A stretch of DNA of 64,000 nt from the NCBI GenBank assembly GCA_963977005.1, contig CAXBMQ010000012.1, positions 4,307 to 68,306 on the forward strand, given 5' to 3'. The notes under the pieces are model-generated. The model searched no databases, was not told where the DNA came from, and saw only the letters and a list, made by a program, of their open reading frames with translations. The DNA comes from an uncultured Rhodospirillaceae bacterium. GTDB lineage: Bacteria > Pseudomonadota > Alphaproteobacteria > MPNO01 > UBA830. Of this stretch, positions 1 to 64,000 are shown one piece after another. The position numbers and the translations under genes were made by a program. Position 1 is the first letter of the stretch; each line of letters opens with the position of its first letter.

Positions 1-1
1 G

Positions 2-1636
2 AATGCCCTTCACGTTCTGGGCGCGGTACGCCTCCGTCAGAACGACCCGGAAAACGCGATCAGATTCCTGACGCAGGCCCGCAAAAGCGCACCTGCCAAC
101 GGTGAAATTCTGGCGAATCTCGGCGCAGCCCATCGCGCTTCGGGATCTCCGGATGAGGCCGTCGAGATCCTGGAGGAAGCGATCCTTCTGGCACCGGAAA
201 ATTCATCGGCTCATTTCAACCTCGCAAATGCGTATGTCGATGCCGGCAAGACAGACCTTGCCCTGACCGCCTATCGGCACGTGATCGATCTCGTCCCGGA
301 TCACCTCGCAGCACATGGCACCGTCGCAGAGATACTGCGCGACGCCGGTAATACGGATGCCGCGCTGGAAGAATTCGAGACGCTGGACCGGCTCGCGCCC
401 GACAATCCGGATACGCTGAACGCAATTGGCGTCCTGCATGCGGGCCGCGGAGCGCTCGAAAAAGCGGAGCTACATCTGCGCAAGGCGGTCGCACTTGCCC
501 CGGACAACCATGAATTCGCGGCAAACCTCGCAAACGTTCTGGCAAAGACGTTTCGCACAGACGAAGCGCTCTCGTTTTATTCGGGGGCCCTTGATGACAC
601 GCCCGACGACCCGGACCTGCTATGCAATATCGGCAATGCCGTCAGCCATCGCGGCGACAACATCGGGGCGGCTGAAAAATACCGGCGCGCCCTCGAACTC
701 GATCCCGATCATGTCGACGCCCATGCCGGGCTCGCCAATAATCTGCTGGCCAACGGGCAGTTCGGCGAAGGCTGGACGCATTTTCTCCGTCGCACAAGCG
801 TTCTCGCCTTCGCGTCACAGCTCGACCGCACGCCGCTGGCCTCGGACCTCAGCGGAACACGTGTGGTCGTGTTCGCCGATCAGGGACTTGGCGACCAGGT
901 GTTCTTCGCCCGCTATCTTCCGGAACTCCGGGCCCGCGGCGCACATGTGACGTTCCGTCCCGACCCGCGCATCGCCGGGATGCTCCGTCGCGCGGACGTC
1001 GCAGACGACATCGCTCCCGAAGCCAACCCGACAGACGGCGATCGAATCGTATCGGCAGGCGACCTGCCGTATCTACTGAACTGCGGCGACGATTCCCCGC
1101 TGCCGCCCCCGTTTGAGATCGATTCCCTGCCTGCCCATGAGGACCCCTTGCGCGCACGGCTCGCCGCCTTCGGTCCGGGCCCGTGGATCGGCGTTACCTG
1201 GCGGGCGGGCACACCCAACATGCGCCAGGCCCTGCTTAAAGAAGCGCCGGCCTCTCTCTTCGCCTCGGCGCTCCGGGACGTAGAGGGCTCGGTGATCGTC
1301 ATCCAGCGCGGCGCGGCCGAAGGGGAAACGGACCGCTTCGCGACCGTCCTCGGACGGCCGGTCCTCGACCTTTCGTCGGCCAATGAAGATATCGAGGATC
1401 TTCTTGCCCTCTCGGGACTACTGGACCGCTATGTCAGCGTCAGTAACACGATGACCCACCTGCGCGCTGCCCGCCTGAAGTCCTCCGACGTTATCGTTCC
1501 GCGCCCGGCGGAATACCGGTGGATGAATGCCGGCGATTCGAGCCCGTGGTTCCCGGGTTCGCGAATCTATCGCCAGATGACGGACGGGACCTGGCCGCCG
1601 GTTTTTGACGCCCTGTCGGTATCGCTAAAGGAATAG
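2..1636 (+). CDS. TPR-repeat protein with a C-terminal glycosyltransferase family 9 (heptosyltransferase)-like domain; 5' end lies outside the window
   Basis: The reading frame is open from base 2. The N-terminal half is TPR repeats (ANLGAAH.., NLANAY.., AIGVLHA..). The C-terminal half has GT9-like motifs (VVVFADQGLGDQVFFARYLPEL; LLALSGLLDRYVSVSNTMTHLRAA). Confidence 0.7.
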   Translation, partial: NALHVLGAVRLRQNDPENAIRFLTQARKSAPANGEILANLGAAHRASGSPDEAVEILEEAILLAPENSSAHFNLANAYVDAGKTDLALTAYRHVIDLVPDHLAAHGTVAEILRDAGNTDAALEEFETLDRLAPDNPDTLNAIGVLHAGRGALEKAELHLRKAVALAPDNHEFAANLANVLAKTFRTDEALSFYSGALDDTPDDPDLLCNIGNAVSHRGDNIGAAEKYRRALELDPDHVDAHAGLANNLLANGQFGEGWTHFLRRTSVLAFASQLDRTPLASDLSGTRVVVFADQGLGDQVFFARYLPELRARGAHVTFRPDPRIAGMLRRADVADDIAPEANPTDGDRIVSAGDLPYLLNCGDDSPLPPPFEIDSLPAHEDPLRARLAAFGPGPWIGVTWRAGTPNMRQALLKEAPASLFASALRDVEGSVIVIQRGAAEGETDRFATVLGRPVLDLSSANEDIEDLLALSGLLDRYVSVSNTMTHLRAARLKSSDVIVPRPAEYRWMNAGDSSPWFPGSRIYRQMTDGTWPPVFDALSVSLKE

Positions 1637-1643
1637 CCGACAC

Positions 1644-2375
1644 ATGGAAATGACCCGGCCACTGCGCCATGACCTGAACGTCTCGACACCGGCATTTCCG
1701 GTTTTTGTCGGTTATGACCGGCGCGAAGATATCGCCTATCAGGTCTGCTGCAGCTCGCTGCTCAGAAACACCTCGGTCCCGCTCGATGTCCGCCCGCTGG
1801 TCCAGGACAACCTTCGTGCCCAGGGCCTGTACACGCGGGGGGTCGACCCGCTGGCATCAACCGATTTCACCTATACACGGTTTTTCGTCCCCTATCTTGC
1901 CGGATACCGGGGATGGGCGCTGTTCTGCGATTGCGATTTCCTGTGGCTCGCCGATATCGCGGAACTCATCGCGAGAGCCGATGACCGTTATGCCGTAATG
2001 TGCGTCCATCACGATCATCGTCCGACCGAACGGCACAAGATGGACGGTCAGCAGCAAACCCTGTACCCGCGCAAGAACTGGTCATCGATGGTTCTGTTCA
2101 ATTGCGGCCACGACGCCAACCGGATACTCACGCCGGACCTCGCGAACCGCGAGACCGGCAAGTATCTCCATCGCTTCGGCTGGCTGGACGACGATCTGAT
2201 CGGCGCCCTGCCCGAAACCTGGAATTGGCTGGAAGGCTGGAACGACAAGCCTGAAACTGGCACACCGTCGGCAATCCACTATACTCGGGGCGGACCCTGG
2301 TTCGAAGACTGGAAAGACGTCGATTATGCCGATCACTGGCTCCGCGAGGAGAGCGCATACCGCACCCGCGGATAG
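1644..2375 (+). CDS. GT8-family-like glycosyltransferase (nucleotide-diphospho-sugar transferase fold)
   Basis: 243 aa, 7 nt downstream of the preceding gene. It has a DxD-like motif (FCDCDFLW) and a C-terminal H..G..PW motif (IHYTRGGPWF) typical of GT8 enzymes. Confidence 0.55.
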   Translation: MEMTRPLRHDLNVSTPAFPVFVGYDRREDIAYQVCCSSLLRNTSVPLDVRPLVQDNLRAQGLYTRGVDPLASTDFTYTRFFVPYLAGYRGWALFCDCDFLWLADIAELIARADDRYAVMCVHHDHRPTERHKMDGQQQTLYPRKNWSSMVLFNCGHDANRILTPDLANRETGKYLHRFGWLDDDLIGALPETWNWLEGWNDKPETGTPSAIHYTRGGPWFEDWKDVDYADHWLREESAYRTRG

Positions 2376-2387
2376 AAAACTTCCATC

Positions 2388-3104
2388 ATGCGTCCGCTGA
2401 TCGGTATCACCCTCGATTCCGAGGACCCGGGCACGTATTCGAAATTTCCGTGGTACGCTATCCGGGAAAATTATTCGTCCGCGGTTTCCGATGCGGGTGG
2501 GTTATCGGTCATGCTGCCGCACGAACTGGACCGGGTGGAGGACTATCTCAACCTGATTTCCGGACTTGTTGTCACCGGCGGCGCATTCGACGTGGATCCG
2601 GCCCTGTTCGGCGCCGAGGCACGTCATCCGTCCGTTGTCGTCAAAGCCGCGCGCACCGATTTCGAATGGGCGGTCACCGAGGGCGCGCTGAAGCGCAACA
2701 TGCCGGTACTCGGCATCTGTGGCGGACAACAGCTTCTCAACGTCGTCCTTGGCGGTACGCTGATCCAGCATATCCCCGACGAGATAGACAATCCGCTCGC
2801 CCATGAACAGCCCAACCCGCGCGACGAGGCAGGGCACGACGTCACGGTGACAGAAGGCACCCTGCTCCACCGTATTGCAGGCAACACACGGCTTTCAGTG
2901 AATTCCGCCCACCACCAGGCAGTGAAAGACGTTGGTGAAAATGTCACGATCAACAGTGTCGCCGCCGACGGCGTGATCGAAGGAATAGAAGCCTCGGAAT
3001 ACGACTTCTGTCTGGGGGTCCAATGGCACCCCGAATTTTCGATCGATCCGGCAGATGCCCGTATTTTCAAGGCATTCATCGCCGCCGCAGGCGCCCACAC
3101 ATGA
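2388..3104 (+). CDS. Class I glutamine amidotransferase, gamma-glutamyl-GABA hydrolase (peptidase C26/PuuD) family
   Basis: Contains the GICGGQQLLNV nucleophile-elbow motif and the C-terminal HHQ/WHPEF motifs. Confidence 0.85.
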   Translation: MRPLIGITLDSEDPGTYSKFPWYAIRENYSSAVSDAGGLSVMLPHELDRVEDYLNLISGLVVTGGAFDVDPALFGAEARHPSVVVKAARTDFEWAVTEGALKRNMPVLGICGGQQLLNVVLGGTLIQHIPDEIDNPLAHEQPNPRDEAGHDVTVTEGTLLHRIAGNTRLSVNSAHHQAVKDVGENVTINSVAADGVIEGIEASEYDFCLGVQWHPEFSIDPADARIFKAFIAAAGAHT

Positions 3105-3856
3105 CCGATCAAAAGGGCGAACGGATCGCAAAGCGGTTGTCGCGCGCGGGCGTGTGTTCCCGCCGCGAAGCCGAACGCTGGATCGCGGATGGCCGGGTCT
3201 GGGTCAATGGCAAGAAAATTTCGGAACCGGGTACACTTGTTACCGATACCTGCGATATCCGCGTCGACCGCAAGCCCATCGCGGAACCGCAGGCGACCCG
3301 GTTATGGCGCTATCACAAACCGACCGGCCTGATCTGCAGCAATAGCGACCCGCGCGGCCGCCCGACGGTTTTCGAACGACTGCCCACGCACCTGCCCCGC
3401 GTCATGTCGGTCGGTCGTCTCGATTTCGATTCCGAAGGATTATTGCTCCTTACCAATGACGGCGGCATCGCCCGGCGCCTCGAACTGCCGGAGACAGGCT
3501 GGGTACGCCGCTACCGCGTGCGCATGTTCGGCACACCCACCGCAAAGGAAATCGAACTTCTGGCCAAAGGCATCACGGTAGAGGGCATGAAATACGGCGC
3601 GATCGAGGCGACCATCGACAGCGCCAAGGGCAGAAACGCGTGGGTCACGGTCGCGCTCCGCGAAGGGAAAAACCGCGAGATCCGAAAGGTTTTCGAGCAT
3701 CTCGGATACCCGGTGAACCGGCTTATCCGTACCGCGTACGGACCGTTCCAACTCGGCAAGCTCGGCCGCGGCGGCGTCGAAGAAGTACCCCGCCGCACGC
3801 TTAAAGATCAACTCGGCCTGGATACATCCAATGCGCATCGTGGCCGGCAGGCATAG
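3101..3856 (+). CDS. rRNA pseudouridine synthase (RsuA/RluB family) with an N-terminal S4 domain
   Basis: The ATG at 3101 overlaps the upstream stop (ATGA). S4 motif RLSRAGVCSRREAERWI; catalytic region VGRLDFDSEGLLLLTNDG. Confidence 0.85.
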   Translation: MTDQKGERIAKRLSRAGVCSRREAERWIADGRVWVNGKKISEPGTLVTDTCDIRVDRKPIAEPQATRLWRYHKPTGLICSNSDPRGRPTVFERLPTHLPRVMSVGRLDFDSEGLLLLTNDGGIARRLELPETGWVRRYRVRMFGTPTAKEIELLAKGITVEGMKYGAIEATIDSAKGRNAWVTVALREGKNREIRKVFEHLGYPVNRLIRTAYGPFQLGKLGRGGVEEVPRRTLKDQLGLDTSNAHRGRQA

Positions 3857-4406
3857 AGGCCGCCTTATCGACGCCCCAGAGGGCAACCACATCCGCCCGA
3901 CATCGGACCGCGTTCGCGAATCCGTGTTCAATATTCTGGAACACCGCGACTGGGGGCCGGGCGGGCTCTCGGTGGTCAGCGGCGCCAGGATATTCGACGG
4001 TTTCTGCGGCACCGGTGCGCTCGGCCTCGAGGCGCTGAGCCGGGGCGGGGCGCATGTCACGTTCATGGACAAGAACCGGGCGGCGCTCGACCTCTGCCGA
4101 CGCAACCTCGACACACTGGGCGAACGTTCGTCAGCGGACGTCCTGCAGGGAGATTGCCTGAAACCCGTTCGGCCCGCCGTACCCTGTGAGCTGATTCTCC
4201 TCGACCCACCCTACAAAGCGGACCTGGCCGCTCCCGCGCTCTCCGCTCTTCGGGATGCCGGCTGGCTCGCCCCCGGCGCCATCTGTGCGGTCGAAACCGA
4301 AGCGGCAGGGGAACCGGAATTTCCCGAAGATTTCGATAAGCTCGATAGCCGGAAATACGGTGCGGCACGCGTCCATTTCCTGCGCTATCGGGACTCCACC
4401 GGCTAA
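3831..4406 (+). CDS. rsmD: 16S rRNA (guanine966-N2)-methyltransferase RsmD
   Basis: N-terminal MRIVAG.., SAM-binding motif FDGFCGTGALGLEALSRG, and the D-P-P-Y motif (LILLDPPY). Confidence 0.85.
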   Translation: MRIVAGRHRGRLIDAPEGNHIRPTSDRVRESVFNILEHRDWGPGGLSVVSGARIFDGFCGTGALGLEALSRGGAHVTFMDKNRAALDLCRRNLDTLGERSSADVLQGDCLKPVRPAVPCELILLDPPYKADLAAPALSALRDAGWLAPGAICAVETEAAGEPEFPEDFDKLDSRKYGAARVHFLRYRDSTG

Positions 4407-4623
4407 ACCGCCGGCAAGCCAGCGGATACGCCGGCTTTTATGCTTTCAATTGAACGGGCGGGCGCCTATATACGCGTCGCCATGGATAAATCACCGCATA
4501 TCACTTCGGGTTTCGCGTGCGAGATCTCGATGCCCGGGCCGAAACCGGTTCCGGTATCCCGCCTCATCGCCCCGATACGGTTCCGCCTCTCATAGCCGCT
4601 ATCTTCGGATAACGGCATGTGAC

Positions 4624-4650
4624 GGGCGAACCAATGGTTCGCCCTTTTTG
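4624..4650 (+). terminator. Perfect GC-rich hairpin plus T-run 24 nt upstream of the MATE gene start; possible intrinsic terminator or attenuator
   Basis: gggcgaaccaatggttcgccc followed by tttttg. It lies in a 267-bp non-coding leader. Confidence 0.4.
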
Positions 4651-4673
4651 ATTCTGGAAATGGAAATTCCGAT

Positions 4674-6110
4674 ATGACGGCCAATTCTTCACCCCTGGGG
4701 TCCACGCCCCCGCGATCCAGGGCGTTCTGGCGTCTCGAGCTCGCGGAAATGACCCGGCTCGGCGCACCCATCGTTTTCACCCAGCTTGCCTGGGTCGCCA
4801 TGCTGACCACCGATACCGCCATGATCGGCCGTCTCGGGCCCGACGCCCTTGCCGGTGCATCGCTCAGCCTGATGGTATTCTTCATGACGTGGGTGTTCTG
4901 CTTCGGCGTCGTGATGGCGACGGCGGCGCTTGCGTCGCAGGCTTTCGGTGCACGAAAGCCGCGGATGATCCGTCGCGTGATCCGGCAGGGGTTCTGGGTA
5001 ACCGTCATCCTCACGGTGCCGGCGATGATCGCATTCCAGTACACGCCCGACCTGCTCCGCGTGCTGTCCCAACCGCCCGAAATTCTCCCCCATGCAGATG
5101 CCTATATGAGCACCCTGATGTGGAGCCTGATGCCGAGTATCGGGTATGCGGTGGTCCGTAATTTTATCTCGTCGCTGAACCGTCCGGCGCCGGCGTTATG
5201 GGTGATGTTGGCGGGTGTGCCGCTGAACGGATTGCTCGACTACGCGCTGATCTTCGGGAATTTCGGTTTGCCCCGGCTGGAACTCGTCGGTGCGGGCATT
5301 GCGACATCGATAATCAACTGGCTGATGTTTCTTGTCCTGCTCGCCATCGCCGTCTTCGCGAAGCCTTTCCGGCGTTATGGCATTCTCGGACGTTTCTGGC
5401 GGCCGGACTGGTTCCAGTTCCGCCAGATATTCCGGATCGGCCTGCCGATTGCCGCCATGAGTATGCTTGAAGCGGGGTTCTTTTTCAGTTCGATCTTTAT
5501 CGTCGGGCAGTTCGGCGCGCATGCTATCGCGGCAACGATGATCGCGCTGCAGATGCCGCACATTACTTTTATGGTGCCGATGGGCCTGGGTCAGGCGGCG
5601 ACTGTCCGCGTCGGGCAGGCCGTCGGGCGACGCGACGTTCGCGGCGCCTATCGATCCGGGTGGGTGGCCCTTTCGATTGCGCTCGCCTTCATGTCGGTCA
5701 TGACCGCTATCGTGCTGGCAATTCCGCAAACCTTCGCATCCATCTATCTCGACAGCAGTCATCCGGATAGTTCTGCAGTCCTGGCACTTGCCGCATCCTA
5801 TCTGATCTATGCCGCGTTCTTTCAGGCGGCAGACGGTATACAGGCCGTCGCTGCCGGGGCGCTGCGGGGACTCAGCGACACCACCTGGCCTATGGTGATC
5901 GCCGCCTTCAGCTATTGGGGAATCGGCCTGACCAGCGGGCTGGCGCTGGCATTCTGGGGCGGTTTCGAGGCCGCCGGTCTATGGATGGGCTTCGTCCTTG
6001 GCCTGTCGAGCGCCGCGTTTCTGCTCACCCGGCGTTTCCGGCACCTTCAGCGGCGCGGCTATATCCCGGCGGTGCAGGAGAGCGACACGGGCCCTGTCGC
6101 CGCCGCGTGA
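4674..6110 (+). CDS. MATE family multidrug/toxin efflux transporter
   Basis: 478 aa polytopic membrane protein with two MatE repeats (12 predicted TM segments). Typical NorM-like N terminus. Confidence 0.85.
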   Translation: MTANSSPLGSTPPRSRAFWRLELAEMTRLGAPIVFTQLAWVAMLTTDTAMIGRLGPDALAGASLSLMVFFMTWVFCFGVVMATAALASQAFGARKPRMIRRVIRQGFWVTVILTVPAMIAFQYTPDLLRVLSQPPEILPHADAYMSTLMWSLMPSIGYAVVRNFISSLNRPAPALWVMLAGVPLNGLLDYALIFGNFGLPRLELVGAGIATSIINWLMFLVLLAIAVFAKPFRRYGILGRFWRPDWFQFRQIFRIGLPIAAMSMLEAGFFFSSIFIVGQFGAHAIAATMIALQMPHITFMVPMGLGQAATVRVGQAVGRRDVRGAYRSGWVALSIALAFMSVMTAIVLAIPQTFASIYLDSSHPDSSAVLALAASYLIYAAFFQAADGIQAVAAGALRGLSDTTWPMVIAAFSYWGIGLTSGLALAFWGGFEAAGLWMGFVLGLSSAAFLLTRRFRHLQRRGYIPAVQESDTGPVAAA

Positions 6111-6111
6111 G

Positions 6112-7947
6112 CTACCGACGGCCGAAAAGCCGTTCTATATCCGACAGGTCCAGCTCGACATATGTCGGACGGCCATGATTGCACTGCCCGGAATGGGGCG
6201 TAACCTCCATCTCCCGCAGCAGGGCGTTCATTTCCTCGGAGGTCAGCCGACGTCCGGCACGAACGCTGCCATGGCATGCCATGGTCGAACACACGTCTTC
6301 GAGCCGTTCCTTCAGGGCAAGCCCGGCACCGAATTCTTCGAGATCGTCCGCAAGGTCCCGCAGAAGCCCTGTCACGTCGGACTGGCCGAGTAACGCAGGC
6401 ACTTCGCGGACGACCACCGCCCCGGGGCCGAATTTTTCGATCGACAACCCCAGTTCCTCGAACTCGGCAGCGCGTTCGCACAACCGGTCGACGGCGGCTT
6501 CGTCCATCTCGACGACCTCCGGGATCAAAAGGCCCTGGCGCCTGGCACCGCCCTCGGCAAGCGCGGTCTTCATGCGTTCGTAAACCAGTCTTTCATGCGC
6601 TGCATGCTGATCGACGATGACGATACCGGTTTCGGTCTGGGCGACGATATATGTCTCGTGCACCTGCGCACGGGCCGCGCCGAGGGGGAAGTTCGTTGCC
6701 GGCGACGCTTGCGGCTGGGCATATCCGTCCGTTGCAACCCGTGCAGACGGCGCATCGAAGGCATTCAGCACGCCTGTAGATGGCGGCGCCTGATAGGCCG
6801 CCGCAATTTCCGCCAGTTCGCCCGGCAATGCCGATGACTGACGCCAGGGCATTACCCCCCCACCGGGAACGCCTCCCGTCGCTGCGCCCGCATGGCCGGC
6901 GTGAAAAGCACCCAGCGCCGCCGCGGCGACCGTCGTCGACGCCTTGTGACCGGCCGCTTCCAGCGCATGACGTAGCCCGCCGACAATCAGCCCGCGCACC
7001 AGCCCCGCGTCCTGAAACCGAACCTCGGCCTTGGCCGGATGCACGTTAACGTCAACGCATTCCGGCGGCACGTCGAGAAACAGCGCCACCATCGGGTGAC
7101 GGTTACGCGCGAGAAAATCCTGATAGGCACCGCGCACCGCCCCGACCAGCAGGCGATCCTGCACCGGGCGGCCATTGACGAACAGATACTGCGCCCGCGC
7201 GTTTCCCCGGTTCAGCGTCGGGACGCCGGCATAACCGGAGAGCCTGATACCACCGCGCTCGGCCGAGACGGCAACGGCATTATCGGCAAATTCGCGTCCC
7301 ATCACCGCCGACAGACGGTCGAGCCGCGCAGTCAGAAGGTCTCCCTGGGCGGGGCCGTAACGGAAGCGCGTCCGGTCTTCGTCGGCCAGCGAGAACGCGA
7401 TCTCCGGATGCGCCATCGCAAGCCGCTTGATCGCATCGGCAGCATGATCGACTTCGGTCCGCGGCGTCTTGAGGAATTTCAGCCGCGCAGGCGTCGCGTA
7501 GAACAGGTCGCGGACTTCGATACGCGTGCCGTTCCCGAGCGCCGCCGGCTTTGGCGGCTCCCTGCGCCCGCCTTCGATCAGGATGGCGTATGCCTCGGAT
7601 GCGCCGGCCGCACGACTGGTGATAGACAGCCGCGAGACGGCACCGATAGACGGCAACGCTTCTCCCCGAAAGCCGAGGGTACGGATATCGACAAGATCGT
7701 CGTCCGGCAGCTTGGAGGTCGCATGACGTTCAACAGCGAGTTCAAGCTCGTCCGCCGTCATCCCGCACCCGTCATCCGTGACCGAGATCAGGAGTCTGCC
7801 ACCGTCCTCAAGAACGACGTCGATGTGACGCGCTCCCGCATCGATAGCGTTCTCGACGAGTTCCTTCACTGCAGCGGCCGGCCGTTCGATCACCTCGCCT
7901 GCCGCTATACGGTTGACCAGCGTTTCGGGCAGACGGCGAAGGGTCAA
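6112..7947 (-). CDS. mutL: DNA mismatch repair protein MutL
   Basis: GHKL ATPase N terminus ([29 protein letters not shown]), 611 aa, C-terminal dimerisation domain. Confidence 0.92.
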
Positions 7948-9257
7948 GAGCGTCTCCCTTTGGCAAGATACTCACGGGCAAGAATTTTGCCTTCCTCTAC
8001 CGCCGGCTGATCGAATGCGTTAACGCCGATAAGATCGGCGGCAATGACGGTTTCGAGCATGAAATGCATCATGAGTGCGCCCATGGCATTTTCATCGACC
8101 GCCGGAACATCGAATATCCGCGTCGGGCGGCCGTTATTGGCCAGTGTTTCCGCCGTCGCACGCCCGGCCGCAGCGAACAGATCGCCCATCGTCCGGTCGC
8201 TGAGATAGGACAACCCGTCGATATCGGCAAAGTCCGGCGGCACAGCGGCGCCCTGTCCGCCGGTGTCGGTCAGAATCAAAGTGAACATCTTGTCGGCCGG
8301 GCCGTCGAGGTAAAGCTGCAACTGGCTGTGCTGATCGACCGTGCCCAGCGCCCGGACAGGCGTGCTGCCCTCGCCGTTCTTTCCGAGGCTTTCCGCCCAG
8401 AGCTGGCAATACCAAAGCCCCAGATCGGCCATGCGGTCGCAATAGGGCATCAGGACGCTGATGGCCATTGCTGTGTGCCGGTTCAGGCCGACGGATGCCG
8501 CCGCACCGGCGGCCGGCGGTATATCCACCGCCCTGTCCCCCGAAAGCAGCCGGTCGAGCACCACACCTGCCCCGTTGCGCAGGCCTTCGATATCGAAGCC
8601 GGCAATCGCGGCGGGTAACAGCCCGGTCACCGACAGAACCGAATACCGGCCACCGATCTCCGGATGATGATCGAGCACCCGGCAGCCATACTCCCGGGCG
8701 ATAATCGCGAGCGGGTTTTCGGTCGGCTCCGTGATCGCAACGAGATGATCCGCGATCGACCCTTCTGAAACCTGCCCCCGAAGCGCCTCGAGCGACGCGG
8801 CAAGCTGAAGCAGTGTCTCCGCGGTCGACCCCGATTTGGAGATAGCGATAACACCGGTACGCCGCCAGTCGAGGCCGGCGATCAGCGCATCGAAGGTATG
8901 GGGATCGACATTGTCCATAAAATGAAGTCGGGGCGCCCCCGGGCGTCTTGCCAAACCGGTTCCCGCAACCGAACACAGGGTCTGACCGCCCAGAGACGAG
9001 CCGCCCGTTCCGAGAACCACCACATCGTCGAACGCTTCGCGGTAACGATCCGCGACCTCGGAAATCTCTGCGAGGTCGTCTCGGCGTGCGGGTAATCTCA
9101 GTACCGGCAGCATATTTTCGCTGTGGGCGGTGCGAAGCCGCTGTAAGGCTTTTTCTGCACCCTCGACGTAGAGATCGAAGCTGGCGGAATCCAATCCTCC
9201 ATCGCCGATTTCGGCGGAGAAGCAATCGGTCAGGTCCTGTGTGTAAGGCATGTTCAT
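7944..9257 (-). CDS. pgi: Glucose-6-phosphate isomerase (short-form PGI/SIS family)
   Basis: 437 aa with SIS-domain motifs ([12 protein letters not shown]; [11 protein letters not shown]). Overlaps the mutL start by 4 nt. Confidence 0.6.
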
Positions 9258-9301
9258 GAGCGGAAATCCGCGCTCACCTTAAGTCATGACGGCGAATCAG
9301 G

Positions 9302-9328
9302 AAAAGGGCGTGTCGCTCTTCTTCGCCC
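9302..9328 (-). terminator. Rho-independent terminator downstream of the M16 peptidase pair
   Basis: On the minus strand: GGGCGAAGAAGAGCGACACGCCC hairpin followed by TTTTCC. Confidence 0.45.
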
Positions 9329-9383
9329 TTCTTCGCCGCGTTCTGTGGATAAATCGCCTCAAATTTCCGGCAACAGCCGAAAA

Positions 9384-10724
9384 CTAGGGTTTTTCGTCGA
9401 TTCCCTTCGGATCGCCGACGATAACGACCGTCAGATCGTCTGCCCTGTACAACCGCTTCGCCACCCGATTGGCGTCGTCGAGAGAGATGGAATTGATCAA
9501 CGCAGGACGCTTCTTGATGTAATCCATACCGAGATCGGAAATCTGGATACCGACCAGCATATTCGCGATACCACGGCTTGAGCCAAGGCGAAGCGGGAAC
9601 GACCCGTTCATATAGGTTTTCGCGTTCGCCAGTTCCCGAGCCGTAATGCCTTTTGCCGAAAGTTTCCGCCATTCGTCCCGGATAACCGAGAGAGATTCCG
9701 CGGCCCGCGCATTCTGGGTGGCGACCCCCCCGGCGAGGAGTGCGGAATGTTCCATCGGGCTGAGATAGGCATAGACCGAATAGGCAAGGCCACGCTTTTC
9801 GCGAATTTCTTCATACAAACGCGAGCTCAACCCGCCGCCGCCGAAAACGCGCGTCACCAGCAGCGCCGCGTACCAGTCCTTATCGTCGCGCTTCAACCCC
9901 GCATGGCCCAGGATCATCATGCTTTGCGGTATCTGCTTGCGGACGATCAAGGTCTTGCCGCTGCCGGCCGGCTCGGTTTCGGGAATCGCGAATGTCCGTC
10001 CGGTGGCGGGCAAGTCGCCGAACACGCTATCGAGGCGGCGTTTGAGCTCTTCTTCCGAAATATCGCCGACAACACCGACGACCAGGCGGTCCCGGCTGAA
10101 ACGATCGCGGATAAACGACCTCAGATCGTCGGCGGTGAGCGTGGCGACCGTCTTCTCGGTGCCGTCAGACGGCTTTGAATAGGGATGGTCCGGAAACACC
10201 GTTTCGGACCACAAACGACCGGAAATCGTCCGCGGGTTTTTTGCCTGCTGACGCAGGGATGCAAGCATCTGCGACCGGATACGTGTGACGGGGCCTTCGT
10301 CGAAGCGGGGTGCATTGAGCGCCAGTCGCAGCAAACCGAACGCTTTTTCACGCTCTGCCGCCAGTGTCCGTAACTGGCCGGTAAACGTATCCCGTCCCGC
10401 GCTGAACGTCATCTGGGCGGCGATTTCCTCGAGCGCCCGCTGGAACGCCTGGGATTTCAGATCGCCCGCCCCTTCGTCCAGCAGGCCGGATGTCATTTCG
10501 GCCAGTCCCTCTTTCCCGTCAGGGTCGGTCGCCGATCCGGCATTCCGGAACGCAAAGCTCATCGCCACGAGCGGCACGGATTTGTCGGGCACAAACCATG
10601 CGACGATACCCTTGTCCGAAACGACTTTGCGGATATCCATCGCATACAGCCGGTTGGTAGGAACAAGGACGGACAGCGCGAATGCCGCGACGACGAGACC
10701 GGGTATGATCCGCGATACCTTCAT
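9384..10724 (-). CDS. M16 (pitrilysin/insulinase) family zinc peptidase, subunit 2
   Basis: 446 aa with a signal peptide and M16 fold. Overlaps the upstream M16 gene by 4 nt, as in PqqL-like pairs. Confidence 0.85.
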   Translation of the reverse strand: MKVSRIIPGLVVAAFALSVLVPTNRLYAMDIRKVVSDKGIVAWFVPDKSVPLVAMSFAFRNAGSATDPDGKEGLAEMTSGLLDEGAGDLKSQAFQRALEEIAAQMTFSAGRDTFTGQLRTLAAEREKAFGLLRLALNAPRFDEGPVTRIRSQMLASLRQQAKNPRTISGRLWSETVFPDHPYSKPSDGTEKTVATLTADDLRSFIRDRFSRDRLVVGVVGDISEEELKRRLDSVFGDLPATGRTFAIPETEPAGSGKTLIVRKQIPQSMMILGHAGLKRDDKDWYAALLVTRVFGGGGLSSRLYEEIREKRGLAYSVYAYLSPMEHSALLAGGVATQNARAAESLSVIRDEWRKLSAKGITARELANAKTYMNGSFPLRLGSSRGIANMLVGIQISDLGMDYIKKRPALINSISLDDANRVAKRLYRADDLTVVIVGDPKGIDEKP

Positions 10725-12133
10725 TTCGCGGTCTCCGGCAGCAGGATACTGGTGACCGATTTTTCGACGTTCAGAACGGCCTGGGCCGCTTCCATAACCT
10801 GTTCAGGGGTGACGGCCGAGATACGCTCGGGCCATGCCTCTACGTCGGCGATTGTCTGGCCCTGGGTAAAAGCCTGACCGATGGCATTGGGCCCGGCGCG
10901 AATGCCGTCCCGCGCGTAGATCGCCTGCGCCGACATAAGCCGCTTGGCACGGTCGATATCGGCCGGTTTGAATCCCTCTTTGACGGCGGCGGCCAGTTCT
11001 TCGAGCACAGCTTTTTCGAGTTCATCTATATCGCCGCCCGCCTTGGGGCTGGCGTAAATGCCGAACTCGCCGTAATCGAGTCCGTCGCCGCTGTACCAGG
11101 CGCCGGCATTCGACGCGATACCGCGCTCGACGACCAGTTTGCGGTACAGCCGGCTGGTCGATCCGCCGCCGAGAACCTGGGCGAGAACCTCCAGCGCATA
11201 GCCCGTCCCTTTTTCATCGGCACCGTAGCTCGGCGCCAGATGGGTCCGCGACCAGGCCGGCAGGCTGACGCGCTGATTTGTCAGCACCACCCGTCGCGCA
11301 GCGCGATGCGGCGGTTCCTTCGGACGGGCTCGTTCAGGCACTGCCCGGCGCGGGATGGGGCCGTAATATTTCTCCGCCAGCGCCCGCACTTTCCCGACCG
11401 AGGTATCGCCGGCAATGATCAGCATCGCATTGTTGGGTGCATAATGTTTGCGATAGAACGCGAGGGCTTTCTCGGTCGTGAGCTCACGGATTTCGCTCAT
11501 CCAGCCGATGACGGGGCGGCCATAGGGATGGTTCAGATACAGCGCCCGGCGGACCTGCTCGCGCAGCTGTGCGGCCGGGCTGTTATCGGTGCGCGAGCGG
11601 CGCTCTTCGAGAACCACGTCCCGCTCCGGCAGCACGACGTCGTCGGTCAGCACGACATTCTGCATCCGGTCGGCCTCGAGCCGCATAACGGTTTCCAGCT
11701 CATGCGCCGCAACGCGCTGGAAATAAGCCGTGAAATCGTAGCTGGTAAACGCGTTGTCCCGCCCGCCGATGCGCGCGATCGTCCGCGAGAATTCTCCGGG
11801 TTTGACCGTTTTCGTGCCCTTGAACAGCAGATGTTCGAGAAAATGCGCCAGACCGGATTCACCGGCTTCTTCGTCCGCCGCACCGACCCGGTACCACAGC
11901 ATCTGCATCACGATGGGTGCCCGGCGGTTCTCGATAACCACAACTTGCAGGCCGTTATCGAGCGTGAACGTTTTCGGCGAAAATACAGCCGATATCGCCG
12001 GTACGGCAGGCATCATTACAGCCGCCACCACCAACGCAAAGGCGGCGCAAAGCAGTCTTGAAGAAGCAAACAAATCGAACTCCCGGCGTGAAGCTGCAGC
12101 CGTCATGCTGCGACCGTCAGGCTGAACCAGCAT
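10721..12133 (-). CDS. M16 family zinc peptidase, catalytic subunit
   Basis: Inverted zincin motif HFLEHLLFKGT (HxxEH), 470 aa, signal peptide. Confidence 0.88.
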   Translation of the reverse strand: MLVQPDGRSMTAAASRREFDLFASSRLLCAAFALVVAAVMMPAVPAISAVFSPKTFTLDNGLQVVVIENRRAPIVMQMLWYRVGAADEEAGESGLAHFLEHLLFKGTKTVKPGEFSRTIARIGGRDNAFTSYDFTAYFQRVAAHELETVMRLEADRMQNVVLTDDVVLPERDVVLEERRSRTDNSPAAQLREQVRRALYLNHPYGRPVIGWMSEIRELTTEKALAFYRKHYAPNNAMLIIAGDTSVGKVRALAEKYYGPIPRRAVPERARPKEPPHRAARRVVLTNQRVSLPAWSRTHLAPSYGADEKGTGYALEVLAQVLGGGSTSRLYRKLVVERGIASNAGAWYSGDGLDYGEFGIYASPKAGGDIDELEKAVLEELAAAVKEGFKPADIDRAKRLMSAQAIYARDGIRAGPNAIGQAFTQGQTIADVEAWPERISAVTPEQVMEAAQAVLNVEKSVTSILLPETAK

Positions 12134-12197
12134 TTACAGAAACATCTGGGTACACGTCCGACAGATACAAGACCCGTCGTCATCACGTTCGGTTCGG

Positions 12198-12770
12198 CTA
12201 GAAGATCCCTTCGAACCAGCCTTTCGGCTTGCGAACGATTTTCGGCGACCGTCCCTTGGTCGGCGCTTCGCCGAGCCCCGCATTTTCACGTAATCTTTTC
12301 TGTTCCGCTGCGGCGTCGACAATGGTGCCGGGCGGCGGTTTATCCTGCCAGAAGATCAACCGGTCGGTGAAACTGTCGTCTTCCGTTTCCAGGATCGAGG
12401 ATTCGCGATTGATCGTTCGCCGGATGGACGGGTCGGCATTGGTCGCGCCTGCTTTCGCGAGCAGGGCCGATTCCCCCCTGGAGGTCGAAAGCGCCTGCTG
12501 CTGCTGCGCATCCGCGCCGGTACTTTTAACCAGAAGATCACGCGCAGAATCGGTGACTGCCTTTTCCTGCGGCCGCTCGGCACCCGGGCGCGGCGGACGC
12601 AGCCCGAAATCCGGCGGCATACTCAACGGCGCACGGGTGACCACAGCGAATTCGTCGGGCGACTGTTTGCCGATACCGATCGCTTCGCGCGCGTTTTCAC
12701 AGGCGGACAGCGTGAAAGCCGCCAATATTACCAGCAGGATATGCCGGGGCATCGCCGAAAAGCGTGTCAT
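12198..12770 (-). CDS. DUF3035 lipoprotein
   Basis: Lipobox (LAAFTLSAC), low-complexity body, located downstream of lspA as in many alphaproteobacteria. Confidence 0.7.
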   Translation of the reverse strand: MTRFSAMPRHILLVILAAFTLSACENAREAIGIGKQSPDEFAVVTRAPLSMPPDFGLRPPRPGAERPQEKAVTDSARDLLVKSTGADAQQQQALSTSRGESALLAKAGATNADPSIRRTINRESSILETEDDSFTDRLIFWQDKPPPGTIVDAAAEQKRLRENAGLGEAPTKGRSPKIVRKPKGWFEGIF

Positions 12771-12796
12771 TTTGTTCGTTCCATGGTGAACCGGAC

Positions 12797-13309
12797 TTAC
12801 GTCTCTAACCTATTGTTGCGCCGCTTCTCAATCAAGCCATCAAACAGCAGCATCACCACCCCGACCGAGATCGCGATATCGGCGACATTAAACGCGGGCC
12901 AGTGATAGCCGTAGGCATGAAAGTCGAGAAAATCGGCGACCGCGCCATACAGCGCCCTGTCGATTGCGTTGCCCAGCGCACCACCAATCACGAAGCCGAG
13001 CGATACCGCCAGCCAGCGCGACCGTGCCCTGTACATCCAGACCGACAGGACGATTGAAATGACCACCGCAACAGTACCGAGGAAGACCGGCGTCCATGGA
13101 GAAGCGCTGCTGAACAGCCCGAAACTCGCCCCGCGGTTCCACACCATGACGATATTGAAAAACGGCGTGATCTCGATGATCCGGGGCGGCGACATGATGT
13201 CGAGCACGATCCAGAACTTCGTCGCCTGATCGAAAGCGATAATGGCCGCCGCGACGGGAAGTCCGAGCCGTATCAAGACCGGTAACTCAGTCCGCTGCCG
13301 CGGAAACAT
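12797..13309 (-). CDS. lspA: Lipoprotein signal peptidase II (LspA)
   Basis: Signal peptidase II membrane topology with [13 protein letters not shown] and [11 protein letters not shown] motifs. The likely start is an internal Met (MFPRQ..) that overlaps the ileS stop. The ORF extends to 13414. Confidence 0.85.
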
Positions 13310-16181
13310 GCGCAACCGCATCCACGCAGCGATTGCAGATATCGGCGTTTTCGCCGTCACTGCCGACTTCCTCCAGCACCTGCCAGCAGCGTTCGCATTT
13401 GCCGCCATCGGCAAGCGCCGGCGTCACTGCCACGCCCGGCACATCGTCTATCGCGAAAGCACTTTCAGGAGCATCGCCGGTATCCACGGCCAGTGCCGAT
13501 GTGATGGATACTTCGGCGAGATCGACATCGCTCAGAGCGGTGGCGGTATCGCTGTCGAGATAGACGGTCGGCTTTGCCTGGAGGCTGGAACCGATACGCT
13601 TTTCCGCCCGTTCGATTTCCAGCGCGCCGGTGACAACCCGCCGGACACGCCGGACTTTCGCCCATTTTTCGGCCAGCGTGTCATCGCGCCAGTCGGCCGG
13701 CAAATCGGGATAGGTCTGCAGATGGACGCTGTTGCCGTCGCCCGGATTGCGCGACAGCCACGCTTCCTCTGCCGTAAAGCAGATCACAGGGGCAAGCCAC
13801 GCCGTCAGACAGTTGAACAGTTCGTCAAGCACCGTGCGCGCGGCGCGGCGCCGGATCGAATCCGGGCGGTCGCAATAGAGCGCATCCTTGCGGATATCAA
13901 AATAGAACGACGACAGGTCGACCGCGCAGAAATTGTGCAGCGCCGTAAACATGTCATGAAAATCGAACGACGACGCCCGGTCGCGCACCAGTTCATCGAT
14001 CTCCGACAGACGGTGCAGAACCCAGCGTTCAAGCTCCGGCATCTCCGCGGCCGGCAGGCGCTCGCTTTCCTCGAACCCGTGAAGGTTCCCCAGAATGAAA
14101 CGAAGCGTATTCCGCAGCCGGCGATAGGCGTCGGTCTGGTACTTGATGATATCCGGCCCGATCTTCAAATCTTCAGAATAATCCGACGCAACCACCCAGA
14201 TACGCAGGATATCCGCACCGTATTGTTTGATGATTTCCTGCGGCGCAACGACATTGCCGGTAGATTTGGACATCTTCTGCTTGTCGTCGGCGAGTACGAA
14301 GCCATGCGTCAGCACCGCGTCGTACGGCGCCCGGCCCCGGGTGCCGCAGGATTCGAGCAGGCTGGAATGGAACCAGCCGCGATGCTGGTCGGACCCTTCG
14401 AGATAAAGCGTCGCCGGCCATTGCAGGTCGTCCCGGTCCTCAAGCACGAAGCTGTGCGTTGAGCCCGAATCGAACCAGACATCGAGGATATCGAACACCT
14501 GTTCGTATTCGTCCGCACTGTAATCGTTGCCGAGGAACCGCGACGGGTCTGACGCGAACCAGGCATCGGCGCCCTCTTCGGCGATCGCATCCGCAATCCG
14601 CTCCTGCACGGATTCATCGCGCAACAGCTCGCCGGTCTTTTTATTGACGAACACGGTGATCGGCACGCCCCAGGCGCGCTGACGCGACACGACCCAGTCG
14701 GGCCGCCCTTCGATCATGCCGTGCAGGCGCGTGCGCCCGGTTTCCGGATAGAACCCCGTGGCACCGATGGCATCCAGCGCGACCTTGCGCAGTGTTTCGC
14801 CGTTCTCGGTGAAAGGCTTGTCCATCGCGATAAACCATTGCGGCGTATTGCGAAAAATCAGCGGCTTCTTGGACCGCCAGGAATGCGGATACTGGTGTTT
14901 GACACGCCCGCGCGCGATCAGCGCATTGGCTGCAACCAGCGCGTCGATAACCGCCTGGTTGGCGTCGCCCTTCTTGCCCTTTTGGGTGATGACGCATTTG
15001 CCGCCGAAACCGGGCGCCTCGTCGGTATAGATGCCGTCGGCGTCGACGGTGTAGGGAATCCGCGTATCGATCCCGCGCGCGGTCAGGCCCTGACCGTTGG
15101 CGACCCAAATATCATAGTCGTCGCGACCATGGCCGGGCGCCGTATGCACGAAGCCCGTACCGGCATCATCCATGACATGCGCGCCATCGAGCAGCGGGAT
15201 ATCGAAATTATATCCCATGGCCGCCAGCGGATGGGCGCAGGTGGCATCGCTAAGCATGGCAGGCGTAACGTCCGACAGCCGGCTCCAAGACGTCGCCCGC
15301 GCCGAGCCCATGACGTCATCCGCCAGCGCATCGGCGAGGATCAGTCTGTCGCCGGTCTTTGCCCAGTTTTCATCGGGGGCATCGGTGACTTCGTAAAGCC
15401 CGTAAGAAATCCTGGACGAAAACGAGATCGCACGGTTGCCGGGGATCGTCCAGGGCGTGGTGGTCCAGATGACAACGGATGCACCGGCAAGCGCCTCCAT
15501 GGCCTCCGCACCGCCGGACCGCAGCGGAAACTTCGCCCATATCGTGTCGGATTCATGGTCGTGATATTCAACCTCGGCCTCGGCCAGGGCGGTCTTTTCG
15601 ACCACCGACCACATCACCGGTTTGGAGCCCTGATACAGAAGCCCGTTATCGACGAATTTCATCAGCTCGCGGGCGATCTGCGCCTCGGCGGCGAAGTTCA
15701 TCGTCGTATACGGATTTTCCCAGTCGCCGATCACGCCGAGCCGCTGAAATTCCTCGCGCTGCACGCCGATCCAGTGTTCGGCAAAATCCCGGCATTCCTG
15801 GCGGAATTCCACGATCGGCACTTCGTCCTTGTCACGTCCCGTGGACCGGTATTTTTCCTCGACCTTCCATTCGATCGGCAGGCCGTGACAATCCCAGCCA
15901 GGCACGTAATTGGCATCCTTGCCCAGCATCTGCTGCGACCGGTTGATGACGTCCTTCAGGATCTTGTTCAGGGCATGACCGATATGCAGATTGCCGTTCG
16001 CGTAGGGCGGGCCGTCATGGAGGATAAACTTCTCGCGCCCCGCCGATTGTTCGCGCAGGCGCCTGTACAGGTTCATTTCCTCCCAACGCGCGAGGATACC
16101 GGGTTCGCGCTCGGGCAGCTTGCCACGCATTTCGAACTCGGTCTTCGGCAGGAAGACGGTGGATTTATAGTCTGTCGCCAT
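13287..16181 (-). CDS. ileS: Isoleucine--tRNA ligase
   Basis: 964 aa with HIGH ([11 protein letters not shown]) and KMSKS motifs and a C-terminal zinc-finger Cys cluster. Confidence 0.95.
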
Positions 16182-16207
16182 AATTCGTTCTTGTCCTGGC
16201 AGGGGGC

Positions 16208-17179
16208 TTATTCAGGCGCCCGTCTCGAATCGTCCGGGCCGATGCTTTCCAGCAGGGCCCGGGCATCATGCGAATCCAGCCCGATCTGTTCTCTCAGCTG
16301 GGATATTCCATCGAATTTCTTTTCCGGCCGGATATATTCTACCAGCGCGACCCGGAGCAGCTTATCGTAAATATCGTCGGTGAAATCGAATATGTAGGTT
16401 TCACAATTGACCTCGTTCTTGTCGAACGTCGGCCGCCGCCCGATATTCGCGCAGCCCATATGCCAATTGGTGACGCCGCCCTCTTCGACGCCGACCCAGA
16501 CGGCATATACGCCAAGGGCCGGTTCCAGGTAATCGTCGAGAGCGATATTGGCCGTCGGGAAACCGATCTGCCGACCGCGCTGATCTCCCTTTATTACCCG
16601 CCCTTCGACTTCCCATAGCCTCCCGAGCAGATTGGCAGCGCCGACAGGGTCGCCGTCGCGCAGGCAATTGCGGATGTTGGTCGAAGAATAGACCGTCTCG
16701 CTCTGATCCTTGACGGGTTCGATGATGGATACACCGAAGCCGTCCTGCGCCGCGCGCTCCCGCAGGTAGTCGCCGTTACCACCACGCCCTGCGCCGAACA
16801 CAAAATCGTACCCGACCGTTACATGCTTTGCGTGAAAGCCGCCGGTGATAAACGTGTCGACGAACTGATCGTGGGTCAGTTGCGATGTCTCCGCATCGAA
16901 ATGCACCACCAGAAGCTGATCCACGCCGGCAGCCTCGAAACGGCGGACCTTGCTGCGCAGCGGCGTCAACTGGAACGGCGGTTCTTCCGGTCGGAAAAAG
17001 CGCCTGGGATGAGGATCGAACGTGATAACCGAAAGCGACGAGCCCTGCTTTTCGGCATGCGACGCCGCCTCGCGAATCACCGCCTGGTGACCGAGATGGA
17101 CGCCATCGAAGTTACCGATGGCGACAGAGGTATCCCGGGAAAAATCCGGCAGCCCCGCAACGTGTCTGAATATGCGCAT
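16208..17179 (-). CDS. ribF: Bifunctional riboflavin kinase / FAD synthetase
   Basis: N-terminal FMN adenylyltransferase ([14 protein letters not shown]) and C-terminal riboflavin kinase domains. ribF-ileS-lspA synteny. Confidence 0.9.
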
Positions 17180-17226
17180 TGCGGCGGTCTTGGTAACTAC
17201 CGCAAGGGGTCAAGTCAAACCAATAA

Positions 17227-17244
17227 CCCGCCGCGAAAGGCGGG
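17227..17244 (-). terminator. Candidate intrinsic terminator after the MaoC gene
   Basis: cccgccgcgaaaggcggg hairpin. On the minus strand it is followed by a T-rich stretch (ttattggttt). Confidence 0.35.
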
Positions 17245-17255
17245 AACTGACCTGA

Positions 17256-17744
17256 CTAGTCCTTCTTGCGGCGGTTGGGCACCCAAAGGGTTGCCACGCC
17301 GTCGATGACGACTTTCTCGCCGATCGAGCAAACGACCTCGGTAATGACGTTATTGGTGTCCATATCGACATCCTTGATCGTCACGCGGGTCTGCACCGTA
17401 TCGCCGATCCGCACAGGGGCGCGGAAGTTCAGGTTCTGGTTCAGATAGGCGCAGCCCGGGCCCGGCAGCCTGGTGCCGAGAACGGCCGAAATATAGCCGC
17501 AGGTCAGCATGCCATGGGCAATCCGGCCCTTGAAAACCGTCTGTTTCGCGAATTCCTCATTTACATGGAGGGGGTTATCGTCTCCGGAAATCTGGGAATA
17601 CTGAACGATATCGGTCTCGGTGACGGTGCGCACGTACACATCCGTCATGCCGGGTTTGAGGTCGTCGATATAGTAGCCGTGCAATTCTTCCATGGTGGCG
17701 ATGACGGCGGCGGGGCGGACTTGCTGATCCATAAGTTCTTCCAA
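17256..17744 (-). CDS. MaoC-like (R)-specific enoyl-CoA hydratase / hot-dog fold dehydratase
   Basis: 162 aa hot-dog fold with the PhaJ/MaoC motif (DDNPLHVNEEFAKQTVFKGRIAHG). Confidence 0.85.
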   Translation of the reverse strand: MEELMDQQVRPAAVIATMEELHGYYIDDLKPGMTDVYVRTVTETDIVQYSQISGDDNPLHVNEEFAKQTVFKGRIAHGMLTCGYISAVLGTRLPGPGCAYLNQNLNFRAPVRIGDTVQTRVTIKDVDMDTNNVITEVVCSIGEKVVIDGVATLWVPNRRKKD

Positions 17745-17909
17745 TTGTTGCGCGCCAGCATATTAAGGTATTGCGGCGCAATATTGAATGTTGCGCTGCA
17801 AGATATCGCCGGATCGGGTTAACAGCAAGCGAATCCCTTGAAAGTTTTTTTTGATTGATCAACCGGCGTGTTTAGCCCCCGTTAACCAGCGGAATCTAAT
17901 ATCCCGGTT

Positions 17910-18137
17910 ATGCGCACAGCCCTGAACGCCCATCAGAAAATTCCGAAAGTTCGCGAATATGCCGAACTTACACTGACCGATGGTACGGTCCTGAGCGGCT
18001 ATGTCTTTGTCGACGCGACCGCGCGTATCCAGGATCTGCTGAATGACAGCGCCCCGTTTATGCCGTTTATCGACAACGCTGAAACGGTACATCTGGTCAA
18101 TAAAACAGCGATCGTGCGCATCCAGCCATTCGACTAG
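17910..18137 (+). CDS. Small hypothetical protein (75 aa)
   Basis: ORF in an AT-richer intergenic gap. There are no strong motifs, but codon usage resembles that of neighbouring genes. Confidence 0.35.
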   Translation: MRTALNAHQKIPKVREYAELTLTDGTVLSGYVFVDATARIQDLLNDSAPFMPFIDNAETVHLVNKTAIVRIQPFD

Positions 18138-18188
18138 GCCAGCTTCCGCCACAGGCCAATTTCACCAAGTCTTAAGATTTAGCCCGGC

Positions 18189-19298
18189 ATGATGGGTACT
18201 CTGGCACCGTGTAAGGTATATAGGGGCAGACGTGGTAGGTGGATGCAGTATCCCGAGACACCCGAAAAAGCATCGAAATTCGCGCTCGCCGCGGTTAAGC
18301 GGCTCAATGAGCTCGGTGTCGCCGCGAATCCGATTAATTTCGCGATCTGGTATGAATACTTCGCGGGCAAAAACCACGATCTGAAGAAGACCGTCGACGC
18401 ACTGTCCATGGTTGACGGCAAAAGCGATGCGTCGGTCTATGCCGACCTGTACGACCGCTTCATCATCGCCGGCGCCAATATCGCGCGCGACCGGGAGTGG
18501 TCGGACCGGATCGACACCGTCACCGAACGGATCGTCAGCGCCCTGACCGCCTCCGGCTCCGAAACTGAAGAATATGGCGTAGCGCTGAAGACCTTCTCCG
18601 GCGACCTGGAAACAGCGGGGAACCTTGACCAGATTCGCGGCCTCGTCGCCGACATCATCGAGGAAACCGATTCTATGGACGCCCGGACCCGGGAACTTTA
18701 CAGCCGGGTGAGCGAATCCACTGCCGAAATAACCGAGCTCCGCAAGGCGCTGGACGATTCCCGGCGGGACGCGCTGACCGACAGCCTGACCGGCGTCGCT
18801 AACAGGAAAAGCTTCGATCAGAAGATGTTTGCCGCAGTCGGGGAATCGCTTGATACCGGCGAGCCGCTGTCGCTGATCTTTGCGGACATCGACCATTTCA
18901 AGGAATTCAACGACACCCACGGACACCAGCTCGGCGACCAGGTGCTCCGGCTCGTCGGACGGACGCTTTTCAACTCGCTCAAAGGCAAAGACACCGCCGC
19001 CCGCTACGGTGGCGAGGAATTCGCCATCATCCTGCCCGACACCACAAGCGGCGGGGCAACCGCCGTCGCCGACAACATCCGGAAATCCATCGCCTCCAAA
19101 CGCCTGGTCAAAAAAGGCTCAGAGGACGAAATCGGCGCCGTCACCATATCGCTCGGCGTTACATCCTATCAGCCCGGTGAAGACATACCCGCTTTTATCG
19201 AACGCGCGGATCAGGCGCTTTACATGGCGAAAAAACTGGGACGCAACCGCGTCATCTGCGAAGACAAACGTCCCGAGATAGCTGCCGTCGGCAACTGA
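18189..19298 (+). CDS. Diguanylate cyclase (GGDEF domain) with an N-terminal sensory/coiled-coil region
   Basis: A-site RYGGEEFAI, I-site-like RKSF, upstream DSLTGVANR. Confidence 0.88.
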   Translation: MMGTLAPCKVYRGRRGRWMQYPETPEKASKFALAAVKRLNELGVAANPINFAIWYEYFAGKNHDLKKTVDALSMVDGKSDASVYADLYDRFIIAGANIARDREWSDRIDTVTERIVSALTASGSETEEYGVALKTFSGDLETAGNLDQIRGLVADIIEETDSMDARTRELYSRVSESTAEITELRKALDDSRRDALTDSLTGVANRKSFDQKMFAAVGESLDTGEPLSLIFADIDHFKEFNDTHGHQLGDQVLRLVGRTLFNSLKGKDTAARYGGEEFAIILPDTTSGGATAVADNIRKSIASKRLVKKGSEDEIGAVTISLGVTSYQPGEDIPAFIERADQALYMAKKLGRNRVICEDKRPEIAAVGN

Positions 19299-19340
19299 GC
19301 AGCTTGCCGCGCGGCCCTTCGACGCGTCATACTCCGCCCC

Positions 19341-20084
19341 ATGATTGTCCTGTTCACCGATTTCGGCGAGGTCGGCCCCTATGTGGGCCAGGTCAAGGCC
19401 GTGCTCGAGCGCGACGCCCCCGGCATTCCGGTCATCGATCTGTTACACGATGCACCGATGTTCCAGGCCCGTGCATCTTCTTACCTGCTTGCCTCGCTGA
19501 TCGACGTCTTTCCTGCCAATGTCGTCTTCCTCTGCGTTGTCGATCCCGGCGTCGGCAGCAGCCGTGCCCCGGCGATCGTTAGCGCCGACGGCCGGCGTTT
19601 TGTCGGGCCCGATAACGGCCTATTCGAGATCGTGATGCGACGTGCGAACGAACGGTCGTTCCGCCGGATTACCTGGGAACCCAAAGATATGTCGGCAAGT
19701 TTCCACGGGCGCGATCTCTTCGCCCCGGTCGCAGCCAGACTGGCAAAGGGAGACGACGTCGCGTCAGAACTGCGCCCCGAGGAGGAAGCCCGCCGCCCTC
19801 ACTGGCCGAACGATCTCAAGGAGATCATCTATCTCGACAAATTCGGCAACGCAATGACGGGCCTCAGGGCCAAGAACGTTCCGGCCGGGTCGGAGATGAT
19901 CGTCAACGGCCACCGCCTCACCCGCGCCCGCACGTTCTCTGACCTGCCCGAAGGTAGCGCATTCTGGTACGAAAATTCATCCGGCCTGGTCGAATTCGCG
20001 GTCAATCAGGGCGGCGCCAAAGCGGCGCTCGGCGTCGATGTCGGCAGTGAATTTTCCATCGACACGGCGCAAGGCGCGGCGTAA
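19341..20084 (+). CDS. SAM hydroxide adenosyltransferase (DUF62; fluorinase/chlorinase-like superfamily)
   Basis: Hallmark N terminus MIVLFTDFGEVGPYVGQ and VVDPGVGS motif. 247 aa. Confidence 0.8.
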   Translation: MIVLFTDFGEVGPYVGQVKAVLERDAPGIPVIDLLHDAPMFQARASSYLLASLIDVFPANVVFLCVVDPGVGSSRAPAIVSADGRRFVGPDNGLFEIVMRRANERSFRRITWEPKDMSASFHGRDLFAPVAARLAKGDDVASELRPEEEARRPHWPNDLKEIIYLDKFGNAMTGLRAKNVPAGSEMIVNGHRLTRARTFSDLPEGSAFWYENSSGLVEFAVNQGGAKAALGVDVGSEFSIDTAQGAA

Positions 20085-20113
20085 GCCGTCTTCTCCTCTG
20101 CCGGGCGGGACAG

Positions 20114-20917
20114 GTGCCCGCCCTTTCAAAACGGAAATCATCAGACGACAATATGGACCAGCTTCTGGGCAATCCTCTTTTTGCTTCTTTCGCCATTGGC
20201 GCAGTGCTGCTCGCCGGGCTGTCCAAGGGCGGGTTCGGCGGCGGTATCGGCTTTGTCGGGGTGCTGGCGCTCTCGCAGGTCTCGTCGCCGGTGCAGGCAG
20301 TAGCGATCATGCTGCCGATCCTCTGCGTTATGGACCTGATCGGTGTGTGGGCCTACCGCAAGGACTGGGACCGGCCGAGCATGAAGGTGCTCGTGATCGG
20401 CTGCATGATCGGCACGGTTATCGGCACCCTGACCTTCAAATGGATGGACGAACAGCTGATCCGCCTGATGGTCGGTTTTATCGCCATCGCGTTTTTTATC
20501 GACTTCTTTCGGGCGGGCGGCGAAAAGGCTGCGGCACGGGTTCTGTCGAAACCGATCGGATACGTCCTCGGCACAATTGCCGGATTCACCAGCTTCGTCA
20601 TTCATGCCGGCCTGCCGCCCGTCGCGATGTACCTGCTGCCGCAGCGGCTGGACAAGCGCATCCACGTCGGCACCATCGTGATCCTGTTCTGTATCGTGAA
20701 TTACGCCAAGATACTGCCCTATTGGTGGCTCGGCCTGTTCACGATGCCCAATCTGTCGATCTCGCTGATCCTGATGCCGCTTGCGCCGATCGGAATGTTT
20801 ATCGGGATAAAATTCAATCACCTGATCCCGCAGAAATGGTTCATGCGGGCAAGCTATGGAATCCTGTTCGTTCTGGGCACGCGCCTGCTCTATGAAGGCC
20901 TGGCACCGATGTTCTGA
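20114..20917 (+). CDS. TauE/SafE family anion (sulfite) exporter, paralog 1
   Basis: Two-repeat 4+4 TM architecture, GFGGG motif, about 250 aa hydrophobic. The start is possibly the internal Met at 20153. Confidence 0.8.
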   Translation: MPALSKRKSSDDNMDQLLGNPLFASFAIGAVLLAGLSKGGFGGGIGFVGVLALSQVSSPVQAVAIMLPILCVMDLIGVWAYRKDWDRPSMKVLVIGCMIGTVIGTLTFKWMDEQLIRLMVGFIAIAFFIDFFRAGGEKAAARVLSKPIGYVLGTIAGFTSFVIHAGLPPVAMYLLPQRLDKRIHVGTIVILFCIVNYAKILPYWWLGLFTMPNLSISLILMPLAPIGMFIGIKFNHLIPQKWFMRASYGILFVLGTRLLYEGLAPMF

Positions 20918-20945
20918 GCCGACATCCCGGCCGGCACGTCCTTGC

Positions 20946-21827
20946 CTATGGCCGGCGCTCTTTCAGCAATGTCTTGATCTCCTGCATTTCGCGGCGCAGC
21001 TCCTCGAATTCCAGTGCCCTTCGGCGGTGTTCGTCATGAACGACGCCGCTCATCTCGTCGATGGTCTCATGCTGTTCGGTTTCGTGCAGGGTCTGCATGG
21101 AATCGATAATGATCGCGATAAACAGGTTGAGGACGGTAAAGCTCGACATCACGATAAACGCGACAAAAACGATCCAGGCCCAGGGGTGAACCTCCATCAC
21201 CGGGCGCACGATGCCCATCGACCAGCTTTCCAGCGTCATGATCTGGAACAGCGTGTACATGGAATCGCCGATGCTGCCGAACCAGTCCGGAAACGCCGCT
21301 CCGAACAGCTTGGTGCTGATCACGGCATAGACATAAAAGACCAGCATCAGCAGGGCGCCGATGGCGCCAACCCCCGGCACGGCGTGCAACAGGGCCGCCA
21401 CGATGCGGCGAAGCCGCGGCACGGCAGAGACCAGCCGCAATACGCGCAGCACGCGCAGCGACCGCAGAACGGCCAGGGAATCGTTCGACGGGGCAAGCGT
21501 GATCGCCACGACGATAAAGTCGAAAACATTCCAGGCCCCGCGAAAAAAAGGCAATCCATGCGCATAGATACGCAACACCAGCTCCACACAGAAAACCGCA
21601 ATCACGATTTGGTCGAAAACCAGCAATTGCGGGCCAATAACGCCCATGACCGTCGGCGATGTTTCCATGCCCAGCGTGAACGCATTCACGACGATCAGAG
21701 CCATGATCGATTTCTGAAAGACCGGATGCTCAACCAGGCGGCGGACGCGGGCCCTGATACCGGTTTCCGGGGCTGAATTCGGTTCGAGGTCTAGTTTGGG
21801 GGCCGCCCCCGAATCGCTGGGTGACAA
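20946..21827 (-). CDS. Bacterial voltage-gated sodium channel (BacNaV/NaChBac family)
   Basis: S4 voltage sensor with an R every third residue (RSLRVLRVLRLVSAVPRLRR). Selectivity filter TLESWSM matches NavAb/NaChBac. C-terminal coiled coil. Confidence 0.8.
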   Translation of the reverse strand: MSPSDSGAAPKLDLEPNSAPETGIRARVRRLVEHPVFQKSIMALIVVNAFTLGMETSPTVMGVIGPQLLVFDQIVIAVFCVELVLRIYAHGLPFFRGAWNVFDFIVVAITLAPSNDSLAVLRSLRVLRVLRLVSAVPRLRRIVAALLHAVPGVGAIGALLMLVFYVYAVISTKLFGAAFPDWFGSIGDSMYTLFQIMTLESWSMGIVRPVMEVHPWAWIVFVAFIVMSSFTVLNLFIAIIIDSMQTLHETEQHETIDEMSGVVHDEHRRRALEFEELRREMQEIKTLLKERRP

Positions 21828-21968
21828 AGGTGTTCTCCGTATTTCTGAAGGGCGTTTCTATCGGAAGCGGATGAGAAATGACAATCTTTATCGGGGTGTT
21901 TGCCGGCATATCCGTCCCCATCAGATAGGACACAAAATGCCGCTTGACGATGTTCCTTTTTCTAACTA

Positions 21969-21983
21969 GAACAAAACAAGAAC
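21969..21983 (+). promoter_or_regulatory. LexA (SOS) box of alphaproteobacterial type, GAAC-N7-GAAC, upstream of imuA
   Basis: gaacaaaacaagaac, with an overlapping gaacatttgttc palindrome, about 20 to 30 nt upstream of the imuA start. Confidence 0.7.
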
Positions 21984-22001
21984 ATTTGTTCTCGCATAAC
22001 A

Positions 22002-23048
22002 TTGGAACATACGATGCCGAGGCCCTTCGGAAGCGCCAGGAACCGCTCTCTTCCCTCTCAGAAACGGGAAAACGGGGCGATTCCGGGTACGCTTCCGTCC
22101 CGTCTTGCGGCCGCCCATGCTCTCATGGAACACCCAACCAGTCACCCGGTCAGCAACCCGACCACTCTGGAACAGCTGAAGGCACAGATCCGCCAGCTTG
22201 AAGGATTTGGCGGCACGCTGACCGGGACCAAACAACAGCCCCTGCCCTTCGGCGTCGCCGCGATAGACGATCATCTGCCCGGCGGCGGGCTGGCAAGGGG
22301 TGCGCTGCATGAAGTATTCGCCGCGGATGCCGGTATTGCCACGGCGTTCTGCGCCCTGCTGGCAGGCCGCCTGGCGAACGATACCGAAAACCACGCAATT
22401 CTCTGGTGCGAACGTCCCTGGGCACTCGATGCCGGCGCCCTTTACGGCCCTGCCCTGCTCCAGTTCGGTATTGATCCGGCACGCATGATTCTGGTCCGCC
22501 CCCGCCGCGATGCGGATGCGCTCTGGGCGATGGAAGAAGGACTGCACTGCGGCCGGGTCGCCGCCGTCATCGGGGAAATAACGGACATGTCCCTCACTGC
22601 CAGCCGGCGGCTGCAGCTTGCCGCCGAAGAAACCGGCGTAACCGCCCTGATGCTGCGCCCGAAAACGGACAGGCCCGCTCCCAGCGCCGCGGCCACCCGC
22701 TGGCGGCTCGATGCAGTGGAACATGAAGCCCGAAACACACCGTCTGCCGTGCAGGCGAACGACAATAAGCAAACACGATCAGACCCTCCGGGCCCTGATC
22801 TCATCGGCCCTCCGGGCCTGGACATTGACGGCCCTCCGGGCCTGGACATTGACGGCCCTCCGGGCCTGAACATTGACGGCCCTCCGGGCCTGGGCGCTGC
22901 GCGGTGGCGGGCGGAACTTTTCCGCTGCCGTGGCGGGGCCGCTGCGAACTGGATGATGGAGTGGAACGATGAAACGGGTAATTTCTCTCTGGCTGCCGAA
23001 ATTTGCGACCGACCGGCTGTGCCGTCTGCGGCAAGACTGGCTGGATAG
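22002..23048 (+). CDS. imuA: ImuA (SulA/RecA-fold protein of the translesion mutagenesis cassette) with an extended repeat-containing C-terminal tail
   Basis: RecA-like core (LHEVFAADAGIATAFCALLAGRL; HAILWCERPWALD; GRVAAVIGE). First gene of the imuA-imuB-dnaE2 cassette. Likely ATG start at 22014. Confidence 0.8.
   Translation: MEHTMPRPFGSARNRSLPSQKRENGAIPGTLPSRLAAAHALMEHPTSHPVSNPTTLEQLKAQIRQLEGFGGTLTGTKQQPLPFGVAAIDDHLPGGGLARGALHEVFAADAGIATAFCALLAGRLANDTENHAILWCERPWALDAGALYGPALLQFGIDPARMILVRPRRDADALWAMEEGLHCGRVAAVIGEITDMSLTASRRLQLAAEETGVTALMLRPKTDRPAPSAAATRWRLDAVEHEARNTPSAVQANDNKQTRSDPPGPDLIGPPGLDIDGPPGLDIDGPPGLNIDGPPGLGAARWRAELFRCRGGAAANWMMEWNDETGNFSLAAEICDRPAVPSAARLAG
22784..22895 (+). repeat. 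In-frame 24-bp tandem repeat inside the imuA 3' region
   Basis: About 4.5 copies of ggccctccgggcctggacattgac (units at 22806, 22830 and 22854, plus partial copies). Encodes (GPPGLD/NID)n. Confidence 0.85.
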
Positions 23049-24633
23049 TCCGCTTGCACTGGTCGATGAGACCGGCGGCAAGCTGATACTCCATGCGGTC
23101 AATACGGTCGCCGAACAGGCCGGTATCCGCACGGGCATGACCCTCGCCGATGCCCGCGCGATCCTGCCTGACCTGCAAACCAGCGAAGCCGATTTCGACG
23201 CCGAAAACCGCGCACTGACCCGGCTCAGCGACTGGTGCGGCCGGTTCACCCCGTGGACGGCGCCGGACGAAGACGCCAGCGGCGCGGCGTTTGGCGGTGC
23301 CGGCTCGGTCTGGCTCGACGTCACCGGCTGCGCCCATCTGTTCGGAGGCGAAGACGCGCTGATGCGCGATATCGTCGCCCGGCTCGATGCGCTCGGCTAC
23401 ACGGCCTATGCCGCGATTGCAGACACTCCGGGCGCCGCCTGGGCGGCCGCCCGCCACACCGCCTACAAGCGCAAGCGCTGGACAAGCATTGGCAGGGGCC
23501 GCGCGCGCGATGCAATCGCCGCCATGCCGGTCGCCGGGCTGCGTCTCGCCCCGGCAACCGTCGCCGGACTTCAGGCCGTGGGTCTGCGGCGTATCGGCGA
23601 TCTGATGCCGATCCCGCGCACCGCGCTTGTCGACCGTTTCGGCAGCGACGTCGCCGATCGTCTCGACCAGGCACTGGGCGACCGGCCGGAACCGGTCTCG
23701 CCGCTGGCCGTGACCAGCCCGTGGCACGCCCGCCGGGCTTTTGCGGAACCGATCGGCCGGACCGAAGATATCGCCGATGCTGTCCGGGAACTTGCCCGCG
23801 ATCTTGCCGCCACGCTGGAGGCCGACGGGATCGGCGCCCGCCGCCTGACCCTCGTCTTCTATCATCCGGACGGCACGATAGCCCGGCTGGAGGCCGGTAC
23901 CAGCCGGGCCAGCCGCAATGCCGCGCATCTTGCCCGGTTGTTCACCGCCAAGCTTGACCGCATCGAAGCGGCTTTCGGCATCGATGCCATCACCCTGACC
24001 GCGACAACCAGCGAAAAACTCTCGCCCCGGCAGGCAGCGCTCGACAGGCGCAGCGAACAGGACGATGCCGGCGTCGCCGAACTGGCCGACAGGCTCAGCA
24101 ACCGCCTCGGCGGCGAAAACGTCGTACAGATGACCCTGCAGGAAAGCCATATCCCCGAGCGGGCGATCGTCACGTCGCCCGCCACCGCACGAACCCGTCC
24201 GGCACCGGCCGCTCCCTGGCGCGCCAGCCCCCCCCTGAAACGGCCGCTTTCCCGGCCCCGTCCTCTTCGGCTCCTCCCCCGGCCCGAAGAGGTGGAGGCC
24301 ATTGCACCGGTGCCGGACGATCCCCCCGTCATGTTCCGCTGGCGCAAACAGGTTTTCCGCATCGAACATGCCGACGGGCCGGAACGCATCGCCCCCGAAT
24401 GGTGGCATGACGGGCTCGGCCTGACGGAGGGCGAACGGGACGGCCTGGAAAGCGATGCGTCAGACCGCGAAGAAGCCGATGCGTCTCAGGCATCGTCCGC
24501 CTCTATCCAGGACAATATCCGCGACTATTACCGCATCGAAGACCGCCGCGGCCGCCGTTTCTGGGTCTACCGCGAAGGTGTCTACAGATCCGGCGCGCAG
24601 CCCCACTGGTACGTCCACGGCGTCTTCGGATGA
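22969..24633 (+). CDS. imuB: ImuB (Y-family polymerase-like, catalytically inactive scaffold)
   Basis: UmuC/DinB-like N terminus MKRVISLWLPKFATDRL, 554 aa. Its start overlaps imuA in another frame. Confidence 0.85.
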   Translation: MKRVISLWLPKFATDRLCRLRQDWLDSPLALVDETGGKLILHAVNTVAEQAGIRTGMTLADARAILPDLQTSEADFDAENRALTRLSDWCGRFTPWTAPDEDASGAAFGGAGSVWLDVTGCAHLFGGEDALMRDIVARLDALGYTAYAAIADTPGAAWAAARHTAYKRKRWTSIGRGRARDAIAAMPVAGLRLAPATVAGLQAVGLRRIGDLMPIPRTALVDRFGSDVADRLDQALGDRPEPVSPLAVTSPWHARRAFAEPIGRTEDIADAVRELARDLAATLEADGIGARRLTLVFYHPDGTIARLEAGTSRASRNAAHLARLFTAKLDRIEAAFGIDAITLTATTSEKLSPRQAALDRRSEQDDAGVAELADRLSNRLGGENVVQMTLQESHIPERAIVTSPATARTRPAPAAPWRASPPLKRPLSRPRPLRLLPRPEEVEAIAPVPDDPPVMFRWRKQVFRIEHADGPERIAPEWWHDGLGLTEGERDGLESDASDREEADASQASSASIQDNIRDYYRIEDRRGRRFWVYREGVYRSGAQPHWYVHGVFG

Positions 24634-25211
24634 TCGAAGAAAATAACAGGAGAACAGAAATGAAAACGAATACCCTTACCCCCCTTGCTGCCCAAGAGCC
24701 TGAAGCCGGACCCGAAGCCGAAGCAGGTCTCTATTTCTTCGCCATATACACACATCGCCAGGAGACACGTCTGGGCAGGGTATCCCGGCGGGGGACAAGA
24801 CCCAGCGCCCTCGGCCGGACGGTGGAAGCGCACTGGCATAACCTGTCGCGTATCTTCCCCGATATCCGGCTTGATGCCTTTACCCTGATGCCCGACCGCA
24901 TCCACGGGATCATCGAAATCGAGGAAGGCGCCCCGCACGGCATCGCCGCTATCCTGCGGACCTTCAAATCGTTCTCTGCACGCGAGATCAACAAGCTGCA
25001 GCAGACTCCCGGAAACATGATCTGGCAACAGGCGCATGACGAACGCATCCTGCACGACGCCGCCGATCTGGAGAAGATGCAGACACATATCATGACCGCC
25101 CCCGCGCGCTGGCGGGACGGCCGCCGACAACGCCTCAACCCGGTATCCCGCCGGAGATCAGGCGCTTTCCTGAACTGGTTCCTGCCATCCTTCCTTGCCG
25201 CTGAACATTAG
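24630..25211 (+). CDS. Y1 HuH 'IS200-like transposase' fold protein (PF01797-like) with degenerate catalytic motifs
   Basis: FTLMPDRIHGII aligns to lMPNHVHLLi (HuH becomes R-I-H). ILRTFKSFSAREIN..IWQQAHDERILHDA..MQTHIMTAPAR aligns to the RAYT/IS200 core, with the catalytic Y replaced by H. The ATG overlaps the imuB stop (ATGA). Confidence 0.6.
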   Translation: MIEENNRRTEMKTNTLTPLAAQEPEAGPEAEAGLYFFAIYTHRQETRLGRVSRRGTRPSALGRTVEAHWHNLSRIFPDIRLDAFTLMPDRIHGIIEIEEGAPHGIAAILRTFKSFSAREINKLQQTPGNMIWQQAHDERILHDAADLEKMQTHIMTAPARWRDGRRQRLNPVSRRRSGAFLNWFLPSFLAAEH

Positions 25212-25279
25212 GCCCGGAGCTTTTTCAAAGCGGGTGCCGGATTTCCCCACCGCGTTCGGACTGTCCCTCATACATATCC

Positions 25280-28200
25280 ATGTCCCTTTATGCAGAACTC
25301 GAAGTCACCACTAATTTCTCCTTTCTGCGAAGTGCCTCGCACCCGGCGGAGATGGCGAAAACGGCAGCGGCGCTTGGCCTGGCGGCAGTGGCGGTGGCGG
25401 ATCGCAACACTCTGGCAGGGGTTGTCCGCACTCACCAGGCGGCGAAGCAGGCGGGGATAAAGCTTGTCGTCGGCGCCCGGCTCGACCTGCGAGATGCGCC
25501 GTCTCTTTTGTGTTTTCCGACCGACAGGGCGGCTTACGGGCGGCTGTCGAGACTGATTACCCTGGGCCGCCGACGCGCGGCGAAGGGCGATTGCGAAATT
25601 TATCTCGAAGACGTCTTCGCCCATTCGGGCGGCCAGCTTTTTATCTCCCTGCCGCCCCGGGAATGGGAGCGAAAACCAGACACCGCCTACACGGCTCACC
25701 TGCACCGCCTGCGCGAGGTTCTGGGACGGGATGTCTGGCTCGCTGCCCGCTGCCGTTATCACGGTGATGACGCCGTCCGGCTCTGGGCGCTTGCCCAGCT
25801 TGCGGTCGATGTGAACATCCCGATGGTCGCCACCAACGACGTACGGATGCATGTCCCCGACCGCAAACCCCTGATGGACGTGCTTACCTGCATCCGCGAA
25901 CACTGCAGCGTCGATCAGGCCGGGTTCCGCCTCATGGCCAATGCCGAACGTCACTTCAAACCGCCGGCGGAAATGGCGCGGCTGTTCCGCCGTCATCCCG
26001 AAGCCGTCATGCAGACGATGGCAATCGCCGAACGCTGTACGTTTTCGCTCGACGAGCTGCGTTACGAATACCCCGATGACGAAGCCCCGCCCGGCACCAC
26101 ACCGCACGCGGAACTGACACGCCTCGCCCGGGAAGGCTCGAAAACCCGTTACCCTGACGGCGTGCCGCCGAAAGTCAGCGCCCAGATCGACTACGAACTG
26201 AAACTCATCGACCAGCTGAATTACGCTCCCTATTTCCTCACCGTTCACGATATCGTCCGGTTTGCACGTTCGCAGGGTATTCTCTGCCAGGGACGCGGAT
26301 CGGCGGCGAATTCGACTGTCTGCTACTGCCTCGGCATCACGGCCATAAACCCTGCCGAAATCGACCTGCTGTTCGAACGTTTCGTTTCTGCCGAACGCAA
26401 CGAGCCGCCGGATATCGACGTCGATTTCGAGCATGAGCGGCGCGAGGAGGTCATCCAGTACATCTACGCGAAATACGGCCGCGAGCGCGCCGGGCTGGCC
26501 GCGACCGTCATTCATTACCGCACGCGCATGGCCGTCCGCGAAGTCGGCAAGGCCATGGGACTGACCGAAGACACCATCGCGACGCTGGTCGCCACCGTAT
26601 GGGGCTGGCGGTCAGACGGGCTTGAACGAAAGCATATCCGCGAAGCGGGACTCGACCCCGACGATCCGCGCCTGTCACTTGCCATCCGCCTCGCCGCCGA
26701 ACTGACGGGTTTTCCCCGGCACCTGTCACAGCATGTCGGCGGCTTTGTGATTACCCGCGGGCCGTTATCCGAACTTGTCCCCATCGCCAATGCCGCGATG
26801 GAAGACCGCACGACCATCGAGTGGGACAAGGACGACCTGGATGCGCTTGGCATCCTCAAGATAGATATCCTCGCACTGGGCATGCTGAGCTGTATCCGCA
26901 AGGGGTTCGACCTGCTGGAACGGCATTACGGCCGCAAGGTCGATCTCGCCACCGTACCCACGGGCGATCCCGCGGTGTACGACATGCTGTGCGAGGCCGA
27001 TTCCATCGGCGTGTTCCAGGTCGAAAGCCGTGCACAGATGACCATGCTGCCCCGGCTGAAGCCGCGCACGTTCTACGACCTGGTCATCGAGGTTGCGATC
27101 GTGCGGCCCGGCCCGATCCAGGGCGACATGGTGCACCCCTATCTGCGGCGGCGGAACGGCGAGGAGGCCGTCGACTTTCCGTCAGAGGAACTGCGCGAGG
27201 TACTGGCGAAAACCCACGGCGTGCCGCTTTTCCAGGAACAGGCGATGAAAATCGCCATTGTCGCTGCCGGATTCACCCCGTCGGAAGCGGATCAGTTGCG
27301 CCGCGCCATGGCCACCTTCCGGCATACCGGCACGATCCACACTTTCGAGGAAAAACTGATCGAGGGGATGGTCGCCAAGGGTTACGAGCGCGATTTTGCC
27401 GAGCGCTGTTTCCGCCAGATCGAAGGGTTCGGCGATTACGGCTTCCCCGAAAGCCATGCGGCAAGCTTCGCCCTGCTGGTCTACGTCTCCGCCTGGCTGA
27501 AATGTCACTATCCGGACGTGTTTGCCGCTGCCATCCTGAACAGCCAGCCGATGGGCTTCTACGCCCCGGCCCAGCTTGTCCGCGATGCCCGCCAGCACGG
27601 CGTCGAGATACGGCCCGTCGATGTGAACCACAGCGATTGGGACAACACGCTTGAAACCGGGACGGCGAAACCCGGAAAACAGGACTATCGCGCGCTCCGG
27701 CTCGGTTTCCGCCAGATCAAGGGATTTCACGAAGACAGCGCCGCCGCCCTGATCGATGCCCGCACGGCGCTGGGCCGGGATTTTACCGATCCGGCGGAAA
27801 TCAACCGGATGGCCCGGCTGACAGGTCCCGTACTGGAACGCCTTGCGCGGGCCGATGCCTATGCCTCGATGAAACTGCGGCGGCGCGACGCCTTATGGGC
27901 CGTACGCGCCCTGCCGCCGGCACCGCTCCCCCTGTTCGCAGCCGGGGAGAACCGCGAGGATCCGGAGGTTACGCTGCCGGCCATGGCGATTGGCGAAGAG
28001 GTCACGCACGATTACGCGGCATTGCGCCTGTCCCTTAAAACGCACCCGCTGGCGCTGCTGCGCGACGAACTGGCAGCGGCAGGCGCCGTCCCTGCCGACA
28101 GCCTGCTGCACGCAAAAGACGGCAAGCGTGTTACCGTCGCCGGGTTGGCCCTTGTACGCCAGCGCCCGGGCACGGCCAGCGGCGTTATCTTCATCACGCT

Positions 28201-28531
28201 GGAGGACGAGACCGGGGTGGCCAATCTCGTCGTCTGGCCCAAAACGTTCGAGCGTTTCCGCCCCGTCGTGATGGCCGCCCGTTTGATCAGGGTAACGGGA
28301 AAGCTGCAGCGCGAAGGCATCGTCACCCATGTCATCGCCGACCACCTGGAAGACATGACTCACCGCCTGCGCGCACTTGCCGGCCCGGATTTCAAATCCG
28401 ACGACAGGCGCAAAAACGCAAATGCGGCCTATGAAAACAATCTCGCCCGTGCCGACGAGGTCAAAAGCCCTCTCCCCGAAAGCCGCCAGAGCGCATCGCG
28501 CAAACTGTTCCCGTCACGGGATTTTCACTGA
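25280..28531 (+). CDS. dnaE2: Error-prone DNA polymerase DnaE2 (ImuC)
   Basis: 1083 aa PolIIIalpha-like protein: PHP domain N terminus (TNFSFLRSASHP), polymerase core, OB fold. It follows imuA-imuB. Confidence 0.93.
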   Translation: MSLYAELEVTTNFSFLRSASHPAEMAKTAAALGLAAVAVADRNTLAGVVRTHQAAKQAGIKLVVGARLDLRDAPSLLCFPTDRAAYGRLSRLITLGRRRAAKGDCEIYLEDVFAHSGGQLFISLPPREWERKPDTAYTAHLHRLREVLGRDVWLAARCRYHGDDAVRLWALAQLAVDVNIPMVATNDVRMHVPDRKPLMDVLTCIREHCSVDQAGFRLMANAERHFKPPAEMARLFRRHPEAVMQTMAIAERCTFSLDELRYEYPDDEAPPGTTPHAELTRLAREGSKTRYPDGVPPKVSAQIDYELKLIDQLNYAPYFLTVHDIVRFARSQGILCQGRGSAANSTVCYCLGITAINPAEIDLLFERFVSAERNEPPDIDVDFEHERREEVIQYIYAKYGRERAGLAATVIHYRTRMAVREVGKAMGLTEDTIATLVATVWGWRSDGLERKHIREAGLDPDDPRLSLAIRLAAELTGFPRHLSQHVGGFVITRGPLSELVPIANAAMEDRTTIEWDKDDLDALGILKIDILALGMLSCIRKGFDLLERHYGRKVDLATVPTGDPAVYDMLCEADSIGVFQVESRAQMTMLPRLKPRTFYDLVIEVAIVRPGPIQGDMVHPYLRRRNGEEAVDFPSEELREVLAKTHGVPLFQEQAMKIAIVAAGFTPSEADQLRRAMATFRHTGTIHTFEEKLIEGMVAKGYERDFAERCFRQIEGFGDYGFPESHAASFALLVYVSAWLKCHYPDVFAAAILNSQPMGFYAPAQLVRDARQHGVEIRPVDVNHSDWDNTLETGTAKPGKQDYRALRLGFRQIKGFHEDSAAALIDARTALGRDFTDPAEINRMARLTGPVLERLARADAYASMKLRRRDALWAVRALPPAPLPLFAAGENREDPEVTLPAMAIGEEVTHDYAALRLSLKTHPLALLRDELAAAGAVPADSLLHAKDGKRVTVAGLALVRQRPGTASGVIFITLEDETGVANLVVWPKTFERFRPVVMAARLIRVTGKLQREGIVTHVIADHLEDMTHRLRALAGPDFKSDDRRKNANAAYENNLARADEVKSPLPESRQSASRKLFPSRDFH

Positions 28532-28547
28532 CAGGCCCGGGTATTTC

Positions 28548-29153
28548 TCAAACGGCGGGCGGCGGCAGGTTCTTCGGTCCGCTGGTATCCCCGAAACCCT
28601 GGGCGATCATCTCGTCGTAATAGGCCTTGTAGCCGTTGGCCATCTTATCCGGCGCGCCGCGGTCGCGAAACACCTGCTCGTCCCATTTTTTATCGATCCC
28701 GTGGCCCAGAATCATGCGATTGAACCAGTTCCAGCTGGAACACACGGTGATCGCGATCGTCAGGTCCTCTTCGCTCCAGCCGGCACGGTAGCAATCCTTT
28801 GCATCGTCATCGGTCATCCGGTCCGGCGTCAGGGTCAATTTGCGAACGTATTTCAGGACCGGCTTCAGCTTGTCGTCCACCGGGGCCGTATCGATATCGT
28901 CTACCAGCTGCGGGAACAGTTCTTCATCCACCCCGAGCGACATGCAGACGTTCTTGTGGGCGCCATAGCAAAAATCGCAGGCATTCAGGAGCGAACAGAA
29001 CGCGGCAATGATCTCCTTCTCTTCCTGGCTGGGGCCCGCCGGGTAATTCATCAGCCGGTGAATGAATTCCATATAGGGCTCGAACAGATCCCATTTGGAC
29101 ATCTGCAACTGGGACATCGAGATGATCCCGTCATAGCTCGGAAAAAACGTCAT
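28548..29153 (-). CDS. Carboxymuconolactone decarboxylase (CMD)/AhpD-like peroxidase-related protein
   Basis: AhpD-like CxxxH (CDFCYGAH) within the CMD fold. 201 aa. Confidence 0.7.
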   Translation of the reverse strand: MTFFPSYDGIISMSQLQMSKWDLFEPYMEFIHRLMNYPAGPSQEEKEIIAAFCSLLNACDFCYGAHKNVCMSLGVDEELFPQLVDDIDTAPVDDKLKPVLKYVRKLTLTPDRMTDDDAKDCYRAGWSEEDLTIAITVCSSWNWFNRMILGHGIDKKWDEQVFRDRGAPDKMANGYKAYYDEMIAQGFGDTSGPKNLPPPAV

Positions 29154-29165
29154 GCCACGCTCCGT

Positions 29166-30077
29166 TTAAAGCCCGATTGCCGACAAATCGAGCGTGTCAC
29201 CTATCACCGGCGGGCACCAAAAGAAGCTGCCCGATACCGGGCGAGTGAATCGGAACAACCCGTCTGTAATACCGTCTTCCTGCCCGGTCATACGCCTGAG
29301 TTGCGCTTCGAATGCATCGAATGACTTGCCGAATGAAACGAAAACCAGGCCTTCGCCACTTTCGTCCGACCAGGGCATCGACCGCCGGACCACGAAGGCT
29401 TCCGGATCGAAGCTCTCCTGAGCTGTTCGCTTCACATGGGCGGATTCCGGCGCTTCATCGAACTCCTCATTGTCACTCACATGCCGGCCAAAAATGTTGT
29501 CCCGGTCATCTTCGGAAAGGCTTTGGAAATGGTCCAGGTCGTGCACCCATTTTTGGACGCCAACGAAACTGGACCCATCGATTCCGGCGCCGGCGCCCTG
29601 GGCAATCGCCGCTTGCACAGCGTCATCACCGTCGGGGTTTTCTGTTCCATCCTCATACCCGCCGAGATCCCGGCCGATCTTCCGGCTGACGTCGAATTTG
29701 AACCCATCGATCAGCCGGCTCCGCCTAAAGGCGGTCGATACCTGTGCGGTGACCGACCGGCTCAGATGGGTGATTTCGCCCCGATCCGTGCCCCTGATCC
29801 AGCACCAGATATCCGCTTGGGTGGATGGGACCTCTACGCCCGGGCCGCTCATCGATGGAAAGGCCCGCATCCCCGGTACAGTCCCTTTGAGCGAACTGAC
29901 AAGCCCGGAACCAAGCCCGATAACCATCTCCGCCCCCAATTTCCGGGCAGCAAGATCACGTAGCACCGGCGCAGGGTTACAATCCGGAAGCCGGTTGAAT
30001 TCGAGATAACGGGACAAATCGGGGAGATCGGCGAGTATTCCCGCCTGTGACGTGCTCATTTCAATAGTTCCTCGCAA
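29166..30077 (-). CDS. Dye-decolorizing (DyP-type) peroxidase
   Basis: GYEDGTENP (GxxDG) motif and distal Asp/Arg. YfeX-like, 303 aa. Confidence 0.8.
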   Translation of the reverse strand: MRGTIEMSTSQAGILADLPDLSRYLEFNRLPDCNPAPVLRDLAARKLGAEMVIGLGSGLVSSLKGTVPGMRAFPSMSGPGVEVPSTQADIWCWIRGTDRGEITHLSRSVTAQVSTAFRRSRLIDGFKFDVSRKIGRDLGGYEDGTENPDGDDAVQAAIAQGAGAGIDGSSFVGVQKWVHDLDHFQSLSEDDRDNIFGRHVSDNEEFDEAPESAHVKRTAQESFDPEAFVVRRSMPWSDESGEGLVFVSFGKSFDAFEAQLRRMTGQEDGITDGLFRFTRPVSGSFFWCPPVIGDTLDLSAIGL

Positions 30078-30150
30078 TATTCCAAACGATACTCATCCCG
30101 CTCTTCCGGTCGGACCAATCAACACCACTCAAAGCCTCGGACCTCACCGG

Positions 30151-30594
30151 CTAAACACCAAGACCGGCAGCATCCACCGGCACAAAATTATCGTTTGTCA
30201 CACCTTCTGCGGCAGACTCGAAAGCCAGCTCCACCTGAACGCCATTCGGATCATGGAAAAACACCTGTACCAGGCGCCCGCCGCCAGCGAGGCATTTTTT
30301 ATACGTCACGTCGTGTTTCACCAGCGTCTTTTCGGTCTCCGCCAGGTCCATCGCCGAAAGACCGATATGATCGAGCCCTTCGCCATGTCCCGTCGCGACG
30401 GTGCGCGGATCGCCTTCGGGGTCACTGAGCGACAGATGAACGATCGGAACCTCGCCGCAATACAGCCAGTATCCGTGGGTGGCGAAATCGGGGCGGAAAC
30501 CAATTTCAAGCCCGACCACGTCGACGAAAAAATCCTTGGTTTCCTCCATCCGGTCCGTACGGATGTTTATATGATTAAGTTCCTTGATCGCCAT
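30151..30594 (-). CDS. VOC (glyoxalase/bleomycin-resistance/dioxygenase) family protein
   Basis: 147 aa with two beta-alpha-beta-beta-beta modules (HINIRTDRMEETKDFF.., HIGLSAMDLAETE..). Confidence 0.75.
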   Translation of the reverse strand: MAIKELNHINIRTDRMEETKDFFVDVVGLEIGFRPDFATHGYWLYCGEVPIVHLSLSDPEGDPRTVATGHGEGLDHIGLSAMDLAETEKTLVKHDVTYKKCLAGGGRLVQVFFHDPNGVQVELAFESAAEGVTNDNFVPVDAAGLGV

Positions 30595-30699
30595 CTCGAT
30601 TCTCCGTTCAGAGCGCTCTTTCAGCTCGTTCGATACATGATCCGTGCACGAATTCTGACGGCTCCCCGGCGATCAGGCAAGCTCCCGACCGCGCGCAGG

Positions 30700-31440
30700 T
30701 CAGACAACCGCAATAATGAGTGACAGGATGGCGATGCCGCCGAGAGTCAAATTCCGGAACTGCGCTTCGGATGCATGCGCAAACAGGCGCATGCCCGCCC
30801 AGCAGGCGAGCGTAAACGGCACAAACAATACGGCGGCAAGTAAAAGCAGTTCGAGCGATATCAGCCCCGACGCGGCATAGGAGACAATGGCTCCCAGTTG
30901 TACCAGCAGGCCGAAGACCAGGAAATTTGCGCGTTGTTCGGCGGCGCTGCCCGGTCCCGACAACAGATACAGGAAAACCGGCGGGCCACCCATCGATACG
31001 GATCCGGTGATGACACCGCCCATGCCCCCGACACCGATCCGCACCGGCAGGCCCCTTGGGCCGCGATAGCGCCAGCCCGACAGCAGGATGAGAGACAGAA
31101 CAATCGACGTTCCTGCAACGATCCGGCGCATGAAATCCTCGTCGACGGCGATAAGCACCCAGGCGCCCAGCGGGGTCATCACCATCGCCGCGAGCCCGAC
31201 CGGCAGCATCCGGCGCCAGTCGGCATACGGCAGCGCGCCGGGCATCACCTGAACATTACTGATCAGGTTCAACAGGATAATGACCGGCACGCCCTCCCGG
31301 GCGCCGAGGATCAGTGCAACGACAGGGGCGGTGATAAAATTGGCCCCCGCACCGCCATTGAACCCCCGCACCAGACCGGAGGCGACAAAGGCGCCCACGA
31401 TCGCCGCTATTTCCCAAACGGAGAGTTCCTGGAAGATCAT
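30700..31440 (-). CDS. TauE/SafE family anion exporter, paralog 2
   Basis: 246 aa, 8 TM, GFNGG motif. Third gene of a tandem array. Confidence 0.8.
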   Translation of the reverse strand: MIFQELSVWEIAAIVGAFVASGLVRGFNGGAGANFITAPVVALILGAREGVPVIILLNLISNVQVMPGALPYADWRRMLPVGLAAMVMTPLGAWVLIAVDEDFMRRIVAGTSIVLSLILLSGWRYRGPRGLPVRIGVGGMGGVITGSVSMGGPPVFLYLLSGPGSAAEQRANFLVFGLLVQLGAIVSYAASGLISLELLLLAAVLFVPFTLACWAGMRLFAHASEAQFRNLTLGGIAILSLIIAVV

Positions 31441-31449
31441 CGATCCAGC

Positions 31450-32190
31450 CTACAGGAAGAGCGTGGCAAAGCCGATCACCATCAGAAAAACAAGGGCTAT
31501 CCGCCGAAAACCCGCTTCGGATGCCCTGGCAAACAGGTTCTGGCCGATCCACATGCCGATCATCAGCGTCGGCATAATCAGCAGGCTGGCACCGATTATC
31601 TGGGCGACCAGCAAACCGCCGATCCAGTACATTCCCATCGCGATGGTCTGTACGAAGATAAAATACAGGATAATCGCCGCACGGTTCTGAGCCGCGCTGA
31701 AAGGCCCGGCCATCAGGAAGGTAACCACCGGCGGCCCGCCGACCGACGCGGCTCCCGTGATAAAGCCGCCGATCAGCCCGACTGTCCCCATGATCCAGCC
31801 ATTGATCCTGCCGGTATAGCGCCAGCCCCGCATCATCATGAATGCGAAAAAGATAATCAGCACGGATATCGCCTTGCGGATGGCGTCGGGGTCCTCGGTC
31901 GCCAGGACCCACGCTCCGATCGGGATGGTGACGCACCCCGCGATCGACAAGGGTGCTACCCGGCCCCATTCCACGTCCCGCAGGGCGCGCGGCAGAAGCT
32001 GAATACTGGTCACTAGGTGAACGGCCGTCACCACCGGGACGGCAATCTGCGGGCCGAGAAAGGCGGACGCCACCGGCACGATCATCAATGCGGAGCCGAA
32101 ACCCGAAAACCCGCGCATAACGCCAGCGAAAAAAGCAACGGCGGCGATCGCAGACGCTTCGAGAACGGAAATATCGGGCCAGAATTCCAA
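31450..32190 (-). CDS. TauE/SafE family anion exporter, paralog 3
   Basis: Close paralog of the next gene. The likely TTG start at 32190 lies just after the upstream stop. The ORF-track extension to 32316 would overlap its neighbour by 115 nt. Confidence 0.75.
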   Translation of the reverse strand: MEFWPDISVLEASAIAAVAFFAGVMRGFSGFGSALMIVPVASAFLGPQIAVPVVTAVHLVTSIQLLPRALRDVEWGRVAPLSIAGCVTIPIGAWVLATEDPDAIRKAISVLIIFFAFMMMRGWRYTGRINGWIMGTVGLIGGFITGAASVGGPPVVTFLMAGPFSAAQNRAAIILYFIFVQTIAMGMYWIGGLLVAQIIGASLLIMPTLMIGMWIGQNLFARASEAGFRRIALVFLMVIGFATLFL

Positions 32191-32200
32191 GCTGCTGCTT

Positions 32201-32950
32201 TCAGGCAAATAGCGTCGAGAGACCGATGGCGAGAAGAAATGCCAGCGCGATGCGGCGGTAGAGCTGGTCGGACGCTTTACCGAACAGCTTTTCGCCGATC
32301 CAGGTGCCGAAGACAATGGTCGGCAGCATCGGCAGGGCGACCCATAACGTCTTGGCCGTCATCAGACCGCCGAACCAGTAAACGATCAACGCAACAGCCT
32401 GCGTAAACAGGAAATAGAGGATGATTGCCGCCCGGTTCCGGGCAGCGTTCTCGGGCCCGGCCAACAGGAACATCACGACAGGGGGTCCGCCCGCGGCCGC
32501 CGCGCCCGAAATAAACCCGCCGATCCAACCGGCAATAGCACTGAACAGGGGTTTCACACTCCCCCTGTAGCGCCAGCCGATCAGCATCAGGACCGCAAAG
32601 AAGATCACGGTCAACGAGATAGACCGCCGGATCAGTTCCTGGTCGACGACAACCAGCAGCCAGGCCCCGATCGGAATACCGATCGCACCACCGACCGATA
32701 ACGGAATGACCGTCGACCAGTTCGCGCTGTTCCACGCCTTGGGCACCAGCTGAATGCTTGTGACCAGCATGACAATCAGAATTGCCGGTATTGCCGTACG
32801 CGGGCCGACGGCAAGTGACAGAACCGGGGCAATCGTCAACGCCGATCCAAATCCTGCAAACCCCCTCATCAATCCCGCAAGCAGAGCGGTACCTGCGACC
32901 AGGGCTGTCTCGATTGTCGTCAGTTCATAGTGTTGCTGCAGCCATTCCAC
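32201..32950 (-). CDS. TauE/SafE family anion exporter, paralog 4
   Basis: 249 aa, MRGFAGFGSALTIAPV motif. Starts 3 nt after the OCD gene stop. Confidence 0.8.
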   Translation of the reverse strand: MEWLQQHYELTTIETALVAGTALLAGLMRGFAGFGSALTIAPVLSLAVGPRTAIPAILIVMLVTSIQLVPKAWNSANWSTVIPLSVGGAIGIPIGAWLLVVVDQELIRRSISLTVIFFAVLMLIGWRYRGSVKPLFSAIAGWIGGFISGAAAAGGPPVVMFLLAGPENAARNRAAIILYFLFTQAVALIVYWFGGLMTAKTLWVALPMLPTIVFGTWIGEKLFGKASDQLYRRIALAFLLAIGLSTLFA

Positions 32951-32952
32951 GG

Positions 32953-34011
32953 TCAGGTCAGATCGATCTCGGTTCCGCGGCCTTCTTCGCAGGCCCGGCG
33001 ATAGGCCGTCATCGCGATCGCCATTTCGGACGAACCCGTGCCGTTGTTGTTCTTGTGATAGGTGATCTGTTCGCCGGATGTCCGCCCCGGATGACCGCCG
33101 GTGACAAGATCGCCAAGCTCATAGACGTCGCCGATATCAATCAGCCCCGCCTGGATCGGGTCGAACAGGTCCCCCTGCTCTTCGCTGACCATCGATTCCT
33201 TCAGGTTCGTAACGATCACGTCGGACCGCATCGCCGTATTGTCGTCGATCTCGCGCCGCGACTTCTTGAGAAACCCGCCCTGAACGAGTTGTTTGTTCCC
33301 GCCGATAATGCCGGTGACGTGTTGTCCCGCAACAAGGCGGCTGCCATCGAACAGCTCTACATTGGTGTTGGTCGCACATACGACGACGTCGACATCGTCC
33401 AGCAGCACGTCAGGCGTATCGACCGGGACGATCTCGATATCGAATTGCGGCCCGTATTTTTCGGCGAACGCACGCCGGTTCGCCGGATCCCGGCTATAGA
33501 CTTTGACATGCGCGATGGACGGCCTTTCGGTCTTGAGCGCCCAAAGCTGGTTTGCCGCCTGCCCGCCCGAACCGAACAACCCGACCGTTCGGGCATCCTC
33601 GCGCACAAGATAGCGAAAGCCGACACCGCTTGTCGCCGCGGTGCGGAACGCCATCAGACTGGTCGGGCCGATAGTCTTTTCGTCGATCTCGCCGAACAAT
33701 ATGGCCAACAGCCGCCCGGTTTCGGAATCGTGGAGCACATGAACCGGATGTTCGCGATGGGCATAGCGCTGGTTGGCCCCTTCCTGGACAACGAGTTCGG
33801 CGCGCACCTGTGCGCCCATCACGCCCAGGGCATGGACGCCGCCGGGAAAGTTCGACACACGCACACCGGCCGGCGAATGCACCCTGCGGCGCGGCGCGTT
33901 GATGACAGGGAATTCCGTCGATTCCCGGTATCCCTGTTCGATCGCGTCGATCGCCTCTCTCATCGACACAAGACCCTGCAGATCGGCCGGCTTCAACAGC
34001 AACACACTCAT
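32953..34011 (-). CDS. Ornithine cyclodeaminase / mu-crystallin family protein
   Basis: Rossmann motif LFGSGGQA and OCD-family architecture. 352 aa. Confidence 0.8.
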   Translation of the reverse strand: MSVLLLKPADLQGLVSMREAIDAIEQGYRESTEFPVINAPRRRVHSPAGVRVSNFPGGVHALGVMGAQVRAELVVQEGANQRYAHREHPVHVLHDSETGRLLAILFGEIDEKTIGPTSLMAFRTAATSGVGFRYLVREDARTVGLFGSGGQAANQLWALKTERPSIAHVKVYSRDPANRRAFAEKYGPQFDIEIVPVDTPDVLLDDVDVVVCATNTNVELFDGSRLVAGQHVTGIIGGNKQLVQGGFLKKSRREIDDNTAMRSDVIVTNLKESMVSEEQGDLFDPIQAGLIDIGDVYELGDLVTGGHPGRTSGEQITYHKNNNGTGSSEMAIAMTAYRRACEEGRGTEIDLT

Positions 34012-34156
34012 ATCCCGTCCTCCTCATTTTTTTCAAACTTGGCCCTTCGCGATCAAGCGGTCAATCGGCAGGGCAGCGTCCTTTCGCCCGGCGGGTTTCA
34101 CGCATATGCAAATCGGATTACTCTGCGTCCGGCAACGAGTTCGGAGAAGTAAATTT

Positions 34157-35290
34157 ATGGCGGCGGGATCGGAGTGGTTGGCCGAGACCCGGACCGGCGA
34201 CGGTCTGGAAATCCGCCTGTCCGGAGACTGGACCATCGACAATGCCGACCGCATAGACGCAGGCATTGCCGGGTCGGCGACCGCGCCCGCGGGAACCACC
34301 GTAATCGATGTCTCTCTGGTCGGCCGCATGGATACAACCGGCGCCTGGCTGGTCGAAAAGATTCGGCGGCGACTAACCACCCCCGACGTCACCGTGGAGA
34401 TCCTTGGCGCACAGCCCAATCACCAGGTCCTGATCGACCGCCTGCATGCTTTGACCGGCGAGCCCGCCCCCGAGCCGACGCGTTACAGCGCCCTTTCGCT
34501 GCTGGCAGAGCACACAGGTCGGGCGACCATGGATGCGCTGCGCGAAGGCGCGGACCTGCTCAATTTTCTGGGTCTCGCCACTGTCACGGCCACGAGAACG
34601 GCGCTATCCCCGCGTCGTTTCCGTATAACGGCGTTCGTCCACCACCTGGAGCAGGTGGGGCTGAATGCCCTGCCAATCGTCGGATTGCTCTCGTTCCTGA
34701 TCGGCGTCGTCCTCGCCTATCAGGGAGCGGATCAACTTCGCCGGTTCGGGGCTGAAATATTCACGGTCAACCTTCTCGGCATATCGATCCTGCGCGAAAT
34801 GGGGATCCTGTTGACGGCGATTATCGTCGCCGGGCGATCGGGCAGCGCCTTTGCGGCGCAGATCGGCACCATGCAGGTGAACGAGGAAATAGATGCAATG
34901 CGCACCATCGGGCTCGATCCGATGGAGGTGCTGGTTCTGCCGCGAACCCTGGCGCTGTTGGTCGCAATGCCGCTGCTCGCCGTCTATGCGGACCTGATGG
35001 GTCTGGCAGGCGGCGCGCTGATGGCCATTGTGTCCCTCGATATCACGTTTACCCAGTTCACCGAGCGGCTGAAGGATGTCGTGCCGATATGGTCGTTCTG
35101 GGTCGGGATCATCAAGGCGCCGATATTCGGAATCGTGATCGCCCTTGTCGGCTGCCGCGAAGGGCTCAAAGTCCGCGGCAGTGCAGACAGCGTCGGCCGC
35201 CAGACAACGCGCGCCGTCGTCGTCTCGATCTTTCTGGTCATCATCATCGATGCAGTGTTTTCGATCTTCTTTTCGGCGGTCGGAGTCTAG
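34157..35290 (+). CDS. MlaE-family ABC permease fused to an N-terminal STAS (MlaB-like) domain
   Basis: ATG at 34157. N-terminal STAS-like domain (GDGLEIRLSGDWTIDN..VIDVSLVGRMDTTG), then a 5-6 TM MlaE core. The ORF-track N-terminal extension to 33773 is implausible because it overlaps the convergent OCD gene. Confidence 0.8.
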   Translation: MAAGSEWLAETRTGDGLEIRLSGDWTIDNADRIDAGIAGSATAPAGTTVIDVSLVGRMDTTGAWLVEKIRRRLTTPDVTVEILGAQPNHQVLIDRLHALTGEPAPEPTRYSALSLLAEHTGRATMDALREGADLLNFLGLATVTATRTALSPRRFRITAFVHHLEQVGLNALPIVGLLSFLIGVVLAYQGADQLRRFGAEIFTVNLLGISILREMGILLTAIIVAGRSGSAFAAQIGTMQVNEEIDAMRTIGLDPMEVLVLPRTLALLVAMPLLAVYADLMGLAGGALMAIVSLDITFTQFTERLKDVVPIWSFWVGIIKAPIFGIVIALVGCREGLKVRGSADSVGRQTTRAVVVSIFLVIIIDAVFSIFFSAVGV

Positions 35291-35293
35291 CCA

Positions 35294-36064
35294 GTGACCG
35301 ACACGCCCGCCATCAGCATCCGCGGCCTGCGCACCCAGTTCGGTCGTACAGTCATCCATGACGGCGTCGATCTGGACATCGTTCGCGGCGAAGTGATGGG
35401 CGTCGTCGGTGCGTCGGGGTCCGGAAAATCCGTGCTGATGCGGGCGGTGATCGGTCTCGTCACACCGACAGCGGGCACGGTCCGTATTTTCGGAAAGGAC
35501 AGGGCGGCGATGTCCGGCGCGGAACTGAACGCCATCGAAAAACGTTACGGGGTGTTGTTCCAGAACGGCGCCCTGTTTTCATCGCTGACAGTCGCACAGA
35601 ACGTGATGGTACCACTGAAGGAACATACCGGTATGTCGGCAGCCCTGATGGCTGAGATAGCGGCCTACAAGATCGCGATGTCGGGCCTGCCCCACGACGC
35701 CTGCACGAAGTATCCATCGGAACTTTCGGGCGGCATGCGAAAACGGGCCGGGCTGGCGCGGGCCCTCGCGCTCGATCCGGAAATTCTGTTTCTCGATGAA
35801 CCGACGGCCGGGCTAGATCCCATCGGCGCCGCCGCCTTCGACACGCTGATCGGCGACCTGCAGAAAACCCTCGGGCTTACGGTCGTGATGGTCACCCATG
35901 ACCTCGACAGCCTCTACGCTATTTGCGACCGCGTCGCCGTCCTCGTCGACAAACATGCTATTGTCGGCACGATTGGGGAACTGACGGAAAATCAGCACCC
36001 CTGGATACATGATTATTTTCACGGTCCCAGGTCACGGGCCGCAACCGAGAGCGGAGGCGAGTGA
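35294..36064 (+). CDS. ABC transporter ATP-binding protein (MlaF-like)
   Basis: Walker A GASGSGKS, signature LSGGMRKR, Walker B ILFLDEPT. Confidence 0.9.
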   Translation: MTDTPAISIRGLRTQFGRTVIHDGVDLDIVRGEVMGVVGASGSGKSVLMRAVIGLVTPTAGTVRIFGKDRAAMSGAELNAIEKRYGVLFQNGALFSSLTVAQNVMVPLKEHTGMSAALMAEIAAYKIAMSGLPHDACTKYPSELSGGMRKRAGLARALALDPEILFLDEPTAGLDPIGAAAFDTLIGDLQKTLGLTVVMVTHDLDSLYAICDRVAVLVDKHAIVGTIGELTENQHPWIHDYFHGPRSRAATESGGE

Positions 36065-37017
36065 TGGAAACGCGGGCGAGTTATGTCGTGGTCGGCACAT
36101 TCGTACTGGCATTGACCGCCGCCGCTTTCGGCGTCGTGCTGTTCCTCACGCGGACGAGCTTCGAAGACACGCCAAAGACCTATATCTCGTATTTCACCGG
36201 GTCGGTGACCGGACTCCAGATCGGCAGCCCCGTCCGGTATCGCGGCGTCCCCGTCGGGACCGTCAACGATATCCGCATCGAACCGACGGATGTCGAGCGC
36301 GTGCGGGTCACGATGGAGATCGTCCAGGGCACGCCCATCAAAACCGATACCAGCTCGACGCTGGGCCTTCAGGGCATTACCGGCGTCGCGTATATCGAAT
36401 TAACCGGGGGCACGCGCGACAGTAAACCGCTGACCGCGGTCGCGGATGCCAAGGTGCCGGTTATTCCGTCGAAAACATCCGGGATACAGCAGGTTCTTGC
36501 CAGCGCGCCGGAACTGCTGGAGCGCGCCGTCGCAATCACCGAGCGGCTGGCACTGATTCTCGACGACCGGAACGTGGAATCAATTGCGAACACGCTGGAT
36601 AACCTGAGCAGTCTCACGGGAACGCTCGCAGGCAGCAGCAGCCAGATCGAACAGTTGATCGGCGACAGTCAGAAAACATTCGCGGCCCTGCGAGAGGCGG
36701 CCGACGGCGTCTCGGAACTGACCAACGGGCTGAACCGCAAGGTCGGCCCGCTCGCCGACGACGCCGATGACATTCTGACTGATGTCCACAAAGCCGTTCG
36801 CGGTTTCAACAGGATCGCCAACCAGCTTGAACTGGTGGTCGATGAGAACCGCGCGTCGATCCGGGATTTCTCATCGGGCGGCCTGTATGAACTGTCGCAG
36901 TTCATTGCCGAGGGCCGCGTTCTTATTTCAGCCCTGACACGGCTATCGGCGCAGATCGAGCGGGATCCGGCCCGGTTCTTCTTTGGTGACAATCAGAAAG
37001 GCTTCGAAGCGAAATGA
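36061..37017 (+). CDS. MCE/MlaD family substrate-binding protein
   Basis: N-terminal TM followed by an MCE domain (GSPVRYRGVPVGTVNDI). 318 aa. Confidence 0.85.
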   Translation: MMETRASYVVVGTFVLALTAAAFGVVLFLTRTSFEDTPKTYISYFTGSVTGLQIGSPVRYRGVPVGTVNDIRIEPTDVERVRVTMEIVQGTPIKTDTSSTLGLQGITGVAYIELTGGTRDSKPLTAVADAKVPVIPSKTSGIQQVLASAPELLERAVAITERLALILDDRNVESIANTLDNLSSLTGTLAGSSSQIEQLIGDSQKTFAALREAADGVSELTNGLNRKVGPLADDADDILTDVHKAVRGFNRIANQLELVVDENRASIRDFSSGGLYELSQFIAEGRVLISALTRLSAQIERDPARFFFGDNQKGFEAK

Positions 37018-37670
37018 TATTGAGAAACGTCTCGAAACTTCGCTCCGCCACCCTCGGCCTGGCTTTGACGGGTCTGCTGTCTGCCTGCACGGGCAACATA
37101 CTTCCCGGCGCCGGGAACGACCCGCCCAATTTGTACGTTCTGACACCCAAAACCACCTTCGCCGCAGACCTGCCGAAGGTCGACTGGCAATTGACGATAC
37201 CGCTTCCGATTGCAGATGCGGCGCTGAATACGGCCCGGATCACGCTGCGCCAAAATCCGATATCGCTTGAATACTATGCGCGCGCGAACTGGGTCGACAC
37301 GGCACCGCAGATGATCCAGACGCTGCTCGTCGAAAGCTTTGAAAATTCAGGCAAGATTGTCGGCGTCGGGCGGCAGTCGGTGACCCTGCGCGCCGATTAC
37401 AGCCTGCTGACGGATCTTCGCGAATTCCAGGCCGAATATCTGGGAAGCGGCCCGCCCCGCGTACGGGTGCGGTTAAACGCCAAGCTGGTTAAAATGCCAC
37501 AGCGGACAATCCTGGCGACCGAAACTTTCGAGGCCCTCGAACCCGCGGCAAGCTCCGACCTCGAAGCGGTGGTCAGTGCATTCGATGTGGCGCTGGGCAA
37601 AACTCTCAAACGTATTGTCGAATGGGCCCTGACGGCGGTGCCGCCTGAGACGCCGCGCGCGCGTCGCTAA
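37014..37670 (+). CDS. ABC-type transport auxiliary lipoprotein (PqiC/DUF330-like)
   Basis: Lipobox LLSACTG, about 200 aa. It is the fourth gene of the MCE operon, with 4-nt overlaps. Confidence 0.75.
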   Translation: MILRNVSKLRSATLGLALTGLLSACTGNILPGAGNDPPNLYVLTPKTTFAADLPKVDWQLTIPLPIADAALNTARITLRQNPISLEYYARANWVDTAPQMIQTLLVESFENSGKIVGVGRQSVTLRADYSLLTDLREFQAEYLGSGPPRVRVRLNAKLVKMPQRTILATETFEALEPAASSDLEAVVSAFDVALGKTLKRIVEWALTAVPPETPRARR

Positions 37671-37686
37671 TCCGGTTCCAGGAGAC

Positions 37687-38745
37687 TCAGGAGCCTTTCT
37701 CGGGCTTCGCCAGATAGTCTTCCATCTTCGATGTCAGCTTCTCTGAATCGCCGGCGGTGAGCATATATGTCCACCCCTTCGTGCGCGTATTGATCTCGGC
37801 GACGGCCTTTTCGGCAGCGGCCTTCTTTTCGGCATCCGTGACGGCGTCATCGACCCTGGCGGAAAAACGGCCCCAGAAATCATCGCCGAATTTCGCCGTT
37901 TCGATCCGGACCGTAAAGCCGTCCCAGACGGTATACTCGGCGACCCATGGCTTCGCCGGCCATTCCTGCTTTTCGGCCTTTTTCACATCGTCGAACATCA
38001 TCCGCCACATCACCCCGGCCAGCGGGTCGGCTTCGTCCTTGTTCTTGATCGTGCGGCCGTCGGGCAGGTTCTCGATCTTAAAATTCGCATCCTTGACATC
38101 CGCCTTGGCAAGGATGATCTCGTTCCCCTCGGGGTCCGCAACAACGACGCGGCTGACCTTTTCCTGGCCGTAATTCACGATCTGGCGGACCATCCAGTTA
38201 TTCGGTTCTTCCCCCAGCTCGACCTGACCGCGGGCGAGCCAGGTCTCTTTTTCACCGGCACGCCGGATATAGGTGCCGGCGCCACCTGTCCCGAACAGGT
38301 TCGGGTTGAGTTTGCCAATGACGACATCGGCCAGAACATTATCCTTTGCATCCTTCAGGACGATTTTCCGCGACTTCGCCTTTTCGTCAGACGGATCGTT
38401 CAGCTCCAGCCGGTCGTAGCGGGCCGCGTCGGCTGTTTTCTTTTCGATCAGCTTGAAATTCGACAGATTCACGATTGCCGATTTGACCTTCTGAAACTCG
38501 ACGCGGTACCCGTCTTTCTGGTCCATGCCCCAGTTTTCGCCATCCAGGGTCATCGAGAACGCGTTCTTCGCGTTCTTTATCTCGATTCTCGCGACGCTGT
38601 TCACATTGGCAGCCAGTTTCGGAAACGCCGGGTCTGTGCCGGCGGTGAGCGACGTAATTTCGGTCTGTGTCGAAACGGCAACGGCGGCTGCAACGACCAC
38701 AGCGGTCGTCAGGCCTGCAAAGGCATAGAATGTTCCTGGTTTCAT
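37687..38745 (-). CDS. DUF4340 domain protein
   Basis: Signal/TM N terminus. It is the last gene of the GldG-type ABC operon. Confidence 0.6.
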   Translation of the reverse strand: MKPGTFYAFAGLTTAVVVAAAVAVSTQTEITSLTAGTDPAFPKLAANVNSVARIEIKNAKNAFSMTLDGENWGMDQKDGYRVEFQKVKSAIVNLSNFKLIEKKTADAARYDRLELNDPSDEKAKSRKIVLKDAKDNVLADVVIGKLNPNLFGTGGAGTYIRRAGEKETWLARGQVELGEEPNNWMVRQIVNYGQEKVSRVVVADPEGNEIILAKADVKDANFKIENLPDGRTIKNKDEADPLAGVMWRMMFDDVKKAEKQEWPAKPWVAEYTVWDGFTVRIETAKFGDDFWGRFSARVDDAVTDAEKKAAAEKAVAEINTRTKGWTYMLTAGDSEKLTSKMEDYLAKPEKGS

Positions 38746-38765
38746 CGTGCGGTCTCCCCTACCGA

Positions 38766-40700
38766 TCAGGACGCCGTACGGGCGCGTTTGCGATTGCGGC
38801 GCACGAGCGCGACGATCACGGCGAAAATAGCGACCGCGGCCGGCATGGCCGCGATGTTGACCAGTTTGAGCTGGGCGTCGAGATCGTCGATATCCCGACG
38901 AAGGTTCAGCTGGACGCTCCGCAACTCGCGCCGGATTTCCAGAACACGCGCCCGGAACTTGCCGATTGCTTCCTGCTGTTCCGGCGACAGCACCGCGCCG
39001 CTTTTGGCACGCTCGGTCGTCTGCAGTTCCTGCATCTTCTTTTCGACGTCGGCCAGTTCCTGGACAAGGCTCCGTTCCTTGGTGCGATATTTGTCTTCGG
39101 CCTCGTTCTGGATATCCTCGACGAGCTCGAACGGGCGCGCGGAAAGGCCCCGACTGCGGAGCCCGATCAGCGAGCTCGACCCTGACAGGTTATCGGCGGC
39201 ATTTACCACGAAGTCGGCGTTGTTCGCTGTCGGCACGGTCACGGTCTGTCCGAACAGGTCCTGGGTACGAACCCAGAAAAGATCGGCGATGAAGTCCGTA
39301 TCCGCGACAATAATGATGTTCGCCGGCTTTGCGGATTCCGTCAGATGCGGCTTCATCGGAGCAGCCTTGTCATCCTTGTCGCCGTCTTTTTTCGCATCCT
39401 TTTTGGAATCGTCTTTCGGCGGACCGTCGGGAAAGGCGCTCTTGACGGTGCCGCTCAACCGGGCGGCAAGAATGTAGGTCTTATCCTGCGGCTTGAACTG
39501 CTGCAGAATATCAGCGGGTTTCGGATCGCGCCGCACCATGTCGGCAGAGAACGGACCGGATGACTCAGTCGATGTAATCAGCGGTTCGACCTTGACCGTC
39601 GCCCCTTCGGCGACCTCGAAAAAGCCCGGCGTCCCGAAATTGACCAGGCGCAACTGCGAGCTGGTCACATCGGTTGAATTGATATTTTCCGGGCCGTAAC
39701 TCGTCCAGGCCACGTAGCGCGTGATGATCGGCCGGCCAAAGGAATCGACGCCTGCCTGCACCCGCTGACCAGCCTTCAGATCGCCCAGCACCTTGTTCTT
39801 GTCGAATTTGATTCCCCATGCCTTGAACAGCTTCGGCAGATCGGAACCCATACCGGGCGGAAGGCGCAGGGCCTGATTGCTCCGGGCGCCCTCTTCGGCG
39901 TGCGGATCAACAAAGACCATCGCCTTGCCGCCGCGCAGGACGTACTGGTCGATGGCATATTTGGATTCGTCGCTGAGACCGAAGGGATGAACAATCATCA
40001 CCAGATCGACATCGTCCGTAATTTTCGGGGTCAGCCCCTGCGGTCGCACTTCAAAGAACTGCTTCAACTGGTCGACAAGCGCCCAGGCCTTGTATTTCTT
40101 GAGCGGATCGGAATCGAGCGGAATACCGGCAACCAGCGCGATGACTTTTTTCTTCGGGTTCGCCAGGTTGTTGATCATCCTGGTCAGGTCATATTCGAGA
40201 AACTGCTCGCGCTGCGGTGTCAGGAACGGAATGACGTCCGTATCGTCGGTGGTATTCGTGGCCGCGATGCCGAAATAGCCCAGATCGCCGGCTTCAGTGA
40301 TCGGCACGCCGCTGAGGCCAAAACCGACGGCCCGGTCTTCTTCCGGCGAAAACGGTTCGGGGTCGATCAGTTCGAGGCGGATCGCCCCGTTCGAAAGTCC
40401 GACGTACCGCTCCAACAGTTCCTGTACGCGATCGCCATAGGCTGTCAGCCCGGGCGTCGTCTCAACCAGCTTGCGTGTCGAGAAGAAACGCAGCGTGATC
40501 GGCTCTTTGACAGCCGCGAGCGTCTCCTTTGTGCCCTCGGAAAGCGTGAAAAGCTTGTTCTCGGTCAGATCGACCTGAACGCCCTTGATGGCCGCTTCCG
40601 AAAAAATGTTGATTGCCAGGAACAGAACGACGGCGAGTGCCAATGCGGCGACGCCGAGCATACGGCTGTCGCGGATGGCGGGTTTGCTGCTATTTGCCAT
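38766..40700 (-). CDS. GldG-like ABC transport system auxiliary component
   Basis: 644 aa with N- and C-terminal TM segments and a large periplasmic domain. Located downstream of the ABC-2 permease. Confidence 0.75.
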   Translation of the reverse strand: MANSSKPAIRDSRMLGVAALALAVVLFLAINIFSEAAIKGVQVDLTENKLFTLSEGTKETLAAVKEPITLRFFSTRKLVETTPGLTAYGDRVQELLERYVGLSNGAIRLELIDPEPFSPEEDRAVGFGLSGVPITEAGDLGYFGIAATNTTDDTDVIPFLTPQREQFLEYDLTRMINNLANPKKKVIALVAGIPLDSDPLKKYKAWALVDQLKQFFEVRPQGLTPKITDDVDLVMIVHPFGLSDESKYAIDQYVLRGGKAMVFVDPHAEEGARSNQALRLPPGMGSDLPKLFKAWGIKFDKNKVLGDLKAGQRVQAGVDSFGRPIITRYVAWTSYGPENINSTDVTSSQLRLVNFGTPGFFEVAEGATVKVEPLITSTESSGPFSADMVRRDPKPADILQQFKPQDKTYILAARLSGTVKSAFPDGPPKDDSKKDAKKDGDKDDKAAPMKPHLTESAKPANIIIVADTDFIADLFWVRTQDLFGQTVTVPTANNADFVVNAADNLSGSSSLIGLRSRGLSARPFELVEDIQNEAEDKYRTKERSLVQELADVEKKMQELQTTERAKSGAVLSPEQQEAIGKFRARVLEIRRELRSVQLNLRRDIDDLDAQLKLVNIAAMPAAVAIFAVIVALVRRNRKRARTAS

Positions 40701-40709
40701 TTTGTACCC

Positions 40710-41444
40710 TCATGAGCCTTTCTTGAGGTCGACGATCACGACATTCGCGAACAGGAAGACGCCGATCACCGACGCCAGGTAAACGAAATCGCGAAGATCG
40801 AAAACGCCGCGCGTAATCGCATCAAAATTTGTCAGAAAACTGAGAGAAGCGACCAGATCGACGACAAAAGCGCTGGCCCAGCCCCGGAATGCCGATTGCA
40901 CCGGCTCCAGTCCGCTCATCATAAAGAGGAAGCAGACCGCTGCCGTGATGACGAAGGCAATGACCTGGTTGCGGGTCAAAGCCGACACGAAGCTGCCGAT
41001 CGCAAGGAACGCCCCTGCCATCAGGAAACTTGCGACATAGCCCGCGAAAATCACCCCGTTATCCGGCGACCCGAGATAATTGACGGTAATCCAGATCGGG
41101 AATGTCAGCGCCAGTGCGATCCCCGCGAAGATCCAGGCGGCGATAAACTTGCCGGCGACTGCCTGTGTGGTCGACACCGGCAGGGTCATCAGAAGCTCAA
41201 TCGTGCCCGATTTGCGTTCTTCGGCCCAGAGCCGCATGCCGACAGCCGGGATCAGGAACAGGTACAGCCACGGGTGAAACGAGAAAAACGCCTGCAGATC
41301 GGCCTGCCCGCGCTGGAAGAATCCGCCGAAATAGAATGTCGTCGCGCCGGCAAGCGCGAGGAAAATAACAATAAAGACATAGGCGAGCGGCGTCGAAAAA
41401 TACGCAAAAAGCTCGCGCTTGGAGATTGCCAGTGCGGTGCTCAT
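40710..41444 (-). CDS. ABC-2 type transporter permease (GldF-like)
   Basis: 244 aa, 6 TM. Confidence 0.8.
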   Translation of the reverse strand: MSTALAISKRELFAYFSTPLAYVFIVIFLALAGATTFYFGGFFQRGQADLQAFFSFHPWLYLFLIPAVGMRLWAEERKSGTIELLMTLPVSTTQAVAGKFIAAWIFAGIALALTFPIWITVNYLGSPDNGVIFAGYVASFLMAGAFLAIGSFVSALTRNQVIAFVITAAVCFLFMMSGLEPVQSAFRGWASAFVVDLVASLSFLTNFDAITRGVFDLRDFVYLASVIGVFLFANVVIVDLKKGS

Positions 41445-42400
41445 TTTGCGTCTCCCTGATCATCGCCGGTAAGCTGACGGAAAACGTCTTCAAGGCGGCC
41501 ACGTTCGACATAAAGTTGCTCGATCGCGATGCTCCGGTCCCGCATGCGCGCGTTGACGGTTTCAATGATCGTGGCGCCGTTCTTGGCCATCACCAGTACA
41601 TGGGCGGTATCGCCATGGTCGTCAGCCGTCTCGATACGCTCGATATCGCCAATGCCGCCGAGCGCTTCCTTGAGACCCGGCACATGGTCGCGATGCAGGC
41701 GAACCGACACCGCGTTGTAGTACGACGAGCGCTGCTCAAGATCCGCCGGTGTGCCGTCGGCAATCATTTTGCCGCGGGCGATCACGATCGCCCGGCTGCA
41801 GACAGCGTCCACTTCCTCGAGTACGTGCGTCGAAATCACGATTACCTTGTCCTTCGACATATCGGCAATCAGTTCGCGCACATGATGTTTCTGGTTGGGG
41901 TCCAGACCGTCGGTCGGTTCGTCGAGAATCAGAACGTCCGGATCGTGCAGGATCGCCTGGGCCAGCCCGACCCGGCGCTTGAACCCCTTGGACAGGGTCC
42001 CGATCTGCTGGTTGAAAACCTCGTTAAGCTGAAGCTTTTCGACCGCATTATCGATTCCATTCCGCCGGTCCGCGCCTGACAGGCCACGCACATCCGCCAC
42101 GAAAGACAACATGCCCGAAGCGGTCATGTCATCGTAAAGCGGCGCCCCTTCAGGCAGGTATCCGATGTGGCGCTTCACCGCGATCGGATCGCGGGTAACG
42201 TCATTGCCACAGACGATAGCGGTACCCGCCGTCGGCGTGAGGAAACCCGTCACCATTTTCATCGTCGTCGATTTGCCGGAACCGTTCGGGCCGAGAAAAC
42301 CGAGCACCTCGCCCGCGGCAACCGAAAAACTTACATCGTCCACCGCAGTGAACTGGCCGAACTGCTTTGTCAGGCCCTGAATATCGAGCATGGTGCCCAT
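41441..42400 (-). CDS. ABC transporter ATP-binding protein (GldA-like)
   Basis: Walker A GPNGSGKST, LSKGFKRR signature, ILILDEPT. Probable start MGTMLDIQGL. The ORF extends to 42469. Confidence 0.85.
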   Translation of the reverse strand: MGTMLDIQGLTKQFGQFTAVDDVSFSVAAGEVLGFLGPNGSGKSTTMKMVTGFLTPTAGTAIVCGNDVTRDPIAVKRHIGYLPEGAPLYDDMTASGMLSFVADVRGLSGADRRNGIDNAVEKLQLNEVFNQQIGTLSKGFKRRVGLAQAILHDPDVLILDEPTDGLDPNQKHHVRELIADMSKDKVIVISTHVLEEVDAVCSRAIVIARGKMIADGTPADLEQRSSYYNAVSVRLHRDHVPGLKEALGGIGDIERIETADDHGDTAHVLVMAKNGATIIETVNARMRDRSIAIEQLYVERGRLEDVFRQLTGDDQGDAK

Positions 42401-42633
42401 TGTCGTTCCAACCTCCCGGTTCGTTCCGCTGTCTGGGCTATCGGGATTTCCCCGACACCGGTTTTCCACCGGTCAAGCTACCAAGAACCGCGAGGGACTA
42501 AAGCCCCGCGACCCTTTCGTCAACAGCGGGATCAGAAGCTATCGTTAATACGGCGTCGTTGCGGCGTATATTCCCTGTCGTCAAAACGGCCAAAAGCCGG
42601 GCCATGACAGCCCGGCTTTTGGTTCTTTTCAGT

Positions 42634-43092
42634 TTACGCTGCTTGCGCAGTCTGGTCCTCGATGACCGTCGTCGGCGTCTGGATGTCGATCTTGCGCGGT
42701 TTCATCGCTTCCGGGATTTCCCGTACGAGATCGATGACCAGCAGACCGTCTTTAAGGTCCGCCGCCTTCACCTCGACATGATCGGCAAGCTGGAACCGCC
42801 GTTCGAATGCCCGCCGCGCGATACCGCGGTGCAGGAAGTTCACATCTTCATTCTCTTCGGTCCCCTTGCCGTTGACGACAAGCTGCCCGTCGCGCACCTC
42901 GACATCGAGATCCTGCGGTCCGAAACCGGCTACGGCAACGCTGATCTGATAAGCGTCTTCGCCGGTTTTCACGATGTTGTAGGGCGGGTAGCTGTCTGCA
43001 GCCGCATTTTTCTGGGCGGCGTCGAGCAGAGACGTCATCCGGTCGAAACCGACGGCAGAGCGGTAGAGGGGGGAAAAATCAAAAGTACGCAT
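42634..43092 (-). CDS. Hsp20/alpha-crystallin family small heat-shock protein
   Basis: Alpha-crystallin domain (YNIVKTGEDAYQISVAVAGF...). 152 aa. Confidence 0.88.
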   Translation of the reverse strand: MRTFDFSPLYRSAVGFDRMTSLLDAAQKNAAADSYPPYNIVKTGEDAYQISVAVAGFGPQDLDVEVRDGQLVVNGKGTEENEDVNFLHRGIARRAFERRFQLADHVEVKAADLKDGLLVIDLVREIPEAMKPRKIDIQTPTTVIEDQTAQAA

Positions 43093-43214
43093 TCACATAT
43101 CCTCCTGTGAGCAACATGTTGGAGAGCCGCCAATCTGGCCGGCTCCGGGTTAATATCCGGCCCCGAACGGGCACCGGACAGTTTAAATGTAGGATGCGAG
43201 AATCGAATTTCAAG
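43093..43214 (-). promoter_or_regulatory. RpoH (sigma-32)-type promoter plus ROSE-like RNA-thermometer leader of hsp20
   Basis: On the minus strand: CTTGAAA-N17-CCTACATTT. The leader ends ...GUUGCUCACAGGAGGAUAUGUGAAUG, close to the ROSE 3' hairpin UUGCUCCUUGGAGGAU. Confidence 0.55.
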
Positions 43215-43232
43215 ACATCATAACATATTGTT

Positions 43233-44333
43233 TTAAATAAGTTTCTTCACATATTCGGCGATGGCGAGGGAGGATGTCATACCGGGTGATTCTATCCCGT
43301 AAAGATTGATCAGCCCGGCCACCCCATGGTCGTCCGGCCCCTGGATGAGAAAGTCCCGCGCAGCCTCATCGGGCGCCTGTATCTTGGGACGAATACCGGA
43401 ATAACCAGGCTGGATCGCGCCGTCTTCGAGCGCCGGATAATACGTGCGCACGGCTGCATAGAATTTGTCGGCACGCGACGGATCGACGTCGTAATCGATC
43501 CGGTCCACCCATTCGACATCCGGACCGAACCGGACCTGCCCGCCGAGATCCACCGTGACATGAACGCCGAGACCTGCTTTTTCCGGTACCGGGTAGATCG
43601 GGCGGCTAAACGGCGCCTTGCCCGAGAGCGTGTAGTAATTGCCCTTGCAGTAATAGGTCGGAGGAACTGTTTCGACAGGGATGCCCGATATCGTCGACGA
43701 GATCGACTGGGCCCACAGACCTGCGCTGTTTATAACCAGATCTGCAACCAGCGACATTGGCGCGTCTCCGCCACAATCGAGGCGAATCCCGTCATTCGTG
43801 ACCTGACCGCCGGTGACAGGGGTCATAAAGGCAACCATCGCGCCCGCTTCCTCGGCGTCGCCCTGGAGCGCCAGCATGTATGAATGGCTGTCCAGTATGC
43901 CGGTCGACGGAGACCAGAGCGCGCCGACACAAAACACCTCGGGTTCCATTTCCGTCACCTGGGCCGGCGTCATCCATTCGAGATCGGTGACACCGTTCGC
44001 CGCCGCCGTCGCTTTCAACCGCTCCAGTTCGGGCAGTTGCTCGGTATTGGTGGCGACGATGATCTTCCCGCAATTCTTATAGGCCACGCCGTGGTCGTCG
44101 CAGAACGCATACATCGCCTGTTTGCCCGCGACACAAAACCGGGCTTTCAGACTGCCGGGCGGGTAGTAAATGCCGGCGTGAATGACTTCGCTGTGGCGCG
44201 AACTCGTTTCGGTGCCGATCGCATCGGCCTTTTCGACGACGATGACCTCGCGGCCGGTCTGCGCGACAGCGCGCGCGACAGCGAGACCGACAACCCCCGC
44301 ACCGATAACAACGCAATCGACCCGCTCGGTCAT
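43233..44333 (-). CDS. lhgO: FAD-dependent L-2-hydroxyglutarate oxidase/dehydrogenase family protein
   Basis: GxGxxG ([11 protein letters not shown]). The block [43 protein letters not shown] resembles E. coli LhgO. Confidence 0.6.
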
Positions 44334-44935
44334 TGCTGATCGTCGCCTTCGGGGACGGTGCCGAAGCGCTGGTCGCTGGCTTCAAGCCATGCCTCTTCCG
44401 CCGGCGTGCTCTGCCGGCCGAGGATCGCATTTCGATGCGGAAAGCGGCCGAATTGCGCGACGATGTCCCGATGGGCAACCGCATACTCGATCCATTCGGC
44501 CTTGCTTTCATGATCGTCTATCGCTTCGAAAAGAGCGACGCACTTCTCCTGGTCATCTAAGTTCTCGCTGTGCTCGAACGGCAGATACGCGAACAGCTTC
44601 TCCACCGTGAGCAGTTCGCCATGCCGCGGACTTGCGACGAGCTGTTTGGCTGCTGCCAAGGCCACAGGGTCTGCCGCGAAAGACCTGGGATTTCCACGAA
44701 AAACGTTTCGCGGCACCTGGTCGAGCAGAACGATAAGAGCCACCCAGCCCCGCGCATCCGACTTCCAGTCCCCGAAGCCACCGCCTTTGGCCTGCTCATG
44801 CCGGTCGAGGAAACGATCTTCGATCTCACGGTCGATGGCGGGCGTGCTGGCAAACCAGAACTCACGCACCTCACCGTGTCCAACGCCACCGGGTGCCCCG
44901 AACCAGTAATCGTAAATGTCGTGCCATTCGGCCAT
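44330..44935 (-). CDS. DUF924 family protein
   Basis: LDQVPRN motif and DUF924 length. Start chosen at MAEWHDIY (ATG at 44935). The ORF extends to 45016. Confidence 0.65.
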
Positions 44936-44964
44936 TGCTGCTTCCCTCAATTCTCTGCTTGGTT

Positions 44965-45699
44965 TTAAGGCTTTATCGCGGTGCGCAACAACCCGCCGAT
45001 CACGATCATCCGGCAAATTGCCGGCGGAAAAATTTCAATCGTCTCCACCAATCGCGCCCGCGTCGAGGCGTCCGGTAGAACGGCATCGCCCCGCGGCGGC
45101 GGCAGACGCGCAAATATGTCATCCGCGATCCCGTTTGCCAGACCTGATATGTCGGCGACCTGCCGCTCTATCTGTCCGCTCGCGGCCAGGGGTTCGAGCC
45201 AGTCGGCAAGCGCTGTCAGAAATGCCGGCCAGGCGGCGAAATGGCGGAACAACGACGGCACAAGCCCGCGATCCTGACCGGTGGTCAGCCATGCGAGCCG
45301 GTATAGAATTTCCATCGTCTCGGCGCTCACCCGGTCGAGCGGCGCCATGGGAAGGAGTACCGTCAAACTGCCGTTGCCTGCCGGGTTCGGGCGCCGCCAA
45401 CCGGCTGGCCGGCCGGCCTCAAGCGCCGTCGCGATGACTCGCAGGCTGATCGCATTCATCGGATTTGCCCGGTTATAGGCGTCGAGCGTTGCCAGTACGC
45501 CGCTGCCCTCTTCTTCGGTAAGTCCGGCCAGTGCGCAGGAGATACTGTCTGCTGTCACGTTTCCGCCGATGGACACAAGTGCCCGCGAACGATCTGCAAA
45601 TTCACCCTCCTCGAAGGCCGGGCCAACGGTACTCCATGCCCATTCGAGAGCACCCGGTACGGTGGCCAGATGCCGGTAAACCAGATTGACGAGTTTCAC
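44965..45699 (-). CDS. Hypothetical protein (244 aa), GTG start
   Basis: Long ORF with good codon usage. No recognisable motifs. Confidence 0.4.
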   Translation of the reverse strand: MKLVNLVYRHLATVPGALEWAWSTVGPAFEEGEFADRSRALVSIGGNVTADSISCALAGLTEEEGSGVLATLDAYNRANPMNAISLRVIATALEAGRPAGWRRPNPAGNGSLTVLLPMAPLDRVSAETMEILYRLAWLTTGQDRGLVPSLFRHFAAWPAFLTALADWLEPLAASGQIERQVADISGLANGIADDIFARLPPPRGDAVLPDASTRARLVETIEIFPPAICRMIVIGGLLRTAIKP

Positions 45700-45917
45700 G
45701 CCAAGGGCGGCTTCGATAGCTGAATAAATATCCCGGATATCGCCGGTCGCGTCCTCGACCGCGAGTTCTTCGAGTACATTTGGTCTCTGTGGAGTATTAA
45801 TGCTCGATATCCTTCAAGTCTTCGCCAATGCGTTATCGATACTGATTTTTGCATCAATGTTAATCAAATCTTTAAAAGCGGTGAATTATCCTCCGCGACA
45901 ACCACAAGCTGTTACAG

Positions 45918-46703
45918 GTGTATACCGTCGTGGACGGAAGTTTAACATTCGACGTCCTCGTTTTATCGGGCAAATCCCAGTGGACCAGCATTTCCCGCTG
46001 GCCCGACGCGATATCTGCCCAGAACGAAGCCCGCAAGCTGGTCGCGAGCAAGAAGCACCTCGGCGTGAAGGTATCGCAGGAAAGCTACGATCATGCCGAA
46101 AACCGCTTTATGGAAAAGACGCTTTTCAAGCATCTGAAGAGCGACAAAAAGGCGACGCAACCGGCGGCGGAAGCGGCGCCGGCGTTTTCGGCCGACAGTT
46201 TCGGTGAAACCGACGATTACGACGAATTCGACGAATTCGACGACTTCGCCGATTACGACGACGGTCCGGACTGGGTAGCGCCCATCTTCGGCATTTTTGC
46301 AGCTCTCGTACTCATAGTGGGTCTTGGAATTTTCTTTTTTGAAGAAACAGCGGAGGTCGGTTCCTGGGCAAAATCAGAGTTCAAATCGGAGGGCAAGTCC
46401 GACTACTTCGTATTCCCGCTACCCGCAGCCATAACCAACGTCTCGAATGGCGATGAGAACGTCTCGGTCAGGATCGATCTACAGCTCGAACTTGACGGCG
46501 CACACGACGTCAAAGCGGTAGAGTTCGCGCTCGCCCAGATTATGGAATCGGTGATCATTGAAATTCAGGAGACCGATGCCGGTGACCTTCAGCGGAGCGA
46601 GAAAATTCAGTTGCTGCGCGCCAAACTCAAACAAAAAATACAGGACGCCATGGGGGAAACGAACCTCAATGGCGTCCTGTTTAACAATATTCAGGTATTC
46701 TAG
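45918..46703 (+). CDS. FliL-like membrane protein with an atypical long N-terminal cytoplasmic region and acidic linker
   Basis: Single TM (WVAPIFGIFAALVLIVGLGIFFF). The C-terminal 110 aa match the FliL periplasmic domain pattern (YFVFPLPAAITNVS..VSVRIDLQLEL.., ending NNIQVF). Preceded by a D/E/F/Y-rich run. Confidence 0.5.
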   Translation: MYTVVDGSLTFDVLVLSGKSQWTSISRWPDAISAQNEARKLVASKKHLGVKVSQESYDHAENRFMEKTLFKHLKSDKKATQPAAEAAPAFSADSFGETDDYDEFDEFDDFADYDDGPDWVAPIFGIFAALVLIVGLGIFFFEETAEVGSWAKSEFKSEGKSDYFVFPLPAAITNVSNGDENVSVRIDLQLELDGAHDVKAVEFALAQIMESVIIEIQETDAGDLQRSEKIQLLRAKLKQKIQDAMGETNLNGVLFNNIQVF

Positions 46704-46718
46704 CGCGGGTTGCTACCT

Positions 46719-47720
46719 CTACTTCGCGGGAAACTTCACGGCCGGGTTCAGATAGGCATTGCTGTATGCCCCCTTGATGTCGAACGGTTTTTCCAGCTTG
46801 AAATAGGTCTCGACCATTTTGTAGTCGCTGGTCATCCGCGTGTCGTCGAAGTGACCGAGAGCAACTGTGCGCGACGTTGCGTCGTTCATCAGCTCGGTGA
46901 CGAGATTCCAGTTTTTCATTGAAGAGGCCGTTTTCAGACCCGAATTCGCCGCGACCAAGGCGTCGATGCACGGCACCGGCGTTCTGACGCAATCGGCATA
47001 GGCCTGTTGCGTGATCTTAACGAATTTGCCAACCGTTTCTCCGTTTTCGGCCAGGTACTTACCGTTGGCGACGATCGAGTTGCCGTAAGGATTAATGCCG
47101 TGATCGCGCCACGGCAGGAAGCCCATATCGTCACCCAGCACATTCTCGAAGATAAAGTGAATATTGTAGAACGACGTCGTGATATCGATGTTCTTCGACT
47201 TAAGCGCCGCGATCTTGGCGTTCGGCGCAACGTTTACCCAGCGAACGGATTTCGGATCGACGCCGGTCGCCGCCGCAAGAGCCGGCCACATCTTGCGGGC
47301 CGCATCCCACGCCGGGTTGCCGATCTTCTTGCCGGCAAAATCCTTGACGCTCCTGATCCCGGAGCTTTTCAGCCAGTACATCCCGTAGGGCGAGTTGGCG
47401 TAAATATTCATCACACCAACGAGGTCGGCGCCCTTGCCCTTGGTCACAAGCGCGGTGCCCAGATCGGCAATGCCAAGCTGGTTTTTACCGATACCGACAC
47501 GCTGGGACGACAGGGTAGAACCCTTGCCCTGTTCGATCGTCAGATCGATACCGGCCTTCTCGTACAAGCCCCGTGCCTTGGCCCAGTAGACGGGTGCGTG
47601 ATCGCCACCGGCGACCCAGTTCAGGATGAAATTGATTTTTTCCGCACTCTGAGCCGGAACGGCAGAAAATGTGACAGTCGCCGCGGCAACGGTTGCGAGC
47701 AATTTTGTTCTGATCATGTT
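46719..47720 (-). CDS. ABC transporter substrate-binding protein, NMT1/THI5 (SsuA/TauA/ThiY-like) family
   Basis: Signal peptide from Met at 47720 (MIRTKLLATVAAATVTFSAVPAQSA), then a periplasmic binding-protein fold. The ORF track extends to 47837. Confidence 0.8.
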   Translation of the reverse strand, partial: NMIRTKLLATVAAATVTFSAVPAQSAEKINFILNWVAGGDHAPVYWAKARGLYEKAGIDLTIEQGKGSTLSSQRVGIGKNQLGIADLGTALVTKGKGADLVGVMNIYANSPYGMYWLKSSGIRSVKDFAGKKIGNPAWDAARKMWPALAAATGVDPKSVRWVNVAPNAKIAALKSKNIDITTSFYNIHFIFENVLGDDMGFLPWRDHGINPYGNSIVANGKYLAENGETVGKFVKITQQAYADCVRTPVPCIDALVAANSGLKTASSMKNWNLVTELMNDATSRTVALGHFDDTRMTSDYKMVETYFKLEKPFDIKGAYSNAYLNPAVKFPAK

Positions 47721-47840
47721 CGTTCTCCCCTTTTCGATTGAATTTGACTTTGTATGTCCGGCTTTCGGAGTGCAGCGCCAAAGGGTTACCCTGGCCATCC
47801 CTCTTGTGCAGCCATGCCTCTTGCCGTCCTGCCGCACCTC

Positions 47841-47894
47841 GCGTAAGTAACTATACGGTTATTTCAGGCTAGGACCCGGCATCCGGCCTGTCAA
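47841..47894 (+). promoter_or_regulatory. Conserved 54-bp promoter/operator block, copy 1, containing the palindrome TAACT-N4-GGTTA
   Basis: gcgtaagtaactatacggttatttcaggctaggacccggcatccggcctgtcaa. About 87% identical to copy 2 at 50561. Lies in the divergent region between the binding-protein and permease genes. Confidence 0.6.
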
Positions 47895-47947
47895 TAAATG
47901 TTCTCGCAGCGCAAGCGCGCGATGCCGGGAAACCCGATGGGGATTGG

Positions 47948-48709
47948 ATGACGGTATTGAATTTCGTCCGGCGATACTGGATTGCGGTGGCAGCACATAT
48001 CGCAGTCATCGCGGCATGGCAGCTATTCGTCCAGCTCGGCGAAGTGGAATCCTATATAATGCCGTCGCCGCTTGCGACGATCATGACGCTCGGCGACGAC
48101 AACGCATGGGTGCACAACACCCTGTTCACAGCGGGGGAAATCTTCGGCGGGTATTTCTGCGCGGTCGTATTCGGCGTCGGCATGGCGCTTCTGTTCTCAT
48201 GGTCGAAACTTCTGGACGCCGCCTTCATGCCGCTGCTGATCAGCCTGAACATGATTCCCAAAGTGGCGCTTGGCCCGATTTTCATTGTCTGGTTCTCTTA
48301 CGGCATGGGCTCGAACATTTTGATGGCGTTTGCCATCAGCTTCCTGCCGATCCTGATTACGACGGCGCGGGGCCTGAAGGAAGTCGAACCCGATCTCATT
48401 GACCTGGTACGCACCCTCAGGGCATCGCGCTGGCAGGTTTTCACCAAGATCCAGCTACCCGGTTCCCTGCCGTTTATATTTTCCGGCATGAAGGTCGCGG
48501 TTGTCCTGGCCGTCGCGGGCGCGATTGTCGGAGAGTTCATCGCATCGGAAGAAGGTCTTGGTTACCTGATGATGCAGCGTCAGGTCGAGCTCGATACAGC
48601 GTCGATGTTCATGGCTGTTTTGCTGATCACGCTGATCGGGTCGGTTCTGTACGGGCTTGTCATTCTGCTGGAGAAAATAATGGTGCCACAGGACGCGCGG
48701 CTCGGATGA
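47948..48709 (+). CDS. ABC transporter permease (SsuC/TauC-like)
   Basis: 253 aa, 6 TM, EAA-like loop (RTLRASRWQVFTKIQLP). Confidence 0.85.
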   Translation: MTVLNFVRRYWIAVAAHIAVIAAWQLFVQLGEVESYIMPSPLATIMTLGDDNAWVHNTLFTAGEIFGGYFCAVVFGVGMALLFSWSKLLDAAFMPLLISLNMIPKVALGPIFIVWFSYGMGSNILMAFAISFLPILITTARGLKEVEPDLIDLVRTLRASRWQVFTKIQLPGSLPFIFSGMKVAVVLAVAGAIVGEFIASEEGLGYLMMQRQVELDTASMFMAVLLITLIGSVLYGLVILLEKIMVPQDARLG

Positions 48710-48710
48710 G

Positions 48711-49487
48711 GTGCCACCAATGACTGATCCGTTTATCCGCCTGTCCGGCGTCCGCAAGGAATTCGAGACTCGGGGGGAAACATTCCTCGCCGTCTCCGAC
48801 GTAACGTTCGACGTCGCCGAAGGCGAACTTGTTGCGCTCGTCGGGCCGTCCGGCTGCGGTAAAACCACGGTACTGAAAATGATTGCAGGACTGCACGATC
48901 ATTCCGGTGGCGACATGCAGATCGGCGGGACGGACGGCGCGGGTTTCAGCGCCGACAAGGATATCGGCATGGTGTTTCAGCAACCCCTGCTGCTGAAATG
49001 GCGCAAAGTGCTGGAGAACGTGCTGCTGCCGGCAGAGATTCTCGGCCTGCCCATGGCCGAAGCGCGGGACCGGGCCAAAGACCTGCTCGCGCTGGTCGGA
49101 CTCACCGGGTTCGAGGGCAGCTATCCGTACGAACTGTCCGGCGGGATGCAGCAGCGCGCCGCCATCGCAAGGTCGCTGGTGCACGATCCGAAAGTCGTGC
49201 TGATGGACGAACCCTTCGGTGCGCTTGATGCGCTAACCCGCGAAAGCATGAATATCGAATTGCTGCGCATCTGGTCGGAAAGCAAAAAAACGATCCTGTT
49301 CGTCACCCACGGCATTCAGGAAGCCGTGTTCCTGGGCAGCCGCGTGATCGTGCTGACGTCCAGCCCCGCCCGCATGGCGGGGGATATCCCGGTGGATCTG
49401 CCCTACCCGCGCAAGCTTGAGATCAAGACAAACGAAGATTTCGGCGTTTACACGCGCCAGATATACGGTCTGCTGGGAATGGCCTGA
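48711..49487 (+). CDS. ABC transporter ATP-binding protein (SsuB/TauB-like)
   Basis: Walker A GPSGCGKTT, signature LSGGMQQR, Walker B VLMDEPFGALD. Confidence 0.9.
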   Translation: MPPMTDPFIRLSGVRKEFETRGETFLAVSDVTFDVAEGELVALVGPSGCGKTTVLKMIAGLHDHSGGDMQIGGTDGAGFSADKDIGMVFQQPLLLKWRKVLENVLLPAEILGLPMAEARDRAKDLLALVGLTGFEGSYPYELSGGMQQRAAIARSLVHDPKVVLMDEPFGALDALTRESMNIELLRIWSESKKTILFVTHGIQEAVFLGSRVIVLTSSPARMAGDIPVDLPYPRKLEIKTNEDFGVYTRQIYGLLGMA

Positions 49488-49503
49488 CGGCCAACTGCCG
49501 CGG

Positions 49504-50535
49504 CTACGCGACGACGGCGCTTTCCCGCCCGAGATACAGATCCCGCCCGGCATTGAGCACGCCGATCTTGCGGTCTGCGATATAGCGTTTGTGGTTCCAC
49601 AGCCCGCAATCGGGATGAATGTAGGTAACCCGGCCCTCGCCCATGATGCTCTCGGCGCGTTCGATCAGCCGCGCGATATCGTCCGGCGATTCGGTCATCG
49701 TGCGTTTGACGTCGACGACACCGAGCCCCATGCCGATTTCAGGACGGAGTTCCTTGAACGCGACAAGTTCTTCCGCGGGGCGATGCGCGCATTCCATGAC
49801 GATATGATCGACATGCAGCGCGTTCAGATAATCCATCAGACGCCCCCAGGAGCCGTCCTGCGGCTGCTGACCGGCATAGTTGCCAAAGCACAGATGTACC
49901 GCGGGAATTCCCGGCACGGCGTCCAGCACCTTGTTCATCGCCGCCGCCGCCCATTCCCATTCCTCGGGATTGCCCGGCAGGTTGGCTTCATCGATCTGCA
50001 CTATATCGGCATCGAGCCGCGCGACCTGTTCGGCAAGCACATCGGCGATTGCGTCGGTCACGGCCTCAATACTGCCGTAATGATGATCCACCAGCGTTTT
50101 CGCCAGCATGTGCGGACCCGTCAGCGCAAACTTGAACGGCTTCTGCGCCAGCGCCTTCGCGCGGCGACAGGGAAACGCGAGATTCATTGTACCGCTGCTG
50201 ATCGCGCCTTCGACGACGCCGGCAGGCAGCCGCCGCCACCCCATGTTCATGTCGGATTCGAACTGGCGGATCAGATCGAAGGTCAGCGCTGAGCGGATCC
50301 CTTCCATCGGCGACGTAAAGTATTCGATCATGCCATTGGTTTCGGGATGGCTGAGATCGTAGCGATACACCTCGCCGTCGCAGACCACGTCGAGCCCTGC
50401 GGTCTCCTGCGTGTGCAGGATCACGCGCGTTGCGTCGGTAATGTCCTGTTCGGACGGGCTGTTGCCGAGCCAGGCGGGCACCGGGTAGGAGCCGACAGTC
50501 GTGGTCTTGATGCGGGGAGCTGTATCCATGATCAT
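49504..50535 (-). CDS. Cobalamin-independent methionine synthase (MetE) C-terminal-domain-like protein (core-MetE/UroD-like family)
   Basis: 343 aa. N terminus KTTTVGSYPVPAWL. Zn-ligand-like His/Cys/Glu (HIVMECAHR; YIHPDCGLW). Confidence 0.7.
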   Translation of the reverse strand: MIMDTAPRIKTTTVGSYPVPAWLGNSPSEQDITDATRVILHTQETAGLDVVCDGEVYRYDLSHPETNGMIEYFTSPMEGIRSALTFDLIRQFESDMNMGWRRLPAGVVEGAISSGTMNLAFPCRRAKALAQKPFKFALTGPHMLAKTLVDHHYGSIEAVTDAIADVLAEQVARLDADIVQIDEANLPGNPEEWEWAAAAMNKVLDAVPGIPAVHLCFGNYAGQQPQDGSWGRLMDYLNALHVDHIVMECAHRPAEELVAFKELRPEIGMGLGVVDVKRTMTESPDDIARLIERAESIMGEGRVTYIHPDCGLWNHKRYIADRKIGVLNAGRDLYLGRESAVVA

Positions 50536-50560
50536 AATCCTTGCCGAAACGTCGGTGGCG

Positions 50561-50614
50561 GCGTAAGTAACTAAACAGTTATTTCAGGCTAGGGGCCGGG
50601 CAATCGCCTGTCAA
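50561..50614 (+). promoter_or_regulatory. Conserved 54-bp promoter/operator block, copy 2, with the perfect palindrome TAACT-N4-AGTTA
   Basis: gcgtaagtaactaaacagttatttcaggctaggggccgggcaatcgcctgtcaa. Lies in the divergent region between the MetE-like and tetR genes. Confidence 0.6.
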
Positions 50615-50659
50615 CCGAAAGCCGACCTCACCTCGGCGCGACCAGGAGAAGCGCGGACG

Positions 50660-51325
50660 ATGCCTGCAAAGATCGACAGCAAGGCCGCTCGGCAAGCCGG
50701 CAAAGAACGCGTCCGCCGCGACCCCGACGCGTCGCAGCGGCGCATTCTGGCCGCGGCAACCGAGGTCTTCGCAGCCCAGGGGCTTGACGGCGCGCGGGTC
50801 GATGAAATTGCTGACCGCGCCGGTATCAACAAGCGGATGCTCTATCACTATTTCGGAAACAAGGACGAGCTGTTCGGCGCCGTATTAAACGAGCTCTATG
50901 AGACGATCTGCCGTGACAGCGCCGCGCTCGATCTGAATGCGGGTCCACCACCTGAGGGACTCGCCCGGCTGGTCGATTTTGTCGTCGATTACTATCTCGG
51001 CAATCCTCACGCAATCACGCTGCTGAACGCCGAGAACTTGCATAAGGCGCGTCACCTGAAGACGTCGGAACGCATTCGCGCGATCCATTTGCCATTCGAG
51101 GAAATGCTGGAGGAACTGCTCGCCCGCGGCGTTGCGACGAACGATTTCAGATCGGGCGTCAGTGGTGCGCGGCTATACATCTCCATCGTCGGGCTGACCT
51201 ACTATTACCTGTCGAACGGACATTCACTGTCGGTCTTCTTCGACCGCGATCTTTACGACCGCAAAGAGCTGAAAGCCTGGCGGCAGCATATTCACGAAAT
51301 GGCGCAGCGCTTCGTCGCCGTCTGA
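50660..51325 (+). CDS. TetR/AcrR family transcriptional regulator
   Basis: N-terminal HTH (ILAAATEVFAAQGLDGARVDEIADRAGINKRMLYHYFGNKDELF). Confidence 0.9.
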   Translation: MPAKIDSKAARQAGKERVRRDPDASQRRILAAATEVFAAQGLDGARVDEIADRAGINKRMLYHYFGNKDELFGAVLNELYETICRDSAALDLNAGPPPEGLARLVDFVVDYYLGNPHAITLLNAENLHKARHLKTSERIRAIHLPFEEMLEELLARGVATNDFRSGVSGARLYISIVGLTYYYLSNGHSLSVFFDRDLYDRKELKAWRQHIHEMAQRFVAV

Positions 51326-51344
51326 ACATCAAGGGGAGCAGAAA

Positions 51345-52496
51345 ATGGCCGAACAAAGACTTGGGATCATCATGAACGGCGTCACGGGCCGTATGGGCAC
51401 CAACCAGCATCTGATCCGGTCTGTCCTCGCGATCATGAAGGAGGGCGGGGTAAAGCTGCAAAACGGCGACACCGTCATGCCCGACCCGATCCTGGTGGGC
51501 CGCAACGCGGCGAAAGTCGAAGCGCTGGCCAAAGAACACGGCGTCGAACGCTGGACGACCGACCTGGACGCGGCAATCGCCGACCCCAAGGACACATTGT
51601 TTTTCGACGCGGCCAGCACAAACCTCCGTGCGGGACTCCTCCGCCAGGCCATCGATGCCGGGAAAGACATCTATTGCGAAAAACCGTCCGCCGCGACACT
51701 GGAAGATGCGATCGAGCTCTATCATCGTGCCGAGAAAGCGGGGGTCAAACATGGCGTCGTACAGGACAAGATTTTCCTGCCCGGCCTGCAGAAAATGAAA
51801 AAACTGATGGATGACGGCTTCTTCGGCCGGCTGCTGTCGGTAAAAATCGATTTTGGCTACTGGGTATTCGAAGGCGACTGGAAAAAGGCCCAACGACCGA
51901 GCTGGAATTACCGCAAGGAAGACGGTGGCGGGATCATTCTCGATATGATGCCCCACTGGCGCTACGTGCTCGACAACACGTTTGGCAACGTCAAAAGCGT
52001 CACCTGCATGGGCCGCGTCAATATCGACAAGCGATGGGACGAAAACGACGAACCCTACGATGCGGACGCAGACGATGCCTCATACGCCCTGGTCGAATTG
52101 GAGGGCGGCGCCGTGGTCAATATCTTCGCCTCCTGGTGCACCCGCGTGCGCAAGGACGACCTGGTCACATTCCACGCCGACGGCACACACGGTGCTGCCG
52201 TGGCCGGTCTGACCAAATGCCATATCCAGGACCGCCCGGGCACACCGTCGCCGGTCTGGAACCCGGACGAACCGCAAACGACGGATTTCTTCACGACGTG
52301 GACCGAATACGGCGCCGATATGGAATTCGACAACGGCTTCAAGGCGGAATGGGAAATGTTTATCCGCCACCTGCACGAAGACGCACCGTTCCACTGGAAC
52401 CTGCGCGAAGGCGCCAAGGGACTTCAGCTTGCCGAAGCCGCCATGCAGAGCTGGCAGGAACGCCGCTGGATCGATATCGAAGAGATCGCGGAGTAA
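51345..52496 (+). CDS. Gfo/Idh/MocA family oxidoreductase
   Basis: N-terminal Rossmann domain (LGIIMNGVTGRMG) and the C-terminal alpha/beta domain of the family. 383 aa. Confidence 0.85.
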   Translation: MAEQRLGIIMNGVTGRMGTNQHLIRSVLAIMKEGGVKLQNGDTVMPDPILVGRNAAKVEALAKEHGVERWTTDLDAAIADPKDTLFFDAASTNLRAGLLRQAIDAGKDIYCEKPSAATLEDAIELYHRAEKAGVKHGVVQDKIFLPGLQKMKKLMDDGFFGRLLSVKIDFGYWVFEGDWKKAQRPSWNYRKEDGGGIILDMMPHWRYVLDNTFGNVKSVTCMGRVNIDKRWDENDEPYDADADDASYALVELEGGAVVNIFASWCTRVRKDDLVTFHADGTHGAAVAGLTKCHIQDRPGTPSPVWNPDEPQTTDFFTTWTEYGADMEFDNGFKAEWEMFIRHLHEDAPFHWNLREGAKGLQLAEAAMQSWQERRWIDIEEIAE

Positions 52497-52501
52497 ACCC
52501 G

Positions 52502-53668
52502 ATGGTATCGATCACACTCCCGCGCGCTGATGGCGGGCTGGAACAATACGAAACCGGCACGCCGCGCAATTTCCCCGAGACTGCGGACCGCCCGTTCAAC
52601 AGAATCGCCTATGCCGCAGCCCATGTCGTTCCCAACGCGGCGGCCGACAACGACCCCTGGATCGATACCGACGTCGACTGGGACCGCACCATCGCCTTTC
52701 GAACGCATCTGTGGAAACTGGGGCTCGGCGTTGCCGAAGCGATGGACACGGCCCAGCGCGGGATGGGAATGGACTGGCCGACATCGCTCGAACTGATACG
52801 CCGCAGCGTGGATGCCTCGAAAGACGTGCCGGGCGCGGTGGTCGCATCGGGGGCGGGCACCGATCACCTCGCTCCATCGCCTGACCTGTCGATCGGCGAT
52901 GTGATCGCTGCATACGAAGAACAATGCGAAGCGGTCGAGGCCTGTGGCGGCCGGATTATCCTGATGGCAAGCCGCGCGCTCGCCGCCTGCGCCAGATCGC
53001 CTGACGATTACGGCAAGGTCTACGACCGTATACTGGGAAATGTGAAGGAACCGGTGATTGTTCACTGGCTTGGGGAAATGTTCGACCCTGCGCTCGAGGG
53101 GTACTGGGGCCATGCGGATCATCACGTGGCGATGGATATCTGCCTCGACGTGCTGAAACGGAACGCCGACAAGGTCGACGGCATCAAGATTTCGCTGCTC
53201 GACAAGGACAAGGAGATCCGGCTACGTCGCGGCTTGCCCGACGGTGTGCGCATGTTTACCGGCGACGATTTCAATTACGCCGAGTTGATCGCGGGCGACG
53301 ACGAAGGGTATTCCGATGCCCTGCTGGGGATTTTCGATGCCATCGCCCCTGCCGCGTCGGCAGCGCTGGCCGCCCTGGCCGGAAACCGGCCGGATGAATT
53401 CCACGATATCTTCGCGCCGACGGTGCCCTTGTCTCGTCATATCTTCAGGGCGCCGACCCGGTTCTACAAAACCGGTGTGGTCTTCATGGCCTATCTGAAC
53501 GGTCACCAGGACCATTTCACGATGATCGGCGGCCAGCAAAGCACACGATCGATCGTGCATCTTGGCGAGATATTCCGCTTGGCGGACAAGGCCGGTTTGT
53601 TGAAGAGCCCCGATGAGGCCGCTGCCCGGATGAGCCGGGTGATGGCCGTCCACGGCATAGGGGTCTGA
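52502..53668 (+). CDS. DUF993 family protein (dihydrodipicolinate-synthase-like TIM-barrel superfamily)
   Basis: 388 aa from the ATG at 52502, which lies 5 nt after the upstream stop. The ORF-track start at 52034 is in another frame that overlaps the oxidoreductase gene. Conserved Gfo/Idh/MocA-DUF993-isomerase gene order. Confidence 0.55.
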   Translation: MVSITLPRADGGLEQYETGTPRNFPETADRPFNRIAYAAAHVVPNAAADNDPWIDTDVDWDRTIAFRTHLWKLGLGVAEAMDTAQRGMGMDWPTSLELIRRSVDASKDVPGAVVASGAGTDHLAPSPDLSIGDVIAAYEEQCEAVEACGGRIILMASRALAACARSPDDYGKVYDRILGNVKEPVIVHWLGEMFDPALEGYWGHADHHVAMDICLDVLKRNADKVDGIKISLLDKDKEIRLRRGLPDGVRMFTGDDFNYAELIAGDDEGYSDALLGIFDAIAPAASAALAALAGNRPDEFHDIFAPTVPLSRHIFRAPTRFYKTGVVFMAYLNGHQDHFTMIGGQQSTRSIVHLGEIFRLADKAGLLKSPDEAAARMSRVMAVHGIGV

Positions 53669-53671
53669 CCG

Positions 53672-54499
53672 ATGACAGCACCGGATCTTGAAAAGCTCGC
53701 CATCAACCAGGCGACCACGATGAAGCAGTGGACGCTGCGCGAAGCCATCGAAGGGTATGCGGCAAAGGATATCCGCGGGATTTCGGTCTGGCGCGACAAG
53801 CTTGCCGAATGCGGGGTCGATGAAGCGGCGCGCATTCTGAAAGACAACGGCATGACCGTCACCGGCGTCTGCCGCGGCGGCATGTTTCCCGCCATTGACG
53901 ATGCCGGACGGCAGGCGGCGCTGGACGACAACCGCCGCGCCGTCGACGAAGCCGCCGCCATTGAGGCACAATGTCTTGTGATGGTATGCGGCGGCCTGCC
54001 GGACGGGTCGAAAGACATGATCGATGCCCGGAAACAGGTCGCCGACGGCCTGGCGGCGATGCTGCCCCATGCCATCGATGCCGGCGTGCCGGTCGCGATC
54101 GAGCCACTGCACCCGATGACGGCCGCCGACCGCGCCTGCGTCAACACGCTGGAACATGCGCTTGATCTGTGCGATGCGCTGGGTGACGGCATCGGTGTTG
54201 CCGTGGATTGCTATCACGTGTGGTGGGACCCGAAGCTCGAGGACCAGATCGCCCGCGCTGGCAGCCGCATCCTCGGATTTCACGTCTGCGACTGGCTGGT
54301 GCCGACTGTCGATCTGGTCTGGGATCGCGGCATGATGGGCGATGGCGTGATCGACATTCCGCGTATTCGTGGCTGGGTCGAAAATGCGGGGTATCGCGGC
54401 TTCAACGAAGTTGAGATATTCTCCGAACGGAACTGGTGGAAACGCGACCCGGTCGAGGTCGTCGACACCTGCATGGAACGGTATCAACACTTCGTATGA
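53672..54499 (+). CDS. Sugar phosphate isomerase/epimerase (xylose-isomerase-like TIM barrel)
   Basis: 275 aa AP-endonuclease-2/TIM-barrel family. Metal-ligand pattern (E..D..H..E). Confidence 0.8.
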   Translation: MTAPDLEKLAINQATTMKQWTLREAIEGYAAKDIRGISVWRDKLAECGVDEAARILKDNGMTVTGVCRGGMFPAIDDAGRQAALDDNRRAVDEAAAIEAQCLVMVCGGLPDGSKDMIDARKQVADGLAAMLPHAIDAGVPVAIEPLHPMTAADRACVNTLEHALDLCDALGDGIGVAVDCYHVWWDPKLEDQIARAGSRILGFHVCDWLVPTVDLVWDRGMMGDGVIDIPRIRGWVENAGYRGFNEVEIFSERNWWKRDPVEVVDTCMERYQHFV

Positions 54500-54510
54500 G
54501 GGAATGAATA

Positions 54511-55632
54511 ATGGCGAGCGCAGAGGGTCTTAAAGAGGTCGGATATTTTGATTGTGCCGGCGGCGGACAAATCCGCGTCGACGGAACAACGGCCTATATC
54601 GGTCACATGGCCAACCCTTTCGGTACGAGCATCGTCGATGTCGCCGATCCGAAAAATCCCAAGCTCCTCTCCCATATCGAGATGCCGGAAGGCACGCATT
54701 CGCACAAGGTGCATGCACAGGGCGACCTGATGGTGCGCAATCATGAGCTTATCGGCCCCGGCAAGCCCGATGATTTTCACACAGGTGTCGGCATCTACGA
54801 TGTTTCGGACAAGACAAATCCGAAACTGGTATCGACCTGGGATACCGTTGGCCGCGGCGTCCATCGTTTCGATTTCGACGGCCGCTACATGTATTTCTCG
54901 TCCACGGTCGAAGGTTATCGCGGCCCAATCATGGTCGTGCTCGACCTGAAGGACCCCGAAAACCCGGTCGAAGTATGCAAATGGTGGATTCCCGGACAAT
55001 GGGAAGCCGGCGGCGAGGAATATCCCTGGGGCGACGGGCCCGAGCCGCGCTGCCATCATCCGCTGCGCCTGGGCAACCGGCTGTATATGAGCTACTGGCA
55101 TCACGGGCTGTTCATCCTCGATATCGAGGATCTGTCGAACCCGAAGATGATCTCGTCTTTCAACACGGGACCGACATTCCCGCACCCGACCCACACGGCA
55201 CTGCCGATTCCGTTCGAAATCGGCGGCCACAGGCACATGATCGTCGCCGACGAAGACGTCGCCAAGCTGCGCCCGCATGCACCGGCCTTCATGTGGATCT
55301 TCGACATCACGGACGAGACCAATCCGATCCCGATTTCGTCCTGGCAGGTTAACGGTCTCGATCTTATCGGCGAGCCCGAGGGGATGTTCACCGGGTGTCA
55401 TCAGCCGAGCGAGATCGTCACCGGCACCGTGATCCCGTTTGCCTGGTTCGCCCGCGGCATCCGGCTGATCGACATCGCCAATCCGCACGCACCGGTCGAA
55501 GTCGGACATTTCGAACCCGACCCGCAGCCCGGTTGCGACCGCATCTGCGCGAACGACATCACCGTTGACGACCGCGGCCTGATCTACGTCATAGACCGGC
55601 TTCGCGGTTTTCATATCGTCGAAAAGGTCTGA
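54511..55632 (+). CDS. LVIVD-repeat beta-propeller protein
   Basis: Six repeats of hydrophobic-x-hydrophobic-D-hydrophobic-x-D...NP (IVDVADPKNP, IYDVSDKTNP, VVLDLKDPENP, ILDIEDLSNP, IFDITDETNP, LIDIANPHAP). Confidence 0.7.
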   Translation: MASAEGLKEVGYFDCAGGGQIRVDGTTAYIGHMANPFGTSIVDVADPKNPKLLSHIEMPEGTHSHKVHAQGDLMVRNHELIGPGKPDDFHTGVGIYDVSDKTNPKLVSTWDTVGRGVHRFDFDGRYMYFSSTVEGYRGPIMVVLDLKDPENPVEVCKWWIPGQWEAGGEEYPWGDGPEPRCHHPLRLGNRLYMSYWHHGLFILDIEDLSNPKMISSFNTGPTFPHPTHTALPIPFEIGGHRHMIVADEDVAKLRPHAPAFMWIFDITDETNPIPISSWQVNGLDLIGEPEGMFTGCHQPSEIVTGTVIPFAWFARGIRLIDIANPHAPVEVGHFEPDPQPGCDRICANDITVDDRGLIYVIDRLRGFHIVEKV

Positions 55633-55829
55633 ACAAGGACGGGTTCGGGCGCAAGCCGGTAGATCGCCGACTGCGCTCCACCGGTGACGACCACGAAATC
55701 GGCATGCTGAATGCTCGTGCGACAGGCTGTCGCCCGTCTCGTCGCGTATATCAGCCATGCGGATTGCCGATGTTCGGACATCGTGCTGGAATGCTACGCT
55801 ATTGATCGGATTTTGGAGTTAAAGGGGAT

Positions 55830-56993
55830 TTGACCATGGCGACGTCGACCGATGACACGATGAAACGCGGCGCAAACCGTGAAGCACTGCTCGATGCGGT
55901 GTACGACAAGCTCGATTCGCTCGACATGGCGCCCTATTGGGCGGTGAACCCCAATGAAAGCCAGAATGACGAGGACGGCCAGGTTCTGAAAGGCAAGAAG
56001 GCCGAGCCGTTCATGTGGAAATACGCGGACATCGAACCGCTGCTATACGAAGCGGCCGAACTGGTCACGATGGAAGATTCCGAACGCCGCTCGATCGTGC
56101 TGGTCAACCCGGGACTGGCGCCGGTCCGGGCGACCGTCTCGACGCTCTATACGGCTTACCGCCTGAACGATCCGCGCGAAATCATGCCGCCACACAGCCA
56201 TTCGATCAACGCGGTGCGTATCGGCCTGACCGGCGACCAGAACTTCACCGGCGTCGAGGGCGAAGCCATCACTTTCGGGCCGGGCGACGTTGTGCTGACA
56301 CCGGCCGGCGCATGGCATAACCATGGCAATCACGGCGACGATTACGCCGTCAATGTCAGCATTCTCGACCTGCCCCTGACCGAGGTGCTGAACGCCGCGT
56401 CGTTCGAACACGACTACAAGGAAGAGGTCGACGGCCAGATGGTCTCGCGCCGCGAACAAACGGCACGATACTCCGACGATCATTCGCATAAAACATATGG
56501 ATTTGGCGGGTTACGGCCACGGTTTCTCGATCATCGCCGCGGCACCGGCGTACATTCGCCGATGTATGTCTATCGCTGGAACCGAACCCGCGAACTGCTT
56601 GAGAGCTTCCGCGATCACGAGGGCAGCCCGTGGGATGCCATCCAGGTCGAATACACCGATCCGATCAACGGGCGGACGGCCTATCCAACGATGACGTTCT
56701 TCGGCGAGATGCTCCGTCCGGGCGAGCGGACGCTGCCGCAACAGCAGAATGCGAGCCAGGTCGTAATTCCCTTCCACGGTAACGGACACAGCATTGTCGG
56801 CGGAAAACGCTTCGACTGGTCGCCGTTCGATGCGATCGCGATCCCGGGCGGTGAATGGTACGAGCATGCCAACGGCTCGGACAGCGGGGAAGCCACACTG
56901 TTCGCCGCGAGTGACGAGCCGGTTTTGAAAGCCCTTGGGTTCTACAAACGCCACGGCAAGACCGAAAGCGGCGAGATCGTTCAACTCGACTAG
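55830..56993 (+). CDS. Bicupin protein (gentisate 1,2-dioxygenase-like cupin family)
   Basis: Two cupin modules. The first has a 3-His motif (PPHSHSINAV..WHNHGNHGDD). 387 aa. Confidence 0.65.
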   Translation: MTMATSTDDTMKRGANREALLDAVYDKLDSLDMAPYWAVNPNESQNDEDGQVLKGKKAEPFMWKYADIEPLLYEAAELVTMEDSERRSIVLVNPGLAPVRATVSTLYTAYRLNDPREIMPPHSHSINAVRIGLTGDQNFTGVEGEAITFGPGDVVLTPAGAWHNHGNHGDDYAVNVSILDLPLTEVLNAASFEHDYKEEVDGQMVSRREQTARYSDDHSHKTYGFGGLRPRFLDHRRGTGVHSPMYVYRWNRTRELLESFRDHEGSPWDAIQVEYTDPINGRTAYPTMTFFGEMLRPGERTLPQQQNASQVVIPFHGNGHSIVGGKRFDWSPFDAIAIPGGEWYEHANGSDSGEATLFAASDEPVLKALGFYKRHGKTESGEIVQLD

Positions 56994-57090
56994 AGATCCG
57001 GGCTCGCCTGGCATCGAAAGAGGGGCGGCATCGCAAATTCAAGAGCGTCGGTGAATAAAACCGCGACGAGAATAACCAGGCGCCTGAAGA

Positions 57091-57684
57091 TCAGCCTGCT
57101 TTTGGACGATTGATGCCGGCCGTCAACGGCTCGGGAATGTCGATGTCTTCGTCGTCTGGGCGCACCGTTGACAGCGGGTTTTCAAAATCGTCCTGCAGCG
57201 GATCGTCAGGTGTTTCCGGGTCTGACTGCGGCGGGTAGCCGCCATCCTGCGGCAGCGAATCATTCGTCCCGGTTCCGGCATCGGCCGAATCCGCAGTATC
57301 GACTTCTCGCGGATATGTGCCGGAGGCGGAATCTGCCGGCATCACGGGCTGCTGCTGAGGCGGCGGCGTGCCTGCATTTCCGGCTGGTTCGAATTCGGCG
57401 ACCTTGGGTTCGGAGTCGCGCCACGTCGTCGTGCGCGCGACATACAGATCGTAATCGGCCTGTAACCGGAGCCACAGTTCCGCCGTTGTCCCGAAATACT
57501 TTGCAAACCGCAGCGCTGTATCGGGTGTGACCCCCCGCTTGCCGGCAACGATATCGCTGATCCGACCGACAGGCACATCGATATCCCGGGCCAGCTTGTT
57601 CCGGCTGACGCCAAGCGGTGTCATCACCTGGTCGAACAGGATTTTTCCAGGGTGTTTGGGTGTTGAATCAGTCATCAATGGCAA
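57091..57684 (-). CDS. HigA-family (XRE HTH) antitoxin-like protein with a long disordered acidic/proline-rich C-terminal tail
   Basis: The N-terminal 90 aa match the HigA addiction-module antidote HTH (KHPGKILFDQVMTPLGVSRNKLARDIDVPVGRISDIV). The C-terminal 100 aa are low complexity. No RelE/HigB partner is adjacent. Confidence 0.65.
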   Translation of the reverse strand: MPLMTDSTPKHPGKILFDQVMTPLGVSRNKLARDIDVPVGRISDIVAGKRGVTPDTALRFAKYFGTTAELWLRLQADYDLYVARTTTWRDSEPKVAEFEPAGNAGTPPPQQQPVMPADSASGTYPREVDTADSADAGTGTNDSLPQDGGYPPQSDPETPDDPLQDDFENPLSTVRPDDEDIDIPEPLTAGINRPKAG

Positions 57685-57806
57685 CCGTATTCCGCAAAAC
57701 GGTATAGCTCACGGGCTTTGCAACGGGGGAAGTATAAGGAAAACGGCATGAAAAAGAAAGTGCCAAGCATATTGCGACCTTCACACTGGTGTTATTCCGC
57801 AACCCG

Positions 57807-58202
57807 TTACGCCGCCTTGCGGAATGGCCACACACCCTTGCGGCTGCCGTCGGGTGCACAGAGACCCAAGTCTGCACGGAGATCCACGGCAAGGCGCGAC
57901 TCGATCGAACTCAGGAAGAACCGGATCGATTCTTCACGTTTAATGTTTTCATGGCGCTGCGCTTCGAACAGGTCTGCCATATCGGCCAGTACCTGTTTGT
58001 AGGCATCGACGAGCAACGCGCCTTTGCGCTCGCGTTCGACAAACATTTCGCGCATTTCGCGGAATTCGTGGCGCATTTCCTGCAGTGCCGTCTCGACAGA
58101 GGACAGCCGGTCCGTCACCGGGTCACCGTCCGGCGTTCGTAAGGTCCCCGGAAGTTTGCTTTCGACCAATTCGCGCGGATCGAACCGTTTTGCTGCAGCC
58201 AT
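57807..58202 (-). CDS. Hypothetical coiled-coil protein (131 aa, start MAAAKRF)
   Basis: ORF with consistent codon usage. No known motifs. Confidence 0.35.
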   Translation of the reverse strand: MAAAKRFDPRELVESKLPGTLRTPDGDPVTDRLSSVETALQEMRHEFREMREMFVERERKGALLVDAYKQVLADMADLFEAQRHENIKREESIRFFLSSIESRLAVDLRADLGLCAPDGSRKGVWPFRKAA

Positions 58203-58452
58203 TTCACTATCACCCGATCTGGTTTTCGTCTCCGCGATCGGTACCCCCCGACCCGGCTTCAGGCCAATCATTTACCAATAGTAGTAAACGAGGCGTAAAC
58301 GCCGGGAAAATTTTGCGCAGCCGGATTCGTCGCGATGCGATGCCTGACCGGCGACATAGCGCATCGCCCGCTTCGCGCTTAACTCAAACTTAATCTTAAT
58401 TCGAGACGCTCCCGTTCTGATTATTTGTTTCAGCCCAACGGGGGGAAATGCG

Positions 58453-59514
58453 TTGCGCGGCAATTGGCACGGCAAAACTGTTATGATCACCGGCGTGTGC
58501 GGCACGGTAGGCGGCGAACTGCTTCGGCAGATTTCGGCGCTCTCGCCGGCCGAGATCGTCGGTATCGATAACAACGAAAGCGATCTCTTCTTCCTGCGCG
58601 AAGAATATGCAGCGCATCACTCGGTGCAGCTTTATATCGGCGACATTCGGGACCGGGAGACCCTCACCGAAAAAATGCGTGGCATCGATATCGTCCTTCA
58701 CGCCGCCGCCCTCAAACACGTTTTCCTGTGCGAGCAATCGCCCCGGGATGCCGTACAGACCAACATACACGGCACGCAGAACGTGATCGACGCTGCCATC
58801 GCCAATGGCGTCAAACGCGTCCTGTTCACCTCATCGGACAAGGCCGTCAACCCGACCAACGTCATGGGCACGTCCAAGCTGATGGCCGAGCGGCTCATGT
58901 CGGCGGCAAACGCCGAGCGCCGCTCCGACGGCCCGATCTTTGCCTCCACCCGGTTCGGTAACGTGCTTGGATCGCGCGGATCGGTGATCCCGCTGTTCGA
59001 GCGCCAGATCAAGGCCGGCGGGCCGATTACGATTACGGACGACCAGATGTCGCGCTTCATCATGACACTTGAAGAAGCCGTGCGCCTGGTTATCGGGTCG
59101 ACCTTCCTCGCGCGCGGCGGAGAAGTGTTCGTCACCAAAATGCCGGTGCTCCGTATTGCCGACCTTGCCTGGTCGATGGTCCAGGACCTGGCGCCGGTCC
59201 ACGGCTTCAAAGCGGACGACATTGCCATAGACATCGTCGGCAGCCGCCCGGGGGAGAAACTCTACGAGGAGCTGCTGAATGACGAAGAAACACGTCGGAC
59301 GGTAGAGACCGACGAGTATTTCATCATCCTGCCGGCGCTGAAGCCACACTACGAAATCGTGCAATACGCCTATGTCGGCATGCGCGACAGCAAGGTGGAC
59401 GAGCCCTACAACTCCGCGCTCGCCCCGACGATGACCCGCGAGGAGGTTCGCGACTACCTCCGGCGCAACGAACTTATCCGTGTCGTGAAAGAGGACGAAC
59501 TGCAATGCGCATAA
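58453..59514 (+). CDS. Polysaccharide biosynthesis protein, UDP-GlcNAc 4,6-dehydratase-like (PseB/FlaA1/CapD family SDR)
   Basis: Rossmann motif TGVCGTVGGEL, catalytic TSSDKAV...YGTSK. TTG start at 58453 or ATG at 58483 (MITGVCG). Confidence 0.8.
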   Translation: MRGNWHGKTVMITGVCGTVGGELLRQISALSPAEIVGIDNNESDLFFLREEYAAHHSVQLYIGDIRDRETLTEKMRGIDIVLHAAALKHVFLCEQSPRDAVQTNIHGTQNVIDAAIANGVKRVLFTSSDKAVNPTNVMGTSKLMAERLMSAANAERRSDGPIFASTRFGNVLGSRGSVIPLFERQIKAGGPITITDDQMSRFIMTLEEAVRLVIGSTFLARGGEVFVTKMPVLRIADLAWSMVQDLAPVHGFKADDIAIDIVGSRPGEKLYEELLNDEETRRTVETDEYFIILPALKPHYEIVQYAYVGMRDSKVDEPYNSALAPTMTREEVRDYLRRNELIRVVKEDELQCA

Positions 59515-60659
59515 TCATACTTGGCGGCGACGGCTATCTCGGCTGGCCTACATCGATGGATATGGCCGCCGACGGCCATGAGGTCTGGGCGGTCGACAAC
59601 TACATGCGTCGCAATATCGCTCAGGAAACACAGTCCGAGGCTCTGCTCCCGACGCCGAATCTGCACGAACGCGCCGAGATTTTCGAAGCCGCAACCGGCA
59701 AGAAAATCAATATCGTTATCGGCGACTGCACCGATTTCCGGATGATGTCCGATCTGTTCGAGAAAGTGCAGCCCGAAGCGGTGATCCACTACGCCGAACA
59801 GCCCTCCGCCCCGTATTCGATGATGGGATACGACCAGGCACGGCGCACGCTGGACAATAACCTGCAGGCCACCTTCAACACGGTATGGGCCGTACTGGAG
59901 CATGCGCCGGACTGCCACATCATCAAGCTCGGCACGATGGGCGAATACGGCACCCCGAATATCGATATCGAGGAAGGCTGGATCGACATCGAACACAAGG
60001 GCCGCAAGGACAAGTTCCTGTATCCCCGCGCCGCCGGCTCGCTCTATCACACCACCAAGGTGCTCGATACCGACCTGCTGTGGTTCTACGTCCGCACCTA
60101 CGGCGTGCGCGCGACCGACCTGATGCAGGGACCGGTATACGGCCTGCACACCGACCAGACGGCCATCGATGAACGTCTGATGCCGAATTTCCACTATGAC
60201 GACATTTTCGGCACCGTCCTGAACCGGTTCCTCGTCCAGGCCGTCGCCGGCGTACCGTTGACAGTCTACGGCAAGGGCGGTCAGACCCGCGGTTACCTGA
60301 ACCTCAAAGATACGCTGCAATGCGTCGAGCTGGCCATGAACAGCCCGGTCGATCAGGGCGACCTGCGTATCCTGAACCAGTTCACCGAACAGTTCTCGGT
60401 CAACGAGCTTGCGGAAAAGGTCACCCGCGTGGGCAACGCCAACGGACTGAACGTCGAGATGAAGAACATCGACAATCCGCGCAAGGAACGCGAGGAACAT
60501 TACTACAACCCAGCCCATTCGGGTCTTACCGACCTGGGCCTCAAACCCCATCACCTGACCGACGACGTCGTCGTCGACATGCTGGAAACGGTAAAACGCT
60601 ACAGCAACCGTATCGACACGCGCAAAGTAATGCCCCGCGTCAGCTGGAAGGCCGCCTGA
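59505..60659 (+). CDS. sqdB: UDP-sulfoquinovose synthase (SQD1/SqdB/Agl3 ortholog)
   Basis: Near-identical blocks to plant SQD1: GGDGYLGW (SQD1 GGDGYCGW), LGTMGEYGTPNIDIEEGWI, ATDLMQGPVYG, VYGKGGQTRGYLNLKDTLQCVELA, FNQFTEQFSVNELA, HYYNPAH, VSWK. The start overlaps the PseB-like gene stop. Confidence 0.9.
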   Translation: MRIIILGGDGYLGWPTSMDMAADGHEVWAVDNYMRRNIAQETQSEALLPTPNLHERAEIFEAATGKKINIVIGDCTDFRMMSDLFEKVQPEAVIHYAEQPSAPYSMMGYDQARRTLDNNLQATFNTVWAVLEHAPDCHIIKLGTMGEYGTPNIDIEEGWIDIEHKGRKDKFLYPRAAGSLYHTTKVLDTDLLWFYVRTYGVRATDLMQGPVYGLHTDQTAIDERLMPNFHYDDIFGTVLNRFLVQAVAGVPLTVYGKGGQTRGYLNLKDTLQCVELAMNSPVDQGDLRILNQFTEQFSVNELAEKVTRVGNANGLNVEMKNIDNPRKEREEHYYNPAHSGLTDLGLKPHHLTDDVVVDMLETVKRYSNRIDTRKVMPRVSWKAA

Positions 60660-61672
60660 TGCGCTGGCTTGTCACCGGTGGCTGCGGCTTTATCGGCACC
60701 AGCCTGATCCGCGAACTTGTCGCCGAAGGCGGACACACCATCCGCGTCCTCGATAACCTGACGGTCGGCACACGCGCGGATCTGTCGGAAATCACCGGGT
60801 ACCGCGAAACCCCGCCGGGCGACGCACGCGCCATGACCGATACGTTCGCATCCGGCACCGTCGAGCTCATCGAAGGCGATATCCGCGATTCGGCGATGTG
60901 CCTGCGGGCGGCCGAAGGTGCCGAAGCGATCGTTCATCTTGCCGCATCGACCGGGGTCGAGCCATCCGTCCTGGAACCCCGTTTCGACTGCGAAACCAAT
61001 ATCGTCGGCACGCTGAACATGCTCGAAGCGGCACGGCATGGTGGCGCGAACCGTTTCGTGTTCGCGTCTTCAGGCGCGCCGATCGGCGAATGCGAACCGC
61101 CGATCCACGAAGAAATGGCGGCACATCCCGTGTCGCCGTACGGCGCTAGCAAGCTGGCGGGCGAAGGCTATTGCTCGGCCTATTTCCGCAGCTTTTCTGT
61201 CGAAACCGTCGCCCTTCGCTTCGGCAACGTCTACGGGCCGGGATCGGGTCACAAATCCAGCGTCGTCGCCAAGTTCATCCAGAATGCGATGAAGGGACAC
61301 AAGCTCGAAATATACGGCAACGGCCGGCAGACGCGCGACTTCATCTATATCGGCGACCTCGTCCGCGCGGTACGCAATGCCGCGACAAAGCCGTGTATCG
61401 GGGGCGAGATATTCCAGATCGCGACCAACGCCGAAACAACCGTTGGCGAACTGGTCGATATCCTCGTCCCGGTGATGAAACACGCGGGCATCGCGAACGC
61501 CGAAGTGATCCACGGCGAAGCCCGGACGGGCGACGTGATGCGCAATTTTTCGGACACGTCGAAGGCGGCCCGCAGCCTCGACTGGAAAGCCGAAATCGAT
61601 CTGCCAACCGGGCTTGGGCGAACCGTTCGCTGGTTCGTCGAACGCGCCGAAAAGCAGTCTGCCGCCGCATGA
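60659..61672 (+). CDS. NAD-dependent epimerase/dehydratase (GalE/WbpP-like SDR)
   Basis: The ATG at 60659 shares its A with the sqdB TGA. GGCGFIGTSL Rossmann motif, S..YGASK catalytic triad region. 337 aa. The ORF-track N-terminal extension to 60320 is Arg-rich and lies out of frame over sqdB. Confidence 0.85.
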   Translation: MRWLVTGGCGFIGTSLIRELVAEGGHTIRVLDNLTVGTRADLSEITGYRETPPGDARAMTDTFASGTVELIEGDIRDSAMCLRAAEGAEAIVHLAASTGVEPSVLEPRFDCETNIVGTLNMLEAARHGGANRFVFASSGAPIGECEPPIHEEMAAHPVSPYGASKLAGEGYCSAYFRSFSVETVALRFGNVYGPGSGHKSSVVAKFIQNAMKGHKLEIYGNGRQTRDFIYIGDLVRAVRNAATKPCIGGEIFQIATNAETTVGELVDILVPVMKHAGIANAEVIHGEARTGDVMRNFSDTSKAARSLDWKAEIDLPTGLGRTVRWFVERAEKQSAAA

Positions 61673-61765
61673 CGACCGGCGTTCCCCCGATACGGGCCTT
61701 AAGGCTCCTGCCGGCGGGCGCGCGCGCCTTGCGCGACGTGAACGCCTAGTCGGAGACCCGGTCGA

Positions 61766-63241
61766 ATGACATCGATCCCGGCAACAGTATCCATCGACAG
61801 CAAGGGCGAGCAGCAGGCTTCCTGGATCATCCTTTTTACGGGAATCCTGAGCAGCACGGCGCTTGTCCTATTCGCATCCGGTGACATCGGCCTGAAGATC
61901 ACGGCCATGTTCATCCTCTGCGGTGCTGCCAGTGCTGCAGTCAAATTCGATATCGCCCACCCGTTCGTCTGGTTTGCCGGTGCCTTCACCCTGTATTCGA
62001 TAAGTGGGCCTCTGCTGTTTCATATGGGTGTCCACCCCTATGTCACCTGGGGCGGATACCGGATCGAAGAACTCGGCTTTGCGGCCGCAATGGACTACCA
62101 GTTCTTCGCTTTACTCATCGCCCTTATCATTATCGGACCGCGCCGGGTGACCTTTGCGCATTCCATGTCCAGCCAGGCGTCGAGCGCCCTGTTCCGGGGT
62201 GCCCTGCCTGTTCTGGTTGTGGCCTGCGTCATCGGTCTCGCCAACATTTTCCAGATCATGTCTCAGGATTTCTCGAGCAAGGGCGATGTCGTCCTGACCG
62301 GTGACTGGACCACACGCCTGAGTTTTGCGTTCAACATCGCGGCGACCGCCCTGGGCGTATATCTTGCCAAACTCTTTTCCGAAGGGCGCCCGATCGCCGC
62401 CTACACCACGCTGATTATCGTGATTACGGTCGGTATCGCCATGGTTCTTCTTATCGGACAGCGGCACTTTCTGTTCCGTGCCGGACTTGTCAGCCTGCTG
62501 GTCTTTCACATTTTTCACCAGCGGATATCCATCCGCTCGCTGCTTGTCCTTGCCGGGTTTGCCTTGACGCTTTCGTCCATCCTGGGCGGCTACAAGATGA
62601 GCCTCGTCGTCCAGGAACTCGCGCCCGCCGGCAACGCTTCCCTGTGGGAGCAGACGCAGCTTGCGATTTCGCTCAAGAACCCTGAATTTCTGAACAACTC
62701 GACATTCATGCAGTTCGTCAAAGTCGCCCTCGCGGCCGCCCTGGGCAGCGAGGCAATGACACCCGGCAATAACATGGCGATGCTGCTGGCGCGCGTTCCG
62801 CAGGATCTGCCTTACTTCTATGGCTCGACGGTGCCGGGCGATCTGCTGCGGTCCGTCCTGCCGGGTTTCATTATTCAGCCCTATGTCGAAACCACCAGCG
62901 TCGTATACAACCGCCTGGTCTTTCCCGATACGGCAGCCACCGGCGGCGGTGTCGGCTTTACGATCGCCGGATACGGTTACCTGCATTTCGGTCAGATCGG
63001 GCTTGTTGCGATCATGCTGCTGATCGGAGCGTCGCTGCGCCGAATATATAACTGGGCTGCCCGGTCATCGACCGGACTGATGTTCTATATCGGGTTCTTC
63101 CCGGTCGCGGTCTATGTCGCGCGCAACGACATCACCGGACCACTCTCACAAGGCCTGAAACATGTGTTGCTGCCGCTCGTCGCGATGTCCGTCGTGGCCC
63201 ATTTCATGGGAGATCGCGCCGTCCGGAAACAATCCGGATAG
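61766..63241 (+). CDS. Polytopic membrane protein, possible oligosaccharide repeat-unit polymerase (Wzy-like)
   Basis: 491 aa with 10 or more TM segments and a larger loop in the C-terminal half. Located in a sugar-nucleotide cluster. Confidence 0.45.
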   Translation: MTSIPATVSIDSKGEQQASWIILFTGILSSTALVLFASGDIGLKITAMFILCGAASAAVKFDIAHPFVWFAGAFTLYSISGPLLFHMGVHPYVTWGGYRIEELGFAAAMDYQFFALLIALIIIGPRRVTFAHSMSSQASSALFRGALPVLVVACVIGLANIFQIMSQDFSSKGDVVLTGDWTTRLSFAFNIAATALGVYLAKLFSEGRPIAAYTTLIIVITVGIAMVLLIGQRHFLFRAGLVSLLVFHIFHQRISIRSLLVLAGFALTLSSILGGYKMSLVVQELAPAGNASLWEQTQLAISLKNPEFLNNSTFMQFVKVALAAALGSEAMTPGNNMAMLLARVPQDLPYFYGSTVPGDLLRSVLPGFIIQPYVETTSVVYNRLVFPDTAATGGGVGFTIAGYGYLHFGQIGLVAIMLLIGASLRRIYNWAARSSTGLMFYIGFFPVAVYVARNDITGPLSQGLKHVLLPLVAMSVVAHFMGDRAVRKQSG

Positions 63242-63307
63242 CGCAACACACACAATGAAAACAACCCTGCCGCCAAGAAGGACGAATTATTTCGGCCATC
63301 GGAAAAT

Positions 63308-63991
63308 ATGGAAACCGCAATGACCCCTGCCACTATCCTCCGCCAGATTTATGCGACCTACGACGCCGGATACAAGCGCCGGAACGCGCTCTTCGCGCTT
63401 CACCGGAAGATCATCCAATCGCCGCGCGTCACGCGGATGCTGTTTGGCATCGACGTCGATCGGACATTCGTCAAAAACGGCTTTTTCGACCTGACGACGC
63501 TCCTGCTCAAATGGGAACTGCAGGCCCGTCTGCGTGCATTCAATGACCCGAAACTGCTCGAGATCGGTGTGGGACGTTTCGCGGTTCTGTCAGGCTGGCT
63601 GTCTCAGCATGTCAAACAGCGCATTGTCGCCTGCGACTTCGATCCGATCGCGTACGAATCCGCGAAGGTACACGTCCACCGGAACGACCTCGATATCGAG
63701 GTTCTGCAGTCGGACGTCCTGAGCGCGGTCCCTGCCGGTCGCTATGACCTCGTGTACTGGAACCTTCCCTATTACGACGACCCGGAACCGCTGCTGTCAC
63801 GCCTGTTCGAGGCCGCACCCGGCTATCTGTCGGATCGGGGAACGATGACCCTCGGCTTCAACGGCAAGCCGCTGCCGGTCTCGACCGTGATCGATATTCT
63901 CGGTCGCTACCCGGAACTGGAGGTCGAAAGCGTGAGAAGCTACTGGTGGAACCTTCATGCACTCGTCTCGATAAAGCGTGCTTCCGTCTGA
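63308..63991 (+). CDS. Class I SAM-dependent methyltransferase with an NPPY-type (N-LPY) motif (HemK/PrmC-like small domain)
   Basis: SAM motif I LEIGVGRFAVLSGW, acidic loop ACDFDP, motif IV VYWNLPYY. Confidence 0.6.
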   Translation: METAMTPATILRQIYATYDAGYKRRNALFALHRKIIQSPRVTRMLFGIDVDRTFVKNGFFDLTTLLLKWELQARLRAFNDPKLLEIGVGRFAVLSGWLSQHVKQRIVACDFDPIAYESAKVHVHRNDLDIEVLQSDVLSAVPAGRYDLVYWNLPYYDDPEPLLSRLFEAAPGYLSDRGTMTLGFNGKPLPVSTVIDILGRYPELEVESVRSYWWNLHALVSIKRASV

Positions 63992-64000
63992 GGCGGCAGG

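Follow-up and report, generated by a model that had tools for sequence, protein, structure and literature searches.

The imuA gene and its operon

The window (the whole 64-kb stretch of DNA that was analysed) carries the gene order imuA-imuB-dnaE2 on its forward strand, and the same order is present in relatives. The first gene, imuA, occupies positions 22014–23048 and encodes 344 amino acids. It is followed by imuB (22969–24633, 554 aa), which matches the Pfam families IMS and IMS_C and encodes an inactive homologue of Y-family polymerases, and by dnaE2 (25280–28531, 1083 aa), which encodes an error-prone DNA polymerase and scores 1459.5 bits against NCBIfam NF004225 (cut-off 939). Just 5' of imuA, at 21969–21991, lies a sequence resembling a LexA (SOS) box. 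It comprises GAACAAAACAAGAAC, with the arrangement GAAC-N7-GAAC (21969–21983), and an overlapping palindrome, GAACATTTGTTC. The GAAC-N7-GAAC arrangement recurs at the corresponding site in each of the 20 relatives' loci checked. We take it to be the alphaproteobacterial form of the LexA box, and the site to be a putative operator. Both the gene order and this SOS operator, which is predicted from sequence, place the first gene among imuA genes.

Homologues of the encoded protein are numerous (1959 were found), and several of these are called 'protein ImuA' or 'ImuA family protein' by JGI or NCBI. The relatives that carry them are metagenome-assembled genomes of uncultured marine Alphaproteobacteria. 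The original prediction had named the host gene as imuA, upstream of imuB (start 22969) and dnaE2, and the homologues and the gene order agree with it. Against the NCBIfam model ImuA_translesion (NF033429), the protein scores 92.6 bits over residues 73–241 only, below the cut-off of 150. A sequence search of the PDB returned weak matches to RecA and SulA only, and no solved ImuA. An AlphaFold2 (AF2) model of the protein finds RecA for all of its top Foldseek matches in the PDB (E 6e-12, TM ~0.47), as expected of a RecA-like fold.

The start of imuA can be placed by comparison. The N-terminal sequence MPRPxGSARNRSLPPQKR is conserved among ImuA relatives in the alignment, and because this conserved segment (MPRPxGSARNRSLP) begins at the ATG at 22014, the protein has 344 residues rather than 348. 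The TTG at 22002, where the mechanically called open reading frame begins, is probably four codons too early. The length excess that had been claimed (348 aa, about 90 aa longer than is typical) therefore shrinks: the protein is ~59 aa longer than the homologue median of 285 aa.

At its other end, imuA runs into the next gene. The first 80 nt of imuB overlap the end of imuA, and an overlap of 80–83 nt is kept in essentially all loci of the clade. A GGAG sequence at 22957–22960, 8 nt 5' of the imuB ATG at 22969, is a likely Shine-Dalgarno sequence for imuB. It falls within the codons for the conserved ImuA residues MEW.

An in-frame tandem repeat in imuA

Within imuA lies an array of 24-bp units, far stronger than any other tandem repeat of the 64-kb window. 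Tandem Repeats Finder (TRF) reports a period-24 array at 22784–22893 with 4.5 copies, 90% matches, and a score of 144, and a core of 3.7 copies with 96% matches and a score of 171. The array is 112 bp in total. It is in frame with the open reading frame 22002–23048, and its unit length is a multiple of three.

The array consists of degenerate, full, and partial units. It begins with a degenerate unit (22782–22805, DPPGPDLI), which is unlike the core units at 8–9 of its 24 positions and is counted in the 4.5-copy array. Three full units follow (22806–22877), encoding GPPGLDID, GPPGLDID, and GPPGLNID, with pairwise differences of 0, 1, and 1 nt. The first two of these (22806–22829 and 22830–22853) are exact copies of GGCCCTCCGGGCCTGGACATTGAC, while the third (22854–22877) has a single G>A mismatch, which changes Asp to Asn. 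A terminal partial unit (22878–22895, GPPGLG) is the ancestral copy and holds the family-wide PGLG motif ahead of a conserved RW strand. Each of the three full units contains the palindrome GGCCC-TCC-GGGCC, which occurs four times in the array, against 0.19 occurrences expected in the whole window.

Chance can be set aside as a source of such regularity, as no match to the unit arose in 100 dinucleotide shuffles of the window. The near-identity of the head-to-tail units is well above what chance would give (TRF score 171), and this, together with a 24-bp period in frame with a real gene, is characteristic of a coding minisatellite, or variable-number tandem repeat (VNTR). The 24-bp in-frame repeat reported by the original prediction is thus real, and TRF and the exact unit matches bear out its coordinates and description to within a few bases.

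The repeat occupies an internal loop

The array encodes residues 257–294 of ImuA. In the alignment of homologue tails, it lies between the strand TRWRLDAV and the C-terminal block ARWRAELFRCRGG..NWMMEWNDETGNFSLAAEICDRPxVPSAARLAG, both of which are conserved. All members of the clade retain this block, from ARWRAELFRCRGG to ARLAG, up to the final residue. Since some 50 conserved residues follow the loop, the array is an internal insertion and not a tail. It had been described as a C-terminal extension, a description that neither the alignment nor the AF2 structure prediction sustains.

In the AF2 model, the array falls in a variable, predicted disordered loop (residues ~236–296, encoded by 22719–22901) between beta-strands at residues 228–234 and 297–305. 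Mean confidence (pLDDT) in 10-residue blocks is 45–54 over residues 241–290, compared with 81–96 in the blocks of the flanking strands. The strands after the loop (297–305, 311–318, and 323–326) are themselves modelled with block means of 81–89. The model as a whole has a mean pLDDT of 75.7, and residues 75–235, the core, exceed 90. These values depend on the alignment supplied: 102 more diverse sequences gave the mean of 75.7, while 45 close sequences gave a poor model with a mean of 47, and the low confidence of the loop is partly due to the gapped alignment there. In the order of its elements, this region would resemble the hairpin located after loop L2 of RecA.

The loop is 64 aa long here, compared with a median of 29 aa among 135 homologues, and it is net acidic (10 D/E against 3 K/R). 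It does not account for the whole of the ~59-aa excess of the protein, to which 20 aa inserted in an N-terminal linker and further segments of the loop contribute, besides three to four extra units (~24–32 aa). The N-terminal linker (residues ~25–50, encoded by 22086–22163) is itself hypervariable and forms a second hot spot of indels and repeats. Its pLDDT is below 50, and the alignment places insertions of 0–35 aa there among homologues, including lineage-specific repeats such as NLANLANLANL in protein P0019.

Copy number varies between close relatives

Variation in copy number between strains, as the original prediction had proposed, is borne out by two close comparisons. A Tara protein, P0001, is 99% identical to the ImuA of the window at aligned positions and has two units fewer. 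Look-ups by exact sequence returned no existing record of either protein. Similarly, two relatives' loci, L032 and L034, share 99.3% identity over 7,036 bp, and the sole indel between them is one 24-bp unit. All of the array variants observed stay in frame.

Tandem repeats are known to cause assembly errors (PMC6868369), and the copy number in the window could in principle have been altered by collapse or expansion. This is very unlikely, however. The array is merely 112 bp long, arrays of the same architecture are found in many independent assemblies, and three of these (L002, L032, and L033) carry identical arrays.

Comparison across the clade suggests how the array arose. Clade members with an ImuA of 286 aa, as well as distant ImuA homologues, have a single (E/P)PGLG followed by xxRW. 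Judged from these sequences, the ancestral state is one PGLG-containing segment, which matches the partial unit that ends the array of the window. Sister lineages have two to four units in the same 24-nt phase, with lineage-specific halves (GLMSD, GLDSN, GLESN, GLEAN, and GLTFD). Units of the window differ from one another by 0–1 nt and from the nearest units of other lineages by at least 4 nt, which is the pattern of turnover expected of a VNTR. Because likeness within an array exceeds likeness between lineages, the expansions are recent and lineage-specific. The lineage of the window and its sister lineages have each duplicated the PGLG segment independently, reaching one to ~4.5 copies.

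Similar changes have occurred elsewhere in the same proteins. The same ImuA loop contains 27-nt units in other relatives (L045 compared with L062), 12-nt units encoding GQxD (L003 compared with L044, with flanks 99.8% identical), and 12-nt units encoding ANDR (L036, L041, and L039). A loop in the C-terminal domain of ImuB carries (AAN)8 in relative L031. Between L003 and L031, which are 96% identical over 7 kb, four of five in-frame indels fall in the repeat-prone loops of ImuA and ImuB, and the fifth is of 15 nt. The N-terminal linker of ImuA also differs by a 12-nt indel between these two.

Origin of the units

Taken together, these observations make it probable that the array is a slippage-driven, in-frame coding minisatellite (a 24-bp unit encoding eight residues, GPPGL-D/N-I-D) in a tolerant, predicted disordered surface loop of a RecA-like ImuA. 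Units would be gained and lost by replication slippage, or by unequal recombination between near-identical GC-rich units. The palindrome GGCCC-N3-GGGCC, together with the GC-rich, near-identical character of the units, plausibly promotes misalignment. The resulting changes in length would persist, being in frame and located in a loop that may accept any length. The product would be a longer flexible spacer, rich in proline and glycine and net acidic, at the tip of a beta-hairpin.

A mobile origin of the unit was also considered. The unit could have begun as an in-frame insertion of a REP or MITE-like palindrome, mobilised by a RAYT-like gene of the operon. The core of the unit is indeed palindromic, a RAYT-like open reading frame lies 1.7 kb downstream as the fourth gene of the operon, and REPs have been found inserted in DNA-repair genes, including dnaE2 (PMC3733652). 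Against this, a scan of the 64-kb window revealed no dispersed copies of the unit and no matching dispersed family of the kind that REP elements form. The exact unit is confined to the array, and GGCCCNNNGGGCC has one other site in the window. The stem is just 5 bp, and there is no adjacent GTAG/CGTC-tag architecture. Furthermore, the 3' arm of the palindrome corresponds to the ancestral PGL codons, which are present in distant ImuA genes free of the repeat, and two residues are missing from the RAYT-like protein of this lineage, namely the first histidine of the HUH motif and the catalytic tyrosine. An origin from REPs is therefore exceedingly improbable, and the lack of dispersed copies in the window led to its rejection.

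Nucleic acid structure and the start of imuB

The palindromes might also act at the level of DNA or mRNA. Hairpins formed by GGCCC-TCC-GGGCC/CCUCC, or pairing with the Shine-Dalgarno sequence of imuB, could regulate imuB translation, or the repeat could have multiplied a hairpin that was already conserved. The end of the repeat is 74 nt from the imuB ATG, and an effect on translational coupling had been suggested on the grounds of proximity. In both the minimum free energy and the centroid fold of a 221-nt mRNA segment, the first full unit (CAUCGG..CCUCC) pairs with the GGAG and AUG of imuB (z = -2.2). There is also hairpin potential at the equivalent site in single-copy relatives, in spite of different residues being encoded there.

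Synonymous recoding of the same peptides gave structures that were equally stable, with p values spread from ~0 to 1 across 47 sequences. The stability is thus no greater than the encoded peptide requires, which largely refutes regulation by nucleic acid structure and led to the rejection of a conserved hairpin in imuA. Folded as single-stranded DNA, the array is unremarkable (z = -1.05). A search of Rfam gave no match to a family, the nearest being a sub-threshold match to the L19 leader, in the promoter region. As for the pairing with imuB, neither L002 nor any single-copy lineage has CCTCC, and a conserved regulatory role of the pairing is therefore excluded. The idea that the CCUCC of the unit sequesters the imuB Shine-Dalgarno sequence was accordingly rejected: the minimum free energy fold shows this pairing, but it is not conserved in relatives. 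The region is, moreover, traversed by the ribosomes that translate imuA. A regulatory nucleic acid element is consequently highly improbable, and no evidence was found that the array affects translational coupling to imuB, the predicted pairing not being conserved in relatives.

Tolerance or function of the loop

The remaining question is whether the length of the loop matters to the protein. The original prediction held that copy number could modulate the interface between ImuA and ImuB. In other species, ImuB binding maps to the RecA-like core. In Myxococcus xanthus ImuA, it maps to residues 160–222 (PMC11002988), and in Mycobacterium smegmatis ImuA', the RecA-NT motif of ImuB contacts G97–M144 (PMC11791113). 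No evidence was found for an effect of the array on this interface. Nevertheless, a predicted disordered C-terminal region of the M. xanthus protein regulates its ATPase (PMC11002988), which shows that disordered parts of ImuA can matter.

This precedent gives some room for adaptive tuning, in which mutasome activity would be adjusted, as by a rheostat, through the copy number of an acidic, Pro/Gly-rich loop, and slippage would create heritable variation in SOS mutagenesis. The loop might be autoinhibitory, might mimic DNA near the RecA-like DNA/ATP site, or might serve as a spacer governing how far the C-terminal strands extend. Several independent expansions in the same ImuA loop and in other mutasome loops are in keeping with this, as are the net acidity of the loop and the rank of the array as the strongest tandem repeat in 64 kb. 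Repeated expansion of one loop by consistently acidic, proline-rich units could reflect selection for a longer loop. On the other side, the units of different lineages vary freely in sequence (DID, ESN, DSN, MSD, and TFD), which is what a lack of constraint would produce, a single copy suffices for many clade members, and the mapping of ImuB binding elsewhere points away from the loop. Tuning of this kind is unlikely.

A broader version of the same idea extends to the operon as a whole. In this marine alphaproteobacterial clade, independently expanding in-frame repeats in disordered loops of ImuA (at two sites), the C-terminal domain of ImuB, and the RAYT-like fourth gene would form a set of contingency loci that tune mutability by slippage, with the acidic ImuA loop inhibiting the RecA-like DNA/ATP site of its own protein to a degree set by its length. 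Populations would then gain heritable, reversible variation in the strength or speed of SOS mutagenesis. Such an arrangement is very unlikely. If the length of the loop altered mutasome activity, slippage would tune mutability, and nothing found here indicates that it does.

The slippage-driven minisatellite in a tolerant loop fits these observations better. The freely varying sequence and number of units, together with the many relatives with one copy, argue for tolerance over a specific function, as far as can be read from the sequences. Since the length changes are in frame and the loop is tolerant, the phenotypic effect is most likely nil or slight, and we infer that the array is neutral. 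Nothing points to a dedicated role of the array in binding ImuB or in the translation of imuB. The array is best read as a commonplace slippage polymorphism rather than as a novel functional element.

The array is informative even so. It marks where ImuA tolerates insertions, namely at the tip of the beta-hairpin and in the N-terminal linker. For the poorly understood ImuA-ImuB-DnaE2 mutasome, such sites can assist in the design of constructs, in tagging, and in the reading of structure predictions. The length of the array can also serve as a marker at the level of strains in an uncultured group of marine Alphaproteobacteria.

Comparison with known systems

The closest kin of the array are coding tandem repeats of other prokaryotes, which give rise to disordered regions and differ in copy number. 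These include the tandem repeats of Borgs (PMC9879509), copy-number variation of repeats in Mycobacterium tuberculosis (PMC12817950), and a census of tandem repeats and disorder in proteins (PMC7230257). The shared features are near-perfect, head-to-tail units with a length that is a multiple of three, recent and lineage-specific expansion, location in a low-complexity segment predicted to be disordered, and copy number that varies between close strains. Unlike the VNTRs described there, the imuA array is small (~4.5 units), lies in one housekeeping/SOS gene of a marine alphaproteobacterium, and shows no sign of selection or of a phenotype. No relevant paper emerged when the literature was searched for ImuA in connection with tandem repeats. 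We class the array as a further coding VNTR of the kind that gives rise to an intrinsically disordered segment.

Two other comparisons are less apt. The Gly-Pro-Pro tripeptides of the array are shared with bacterial collagen-like (G-X-Y)n proteins, and the repeat had been called collagen-like for this reason. The array has four to five units only, and its eight-residue period spaces the glycines by 3, 5, 3, 5, so that the G-X-Y register breaks after two triplets. ImuA has no match to Pfam Collagen, or to any Pfam family at E <= 0.01. With neither the register nor the family match, the label does not hold. The array also shares with the contingency loci of phase variation a slippage-prone repeat within a gene, the copy number of which varies in populations. 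Those loci, however, act through shifts in reading frame or promoter spacing, whereas the imuA array is not in a promoter, and its 24-bp unit keeps the frame, which makes on/off switching impossible.

Among ImuA proteins, finally, the protein of the window is largely of the known kind. It has a RecA-like fold, is encoded in an operon with imuB and dnaE2 downstream of an SOS box, and has a disordered N-terminus and another disordered segment towards the C-terminus. It departs from known ImuA in that this second segment lies inside the protein as a loop, with conserved strands after it and then a conserved tail encoded in the 80-nt overlap with imuB. The loop is, in addition, built of tandem units, and its length is roughly double the family median. 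A further departure concerns the core, where alignment to RecA places an alanine at the position of the Walker-A lysine in this clade.

A RAYT-like gene within the cassette

The cassette contains a fourth gene, a homologue of RAYT/IS200-like Y1 transposases, which lies between imuB and dnaE2 on the plus strand (24630–25211). Its open reading frame scores 43.8 bits against the NCBIfam model REP_Tyr_transpos, under the cut-off of 80, and matches Pfam Y1_Tnp with an E-value of 0.008. A PDB sequence search with the protein returned no match. The gene is kept in the same cassette slot in many relatives, at 55–79% identity, and the distant cassettes L104 and L107 also have a RAYT-like gene at the equivalent site (33–36% identity). 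These distant copies retain an HIH motif and the catalytic Tyr, whereas the lineage of the window has DRIH as its HUH motif and a His at the catalytic Tyr position. This difference in sequence suggests that, in the window's lineage, the RAYT-like gene is a domesticated, catalytically dead component of the cassette.

The gap between imuB and dnaE2 is also long (720 nt) at four of the relatives' loci, L007 and L049–L051. Since a tblastn search of these four with the RAYT-like open reading frame gave no match, they may carry a different insert.

Variation and constraint in ImuA and ImuB

In a profile alignment with RecA (1xp8), the P-loop GPESGGKTT pairs with the ImuA segment AADAGIATA (residues ~103–111; window ~22310–22340), which places an Ala at the Walker A lysine position in the consensus of the window's clade. 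ATP hydrolysis by the ImuA proteins of this group may not proceed as it does in RecA or Myxococcus xanthus ImuA.

The N-terminal linker of ImuA (22086–22163) is a second hypervariable region of this protein, with an insertion of 0–35 aa. Relatives have their own tandem repeats here, for example NLANLANLANL and ANLSASLSANHPASLPAS, and the L003 and L031 loci differ by a 12-nt indel. A loop in the C-terminal domain of ImuB (residues ~482–512; window ~24412–24504) is likewise hypervariable in length. It contains (AAN)8 in L031 (~6447–6500) and GTGEDGTGED in another relative, and ImuB lengths across the clade range from 544 to 583 aa.

Gene overlaps as long as 80–83 nt are uncommon. The overlap of imuA and imuB, which are read in different frames, is 80 nt in the window (22969–23048) and 80–83 nt throughout the clade. 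The ImuA tail that it encodes (...ETGNFSLAAEICDRPxVPSAARLAG) is conserved clade-wide, which may simply be a constraint imposed by the ImuB N-terminus.

Other repeats in the window

Besides the imuA array, the sole further notable tandem repeat within the 64-kb window is at 46211–46262 (plus strand; period 9/18, score 60–76), inside the open reading frame at 45918–46703. It encodes an acidic stretch, DDYDEFDEFDDFADYDD, directly before a predicted membrane segment of the 261-aa protein. A 54-nt sequence (GCGTAAGTAACTATACGGTTATTTCAGGCTAGG...) occurs in two copies with 81% identity, spaced 2.7 kb apart (47841–47894 and 50561–50614), and this pair may represent a repeated intergenic regulatory element.

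Follow-up and report, generated by a model that had tools for sequence, protein, structure and literature searches.

The window analysed here, a 64-kb stretch of DNA (64,000 nucleotides) from an uncultured alphaproteobacterium, carries an imuA-imuB-dnaE2 cassette on the forward strand. The three genes stand in the canonical order and encode the expected domains. The product of imuA (22014–23048) matches the NCBIfam model ImuA_translesion (E=2.7e-26, under the curated cut-off). Its open reading frame begins with a TTG at 22002; the conserved start is the ATG at 22014, and the start context, ACGATGCC, is conserved across loci. A 24-nt tandem repeat is present within imuA at 22784–22903. The next gene, imuB (22969–24633), overlaps imuA by 80 nt and encodes a Y-family polymerase homologue with an ImuB-C tail (Pfam IMS, 1.3e-13; IMS_C, 8.4e-07), the match of this tail to DUF6504 (ImuB-C) being very weak. 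In alignments the protein is 75–89% identical to ImuB of related loci. The error-prone C-family polymerase gene dnaE2, also called imuC, occupies 25280–28531, and Pfam recognizes its PHP, DNA_pol3_alpha (1.3e-89), finger, HHH_6 and OB domains. Between imuB and dnaE2, in a position proposed by the initial annotation and confirmed by the Pfam domains on both sides, lies a further gene on the same strand, referred to here as X. The 68-nt spacer that separates X from dnaE2 (25212–25279) contains neither a hairpin nor a terminator. Its dnaE2-proximal part (TTCCACC..TCGGA) is also kept in L064, a related locus that lacks X.

Upstream of imuA, a putative cassette promoter can be read at 21944–21972 (+). 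It would consist of a −35 element, TTGACG (21944–21949), a 17-nt spacer and a −10-like TAGAAC (21967–21972). The TTGACG...TAGAAC arrangement occurs 5' of imuA in the eight loci whose stretch extends far enough, and L050 shows just its TAGAAC end. A strict sigma-70 scan left this promoter unscored. A predicted LexA (SOS) box of the alphaproteobacterial type, GAACAAAACAAGAAC (GAAC-N7-GAAC; 21969–21983, +), identified by pattern match, overlaps the −10 region. The box stands at an equal distance from imuA in nine loci, the divergent L013 and L050 included, and from the known consensus LexA would be expected to bind it and hence to control the cassette. No terminator was found between the cassette genes in a terminator scan, and in basal lineages X runs on for about 20 nt past the start of dnaE2. 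Taken with the conserved box, these features make co-expression of X with the SOS cassette, as claimed initially, a well-supported prediction.

The start of X differs from the one first assigned. An open reading frame of 193 codons does extend from 24630 to 25211 (+), and its ATG does overlap the imuB stop codon as ATGA. Translational coupling through this overlap was proposed, but the overlap is not conserved, being missing in 8 of 19 loci: imuB ends in GGCTGA in L055, L066 and L010, in GGATAG in L049 and L050, and in GGATAA, followed by an in-frame stop, in L004, L057 and L058. The ATGA is a by-product of a terminal Gly codon, GGA, followed by TGA. All 19 loci inspected have an ATG 26–70 nt 3' of the imuB stop codon. 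In most of them AGGAG, AAGGAA or AAGGGA precedes this downstream ATG by 6–9 nt; the spacing between Shine-Dalgarno sequence and ATG is longer in L008 (CAAGGAAAATAGAAATG) than in the other loci. The equivalent codon in the window is the ATG at 24660, with a Shine-Dalgarno AGGAG (24648–24652, +) 7 nt to its 5' side. Because several orthologues lack the ATG at 24630 and the downstream ATG is universal in the 19 loci, the conserved start is probably that at 24660, which gives a gene of 183 codons (24660–25211, +) and leaves the upstream in-frame ATG as an alternative. Exactly this 183-aa protein has been recorded by NCBI/ENA gene callers. Public entries are unnamed or ‘hypothetical’, and relatives are labelled ‘putative transposase’ or ‘RayT’ by JGI. 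The GC content of X (60.7%) is close to that of the window (60.4%), which argues that X is not a recent arrival.

X is a true homologue of the Y1 HUH proteins of the RAYT/IS200 type. Single-sequence scores lie below curated thresholds: X matches Pfam PF01797 (Y1_Tnp) with E=0.0079 and 16.8 bits, the gathering score being 23, and NCBIfam REP_Tyr_transpos (NF047646) with E=2.3e-11 and 43.8 bits, the cut-off being 80. Weak PF01797 matches are found in 27 of 28 family members, the best at 1e-05. A direct phmmer comparison of X with PDB sequences gave no match, and the profile alone succeeded. The X family profile aligns in register with the motifs of Escherichia coli TnpA_REP (PDB 4er8; E=1.7e-5), and it reaches 18,793 superfamily clusters. 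The AF2 model of X, with a core pLDDT of 83–93, has the HUH ferredoxin-like fold including the alphaD helix. All of the top 30 Foldseek matches in the PDB are TnpA_IS200/IS608/ISDra2 or TnpA_REP/RAYT structures (probability 1.00, E 1.8e-06 to 4.4e-05). The similarity to the Y1 core noted in the initial annotation is accepted despite the sub-threshold scores because profile search, 4er8 alignment and predicted fold agree. Among the nearest relatives outside the cassette, only P0034 exceeds the NF047646 cut-off for RAYTs (85.6 bits). PADLOC and PHROGs gave no matches that would indicate a defence-system or phage origin, and the best plasmid-borne relative is only 27% identical.

Residues of X are numbered here from the ATG at 24660. 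The codons CGC-ATC-CAC (24897–24905, +) encode R80-I81-H82, which align with H59-M-H61 of TnpA_REP. The former catalytic helix (25086–25103, +) reads H143-I-M-T-A147-P148 in place of Y-x-x-x-N-P; H143 aligns with Y115 and A147 with N119 of E. coli TnpA_REP. The window protein therefore lacks the His-hydrophobic-His motif, the catalytic Tyr of helix alphaD and the Y-x-x-x-N-P signature. Reading these positions as R-I-H and Tyr to His was correct, and the Asn ligand is replaced as well, by Ala. R80 is fixed in 23 of 23 crown-clade sequences. Position 80 is His in all nine other X sequences and in three outgroups, and basal and P0028-type proteins retain both an intact motif (H-I/V/L-H) and the Tyr. 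Position 143 is H, Q, L, F or Y within the crown clade, where only one of the 134 core positions varies more. At position 147 all X sequences have A, S or G, and never Asn. P0176, of a second sub-family, shows a parallel His-to-Arg change and Tyr loss, independent of those in the crown clade. The crown-clade alignment thus supports the view that the catalytic triad has eroded and that the nucleophile position is free to vary; catalysis by crown-clade X proteins would not be expected.

Other parts of the protein are strongly conserved. The most conserved segment, FKSFSAREINK (24966–24998, +), corresponds to helix alphaC in the X and 4er8 alignments and contains K112. K103, R108 and N111 are invariant, and H58, K112 and H126 are invariant residues specific to X. 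K112 aligns with K82 of TnpA_REP, a residue that contacts the hairpin (PMC3479197). In the C-terminal tail, conservation does not extend from one X sub-family to another. A candidate beta-clamp motif in this tail (SLNWL.PSF) was rejected: it bears a loose likeness to QLxLF and is not conserved across the sub-families.

Hallmarks of a mobile element were sought around the gene. There are no hairpins within about 80 nt on either side of X (fold z-scores −0.12 to 0.40) and no significant inverted repeats around it. The 64-kb window contains no second copy of X, no REP-like repeat or repeated palindrome family and no Rfam match. IS200-type ends and an association with REP sequences were rejected on these grounds, and the initial statement that terminal hairpins and further copies are lacking holds within the window. 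No tnpB accompanies X, whose neighbours are imuB and dnaE2.

In all of the approximately 35 orthologous loci whose context was readable, X occupies the position between imuB and dnaE2 (context was read for P0001, P0012, P0021, P0024, P0020, P0028 and P0175, and for L009–L013, L052–L063, L066 and L073). X and ImuB+DnaE2 give congruent trees; in the latter, bootstrap support is 92% for crown plus basal lineages, 98% with L064/65 included and 76% with the P0028 type included. Like the single copy in the window, this congruence is a RAYT-like trait, and X is vertically inherited. The reading frame is intact across about 30 distinct sequences, with the exception of the shortened database entries P0025 and P0027. 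P0027/L129 was considered as a decaying copy and rejected: the whole L129 contig is full of split genes, and its assembly is probably prone to indels. Pairwise dN/dS of X is 0.17–0.37 at dS up to 1.4, with values of 0.39 and 0.52 in two basal pairs that involve the indel-prone L008; the corresponding ranges are 0.13–0.28 for ImuB and 0.04–0.11 for DnaE2. The amino-acid sequence of X evolves faster than that of ImuB or DnaE2, and X is under purifying selection. A single copy in the window, the lack of ends, the fixed locus, the congruent tree and this selection together uphold the earlier description of X as domesticated and not a recent IS insertion.

L064/65 are nested in the X-bearing clade, lack X and have an imuB-dnaE2 gap of 114 nt. 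A deletion scar in the L064 gap is not significant (z=1.0–2.4), so loss of X in these loci is argued from phylogeny. Their existence means that X is dispensable for the cassette. More than 50 more distant cassettes have imuB-dnaE2 gaps that are mostly below 100 nt and contain no Y1 gene. The same spacer holds vapBC in L067–69, L125 and L085; in L072 it contains the remnant of a vapBC module, and in L091 a BrnT/A-like pair. Across the survey X is kept in one clade, and sister lineages carry vapBC or nothing. Judged from these sequences, the spacer is an insertion hotspot, and a selfish insertion may likewise account for the arrival of X. Because such modules occur at this site in relatives, the site alone implies no mutasome function.

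The explanation favoured here, to which about an even chance is given, is that X is an exapted, catalytically dead descendant of a class-2 Y1 HUH protein, vertically kept in the SOS mutasome operon for non-catalytic binding of DNA or a partner. The starting point would have been a class-2 transposase (RAYT/TnpA_REP-like, Y---NP) whose single entry into the imuB-dnaE2 spacer took place in the common ancestor of one clade of uncultured marine alphaproteobacteria. It would then have been inherited as the fourth cistron of a LexA-controlled operon, imuA-imuB-X-dnaE2. Transposase or nuclease activity would have disappeared with loss of the Asn ligand everywhere, replacement of the first His by Arg in the crown clade and drift of the nucleophile position. 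Purifying selection would meanwhile have held the fold, helix alphaC with its equivalent of the hairpin-contacting Lys, and H58, K112 and H126. Given the H-u-H and Tyr of basal proteins, the function selected ancestrally may have been catalytic. Present-day X would most likely bind structured or single-stranded DNA, or a partner via a conserved disordered C-terminal tail, and would be made only under the SOS response, when ssDNA is abundant, alongside the ImuA-ImuB-DnaE2 mutasome. The operon position of X, its homology and fold, its vertical descent, the purifying selection on it and the loss of its catalytic residues are documented above; beyond these we infer that X binds ssDNA and takes part in translesion synthesis, both of which had been suggested at the outset. 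A more specific and unlikely version casts X as a nuclease-dead Y1 HUH domain that recognizes hairpin or fork-like ssDNA and recruits, retains or restrains the error-prone polymerase, directing SOS mutagenesis to such structures. In this, X would resemble its transposase ancestors, which recognized such DNA in the template of the lagging strand.

The selection, fold and catalytic loss that support this explanation would serve equally for a domesticated RAYT-like DNA-binding protein that is timed by the SOS response and unrelated to translesion synthesis, with the operon acting only as an expression platform. Such a protein might bind or regulate REP- or IS200-like hairpins elsewhere, or antagonize related mobile elements when ssDNA is exposed. 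PMC5581495 describes RAYTs as single-copy, vertically inherited transposases retained by their hosts, which speaks for this alternative. The H-u-H and Tyr of basal proteins fit an ancestral activity in trans, and the cassette can dispense with X. Yet every family member seen is locked to imuB-dnaE2 and none is found elsewhere, the 64-kb window contains no REP-like family for X to act on, and X has stayed tightly packed between imuB and dnaE2, its overlap into dnaE2 included, over dS>1. This alternative is rather doubtful.

It is decidedly improbable that X is a hitchhiker, the relic of a selfish Y1 transposase gene that landed in a permissive spacer, with no function at the protein level, and that it stays in place because a clean deletion is rare or would disturb dnaE2 expression. 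The recurrent use of the spacer as a landing site (vapBC, its remnant and the BrnT/A-like pair), the loss of X without loss of the cassette in L064/65 and the decay of catalytic residues are all compatible with a relic, and the overlap of the basal X 3' end with the dnaE2 start means that part of the reading frame is constrained by dnaE2. The constraint observed, however, extends over the whole protein (dN/dS 0.17–0.37 at dS up to 1.4), frameshifts and stops are absent apart from P0025 and P0027, decay is limited to catalytic positions, and new X-specific invariants (H58, K112, H126) have been gained. Least probable by far is that X has remained active as a HUH nuclease or transposase through an unconventional site, for example R-u-H combined with the new His residues, and with another nucleophile. 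H58 and H126 could in principle make a new metal site, and basal and P0028-type proteins do retain H-u-H and Tyr. Against this stand the five residues that occupy position 143 of the alphaD helix in the crown clade and the failure to find ends, repeats or extra copies. An Asn or Gln metal ligand is described as essential in classes 1–3, the third ligand in class 2 being the Asn of Y-x-x-x-N-P (PMC6006769), and it is absent from all X.

X can be seen as a Y1 protein caught mid-inactivation, from HuH and Tyr in basal lineages to Arg and a drifting nucleophile site in the crown clade, with a repeat of the process in P0176. Throughout, it has been under selection inside a DNA-damage-inducible mutagenesis operon, of which it is a candidate additional part in one group of uncultured marine alphaproteobacteria. 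Should X act together with ImuB and DnaE2, this would be the first case of a mobile element supplying an accessory factor to a bacterial mutasome, and X would naturally connect the recognition of ssDNA structure with error-prone synthesis. If not, the imuB-dnaE2 junction emerges as a hotspot that captures selfish genes (the Y1 gene, vapBC and BrnT/A-like pairs), one of which, X, has persisted over a long span of evolution. A narrow, uncultured host range and a cassette that can work without X limit the finding.

Domesticated Y1 transposases (RAYTs) keep their catalytic residues and stand alone beside REP elements. The class 2 Y1 HUH proteins RAYT/TnpA_REP (PDB 4er8) are the best sequence family for X (NF047646) and have the same fold. 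They share with X a WQ..E(H/R) strand and helix alphaC motif, a single copy, vertical inheritance and retention by the host. X differs in that R-I-H and H---AP replace HuH and Y---NP and its score falls below the curated cut-off. It also lacks flanking REP/REPIN sequences and is an internal cistron of a DNA-damage operon, whereas RAYTs are free-standing. IS200/IS605 TnpA has the same HUH ferredoxin-like fold (Foldseek matches 2f4f, 2vih, 2vjv and 2xm3, E about 1e-6); X has none of the subterminal hairpins, tnpB, multiple copies or Y---Q motif of these elements. TnpA_IS608 is reported to interact with fork-like DNA and with the beta clamp, a connection to replication (PMC6006769). Together with the hairpin contact of K82 in TnpA_REP, this lends mechanistic plausibility to the favoured explanation. 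The cassette itself matches the canonical imuA-imuB-dnaE2 modules (imuABC) of Caulobacter, Pseudomonas and Mycobacterium in its three genes, their order and the GAAC-N7-GAAC LexA box, and differs by the additional fourth, Y1-derived cistron between imuB and dnaE2. The words transposase and HUH are absent from two systematic surveys of Y-family/DnaE2 modules (PMC6511836, PMC12926913), the second of which distinguishes 11 types of module. [quoted passage not shown] X resembles these proteins in size and genomic setting but is unrelated to them in fold and origin, being derived from a mobile element.

The open reading frame between imuB and dnaE2 (X) had been read as a degenerate member of the Y1 HUH superfamily, which comprises IS200/IS605- and RAYT-type transposases. 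The similarity to PF01797 expected by the initial annotation is present, weakly, in the family, where Y1_Tnp is matched by 27 of 28 members; the window protein alone stays below the gathering score (16.8 bits against 23). Its match to NCBIfam REP_Tyr_transpos (E=2.3e-11, 43.8 bits) is likewise below the cut-off of 80, and phmmer finds no match among PDB sequences. A family profile retrieves 18,793 superfamily clusters among 1.84 billion representatives. The profile of X and its nearest relatives matches TnpA_REP, the Escherichia coli RAYT (PDB 4er8; E=1.7e-5), and ISDra2 TnpA (1.9e-5). Core pLDDT in the AlphaFold2 model is 83-93, and the model's best 30 PDB matches are all IS200, IS608 or ISDra2 TnpA or RAYT (probability 1.00 each). 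Weak family matches, family profile, profile match to 4er8 and predicted fold together make homology to Y1 HUH proteins secure at the level of sequence and model. The catalytic residues had been placed correctly: motifs are in register in the 4er8 alignment, with R80-I81-H82 of X opposite H59-M-H61, WQQAHDER opposite the WQPRFWEH strand, and H143-IMT-A147-P opposite Y115-IYI-N119-P. Residue numbers of 4er8 were counted from the alignment and agree with the published Y115 and N119. Since the Y---NP context is that of class 2, RAYT-like Y1 proteins (PMC6006769), the ancestor of X is assigned by motif to this class.

Erosion of the active site can be followed across the family. Non-cassette relatives have H-u-H, the catalytic tyrosine and the asparagine ligand. 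P0028 and P0175, the closest outgroup proteins, have H-L-H and tyrosine, with serine at the ligand position; their close relative P0176 carries R-L-H, arginine and glycine. Basal X sequences (P0018, P0020, P0024, P0026 and that of locus L013) have H-I/V-H and tyrosine, with serine or glycine at the ligand position. Three further X proteins (P0021, P0022 and P0023) combine H-V-H with histidine and alanine. In the crown clade of 23 sequences, that of the window included, the motif is R-I/L-H with the arginine fixed. Here the tyrosine position is occupied by His (7), Leu (8), Gln (4), Phe (2) or Tyr (2), ranking second in variability among 134 core positions, and the ligand position by alanine (22) or glycine (1). 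The asparagine ligand is lost in all X sequences. The most conserved stretch is helix alphaC (FKSFSAREINK), in which the X-specific K112 aligns with K82 of TnpA_REP, a residue reported to be critical for hairpin binding (PMC3479197). This pattern is as expected of a protein kept for a non-catalytic purpose.

X is not a mobile element at present. The initial annotation had stated that flanking hairpins and second copies are absent, and within the 64 kb this is borne out: X is present once, its flanks fold no better than shuffled sequence (z -0.12 to 0.40), and no meaningful inverted repeats surround it. The window contains no REP-like repeat family and no Rfam match. GC content is 60.7% for X and 60.4% for the window; no close relatives were found on plasmids, and defence and phage libraries gave no match to X. 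The proposal of a domesticated, inactivated Y1 relative rather than an IS insertion is therefore supported. Elsewhere in the window, a 54-nt sequence occurs in two copies, 81% identical (47841-47894 and 50561-50614), containing the near-palindrome TAACTATACGGTTA and belonging to no Rfam family. The two copies might serve two nearby transcription units as a common operator or promoter.

Nei-Gojobori estimates across nine lineages give dN/dS of 0.17-0.37 for X, with dS up to 1.4; the exceptions are two basal pairs with the indel-prone locus L008 (0.39, 0.52). Values are 0.13-0.28 for imuB, 0.04-0.11 for dnaE2 and 0.18-0.41 for imuA (divergent pairs; misaligned L012 excluded), and those of X are alike in lineages with and without catalytic residues. 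Only two orthologue entries, both truncated, lack an intact frame: P0025, and P0027 from the indel-ridden assembly L129. In the L129 and L008 contigs imuA, imuB, X and unrelated neighbours are split into fragments; both are probably indel-prone assemblies, not pseudogenes, and were left out of inferences. Low dN/dS and an intact frame argue that X is a functional protein-coding gene, faster-evolving than its neighbours in absolute terms and similarly constrained.

A 193-aa ORF does open at 24630, with its ATG overlapping the imuB TGA in the window. Translational coupling through this ATGA, as first suggested, is not upheld by the imuB-X junctions of 19 orthologous loci. The overlapping ATG occurs only where ImuB ends GGA-TGA; it is absent from L055, L066 and L010 (GGCTGA), L004, L057 and L058 (GGATAA, then an in-frame stop), and L049 and L050 (GGATAG). 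A second, downstream ATG is present in 19/19 loci (24660 in the window, forward strand; Shine-Dalgarno 24648-24652), preceded in most by AGGAG, AAGGAA or AAGGGA at 6-9 nt. Because most database orthologues also start with MKTN, and NCBI/ENA callers record the exact 183-aa product, the gene is most likely 24660-25211. It starts 26 nt past the imuB stop, close-packed yet with its own ribosome-binding site.

The cassette in the window is compact, with all genes on the forward strand: imuA (22014, or TTG 22002, to 23048; NCBIfam ImuA_translesion, E=2.7e-26), imuB (22969-24633; Pfam IMS and IMS_C), X, and dnaE2 (25280-28531; Pfam PHP, DNA_pol3_alpha (1.3e-89), finger, HHH_6 and OB). A LexA box of canonical alphaproteobacterial type, GAACAAAACAAGAAC (21969-21983, forward strand), overlaps a promoter-like TTGACG-17nt-TAGAAC; nine related loci keep the box at an unchanged position. 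Neither the imuB-X nor the X-dnaE2 junction contains a terminator-like site. In basal lineages dnaE2 starts inside X, overlapping its 3' end by about 20 nt; the crown clade has a spacer of fixed length, 71 nt. Window positions 25212-25279 hold no recognisable Shine-Dalgarno for dnaE2, and a C-rich dnaE2 leader (TTCCACC..TCGGA...CATG) is conserved, the X-less locus L064 included. Upstream, the end of imuA and the start of imuB share 80 nt, read in different frames (22969-23048), an overlap conserved in related loci such as L004 and L009. A 24-nt tandem repeat of 4-5 copies (22784-22903) encodes (GPPGLDID)n near the ImuA C-terminal part, and ImuA length varies among related loci (348 aa in the window, 312 aa in L050). 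ImuB carries a variable acidic insert, rich in Ser and Ala, directly before its C-terminal domain (residues about 490-515; window about 24440-24510). In L058 an (Ala-Asn)n run lengthens the insert, which probably serves as a disordered linker whose length varies.

A word-indexed search recovered 27 relatives of X (51-97% identity), forming three clusters at 50% clustering. The best family cluster scores 297 bits; a steep fall to 159 bits (P0028) follows, and beyond it the general superfamily starts. Every member with readable context lies between imuB and dnaE2, the site also occupied in P0028 and P0175 (36% identity to X). A metagenome scan with an ImuB alignment yielded 77 loci. X is present in all loci with ImuB identity of at least 80%, plus the P0028 type (71-72%). 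It is missing from L064/65 (79%; 114-nt gap) and from a sister group (66-78%), where imuB and dnaE2 are separated either by a short gap or by vapBC (L067-69 and L125; a fused remnant in L072). Among the 50+ distant cassettes (35-45%) the two genes lie mostly 8-80 nt apart, none with a Y1 gene; a few of the larger gaps house other small modules, namely vapBC (L085) and a BrnT/A-like pair (L091). The host range of X is narrow: its MAGs come from uncultured marine alphaproteobacteria and carry the labels UBA830, Rhodospirillaceae or Alphaproteobacteria. In the neighbour-joining tree of ImuB and DnaE2, bootstrap values are 92% for crown plus basal X, 98% with L064/65 added and 76% with the P0028 type added; the X tree agrees with it in shape. 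The simplest history suggested by these trees is that X was acquired once, descended vertically and was lost at least once, in L064/65. A search for a deletion scar in that gap gave none, so the case for loss comes from the tree. Small selfish modules seem to have landed repeatedly at this junction. The vapBC-like pairs (L067 5635-6359; L068; L069; L125 285-758; L085 3385-4325) consist of an RHH antitoxin (MGTITVRNLDD...) and a PIN toxin (M.VVIDASIAIKWF...). L072 (5635-5835) holds a fused vapB'-'vapC deletion remnant, and the BrnT/BrnA-like pair of L091 (5584-6237) lies on the opposite strand.

In the proposed mechanism, X would be produced from the SOS-controlled mutasome operon and would bind non-catalytically, timed to the SOS response. 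It could bind DNA, structured or single-stranded, or else a partner protein by way of the C-terminal tail, which is conserved (...LNWL.PSFLA..H) yet disordered in the model (pLDDT <50). Non-catalytic binding is the best-supported mechanism on sequence and modelling, because the HUH fold and alphaC surface are preserved and the active site is dead. An unconventional active site remains a rival. In the crown clade the former catalytic helix offers no alternative tyrosine; H58 (24831-24833), K112 (24993-24995) and H126 (25035-25037) never vary among the 32 sequences of the X family but are other residues in canonical RAYT-like relatives, and may mark a new functional site gained after capture into the cassette. 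A hitchhiking relic also remains among the explanations, to be set beside the constraint on the coding frame.

A link between X and translesion synthesis is plausible by analogy with Y1 transposases, whose substrate is lagging-strand ssDNA. TnpA_IS608, moreover, is reported to bind the beta clamp as well as fork-like DNA (PMC6006769). Both ssDNA binding and a mutasome role are hypotheses. Against the latter, X is losable and absent from most cassettes, and toxin-antitoxin modules have been captured in the same spacer; a function independent of translesion synthesis, merely using SOS timing, remains as a rival.

Neither of two surveys that systematically catalogue Y-family and DnaE2 modules (PMC6511836; PMC12926913, with 11 module types) uses the word transposase or HUH. 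Judged by titles and abstracts, literature naming imuB, dnaE2 and transposase together does not have such an arrangement as its topic. Public annotations of X relatives read 'hypothetical protein', 'putative transposase' or 'RayT'. HuH and Y motifs have been described as common to all class 1-3 sequences (PMC6006769). Among Y1 transposases, RAYTs are the established case of domestication (PMC5581495, PMC2817692). X is RAYT-like but, unlike these, inactivated and operon-embedded.

Follow-up and report, generated by a model that had tools for sequence, protein, structure and literature searches.

Gene content and operators of the cluster

The window (the whole 64-kb stretch of DNA that was analyzed) contains a ten-gene cluster. 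An earlier note on this DNA had described these genes and their domains, and all ten were confirmed, at or near the positions it gave, by using open reading frames, Pfam, and NCBIfam. The cluster has the following features, with positions numbered from the start of the window:

46719..47717, minus strand: periplasmic solute-binding protein of a NitT/TauT-type ABC importer (NMT1/THI5-like, 332 amino acids; Pfam NMT1, E = 4e-44)
47841..47897, no strand: operator/promoter block 1, in the divergent binding-protein/permease region, with the palindrome TAACTATACGGTTA at 47848-47861
47948..48709, plus strand: ABC permease (BPD_transp_1; Pfam, E = 1e-29)
48711..49487, plus strand: ABC ATPase (Pfam ABC_tran)
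49504..50535, minus strand: stand-alone core-MetE-like zinc/thiol alkyltransferase (Meth_synt_2 domain only; Pfam, 81 bits)
50560..50617, no strand: operator/promoter block 2, in the divergent MetE-like/TetR region, with the perfect palindrome TAACTAAACAGTTA at 50568-50581
50660..51325, plus strand: TetR-family repressor (TetR_N and TetR_C_29; Pfam), the first gene of its operon
51345..52496, plus strand: Gfo/Idh/MocA NAD(P)-dependent dehydrogenase (Pfam; structure of an ortholog, 3oqb, E = 2e-174)
52502..53668, plus strand: DUF993 protein, a divergent member of the DHDPS/N-acetylneuraminate-lyase (class I aldolase-like) fold (Pfam, E = 5e-183)
53672..54499, plus strand: xylose-isomerase-like TIM barrel (AP_endonuc_2; Pfam; PDB 3ju2/3qc0, SMc04130, E = 1e-104)
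54511..55632, plus strand: cytoplasmic seven-bladed LVIVD beta-propeller, probably a metalloenzyme (predicted structure)
55830..56993 (probable start ATG at 55836), plus strand: gentisate/salicylate-1,2-dioxygenase-like bicupin (PDB 3bu7, E = 4e-50)

From the TetR gene through the LVIVD gene, the intergenic gaps are 3–19 bp (from the ORF coordinates), which indicates a single operon. The gap upstream of the bicupin gene is 198–204 bp.

A block of about 41 nucleotides, with 37/41 positions identical between copies, contains the palindrome TAACT-N4-AGTTA. It is present in exactly two copies in the 64 kb, and both are in the divergent promoter regions of the cluster. Similarly, the only copies of the 27-nt operator pattern in the window are at 47847-47873 and 50567-50593 (0 expected from shuffles); this search found no operator upstream of the bicupin gene. 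The ten-gene arrangement is also present in about 10 related marine contigs (L003 and L091-L099), and all of these marine relatives keep operator block 2. The recurrence of the arrangement, together with the common operator block, indicates that these genes are not grouped by chance.

Sixteen other loci also have the palindrome no more than 150 bp upstream of Gfo (0.3 expected), and it is found upstream of the MetE-like gene in L001, L065, and L077. Most of its occurrences (52/60) precede module genes (see below), including TctC, an ABC permease, a second TIM barrel, and an enolase-like gene. Because the same palindrome lies upstream of orthologous genes in other genera, we conclude that these genes form one TetR regulon. 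Homologs of the TetR protein (37–53% identity) are found in 56 of the 82 DUF993 loci that we examined. The TetR_C_29 repressor probably binds the predicted operator TAACY-N4-RGTTA in both divergent promoter regions, and would thereby control the NMT1-type ABC importer, the core-MetE-like gene, and the TetR-Gfo-DUF993-TIM-LVIVD operon. The earlier note's proposal of a TetR-linked uptake and catabolic unit holds up: the importer, the MetE-like gene, and the TetR operon lie under one operator, and this is kept in other genera.

Two conserved gene sets

The earlier note had viewed the cluster as an unusual mix of enzymes without a match to a textbook pathway. We agree that the cluster matches no textbook pathway, but the genes are not a single mix. 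When we examined the conservation of the gene neighborhood, as the earlier note had proposed, we found two modules that are each conserved separately across loci. Module A comprises TetR, a NitT/TauT-type ABC importer or a TTT transporter, and Gfo-DUF993-TIM. It is found in at least 597 loci across the Proteobacteria. Among the 82 DUF993 loci, Gfo adjoins DUF993 in 77 and the TIM barrel does so in 71. LVIVD and the bicupin (module B) are a separate conserved pair, usually with RidA and GST: the bicupin adjoins LVIVD in 63 of 81 other loci, and RidA is present in 43 and GST in 38. GST and RidA are absent from the window.

Among the loci examined, the two modules are joined only in this marine lineage. 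Outside the lineage, neither the bicupin nor LVIVD is present in any of 77 DUF993 loci (the 82 loci minus L001-L003 and two duplicates), and DUF993 is in none of the 81 bicupin loci. Among the LVIVD loci in a metagenome scan, DUF993 module genes were found solely in the marine lineage (L091-L099). Also, L089 and L090 have a clean deletion of Gfo-DUF993-TIM and have kept the MetE-like gene, TetR, LVIVD, and the bicupin. In the marine lineage, the LVIVD-bicupin pair seems to have been attached behind the module A operon, which implies co-expression with module A, but not necessarily action on the same molecule. Our preferred reading, with a probability of roughly 50%, is that a single TetR-repressed regulon here joins two independently conserved catabolic modules, with the substrates and steps proposed below.

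Alternatively, all ten genes might act in turn on one imported compound. This is possible, but we consider it doubtful. In one version, which is modeled on the quinate-to-protocatechuate route, oxidation, dehydration, and aromatization by Gfo, DUF993, and TIM would turn a hydroaromatic or cyclitol carboxylate into an acid of the salicylate or gentisate type. This acid would be cleaved by the bicupin, and LVIVD would hydrolyze the product. In another version, LVIVD would split a conjugate of an aromatic acid and a sugar acid. In both versions, the MetE-like protein would take off a methyl group. Some AP_endonuc_2 barrels are dehydroshikimate dehydratases, and type I dehydroquinase is a barrel that works through a Schiff base, which would fit the first version. 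A single pathway would also fit the tight packing from TetR through LVIVD, the one operator system for the importer, the MetE-like gene, and the operon, and the VOC-family gene that flanks the Bradyrhizobium loci. The TIM-LVIVD spacing of 11 bp indicates that LVIVD is co-transcribed with module A, which could reflect a true single pathway instead of incidental attachment. The retention of the arrangement in about 10 marine relatives is consistent with this as well, but the joining of the modules is one evolutionary event in one lineage, and the bicupin has no upstream operator. The MetE-like gene, which is found in 8/82 DUF993 loci (~10%), directly adjoins LVIVD in the unrelated loci L084-86; this connects modules A and B and counts against the two-module reading. 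On the other hand, the 77 DUF993 loci that lack module B, the confinement of DUF993 module genes to L091-L099 among the scanned LVIVD loci, and the loss of Gfo-DUF993-TIM from L089 and L090 all argue against a single pathway.

Putative substrates of module A

We found no experimentally characterized members of module A, of the LVIVD family, or of this subfamily of MetE-like proteins, so the substrate classes and reaction steps that we propose are based on analogy. The structures for module A are structural-genomics entries only, and full-text literature searches on DUF993, SMc04130-35, and the PDB codes yielded no functional result.

Carboxylates are the most likely substrates. The same enzyme core is paired elsewhere with TTT, TRAP, or MFS carboxylate transporters; the substrates of NitT/TauT importers are not confined to carboxylates. 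The binding protein has orthologs (52–72% identity) in the DUF993 loci L004, L034, L045, and L079, and 4nmy, THI5, and ThiY are its best matches among solved structures. The permease is below the NCBIfam cutoffs for SaoP, NtrB, SsuC, and TauC. The ATPase in L001 has 255 amino acids.

For module A, we favor a polyhydroxy (sugar-acid-like) acid. The fold neighbors of DUF993 include YagE, L-KDA dehydratase, KdgD, KDG aldolase, and NAL, as well as Pyr4H2C deaminase. The predicted structure of DUF993 is poor (pLDDT 63), and hhalign against an approximate DapA sequence gave no significant match. In other loci, the genes beside DUF993 include an L-threonate dehydrogenase / tartronate-semialdehyde-reductase-like gene, an IolO/Hyi/OtnI-like TIM barrel, an enolase-superfamily gene, and a glycerate kinase. 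The fold neighbors and these genes hint at sugar-acid chemistry. The imported compound would be a carboxylic acid with several hydroxyl groups, and it would be either hydroaromatic or similar to a sugar acid. Gfo would oxidize one of its hydroxyl groups, and the TIM-barrel enzyme would isomerize, epimerize, or dehydrate the keto intermediate. DUF993 may act via a Schiff-base lysine (we propose K229) and would cleave or dehydrate the resulting 2-keto acid, giving pyruvate and a small aldehyde. The earlier note's reading of the core as Gfo plus TIM-barrel chemistry is still reasonable.

The nearest known systems are the non-phosphorylative sugar-acid pathways, such as that for L-arabinose in Azospirillum (AraA, a Gfo-family dehydrogenase, and AraD, a DHDPS-family L-KDA dehydratase), and glucarate/galactarate catabolism (an enolase-superfamily dehydratase, KdgD or GarL, GarR, and GarK). 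Like these, module A has both a dehydrogenase of the Gfo family and a DHDPS/NAL-fold enzyme, and elsewhere the core is found with enolase-superfamily, HIBADH-like, and glycerate-kinase genes and carboxylate transporters. In contrast, DUF993 is only ~12% identical to the sugar-acid enzymes and lacks their Pfam signature, and those pathways have neither a TetR_C_29 regulator nor the AP_endonuc_2 partner that is invariant here.

The MetE-like protein resembles core-MetE and MesA-D (Deobald 2020, PMC7005905; Price 2021, bioRxiv 10.1101/2020.04.21.054031) in having a single Meth_synt_2 domain and a His-Cys-Glu-Cys zinc site. Its zinc ligands (H214, C216, E248, and C310) are all invariant in 20 homologs, and in our own comparison it carries the homocysteine-binding motifs of MetE. 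Unlike those proteins, it is below every methionine-synthase equivalog cutoff (139 bits for the best, versus a cutoff of 406). Also, its gene has no DUF1852 (MesX) neighbor and no corrinoid protein nearby, and it is under a catabolic TetR operator instead of in a methionine context. This zinc-dependent enzyme is probably an accessory that takes a methyl group from a methylated variant of the substrate and passes it to a thiol such as homocysteine.

Some module A loci carry MLE-type enolases, a PhyH-type oxygenase, GNAT, or a second DHDPS-like gene, so an amino-acid derivative or a betaine would fit as well. Module A might degrade an amino-acid derivative that is cyclic or N-methylated, for example a compound similar to proline betaine or hydroxyproline betaine. 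The MetE-like protein would then serve as a betaine:homocysteine methyltransferase, the enolase-superfamily enzymes would be epimerases, and DUF993 would work like a pyrroline-hydroxy-carboxylate deaminase. An onium donor readily gives up a methyl group to a zinc thiolate, and Pyr4H2C deaminase is among the fold neighbors. Nevertheless, this is unlikely: the accessory genes are absent from the window, betaine importers normally have OpuAC-type binding proteins, and we know of no role for Gfo and AP_endonuc_2 enzymes in the known hydroxyproline and proline-betaine routes.

It is quite unlikely that module A is a 3-keto-glycoside system (for cleavage of levoglucosan, a C-glycoside, or 3-keto-glucoside), in which the TIM barrel would carry out beta-elimination on a 3-keto sugar formed by Gfo. 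Gfo is partnered with an AP_endonuc_2 barrel and weakly matches levoglucosan dehydrogenase (65 bits; PDB 6a3f, E = 1.5e-12), DgpA (7xr9), and 1,5-anhydrofructose reductase, but its scores are far under the equivalog cutoffs (65 versus 650) and inositol dehydrogenase scores equally. The cluster has no glycoside-type binding protein or glycosidase, and the known systems lack carboxylate-type transporters and a DHDPS-fold enzyme, which is the invariant third partner here.

The earlier note had suggested an organosulfur or methylated substrate, but uptake and catabolism of sulfoquinovose, a sulfonate, taurine, or a methylated sugar is very improbable. The importer is a member of the NitT/TauT superfamily and MetE-like enzymes perform thiol chemistry, but the matches to sulfonate transporters are weak and far under the NCBIfam cutoffs (SsuA_fam, 43.6 bits versus 163.5; TauA, 28 versus 304; SsuC, 77 versus 347; TauC is also below), the solved relatives of the supposedly SsuA-like binding protein are of the ThiY/THI5 type, and TTT or MFS transporters serve orthologous enzyme cores. 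Pfam and NCBIfam found no SsuD/TauD, Xsc, SuyAB, sulfoquinovosidase, sulfolactaldehyde enzymes, or sulfite exporter in the cluster. The sqdB-like gene that was taken as a hint (59505-60659; 460 bits versus a cutoff of 575) is biosynthetic: it lies 2.5 kb downstream, beyond a HigA-like gene, in a separate cluster for surface-polysaccharide biosynthesis.

Putative functions of LVIVD and the bicupin

For module B, we favor a substituted salicylate or gentisate. The Fe(II) bicupin would open the ring of a salicylate- or gentisate-type aromatic acid, with LVIVD and the bicupin as a ring-cleavage pair, and the propeller metalloenzyme may handle the ring-fission product or a neighboring step. Clusters for gentisate or 5-aminosalicylate encode a class III bicupin dioxygenase, a GST-type maleylpyruvate isomerase, and a FAH-family hydrolase. 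As in those clusters, the bicupin has a 3-His iron site (H122, H124, and H163, all invariant) and invariant Arg and His residues that bind the substrate's carboxylate and hydroxyl, and most other LVIVD-bicupin loci then carry GST and RidA, which fits isomerization and deamination of the ring-fission product. However, the bicupin is under both equivalog cutoffs (TIGR02272, 197 bits versus 442; MabB, 208 versus 650), and its pocket has subfamily-specific changes: invariant S88, Y107, A109, and R111 replace A85, W104, G106, and Q108 of salicylate dioxygenase. Also, the window has an LVIVD propeller where a FAH hydrolase would be expected, and no GST or RidA.

The earlier note had described LVIVD as six-bladed, but the structure prediction that it proposed gave seven blades (~28 strands, pLDDT 88.6). 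LVIVD has a fold related to that of Sb-PTE from Sphingobium sp. TCM1 (PDB 5hrm, 5ioj), a binuclear-metal phosphotriesterase. Compared to Sb-PTE, LVIVD is ~130 residues shorter and cytoplasmic, and its genomic context suggests aromatic-acid catabolism instead of organophosphates. The chloranilic acid (cad) cluster of Herbaspirillum lusitanum TQ07, which is for aromatic/quinone degradation, lists an LVIVD-repeat protein (cadB1) and a DHDPS-family gene (cadD), with roles assigned by homology only (PMC13191619). The likeness to our cluster is in the listed family names, and the partners differ (a FAD monooxygenase and a pyrone-dicarboxylate hydrolase).

Overall, the cluster is a genuine co-regulated unit for nutrient breakdown in a marine bacterium, and its unusual mix of enzymes is a fusion of two widespread, uncharacterized enzyme sets.

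Gene content and a shared candidate operator

The ORF listing and family scans contained all ten genes of the cluster at 46719-56993, with the domains that the earlier note had named:

46719-47717 (-), NMT1-type binding protein
47948-48709 (+), ABC permease
48711-49487 (+), ABC ATPase
49504-50535 (-), Meth_synt_2-only protein (MetE-like)
50660-51325 (+), TetR (TetR_N + TetR_C_29)
51345-52496 (+), Gfo/Idh/MocA dehydrogenase (Gfo)
52502-53668 (+), DUF993
53672-54499 (+), AP_endonuc_2 TIM barrel
54511-55632 (+), LVIVD protein
55830/55836-56993 (+), gentisate-dioxygenase-like bicupin

The intergenic gaps from TetR through LVIVD are only 3-19 bp, and ~200 bp precede the bicupin. An identical locus is present on a 256-kb TARA Oceans scaffold, which makes the source a marine alphaproteobacterium. 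Among the matches listed, L003, from an uncultured Rhodospirillaceae MAG, is the closest genome match.

Directly upstream of the cluster is a 261-aa protein (45918-46703, +) whose C-terminal region is FliL-like and which also has an acidic low-complexity linker. We saw no flagellar genes in the examined part of the window.

The regulator has an N-terminal helix-turn-helix domain (TetR_N, E = 5e-18) and a ligand-binding C-terminal domain (TetR_C_29, E = 4e-37). Two divergent intergenic regions, between the binding protein and the permease and between the MetE-like gene and TetR, have a block of ~41 nt in common (37/41 identical). Inside this block is the palindrome TAACT-N4-AGTTA, which starts at 47848 and 50568 and occurs nowhere else in the 64 kb (0.13 occurrences expected in shuffled sequences). 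A 27-nt pattern found the same two sites only, with 0 expected from shuffles. No copy of the predicted operator lies upstream of the bicupin. A scan for promoters and terminators was uninformative, as the counts did not exceed those in shuffled sequence.

The relaxed motif TAACY-N4-RGTTA recurs with DUF993 in other genera. In 16 of 80 DUF993 loci, it is no more than 150 bp upstream of Gfo (0.3 expected), and genes of the module are directly downstream of 52 of its 60 occurrences. The downstream genes are Gfo (17 cases), TctC (9), TetR (6), ABC permease (5), a second TIM barrel (5), enolase-like (4), a second DHDPS-like protein (4), and MetE-like (3: the window's locus and two other DUF993 loci, L065 and L077). 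Judged by sequence, a palindromic operator is conserved along with the regulator. The importer, the MetE-like gene, and the TetR operon are one predicted TetR regulon; for these genes, the common predicted operator indicates real co-regulation, the absence of which the earlier note had named as a refutation.

Two conserved modules

We scanned one genome per GTDB species for DUF993, which gave at least 597 loci, and examined 82 of them. The Gfo-DUF993-TIM set is widely conserved: Gfo adjoins DUF993 in 77 of the 82 loci and the TIM barrel does so in 71. TetR is in the neighborhood in 56/82, and NitT/TauT-type ABC genes are alongside in 30-46. The MetE-like gene is beside DUF993 in 8/82, from several α- and β-proteobacterial lineages. 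LVIVD and the bicupin are beside DUF993 only in the window's locus, its duplicate, and L003.

Other genes also recur near DUF993. These include TctABC transporters, a second DHDPS-like protein, an MLE-type enolase, an L-threonate-dehydrogenase / tartronate-semialdehyde-reductase-like gene, a PhyH oxygenase, an SDR, a GNAT protein, and a second AP_endonuc_2 barrel that resembles IolO, psicose epimerase, Hyi, and OtnI. Another partner, in 46 loci, is a divergent enolase-superfamily protein: a conserved protein of ~470 aa directly upstream of Gfo (for instance, at 9004-10431 of the DUF993 locus L057, and likewise in 45 others). It has no NCBIfam and no sequence match in the PDB, and its only Pfam similarity is a sub-threshold MR_MLE_C match (E = 2e-4). 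It does have KxK and metal-ligand-like motifs, and it is probably an unrecognized branch of the enolase superfamily. An Erwinia plasmid carries glycerate kinase, TetR, Gfo, the TIM barrel, an MFS transporter, and DUF993. Glycerate kinase is not a general partner of the module, as it was found in plasmid loci only (0/80 genome loci).

Structures from structural genomics are available for each of the three core proteins: 3oqb, 4dnh (SMc04132), and 3ju2/3qc0 (SMc04130). A full-text literature search for DUF993 (PF06187), 4DNH, SMc04130-35, 3OQB, 3JU2, 3QC0, and 7VPF returned no functional information. DUF993 has a DHDPS/NAL-type TIM-barrel fold. An invariant lysine (K229), a candidate for the Schiff-base residue of that superfamily, is on the sixth predicted strand, and an invariant GDD comes after the seventh. 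Comparing the DUF993 alignment with an E. coli DapA sequence by hhalign gave no significant match. By analogy, a polyhydroxy carboxylic acid is the substrate class suggested for this module by its transporters, fold relatives, and accessory genes.

A second DUF993 subfamily (54-58% identity) is found on plasmids of Paracoccus, Sagittula, and S. meliloti (pSymA; loci L172, L173, and L175). It is still paired with a TIM barrel, without Gfo, and is part of a beta-oxidation-like cluster with two aldo/keto reductases, a CoA-transferase, an enoyl-CoA hydratase, a glycerate kinase, an acyl-CoA dehydrogenase, a ketoreductase, and ETF alpha/beta. A more distant homolog (42% identity) on a plasmid of Streptomyces sp. 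NBC_00557 (L174, 7998-9185) directly precedes a type I polyketide synthase, so the DUF993 family may also work in biosynthesis.

The bicupin and LVIVD are an independent conserved pair. In a metagenome scan with this family that yielded 80 loci, bicupins at 53-63% identity to the window's were directly beside LVIVD in 63/81 loci, or essentially all of those with enough flank. RidA comes next in 43 loci, and GST does so in 38. Frequent further neighbors are a 3-hydroxyacyl-CoA-dehydrogenase-like gene, GntR, GMC oxidoreductases, and TRAP/TTT/NMT1-ABC transporters. Inquilinus carries a locus of this type as well. DUF993 genes occur among these loci only in the window's marine lineage (L091-L099).

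One arrangement of the pair is widespread and apparently undescribed (L087, L103, L109, L114, L140, L146, L153, and other metagenome and genome loci). It contains GntR, one or two GMC oxidoreductases, bicupin, LVIVD, RidA, GST, the 3-hydroxyacyl-CoA-dehydrogenase-like gene, TRAP or NMT1-ABC transporters, and often a Bmp-family ABC system.

The bicupin has a 3-His Fe(II) site in its N-terminal cupin: H122, H124, and H163 correspond to H119, H121, and H160 of salicylate 1,2-dioxygenase (2phd) and are invariant in 54 homologs. Also kept are R130, H165, and R86, the counterparts of R127, H162, and R83 in that enzyme. In contrast, S88, Y107, A109, and R111 are invariant where salicylate 1,2-dioxygenase has A85, W104, G106, and Q108, the positions that were changed in its deposited specificity mutants. 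Two of these, Ala109 and Arg111, replace the pocket residues Gly106 and Gln108 that a gentisate 1,2-dioxygenase would be expected to keep, and are invariant in the subfamily. Because the iron histidines and carboxylate-site residues are kept while the pocket is changed, the bicupin is predicted to be competent in ring cleavage and to belong to a dioxygenase subfamily of new specificity. It scores below the cut-offs for gentisate 1,2-dioxygenase (TIGR02272, 197 bits vs. 442) and for the 5-aminosalicylate 1,2-dioxygenase MabB (NF049978, 208 bits vs. 650).

LVIVD is a predicted seven-bladed propeller homologous to the phosphotriesterase of Sphingobium sp. TCM1. The sequence alignment of the two proteins covers only two short stretches, too little to place the ligands of the binuclear metal site. 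A literature search for LVIVD found only the cad cluster, whose annotation is by homology. The bicupin-GST-RidA pattern resembles the gentisate and 5-aminosalicylate pathways; by this analogy, LVIVD would stand where those pathways lead us to expect a hydrolase.

The join between the modules

In the marine lineage, LVIVD and then the bicupin follow 11 bp behind the TIM gene. This spacing would suit a single integrated pathway, which is the main rival to a fusion of modules and which we consider unlikely. Two metagenome contigs, L089 (Ga0233450_10000120) and L090 (Ga0181555_1000048), encode MetE-like, LVIVD, and bicupin proteins that are 95-96% identical to the window's. Both have a clean deletion (region 9540-10010) that begins near codon 48 of Gfo and ends near codon 185 of the TIM barrel, and DUF993 is gone. 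The deletion looks in-frame, with the first ~48 codons of Gfo fused to the last ~90 of the TIM gene. These contigs also lack the ABC importer genes, and they keep the MetE-like gene, TetR, the operator, LVIVD, and the bicupin, so neither LVIVD nor the bicupin depends on Gfo-DUF993-TIM. A third locus (L083; ctg8103 of a 4.48-Mb genome, 4635-10122) has a DAO-DUF924 flank in common with the window. At the corresponding site it has DctPQM (TRAP), an SGL-family lactonase, and LVIVD (79% identity), without the bicupin or the DUF993 module. Given the deletion and this replacement, the site looks like a hotspot where catabolic modules are exchanged.

In this marine lineage, two conserved, uncharacterized modules have been fused under one predicted TetR operator, which accounts for the unusual enzyme mix. 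The genes listed in the earlier note stand; their treatment as one set is not supported. Our search of the 64-kb window found no further genes of the DUF993 module and none of the remaining genes of the bicupin-LVIVD module.

The MetE-like protein bridges the two modules. It is in the DUF993 regulon of three lineages, and it is directly upstream of LVIVD in unrelated loci (L084-86). Elsewhere it adjoins PhyH, 2OG-Fe, or TauD-type oxygenases, or an enolase-TIM-Gfo-Tct cluster. It matches Meth_synt_2 (81 bits vs. 21) and has the His-Cys-Glu-Cys zinc site, whose ligands H214, C216, E248, and C310 are all invariant. It is not a recognized methionine synthase, as it scores below every methionine-synthase equivalog cut-off (the best NCBIfam equivalog is NF003317, 138.8 vs. 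406). The MesD-type core methionine synthase is encoded beside MesX (DUF1852) (bioRxiv 10.1101/2020.04.21.054031), and no DUF1852 gene lies within 10 kb of the MetE-like gene.

Substrates, proposed mechanism, and significance

Nothing supports the organosulfur or sulfo-sugar substrate that had seemed conceivable. The SsuA-like binding protein falls well below the cut-offs (SsuA_fam, 43.6 vs. 163.5; TauA, 28.2 vs. 304), and so does the permease (SsuC, 77 vs. 347; TauC, 69 vs. 342). Among proteins of known structure, the relatives of this binding protein are of the ThiY/THI5 kind. We found no desulfonating enzyme (SsuD/SsuE, TauD, Xsc, and similar) among the ten proteins or in the flanks. Family scans did not identify a sulfoquinovosidase, sulfoquinovose-converting enzymes, a sulfolactaldehyde reductase or dehydrogenase, or a sulfonate/sulfite exporter. 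The nearby SqdB-like gene (59505-60659) is biosynthetic and is in a separate cluster, beyond a HigA-like gene. It is grouped with PseB/FnlA-like and RmlB-like genes and a repeat-unit polymerase, and it belongs to surface-polysaccharide biosynthesis. The suggested pairing for levoglucosan, C-glycoside, or 3-keto-glycoside cleavage is improbable: Gfo does not score as an ortholog of LgdA, DgpA, or a glycoside 3-dehydrogenase (LevoglcsnDh, 65 bits vs. a cut-off of 650), and its matches to PDB entries 6a3f (E = 1e-12) and 7xr9 (E = 1e-7) are weak.

Two ORFs separate the catabolic cluster from the polysaccharide cluster:

57091-57684 (-), 197-aa protein with a HigA-type antitoxin HTH (92 bits vs. 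a cut-off of 48), roughly double the length typical of antitoxins
57807-58271 (-), adjoining 154-aa ORF without a family match

The polysaccharide cluster itself (58453-61700; 15952-20740 in the scaffold copy, L001) encodes a PseB/FnlA-like UDP-GlcNAc 4,6-dehydratase, an RmlB/GalE-like epimerase, and an oligosaccharide repeat-unit polymerase. Its UDP-sulfoquinovose-synthase-like gene is full-length and just below the cut-off (460 bits vs. 575). The cluster could supply a sulfo-sugar or an unusual 6-deoxy sugar for the O-antigen or capsule.

For the fused modules, we propose that a carboxylate would first be imported and then oxidized by Gfo. The TIM barrel would isomerize or dehydrate the product, and DUF993 would cleave it through a Schiff base, with optional demethylation by the MetE-like protein. 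Separately, the bicupin and LVIVD would cleave a salicylate-type acid. We put the probability of this overall picture at about one half.

A bolder reading goes further. The core-MetE homolog would be a catabolic demethylase, that is, a cofactor-independent methyltransferase that takes a methyl group off the substrate and passes it to a thiol, either homocysteine or a different one. A TetR regulon that spans the Proteobacteria and serves a DUF993-based carboxylate pathway would include this enzyme. The seven-bladed LVIVD propeller would be a new metalloenzyme and the obligate partner of a new class III subfamily of ring-cleaving dioxygenases. We regard this combination as unlikely as a whole. 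If true, it would give the first functions for three uncharacterized families, and it would answer a question that a 2025 paper posed as open, namely the role of core-MetE homologs in aerobic marine bacteria (PMC12478193).

Catabolic operons under a repressor are commonplace, but three points make this one useful. First, it is a tractable entry to DUF993, with a predicted operator, a regulator, an importer, and the structures 3oqb, 4dnh, and 3ju2 together, for a Gfo-DUF993-TIM triad at 597 or more loci. Second, the bicupin-LVIVD-RidA-GST cluster suggests an undescribed processing of salicylate-type ring-fission products. Third, a catabolic setting for a core-MetE homolog bears on the aerobic marine homologs and on the ocean's methyl-group and methionine economy. 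The analysis also removes a tempting but unsupported sulfo-sugar annotation. The value of the cluster is that it offers testable handles on DUF993, on the LVIVD propeller, and on the aerobic core-MetE homologs.

Follow-up and report, generated by a model that had tools for sequence, protein, structure and literature searches.

Two similar non-coding blocks of 54 nt are located at 47841-47894 and 50561-50614 of the 64-kb stretch of DNA analysed here (the window), and the locus raises the question of whether they are operators of the TetR-family regulator encoded beside the second block and, if so, which genes they bring under common control. On comparative grounds we consider it probable, at roughly 80%, that a dimer of this adjacent regulator, which is of the TetR_C_29 type, binds a palindrome in each of the blocks, represses the two opposed promoters at each locus and is released by a ligand. 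The genes of the neighbourhood are the following.

46719-47717, minus strand: NMT1/THI5-like periplasmic solute-binding protein of an ABC importer, 332 aa (Pfam NMT1, E = 4e-44)
47948-48709, plus strand: ABC importer permease (BPD_transp_1)
48720-49487, plus strand: ABC importer ATPase (ABC_tran; the gene call gives 255 aa, and an ORF start at 48711 is also possible)
49504-50529, minus strand: MetE-C-terminal-like protein (Meth_synt_2), 341 aa (Pfam E = 1e-22; nearest PDB entry 3RPD)
50660-51325, plus strand: TetR-family regulator (TetR_N and TetR_C_29), presumed repressor, first gene of its operon (PF00440, E = 5e-18; PF17938, E = 4e-37)
51345-52496, plus strand: Gfo/Idh/MocA oxidoreductase, 19 nt past tetR
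52502-53668, plus strand: DUF993 protein (Pfam E = 2e-182; PDB 4DNH, deposited as 'uncharacterized protein')
53672-54499, plus strand: xylose-isomerase-like TIM-barrel protein (PDB 3JU2, deposited as 'uncharacterized protein SMc04130')
54511-55632, plus strand: LVIVD-repeat beta-propeller protein, encoded by the last of the closely spaced operon genes
55836-56993, plus strand: bicupin, gentisate / 5-aminosalicylate dioxygenase-like (Pfam/NCBIfam), of uncertain membership in the regulon
about 57091-57684, minus strand: XRE/HTH_3 protein, downstream of the bicupin

The genes for TetR, the Gfo/Idh/MocA oxidoreductase, the DUF993 protein, the TIM-barrel protein and the LVIVD protein are separated by gaps of 19, 5, 3 and 11 nt, which suggests that they form one operon. 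The tetR gene starts 46 nt past the second block, and its product matched no NCBIfam equivalog at cut-off (best score 54 bits versus 250). The nearest solved relatives of the solute-binding protein are 4NMY and the ThiY/THI5 family. TPP riboswitches are frequent ahead of NMT1/ThiY-type genes; a TPP or other riboswitch ahead of the NMT1-type gene was rejected here, as the search of both strands of 46000-52000 returned no Rfam match at E ≤ 1. The sub-threshold NCBIfam names SaoP and SaoA, obtained for the permease and the ATPase, belong to a selenoprotein-associated transporter and were set aside as irrelevant. The MetE-like protein comprises a C-terminal catalytic-type domain only, scores far under the cut-offs of all NCBIfam methionine synthase models (at best 139 bits versus 406) and is probably not a methionine synthase. 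Its orthologue in Pikeienuella adjoins a cytochrome P450.

A repeat search of the 64-kb window identified the blocks as a two-copy direct repeat with an offset of 2720 nt. Their boundaries are those of the preliminary description, whose figure of about 87% identity is slightly generous: the blocks are 81% identical when aligned without gaps, and approximately 47/55 (85%) by hand count when two single-base gaps are admitted. The left 33 nt (GCGTAAGTAACTAWACRGTTATTTCAGGCTAGG) agree at 31 of 33 positions between the copies, are exclusive to the two blocks within the 64-kb window and were found in 0 of 100 shuffles. The repeated module reaches about 20 nt beyond the left edge of the blocks, to a common CTTGCCG (47820-47826 and 50540-50546). 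As first described, both blocks carry the 14-mer TAACT-N4-(A/G)GTTA, at 47848-47861 in copy 1 and at 50568-50581 in copy 2, and the core 14-mer of copy 2 is a perfect palindrome. A search of the 64-kb window with one mismatch allowed gave five strand-matches against 0.8 expected, a number attained by no shuffle, and added a single further, unrelated match at 10371. The palindrome is longer than the 14-mer and spans 20 bp (AAGTAACT-N4-RGTTATTT; 47845-47864 and 50565-50584). With a weight matrix of the symmetrised 20-mer, two sites only were found in the window, scoring 34.6 (copy 2) and 33.7 (copy 1); the next-best score, within the LVIVD gene, was 5.6, the maximum over 50 shuffles was 13.7, and no operator was found at further genes of the window. 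The arms hold 1.5-2.1 bits of information per position and the centre 0.8-1.2 bits. Each block lies in a divergent intergenic region, as had been noted earlier, copy 1 between the genes for the NMT1-type binding protein (minus strand) and the permease (plus strand), and copy 2 between the Meth_synt_2 gene (minus strand) and tetR (plus strand). Members of the TetR family are mostly local repressors, with palindromes of 15-20 bp over the promoters of adjacent, often divergent genes; here a site of about 14-20 bp with dyad symmetry is present in the upstream regions of tetR and of adjacent targets.

Each block is best read as a composite, with two opposed core promoters and a putative operator in between, and not as an operator alone. 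The elements of the two cassettes are as follows.

47821-47826, plus strand: copy 1, candidate −35 TTGCCG toward the permease and ATPase genes; conservation 0.94 (19 distinct sites), with a spacer to TAAGTA that is constant in length (17 nt) and variable in sequence
47844-47849, plus strand: copy 1, candidate −10 TAAGTA, overlapping the left operator arm; invariant in close relatives
47845-47864, no strand: copy 1, predicted operator palindrome AAGTAACT-ATAC-GGTTATTT (core 14-mer 47848-47861; matrix score 33.7)
47866-47871, minus strand: copy 1, candidate −10 TAGCCT toward the binding-protein gene, in the central 28 nt of conservation 0.93 and 17 nt from TTGACA
47889-47894, minus strand: copy 1, candidate −35 TTGACA; conservation 1.00 over 19 sites
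50541-50546, plus strand: copy 2, candidate −35 TTGCCG reading into tetR, overlapping the opposite-strand ribosome-binding region of the Meth_synt_2 gene
50564-50569, plus strand: copy 2, candidate −10 TAAGTA, from comparative conservation
50565-50584, no strand: copy 2, predicted operator palindrome AAGTAACT-AAAC-AGTTATTT (core 14-mer 50568-50581; matrix score 34.6)
50586-50591, minus strand: copy 2, candidate −10 TAGCCT reading into the Meth_synt_2 gene
50609-50614, minus strand: copy 2, candidate −35 TTGACA, from comparative conservation

The plus-strand promoter would be TTGCCG-N17-TAAGTA and the minus-strand promoter TTGACA-N17-TAGCCT, both putatively of the sigma-70 type. The downstream segment, which the preliminary description had treated as part of the operator, is better divided: 'ttatttcaggctagg' and 'ctgtcaa' would correspond to the right arm of the operator together with the two hexamers (−10 and −35) of the minus-strand promoter. 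The plus-strand assignment is weak, because TAAGTA shares only two positions with TATAAT. No other conserved hexamers for a plus-strand promoter were found by eye within or to the right of the block, since that stretch is variable spacer. A strict sigma-70 consensus scan, which demands at least 4/6 matches per hexamer and thereby excludes TAGCCT and TAAGTA, called zero promoters in either intergenic region; the promoter assignments are therefore drawn solely from comparative conservation. In the copy 1 intergenic region, the conservation of TTGCCG at 47821-47826 has neither a coding nor a ribosome-binding explanation. Both cassettes have equal polarity, with the better promoter toward the binding protein or the MetE-like protein and the weaker one toward the membrane components or the regulator operon.

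For the comparison, TetR homologues at graded identity were located and their contigs were compared. Six loci with TetR identities of 67-88% share the synteny, one of these (L010) without the ABC importer. The module CTTGCNG-N17-(C)GTAAGTAACT-N4-RGTTATTTCAGGCTA-N17-CTGTCAA is present in both intergenic regions of the syntenic loci (in L010, in the second region only). Conservation was computed over 19 distinct sites with standard spacing, from the relatives and from the genome scan given further below, after duplicates had been dropped.

left hexamer, TTGCCG: conservation 0.94
central 28 nt, TAAGTA...AGGCTA: conservation 0.93
right hexamer, TGTCAA: conservation 1.00
two 17-nt spacers, variable: conservation 0.67 and 0.57
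outer flanks, variable: conservation 0.48-0.64

Of 22 sites, 19 have a right-hand spacer of 17 nt and two have one of 18 nt, and the sequence of this spacer is free. Constancy of length without constancy of sequence is the hallmark of promoter spacers, and we therefore read the module as putative face-to-face promoters. A natural spacing variant supports the promoter reading: in the MetE-like/tetR intergenic region of L009 (9894-9960), 9 bp are duplicated in tandem (GCTACGGAA / GCTACGGAT) between the predicted operator and the candidate minus-strand −35, which recreates TAGCTT exactly 17 nt from TTGACA and shifts the operator 9 bp further downstream. Purifying selection has kept the palindrome at both intergenic positions throughout the syntenic loci, with adjoining spacers that drift. 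The two −10 elements would by themselves account for some of the conservation seen across the central 28 nt. The right arm reads GTTATTT in this lineage versus GTTACTT in distant relatives.

The window is identical at this locus to marine metagenome contigs, one of them a 256-kb TARA scaffold, and the binding-protein gene is also called in these identical contigs. When plasmid records were searched for near-identity, the result was only short matches of 72-80%, by which a known plasmid as the source of the window was ruled out. Across L005-L009, TetR (70-88% identity) has evolved somewhat faster than the permease (84-94%) and the binding protein (78-92%) beside it, and the changes in TetR fall outside the near-invariant DNA-binding region. 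One Rhodospirillaceae MAG (L025, 5056-5488) holds just short remnants of the Gfo and TIM-barrel genes between tetR and the LVIVD gene; DUF993 and the ABC importer were undetected, and the MetE-like gene, tetR, the operator, the LVIVD gene and the bicupin gene are intact. This locus is a deletion variant of the cluster.

Beyond the syntenic loci, the palindrome accompanies TetR orthologues of down to 43-49% identity, in the form GTAAC(C/T)-N4-(A/G)GTTAC, in Pikeienuella, Rhizobium tropici, Sinorhizobium americanum and an Erwinia plasmid, and in the distant loci it always precedes tetR and/or the Gfo-DUF993-TIM-barrel genes. The clusters of L028 and L029 (about 59% TetR identity) and of Pikeienuella piscinae (49%) carry three to five copies, ahead of importer genes, tetR, PhyH, Gfo and a DUF3604/epimerase pair; one copy in L028 is a 32-nt perfect palindrome, CTCTATAAGTAACTAAATAGTTACTTATAGAG. 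The loci of R. tropici, S. americanum and Erwinia, three of the plasmid-record matches, lay outside the building of the matrix and served for validation. Matrix sites of 27.2 and 32.8 were found in R. tropici CIAT 899 (TetR 47%; next score 3.7), two sites of 27.3 each in S. americanum (46%; next score −1.8) and one site of 21.4 in the tetR/Gfo intergenic region of the Erwinia plasmid (43%). Both rhizobial loci have one site upstream of tetR and one between tetR and Gfo, and no comparable hits were obtained elsewhere in the validation loci, the three distant clusters, the six syntenic loci or the MAG loci of the genome scan. Where these distant contexts are unidirectional, a −10-like hexamer (TATAAG or TATAGT), 16-18 nt past a TTGAC or TTGCC hexamer, adjoins the left half-site or overlaps with it, as in TTGACA-17-TATAAG followed directly by TAACT. 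The helix-turn-helix region of TetR (residues 28-72, ...RILAAAT..F...G..GARVDEIA.RAG.NKRMLYHYFGNKD.LF) is nearly invariant among orthologues of 48-100% identity, which fits a conserved DNA target. A motif that is locus-specific, selectively conserved and found together with TetR orthologues of near-invariant helix-turn-helix supports the TetR regulon first proposed for this locus.

The core of TetR, Gfo/Idh/MocA, DUF993 and xylose-isomerase-like TIM-barrel genes is kept on Erwinia plasmid NZ_CP046581.1 (L031), on R. tropici pRtrCIAT899c (L032) and on S. americanum plasmid C (L033), large plasmids or chromids far beyond the marine lineage. The Erwinia locus has an MFS transporter instead of the ABC importer. 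In the distant clusters (L028, 1-580 and 2106-2236; L029, 1158-1263), a second TetR_C_29 paralogue is encoded beside a DUF3604 gene, and the DUF3604/epimerase intergenic region contains a weaker variant, TCAACC-N4-GGTTAC, with scores of 12-13, which may be the operator of this paralogue or a low-affinity site of the same regulator.

As for the extent of the regulon, the operator would by inference link four transcription units, namely the binding-protein gene, the permease-ATPase genes, the MetE-like gene and the tetR-Gfo-DUF993-TIM-barrel-LVIVD operon. The single regulon of the preliminary description, which had also taken in the bicupin, is supported for the importer, the MetE-like protein and the tetR-to-LVIVD operon by the conservation of the motif and its co-occurrence with TetR; the bicupin is at most a possible member. 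The bicupin gene follows after a gap of 197-203 nt, has no operator of its own according to the weight matrix in the window, and is preceded in L006, L007 and L008 by other, inserted genes. Neither a terminator nor a promoter was called in the gap between the LVIVD and bicupin genes, and co-regulation of the bicupin by read-through is possible.

The proposed mechanism would then operate as follows. Each block would act as a short control cassette for both directions, about 75 bp long, with two facing core promoters of the sigma-70 type. The weaker, plus-strand promoter would serve the permease-ATPase genes at copy 1 and the tetR-Gfo-DUF993-TIM-barrel-LVIVD operon at copy 2, and the stronger, minus-strand promoter would serve the solute-binding protein at copy 1 and the MetE-like protein at copy 2. 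The single 20-bp palindrome would be situated between the two −10 elements, where it would overlap the plus-strand −10 as well as both predicted starts of transcription; its half-site centres are separated by 11 bp, or about one helical turn. A TetR dimer on this palindrome would block both opposed promoters at both loci, and the regulator would be autoregulatory, its own operon being among the four repressed units. The inducer, we infer, would be the imported compound or an intermediate of the pathway, which would bind the C-terminal domain of TetR and free the operator, and the release would induce the importer and the enzymes together.

The palindrome could alternatively be the operator of another factor, either the XRE/HTH_3 protein, whose gene keeps its place after that for the bicupin in L001-L009, or a global regulator. 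We regard this as improbable, as the motif is kept without an HTH_3 gene within 10 kb of tetR (L010 and L028-L030 by gene calls, Erwinia by annotation), a TetR orthologue with a nearly invariant DNA-binding region always adjoins the motif, and the two sites in 64 kb are fewer than a global regulator would be expected to have. It is also quite improbable that the block contains no operator and that its central segment is kept solely for two overlapping core promoters with their −10 elements, discriminators and start sites, with the dyad as a by-product of their facing arrangement. Both candidate −10 hexamers do lie inside or beside the conserved 28 nt, and opposed promoters necessarily give some symmetry, but the dyad GTAAC-N6-GTTAC is kept at the unidirectional promoters from tetR to PhyH, from PhyH to Gfo and from tetR to Gfo, including the 32-nt palindrome of L028; moreover, the arms are conserved and the central 4 nt variable, and the position of the dyad relative to the −35 shifts between loci (20-24 nt) while its sequence is retained. 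A further alternative concerns the direction of control. A few members of the TetR family act as transcription activators, and the N-terminal region of this TetR has a weak, sub-threshold similarity to one of them, FasR (NCBIfam); that the protein acts at the site as an activator or dual regulator rather than as a simple repressor is nevertheless very unlikely, given a site that is placed over the inferred −10 elements and starts of both promoters and not upstream of a −35, in a geometry of steric repression.

Whether the block is a dispersed element was addressed with a scan for GTAAGTAACTNNNNNGTTATNTCA in one genome per species (185,579 species). The pattern is a strict one of 18 bases that includes the promoter flanks, so that sites consisting of the operator only would escape it. 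The scan gave 19 matches in 17 stretches. Twelve of the 19 are full modules, in about nine marine alphaproteobacterial MAGs, and all of them occupy the binding-protein/permease or the MetE-like/tetR intergenic position (tblastn with the window proteins). The other seven lack the flanks, come from Bacillales, Flavobacteriales, Burkholderiales and similar taxa, and are of the same order as the approximately 17 chance matches estimated for 18 specified bases. No third full-module locus was found in any MAG of the collection scan, with at most two sites per MAG. An apparent third operator locus in MAG CAJQLI01 (L011) was rejected, being the solute-binding-protein/permease site split at a contig end (tail of L011, head of L020). 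The preliminary description had allowed that the block might turn out to be a REP-like element dispersed in many copies over unrelated loci; two copies were found in 64 kb, and full modules at two homologous positions only. That a REP-like or MITE-like element, dispersed or mobile, landed here twice by chance, as a direct repeat of 54 nt or more containing a palindrome might suggest, is hardly credible and effectively refuted by this distribution, by the lack of any terminal repeats or target duplications seen, and by copy types that differ consistently across genomes (spacer ATAY with ...TGTCAATAAAT versus spacer AAAY with ...TGTCAACC), the duplication therefore being older than these lineages.

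Repression by the adjacent TetR, the preferred reading, corresponds to a textbook TetR design; the regulatory device is of a known kind and causes little surprise. It resembles TetR/tetO of Tn10 in that the regulator gene adjoins its targets, palindromic operators lie in a short divergent intergenic region over opposed, overlapping promoters, one protein serves both directions as well as its own synthesis, and a small ligand is expected to release it. In Tn10, a single intergenic region contains two tandem 19-bp operators, whereas one 20-bp palindrome per region is present here, in a cassette used twice at a distance of 2.7 kb. The targets here are an importer and catabolic-type enzymes in place of the efflux pump of Tn10, the C-terminal domain is TetR_C_29, and the operator sequences are unrelated. 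Also similar are the RutR, BetI, KstR/KstR2 and PaaR-type regulons, in which a local repressor likewise has several palindromic sites before the operons of one pathway, transporter included, and which can likewise be inferred by phylogenetic footprinting. The form of the motif, half-site-N-half-site with AAC/GTT cores, resembles the KstR-type TnnAACnnGTTnnA; the present system departs from these regulons in spacing, with N4 separating the TAACT arms, and in the genes under control. Among solved structures, 3NPI and 2D6Y have the TetR_C_29 Pfam domain and the N-terminal helix-turn-helix in common with this TetR and are distant from it (E about 1e-15, 61 bits). No operator or ligand is transferable from them, because the entries carry generic TetR-family names only.

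The operator and its TetR may mark a widespread, uncharacterised catabolic module, a reading that we put forward tentatively and at somewhat less than even odds. Its core would be Gfo/Idh/MocA, DUF993, TIM barrel and a transporter, to which marine Alphaproteobacteria would add the NMT1-type ABC importer, the MetE-like protein, the LVIVD protein and possibly the bicupin. As substrate one would expect a marine metabolite that has so far escaped recognition, perhaps a methylated sugar-like or cyclitol-like compound, for which TetR would be the specific sensor. PDB titles and the literature searched gave no function for the triad of DUF993, TIM barrel and Gfo, and the regulated pathway had no characterised relative in the resources searched. 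Because DUF993 and its partner enzymes have solved structures and no function in those resources, the predicted repressor-operator pair is a usable start for ligand screening and pathway work. If the module reading is true, the regulon offers a direct handle on the function of DUF993 by means of a repressor-ligand screen and reporters. The operator consensus AAGTAAC(T/C)-N4-(A/G)GTTACTT is portable and retrieves this regulon from marine MAGs, Pikeienuella, Rhizobium, Sinorhizobium and the Erwinia plasmid.

The gene for a FliL-domain protein (ORF 45918-46703) contains at 46193-46261 of the window a short imperfect tandem array of 9-nt units of the CGACGAATT type, which by reading of the sequence would encode a repeat that is acidic and rich in D/E/F. 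In the comparison with relatives, no gene of the neighbourhood is more divergent than this FliL-like gene, at 37-74% identity versus 85-99% for the enzymes.
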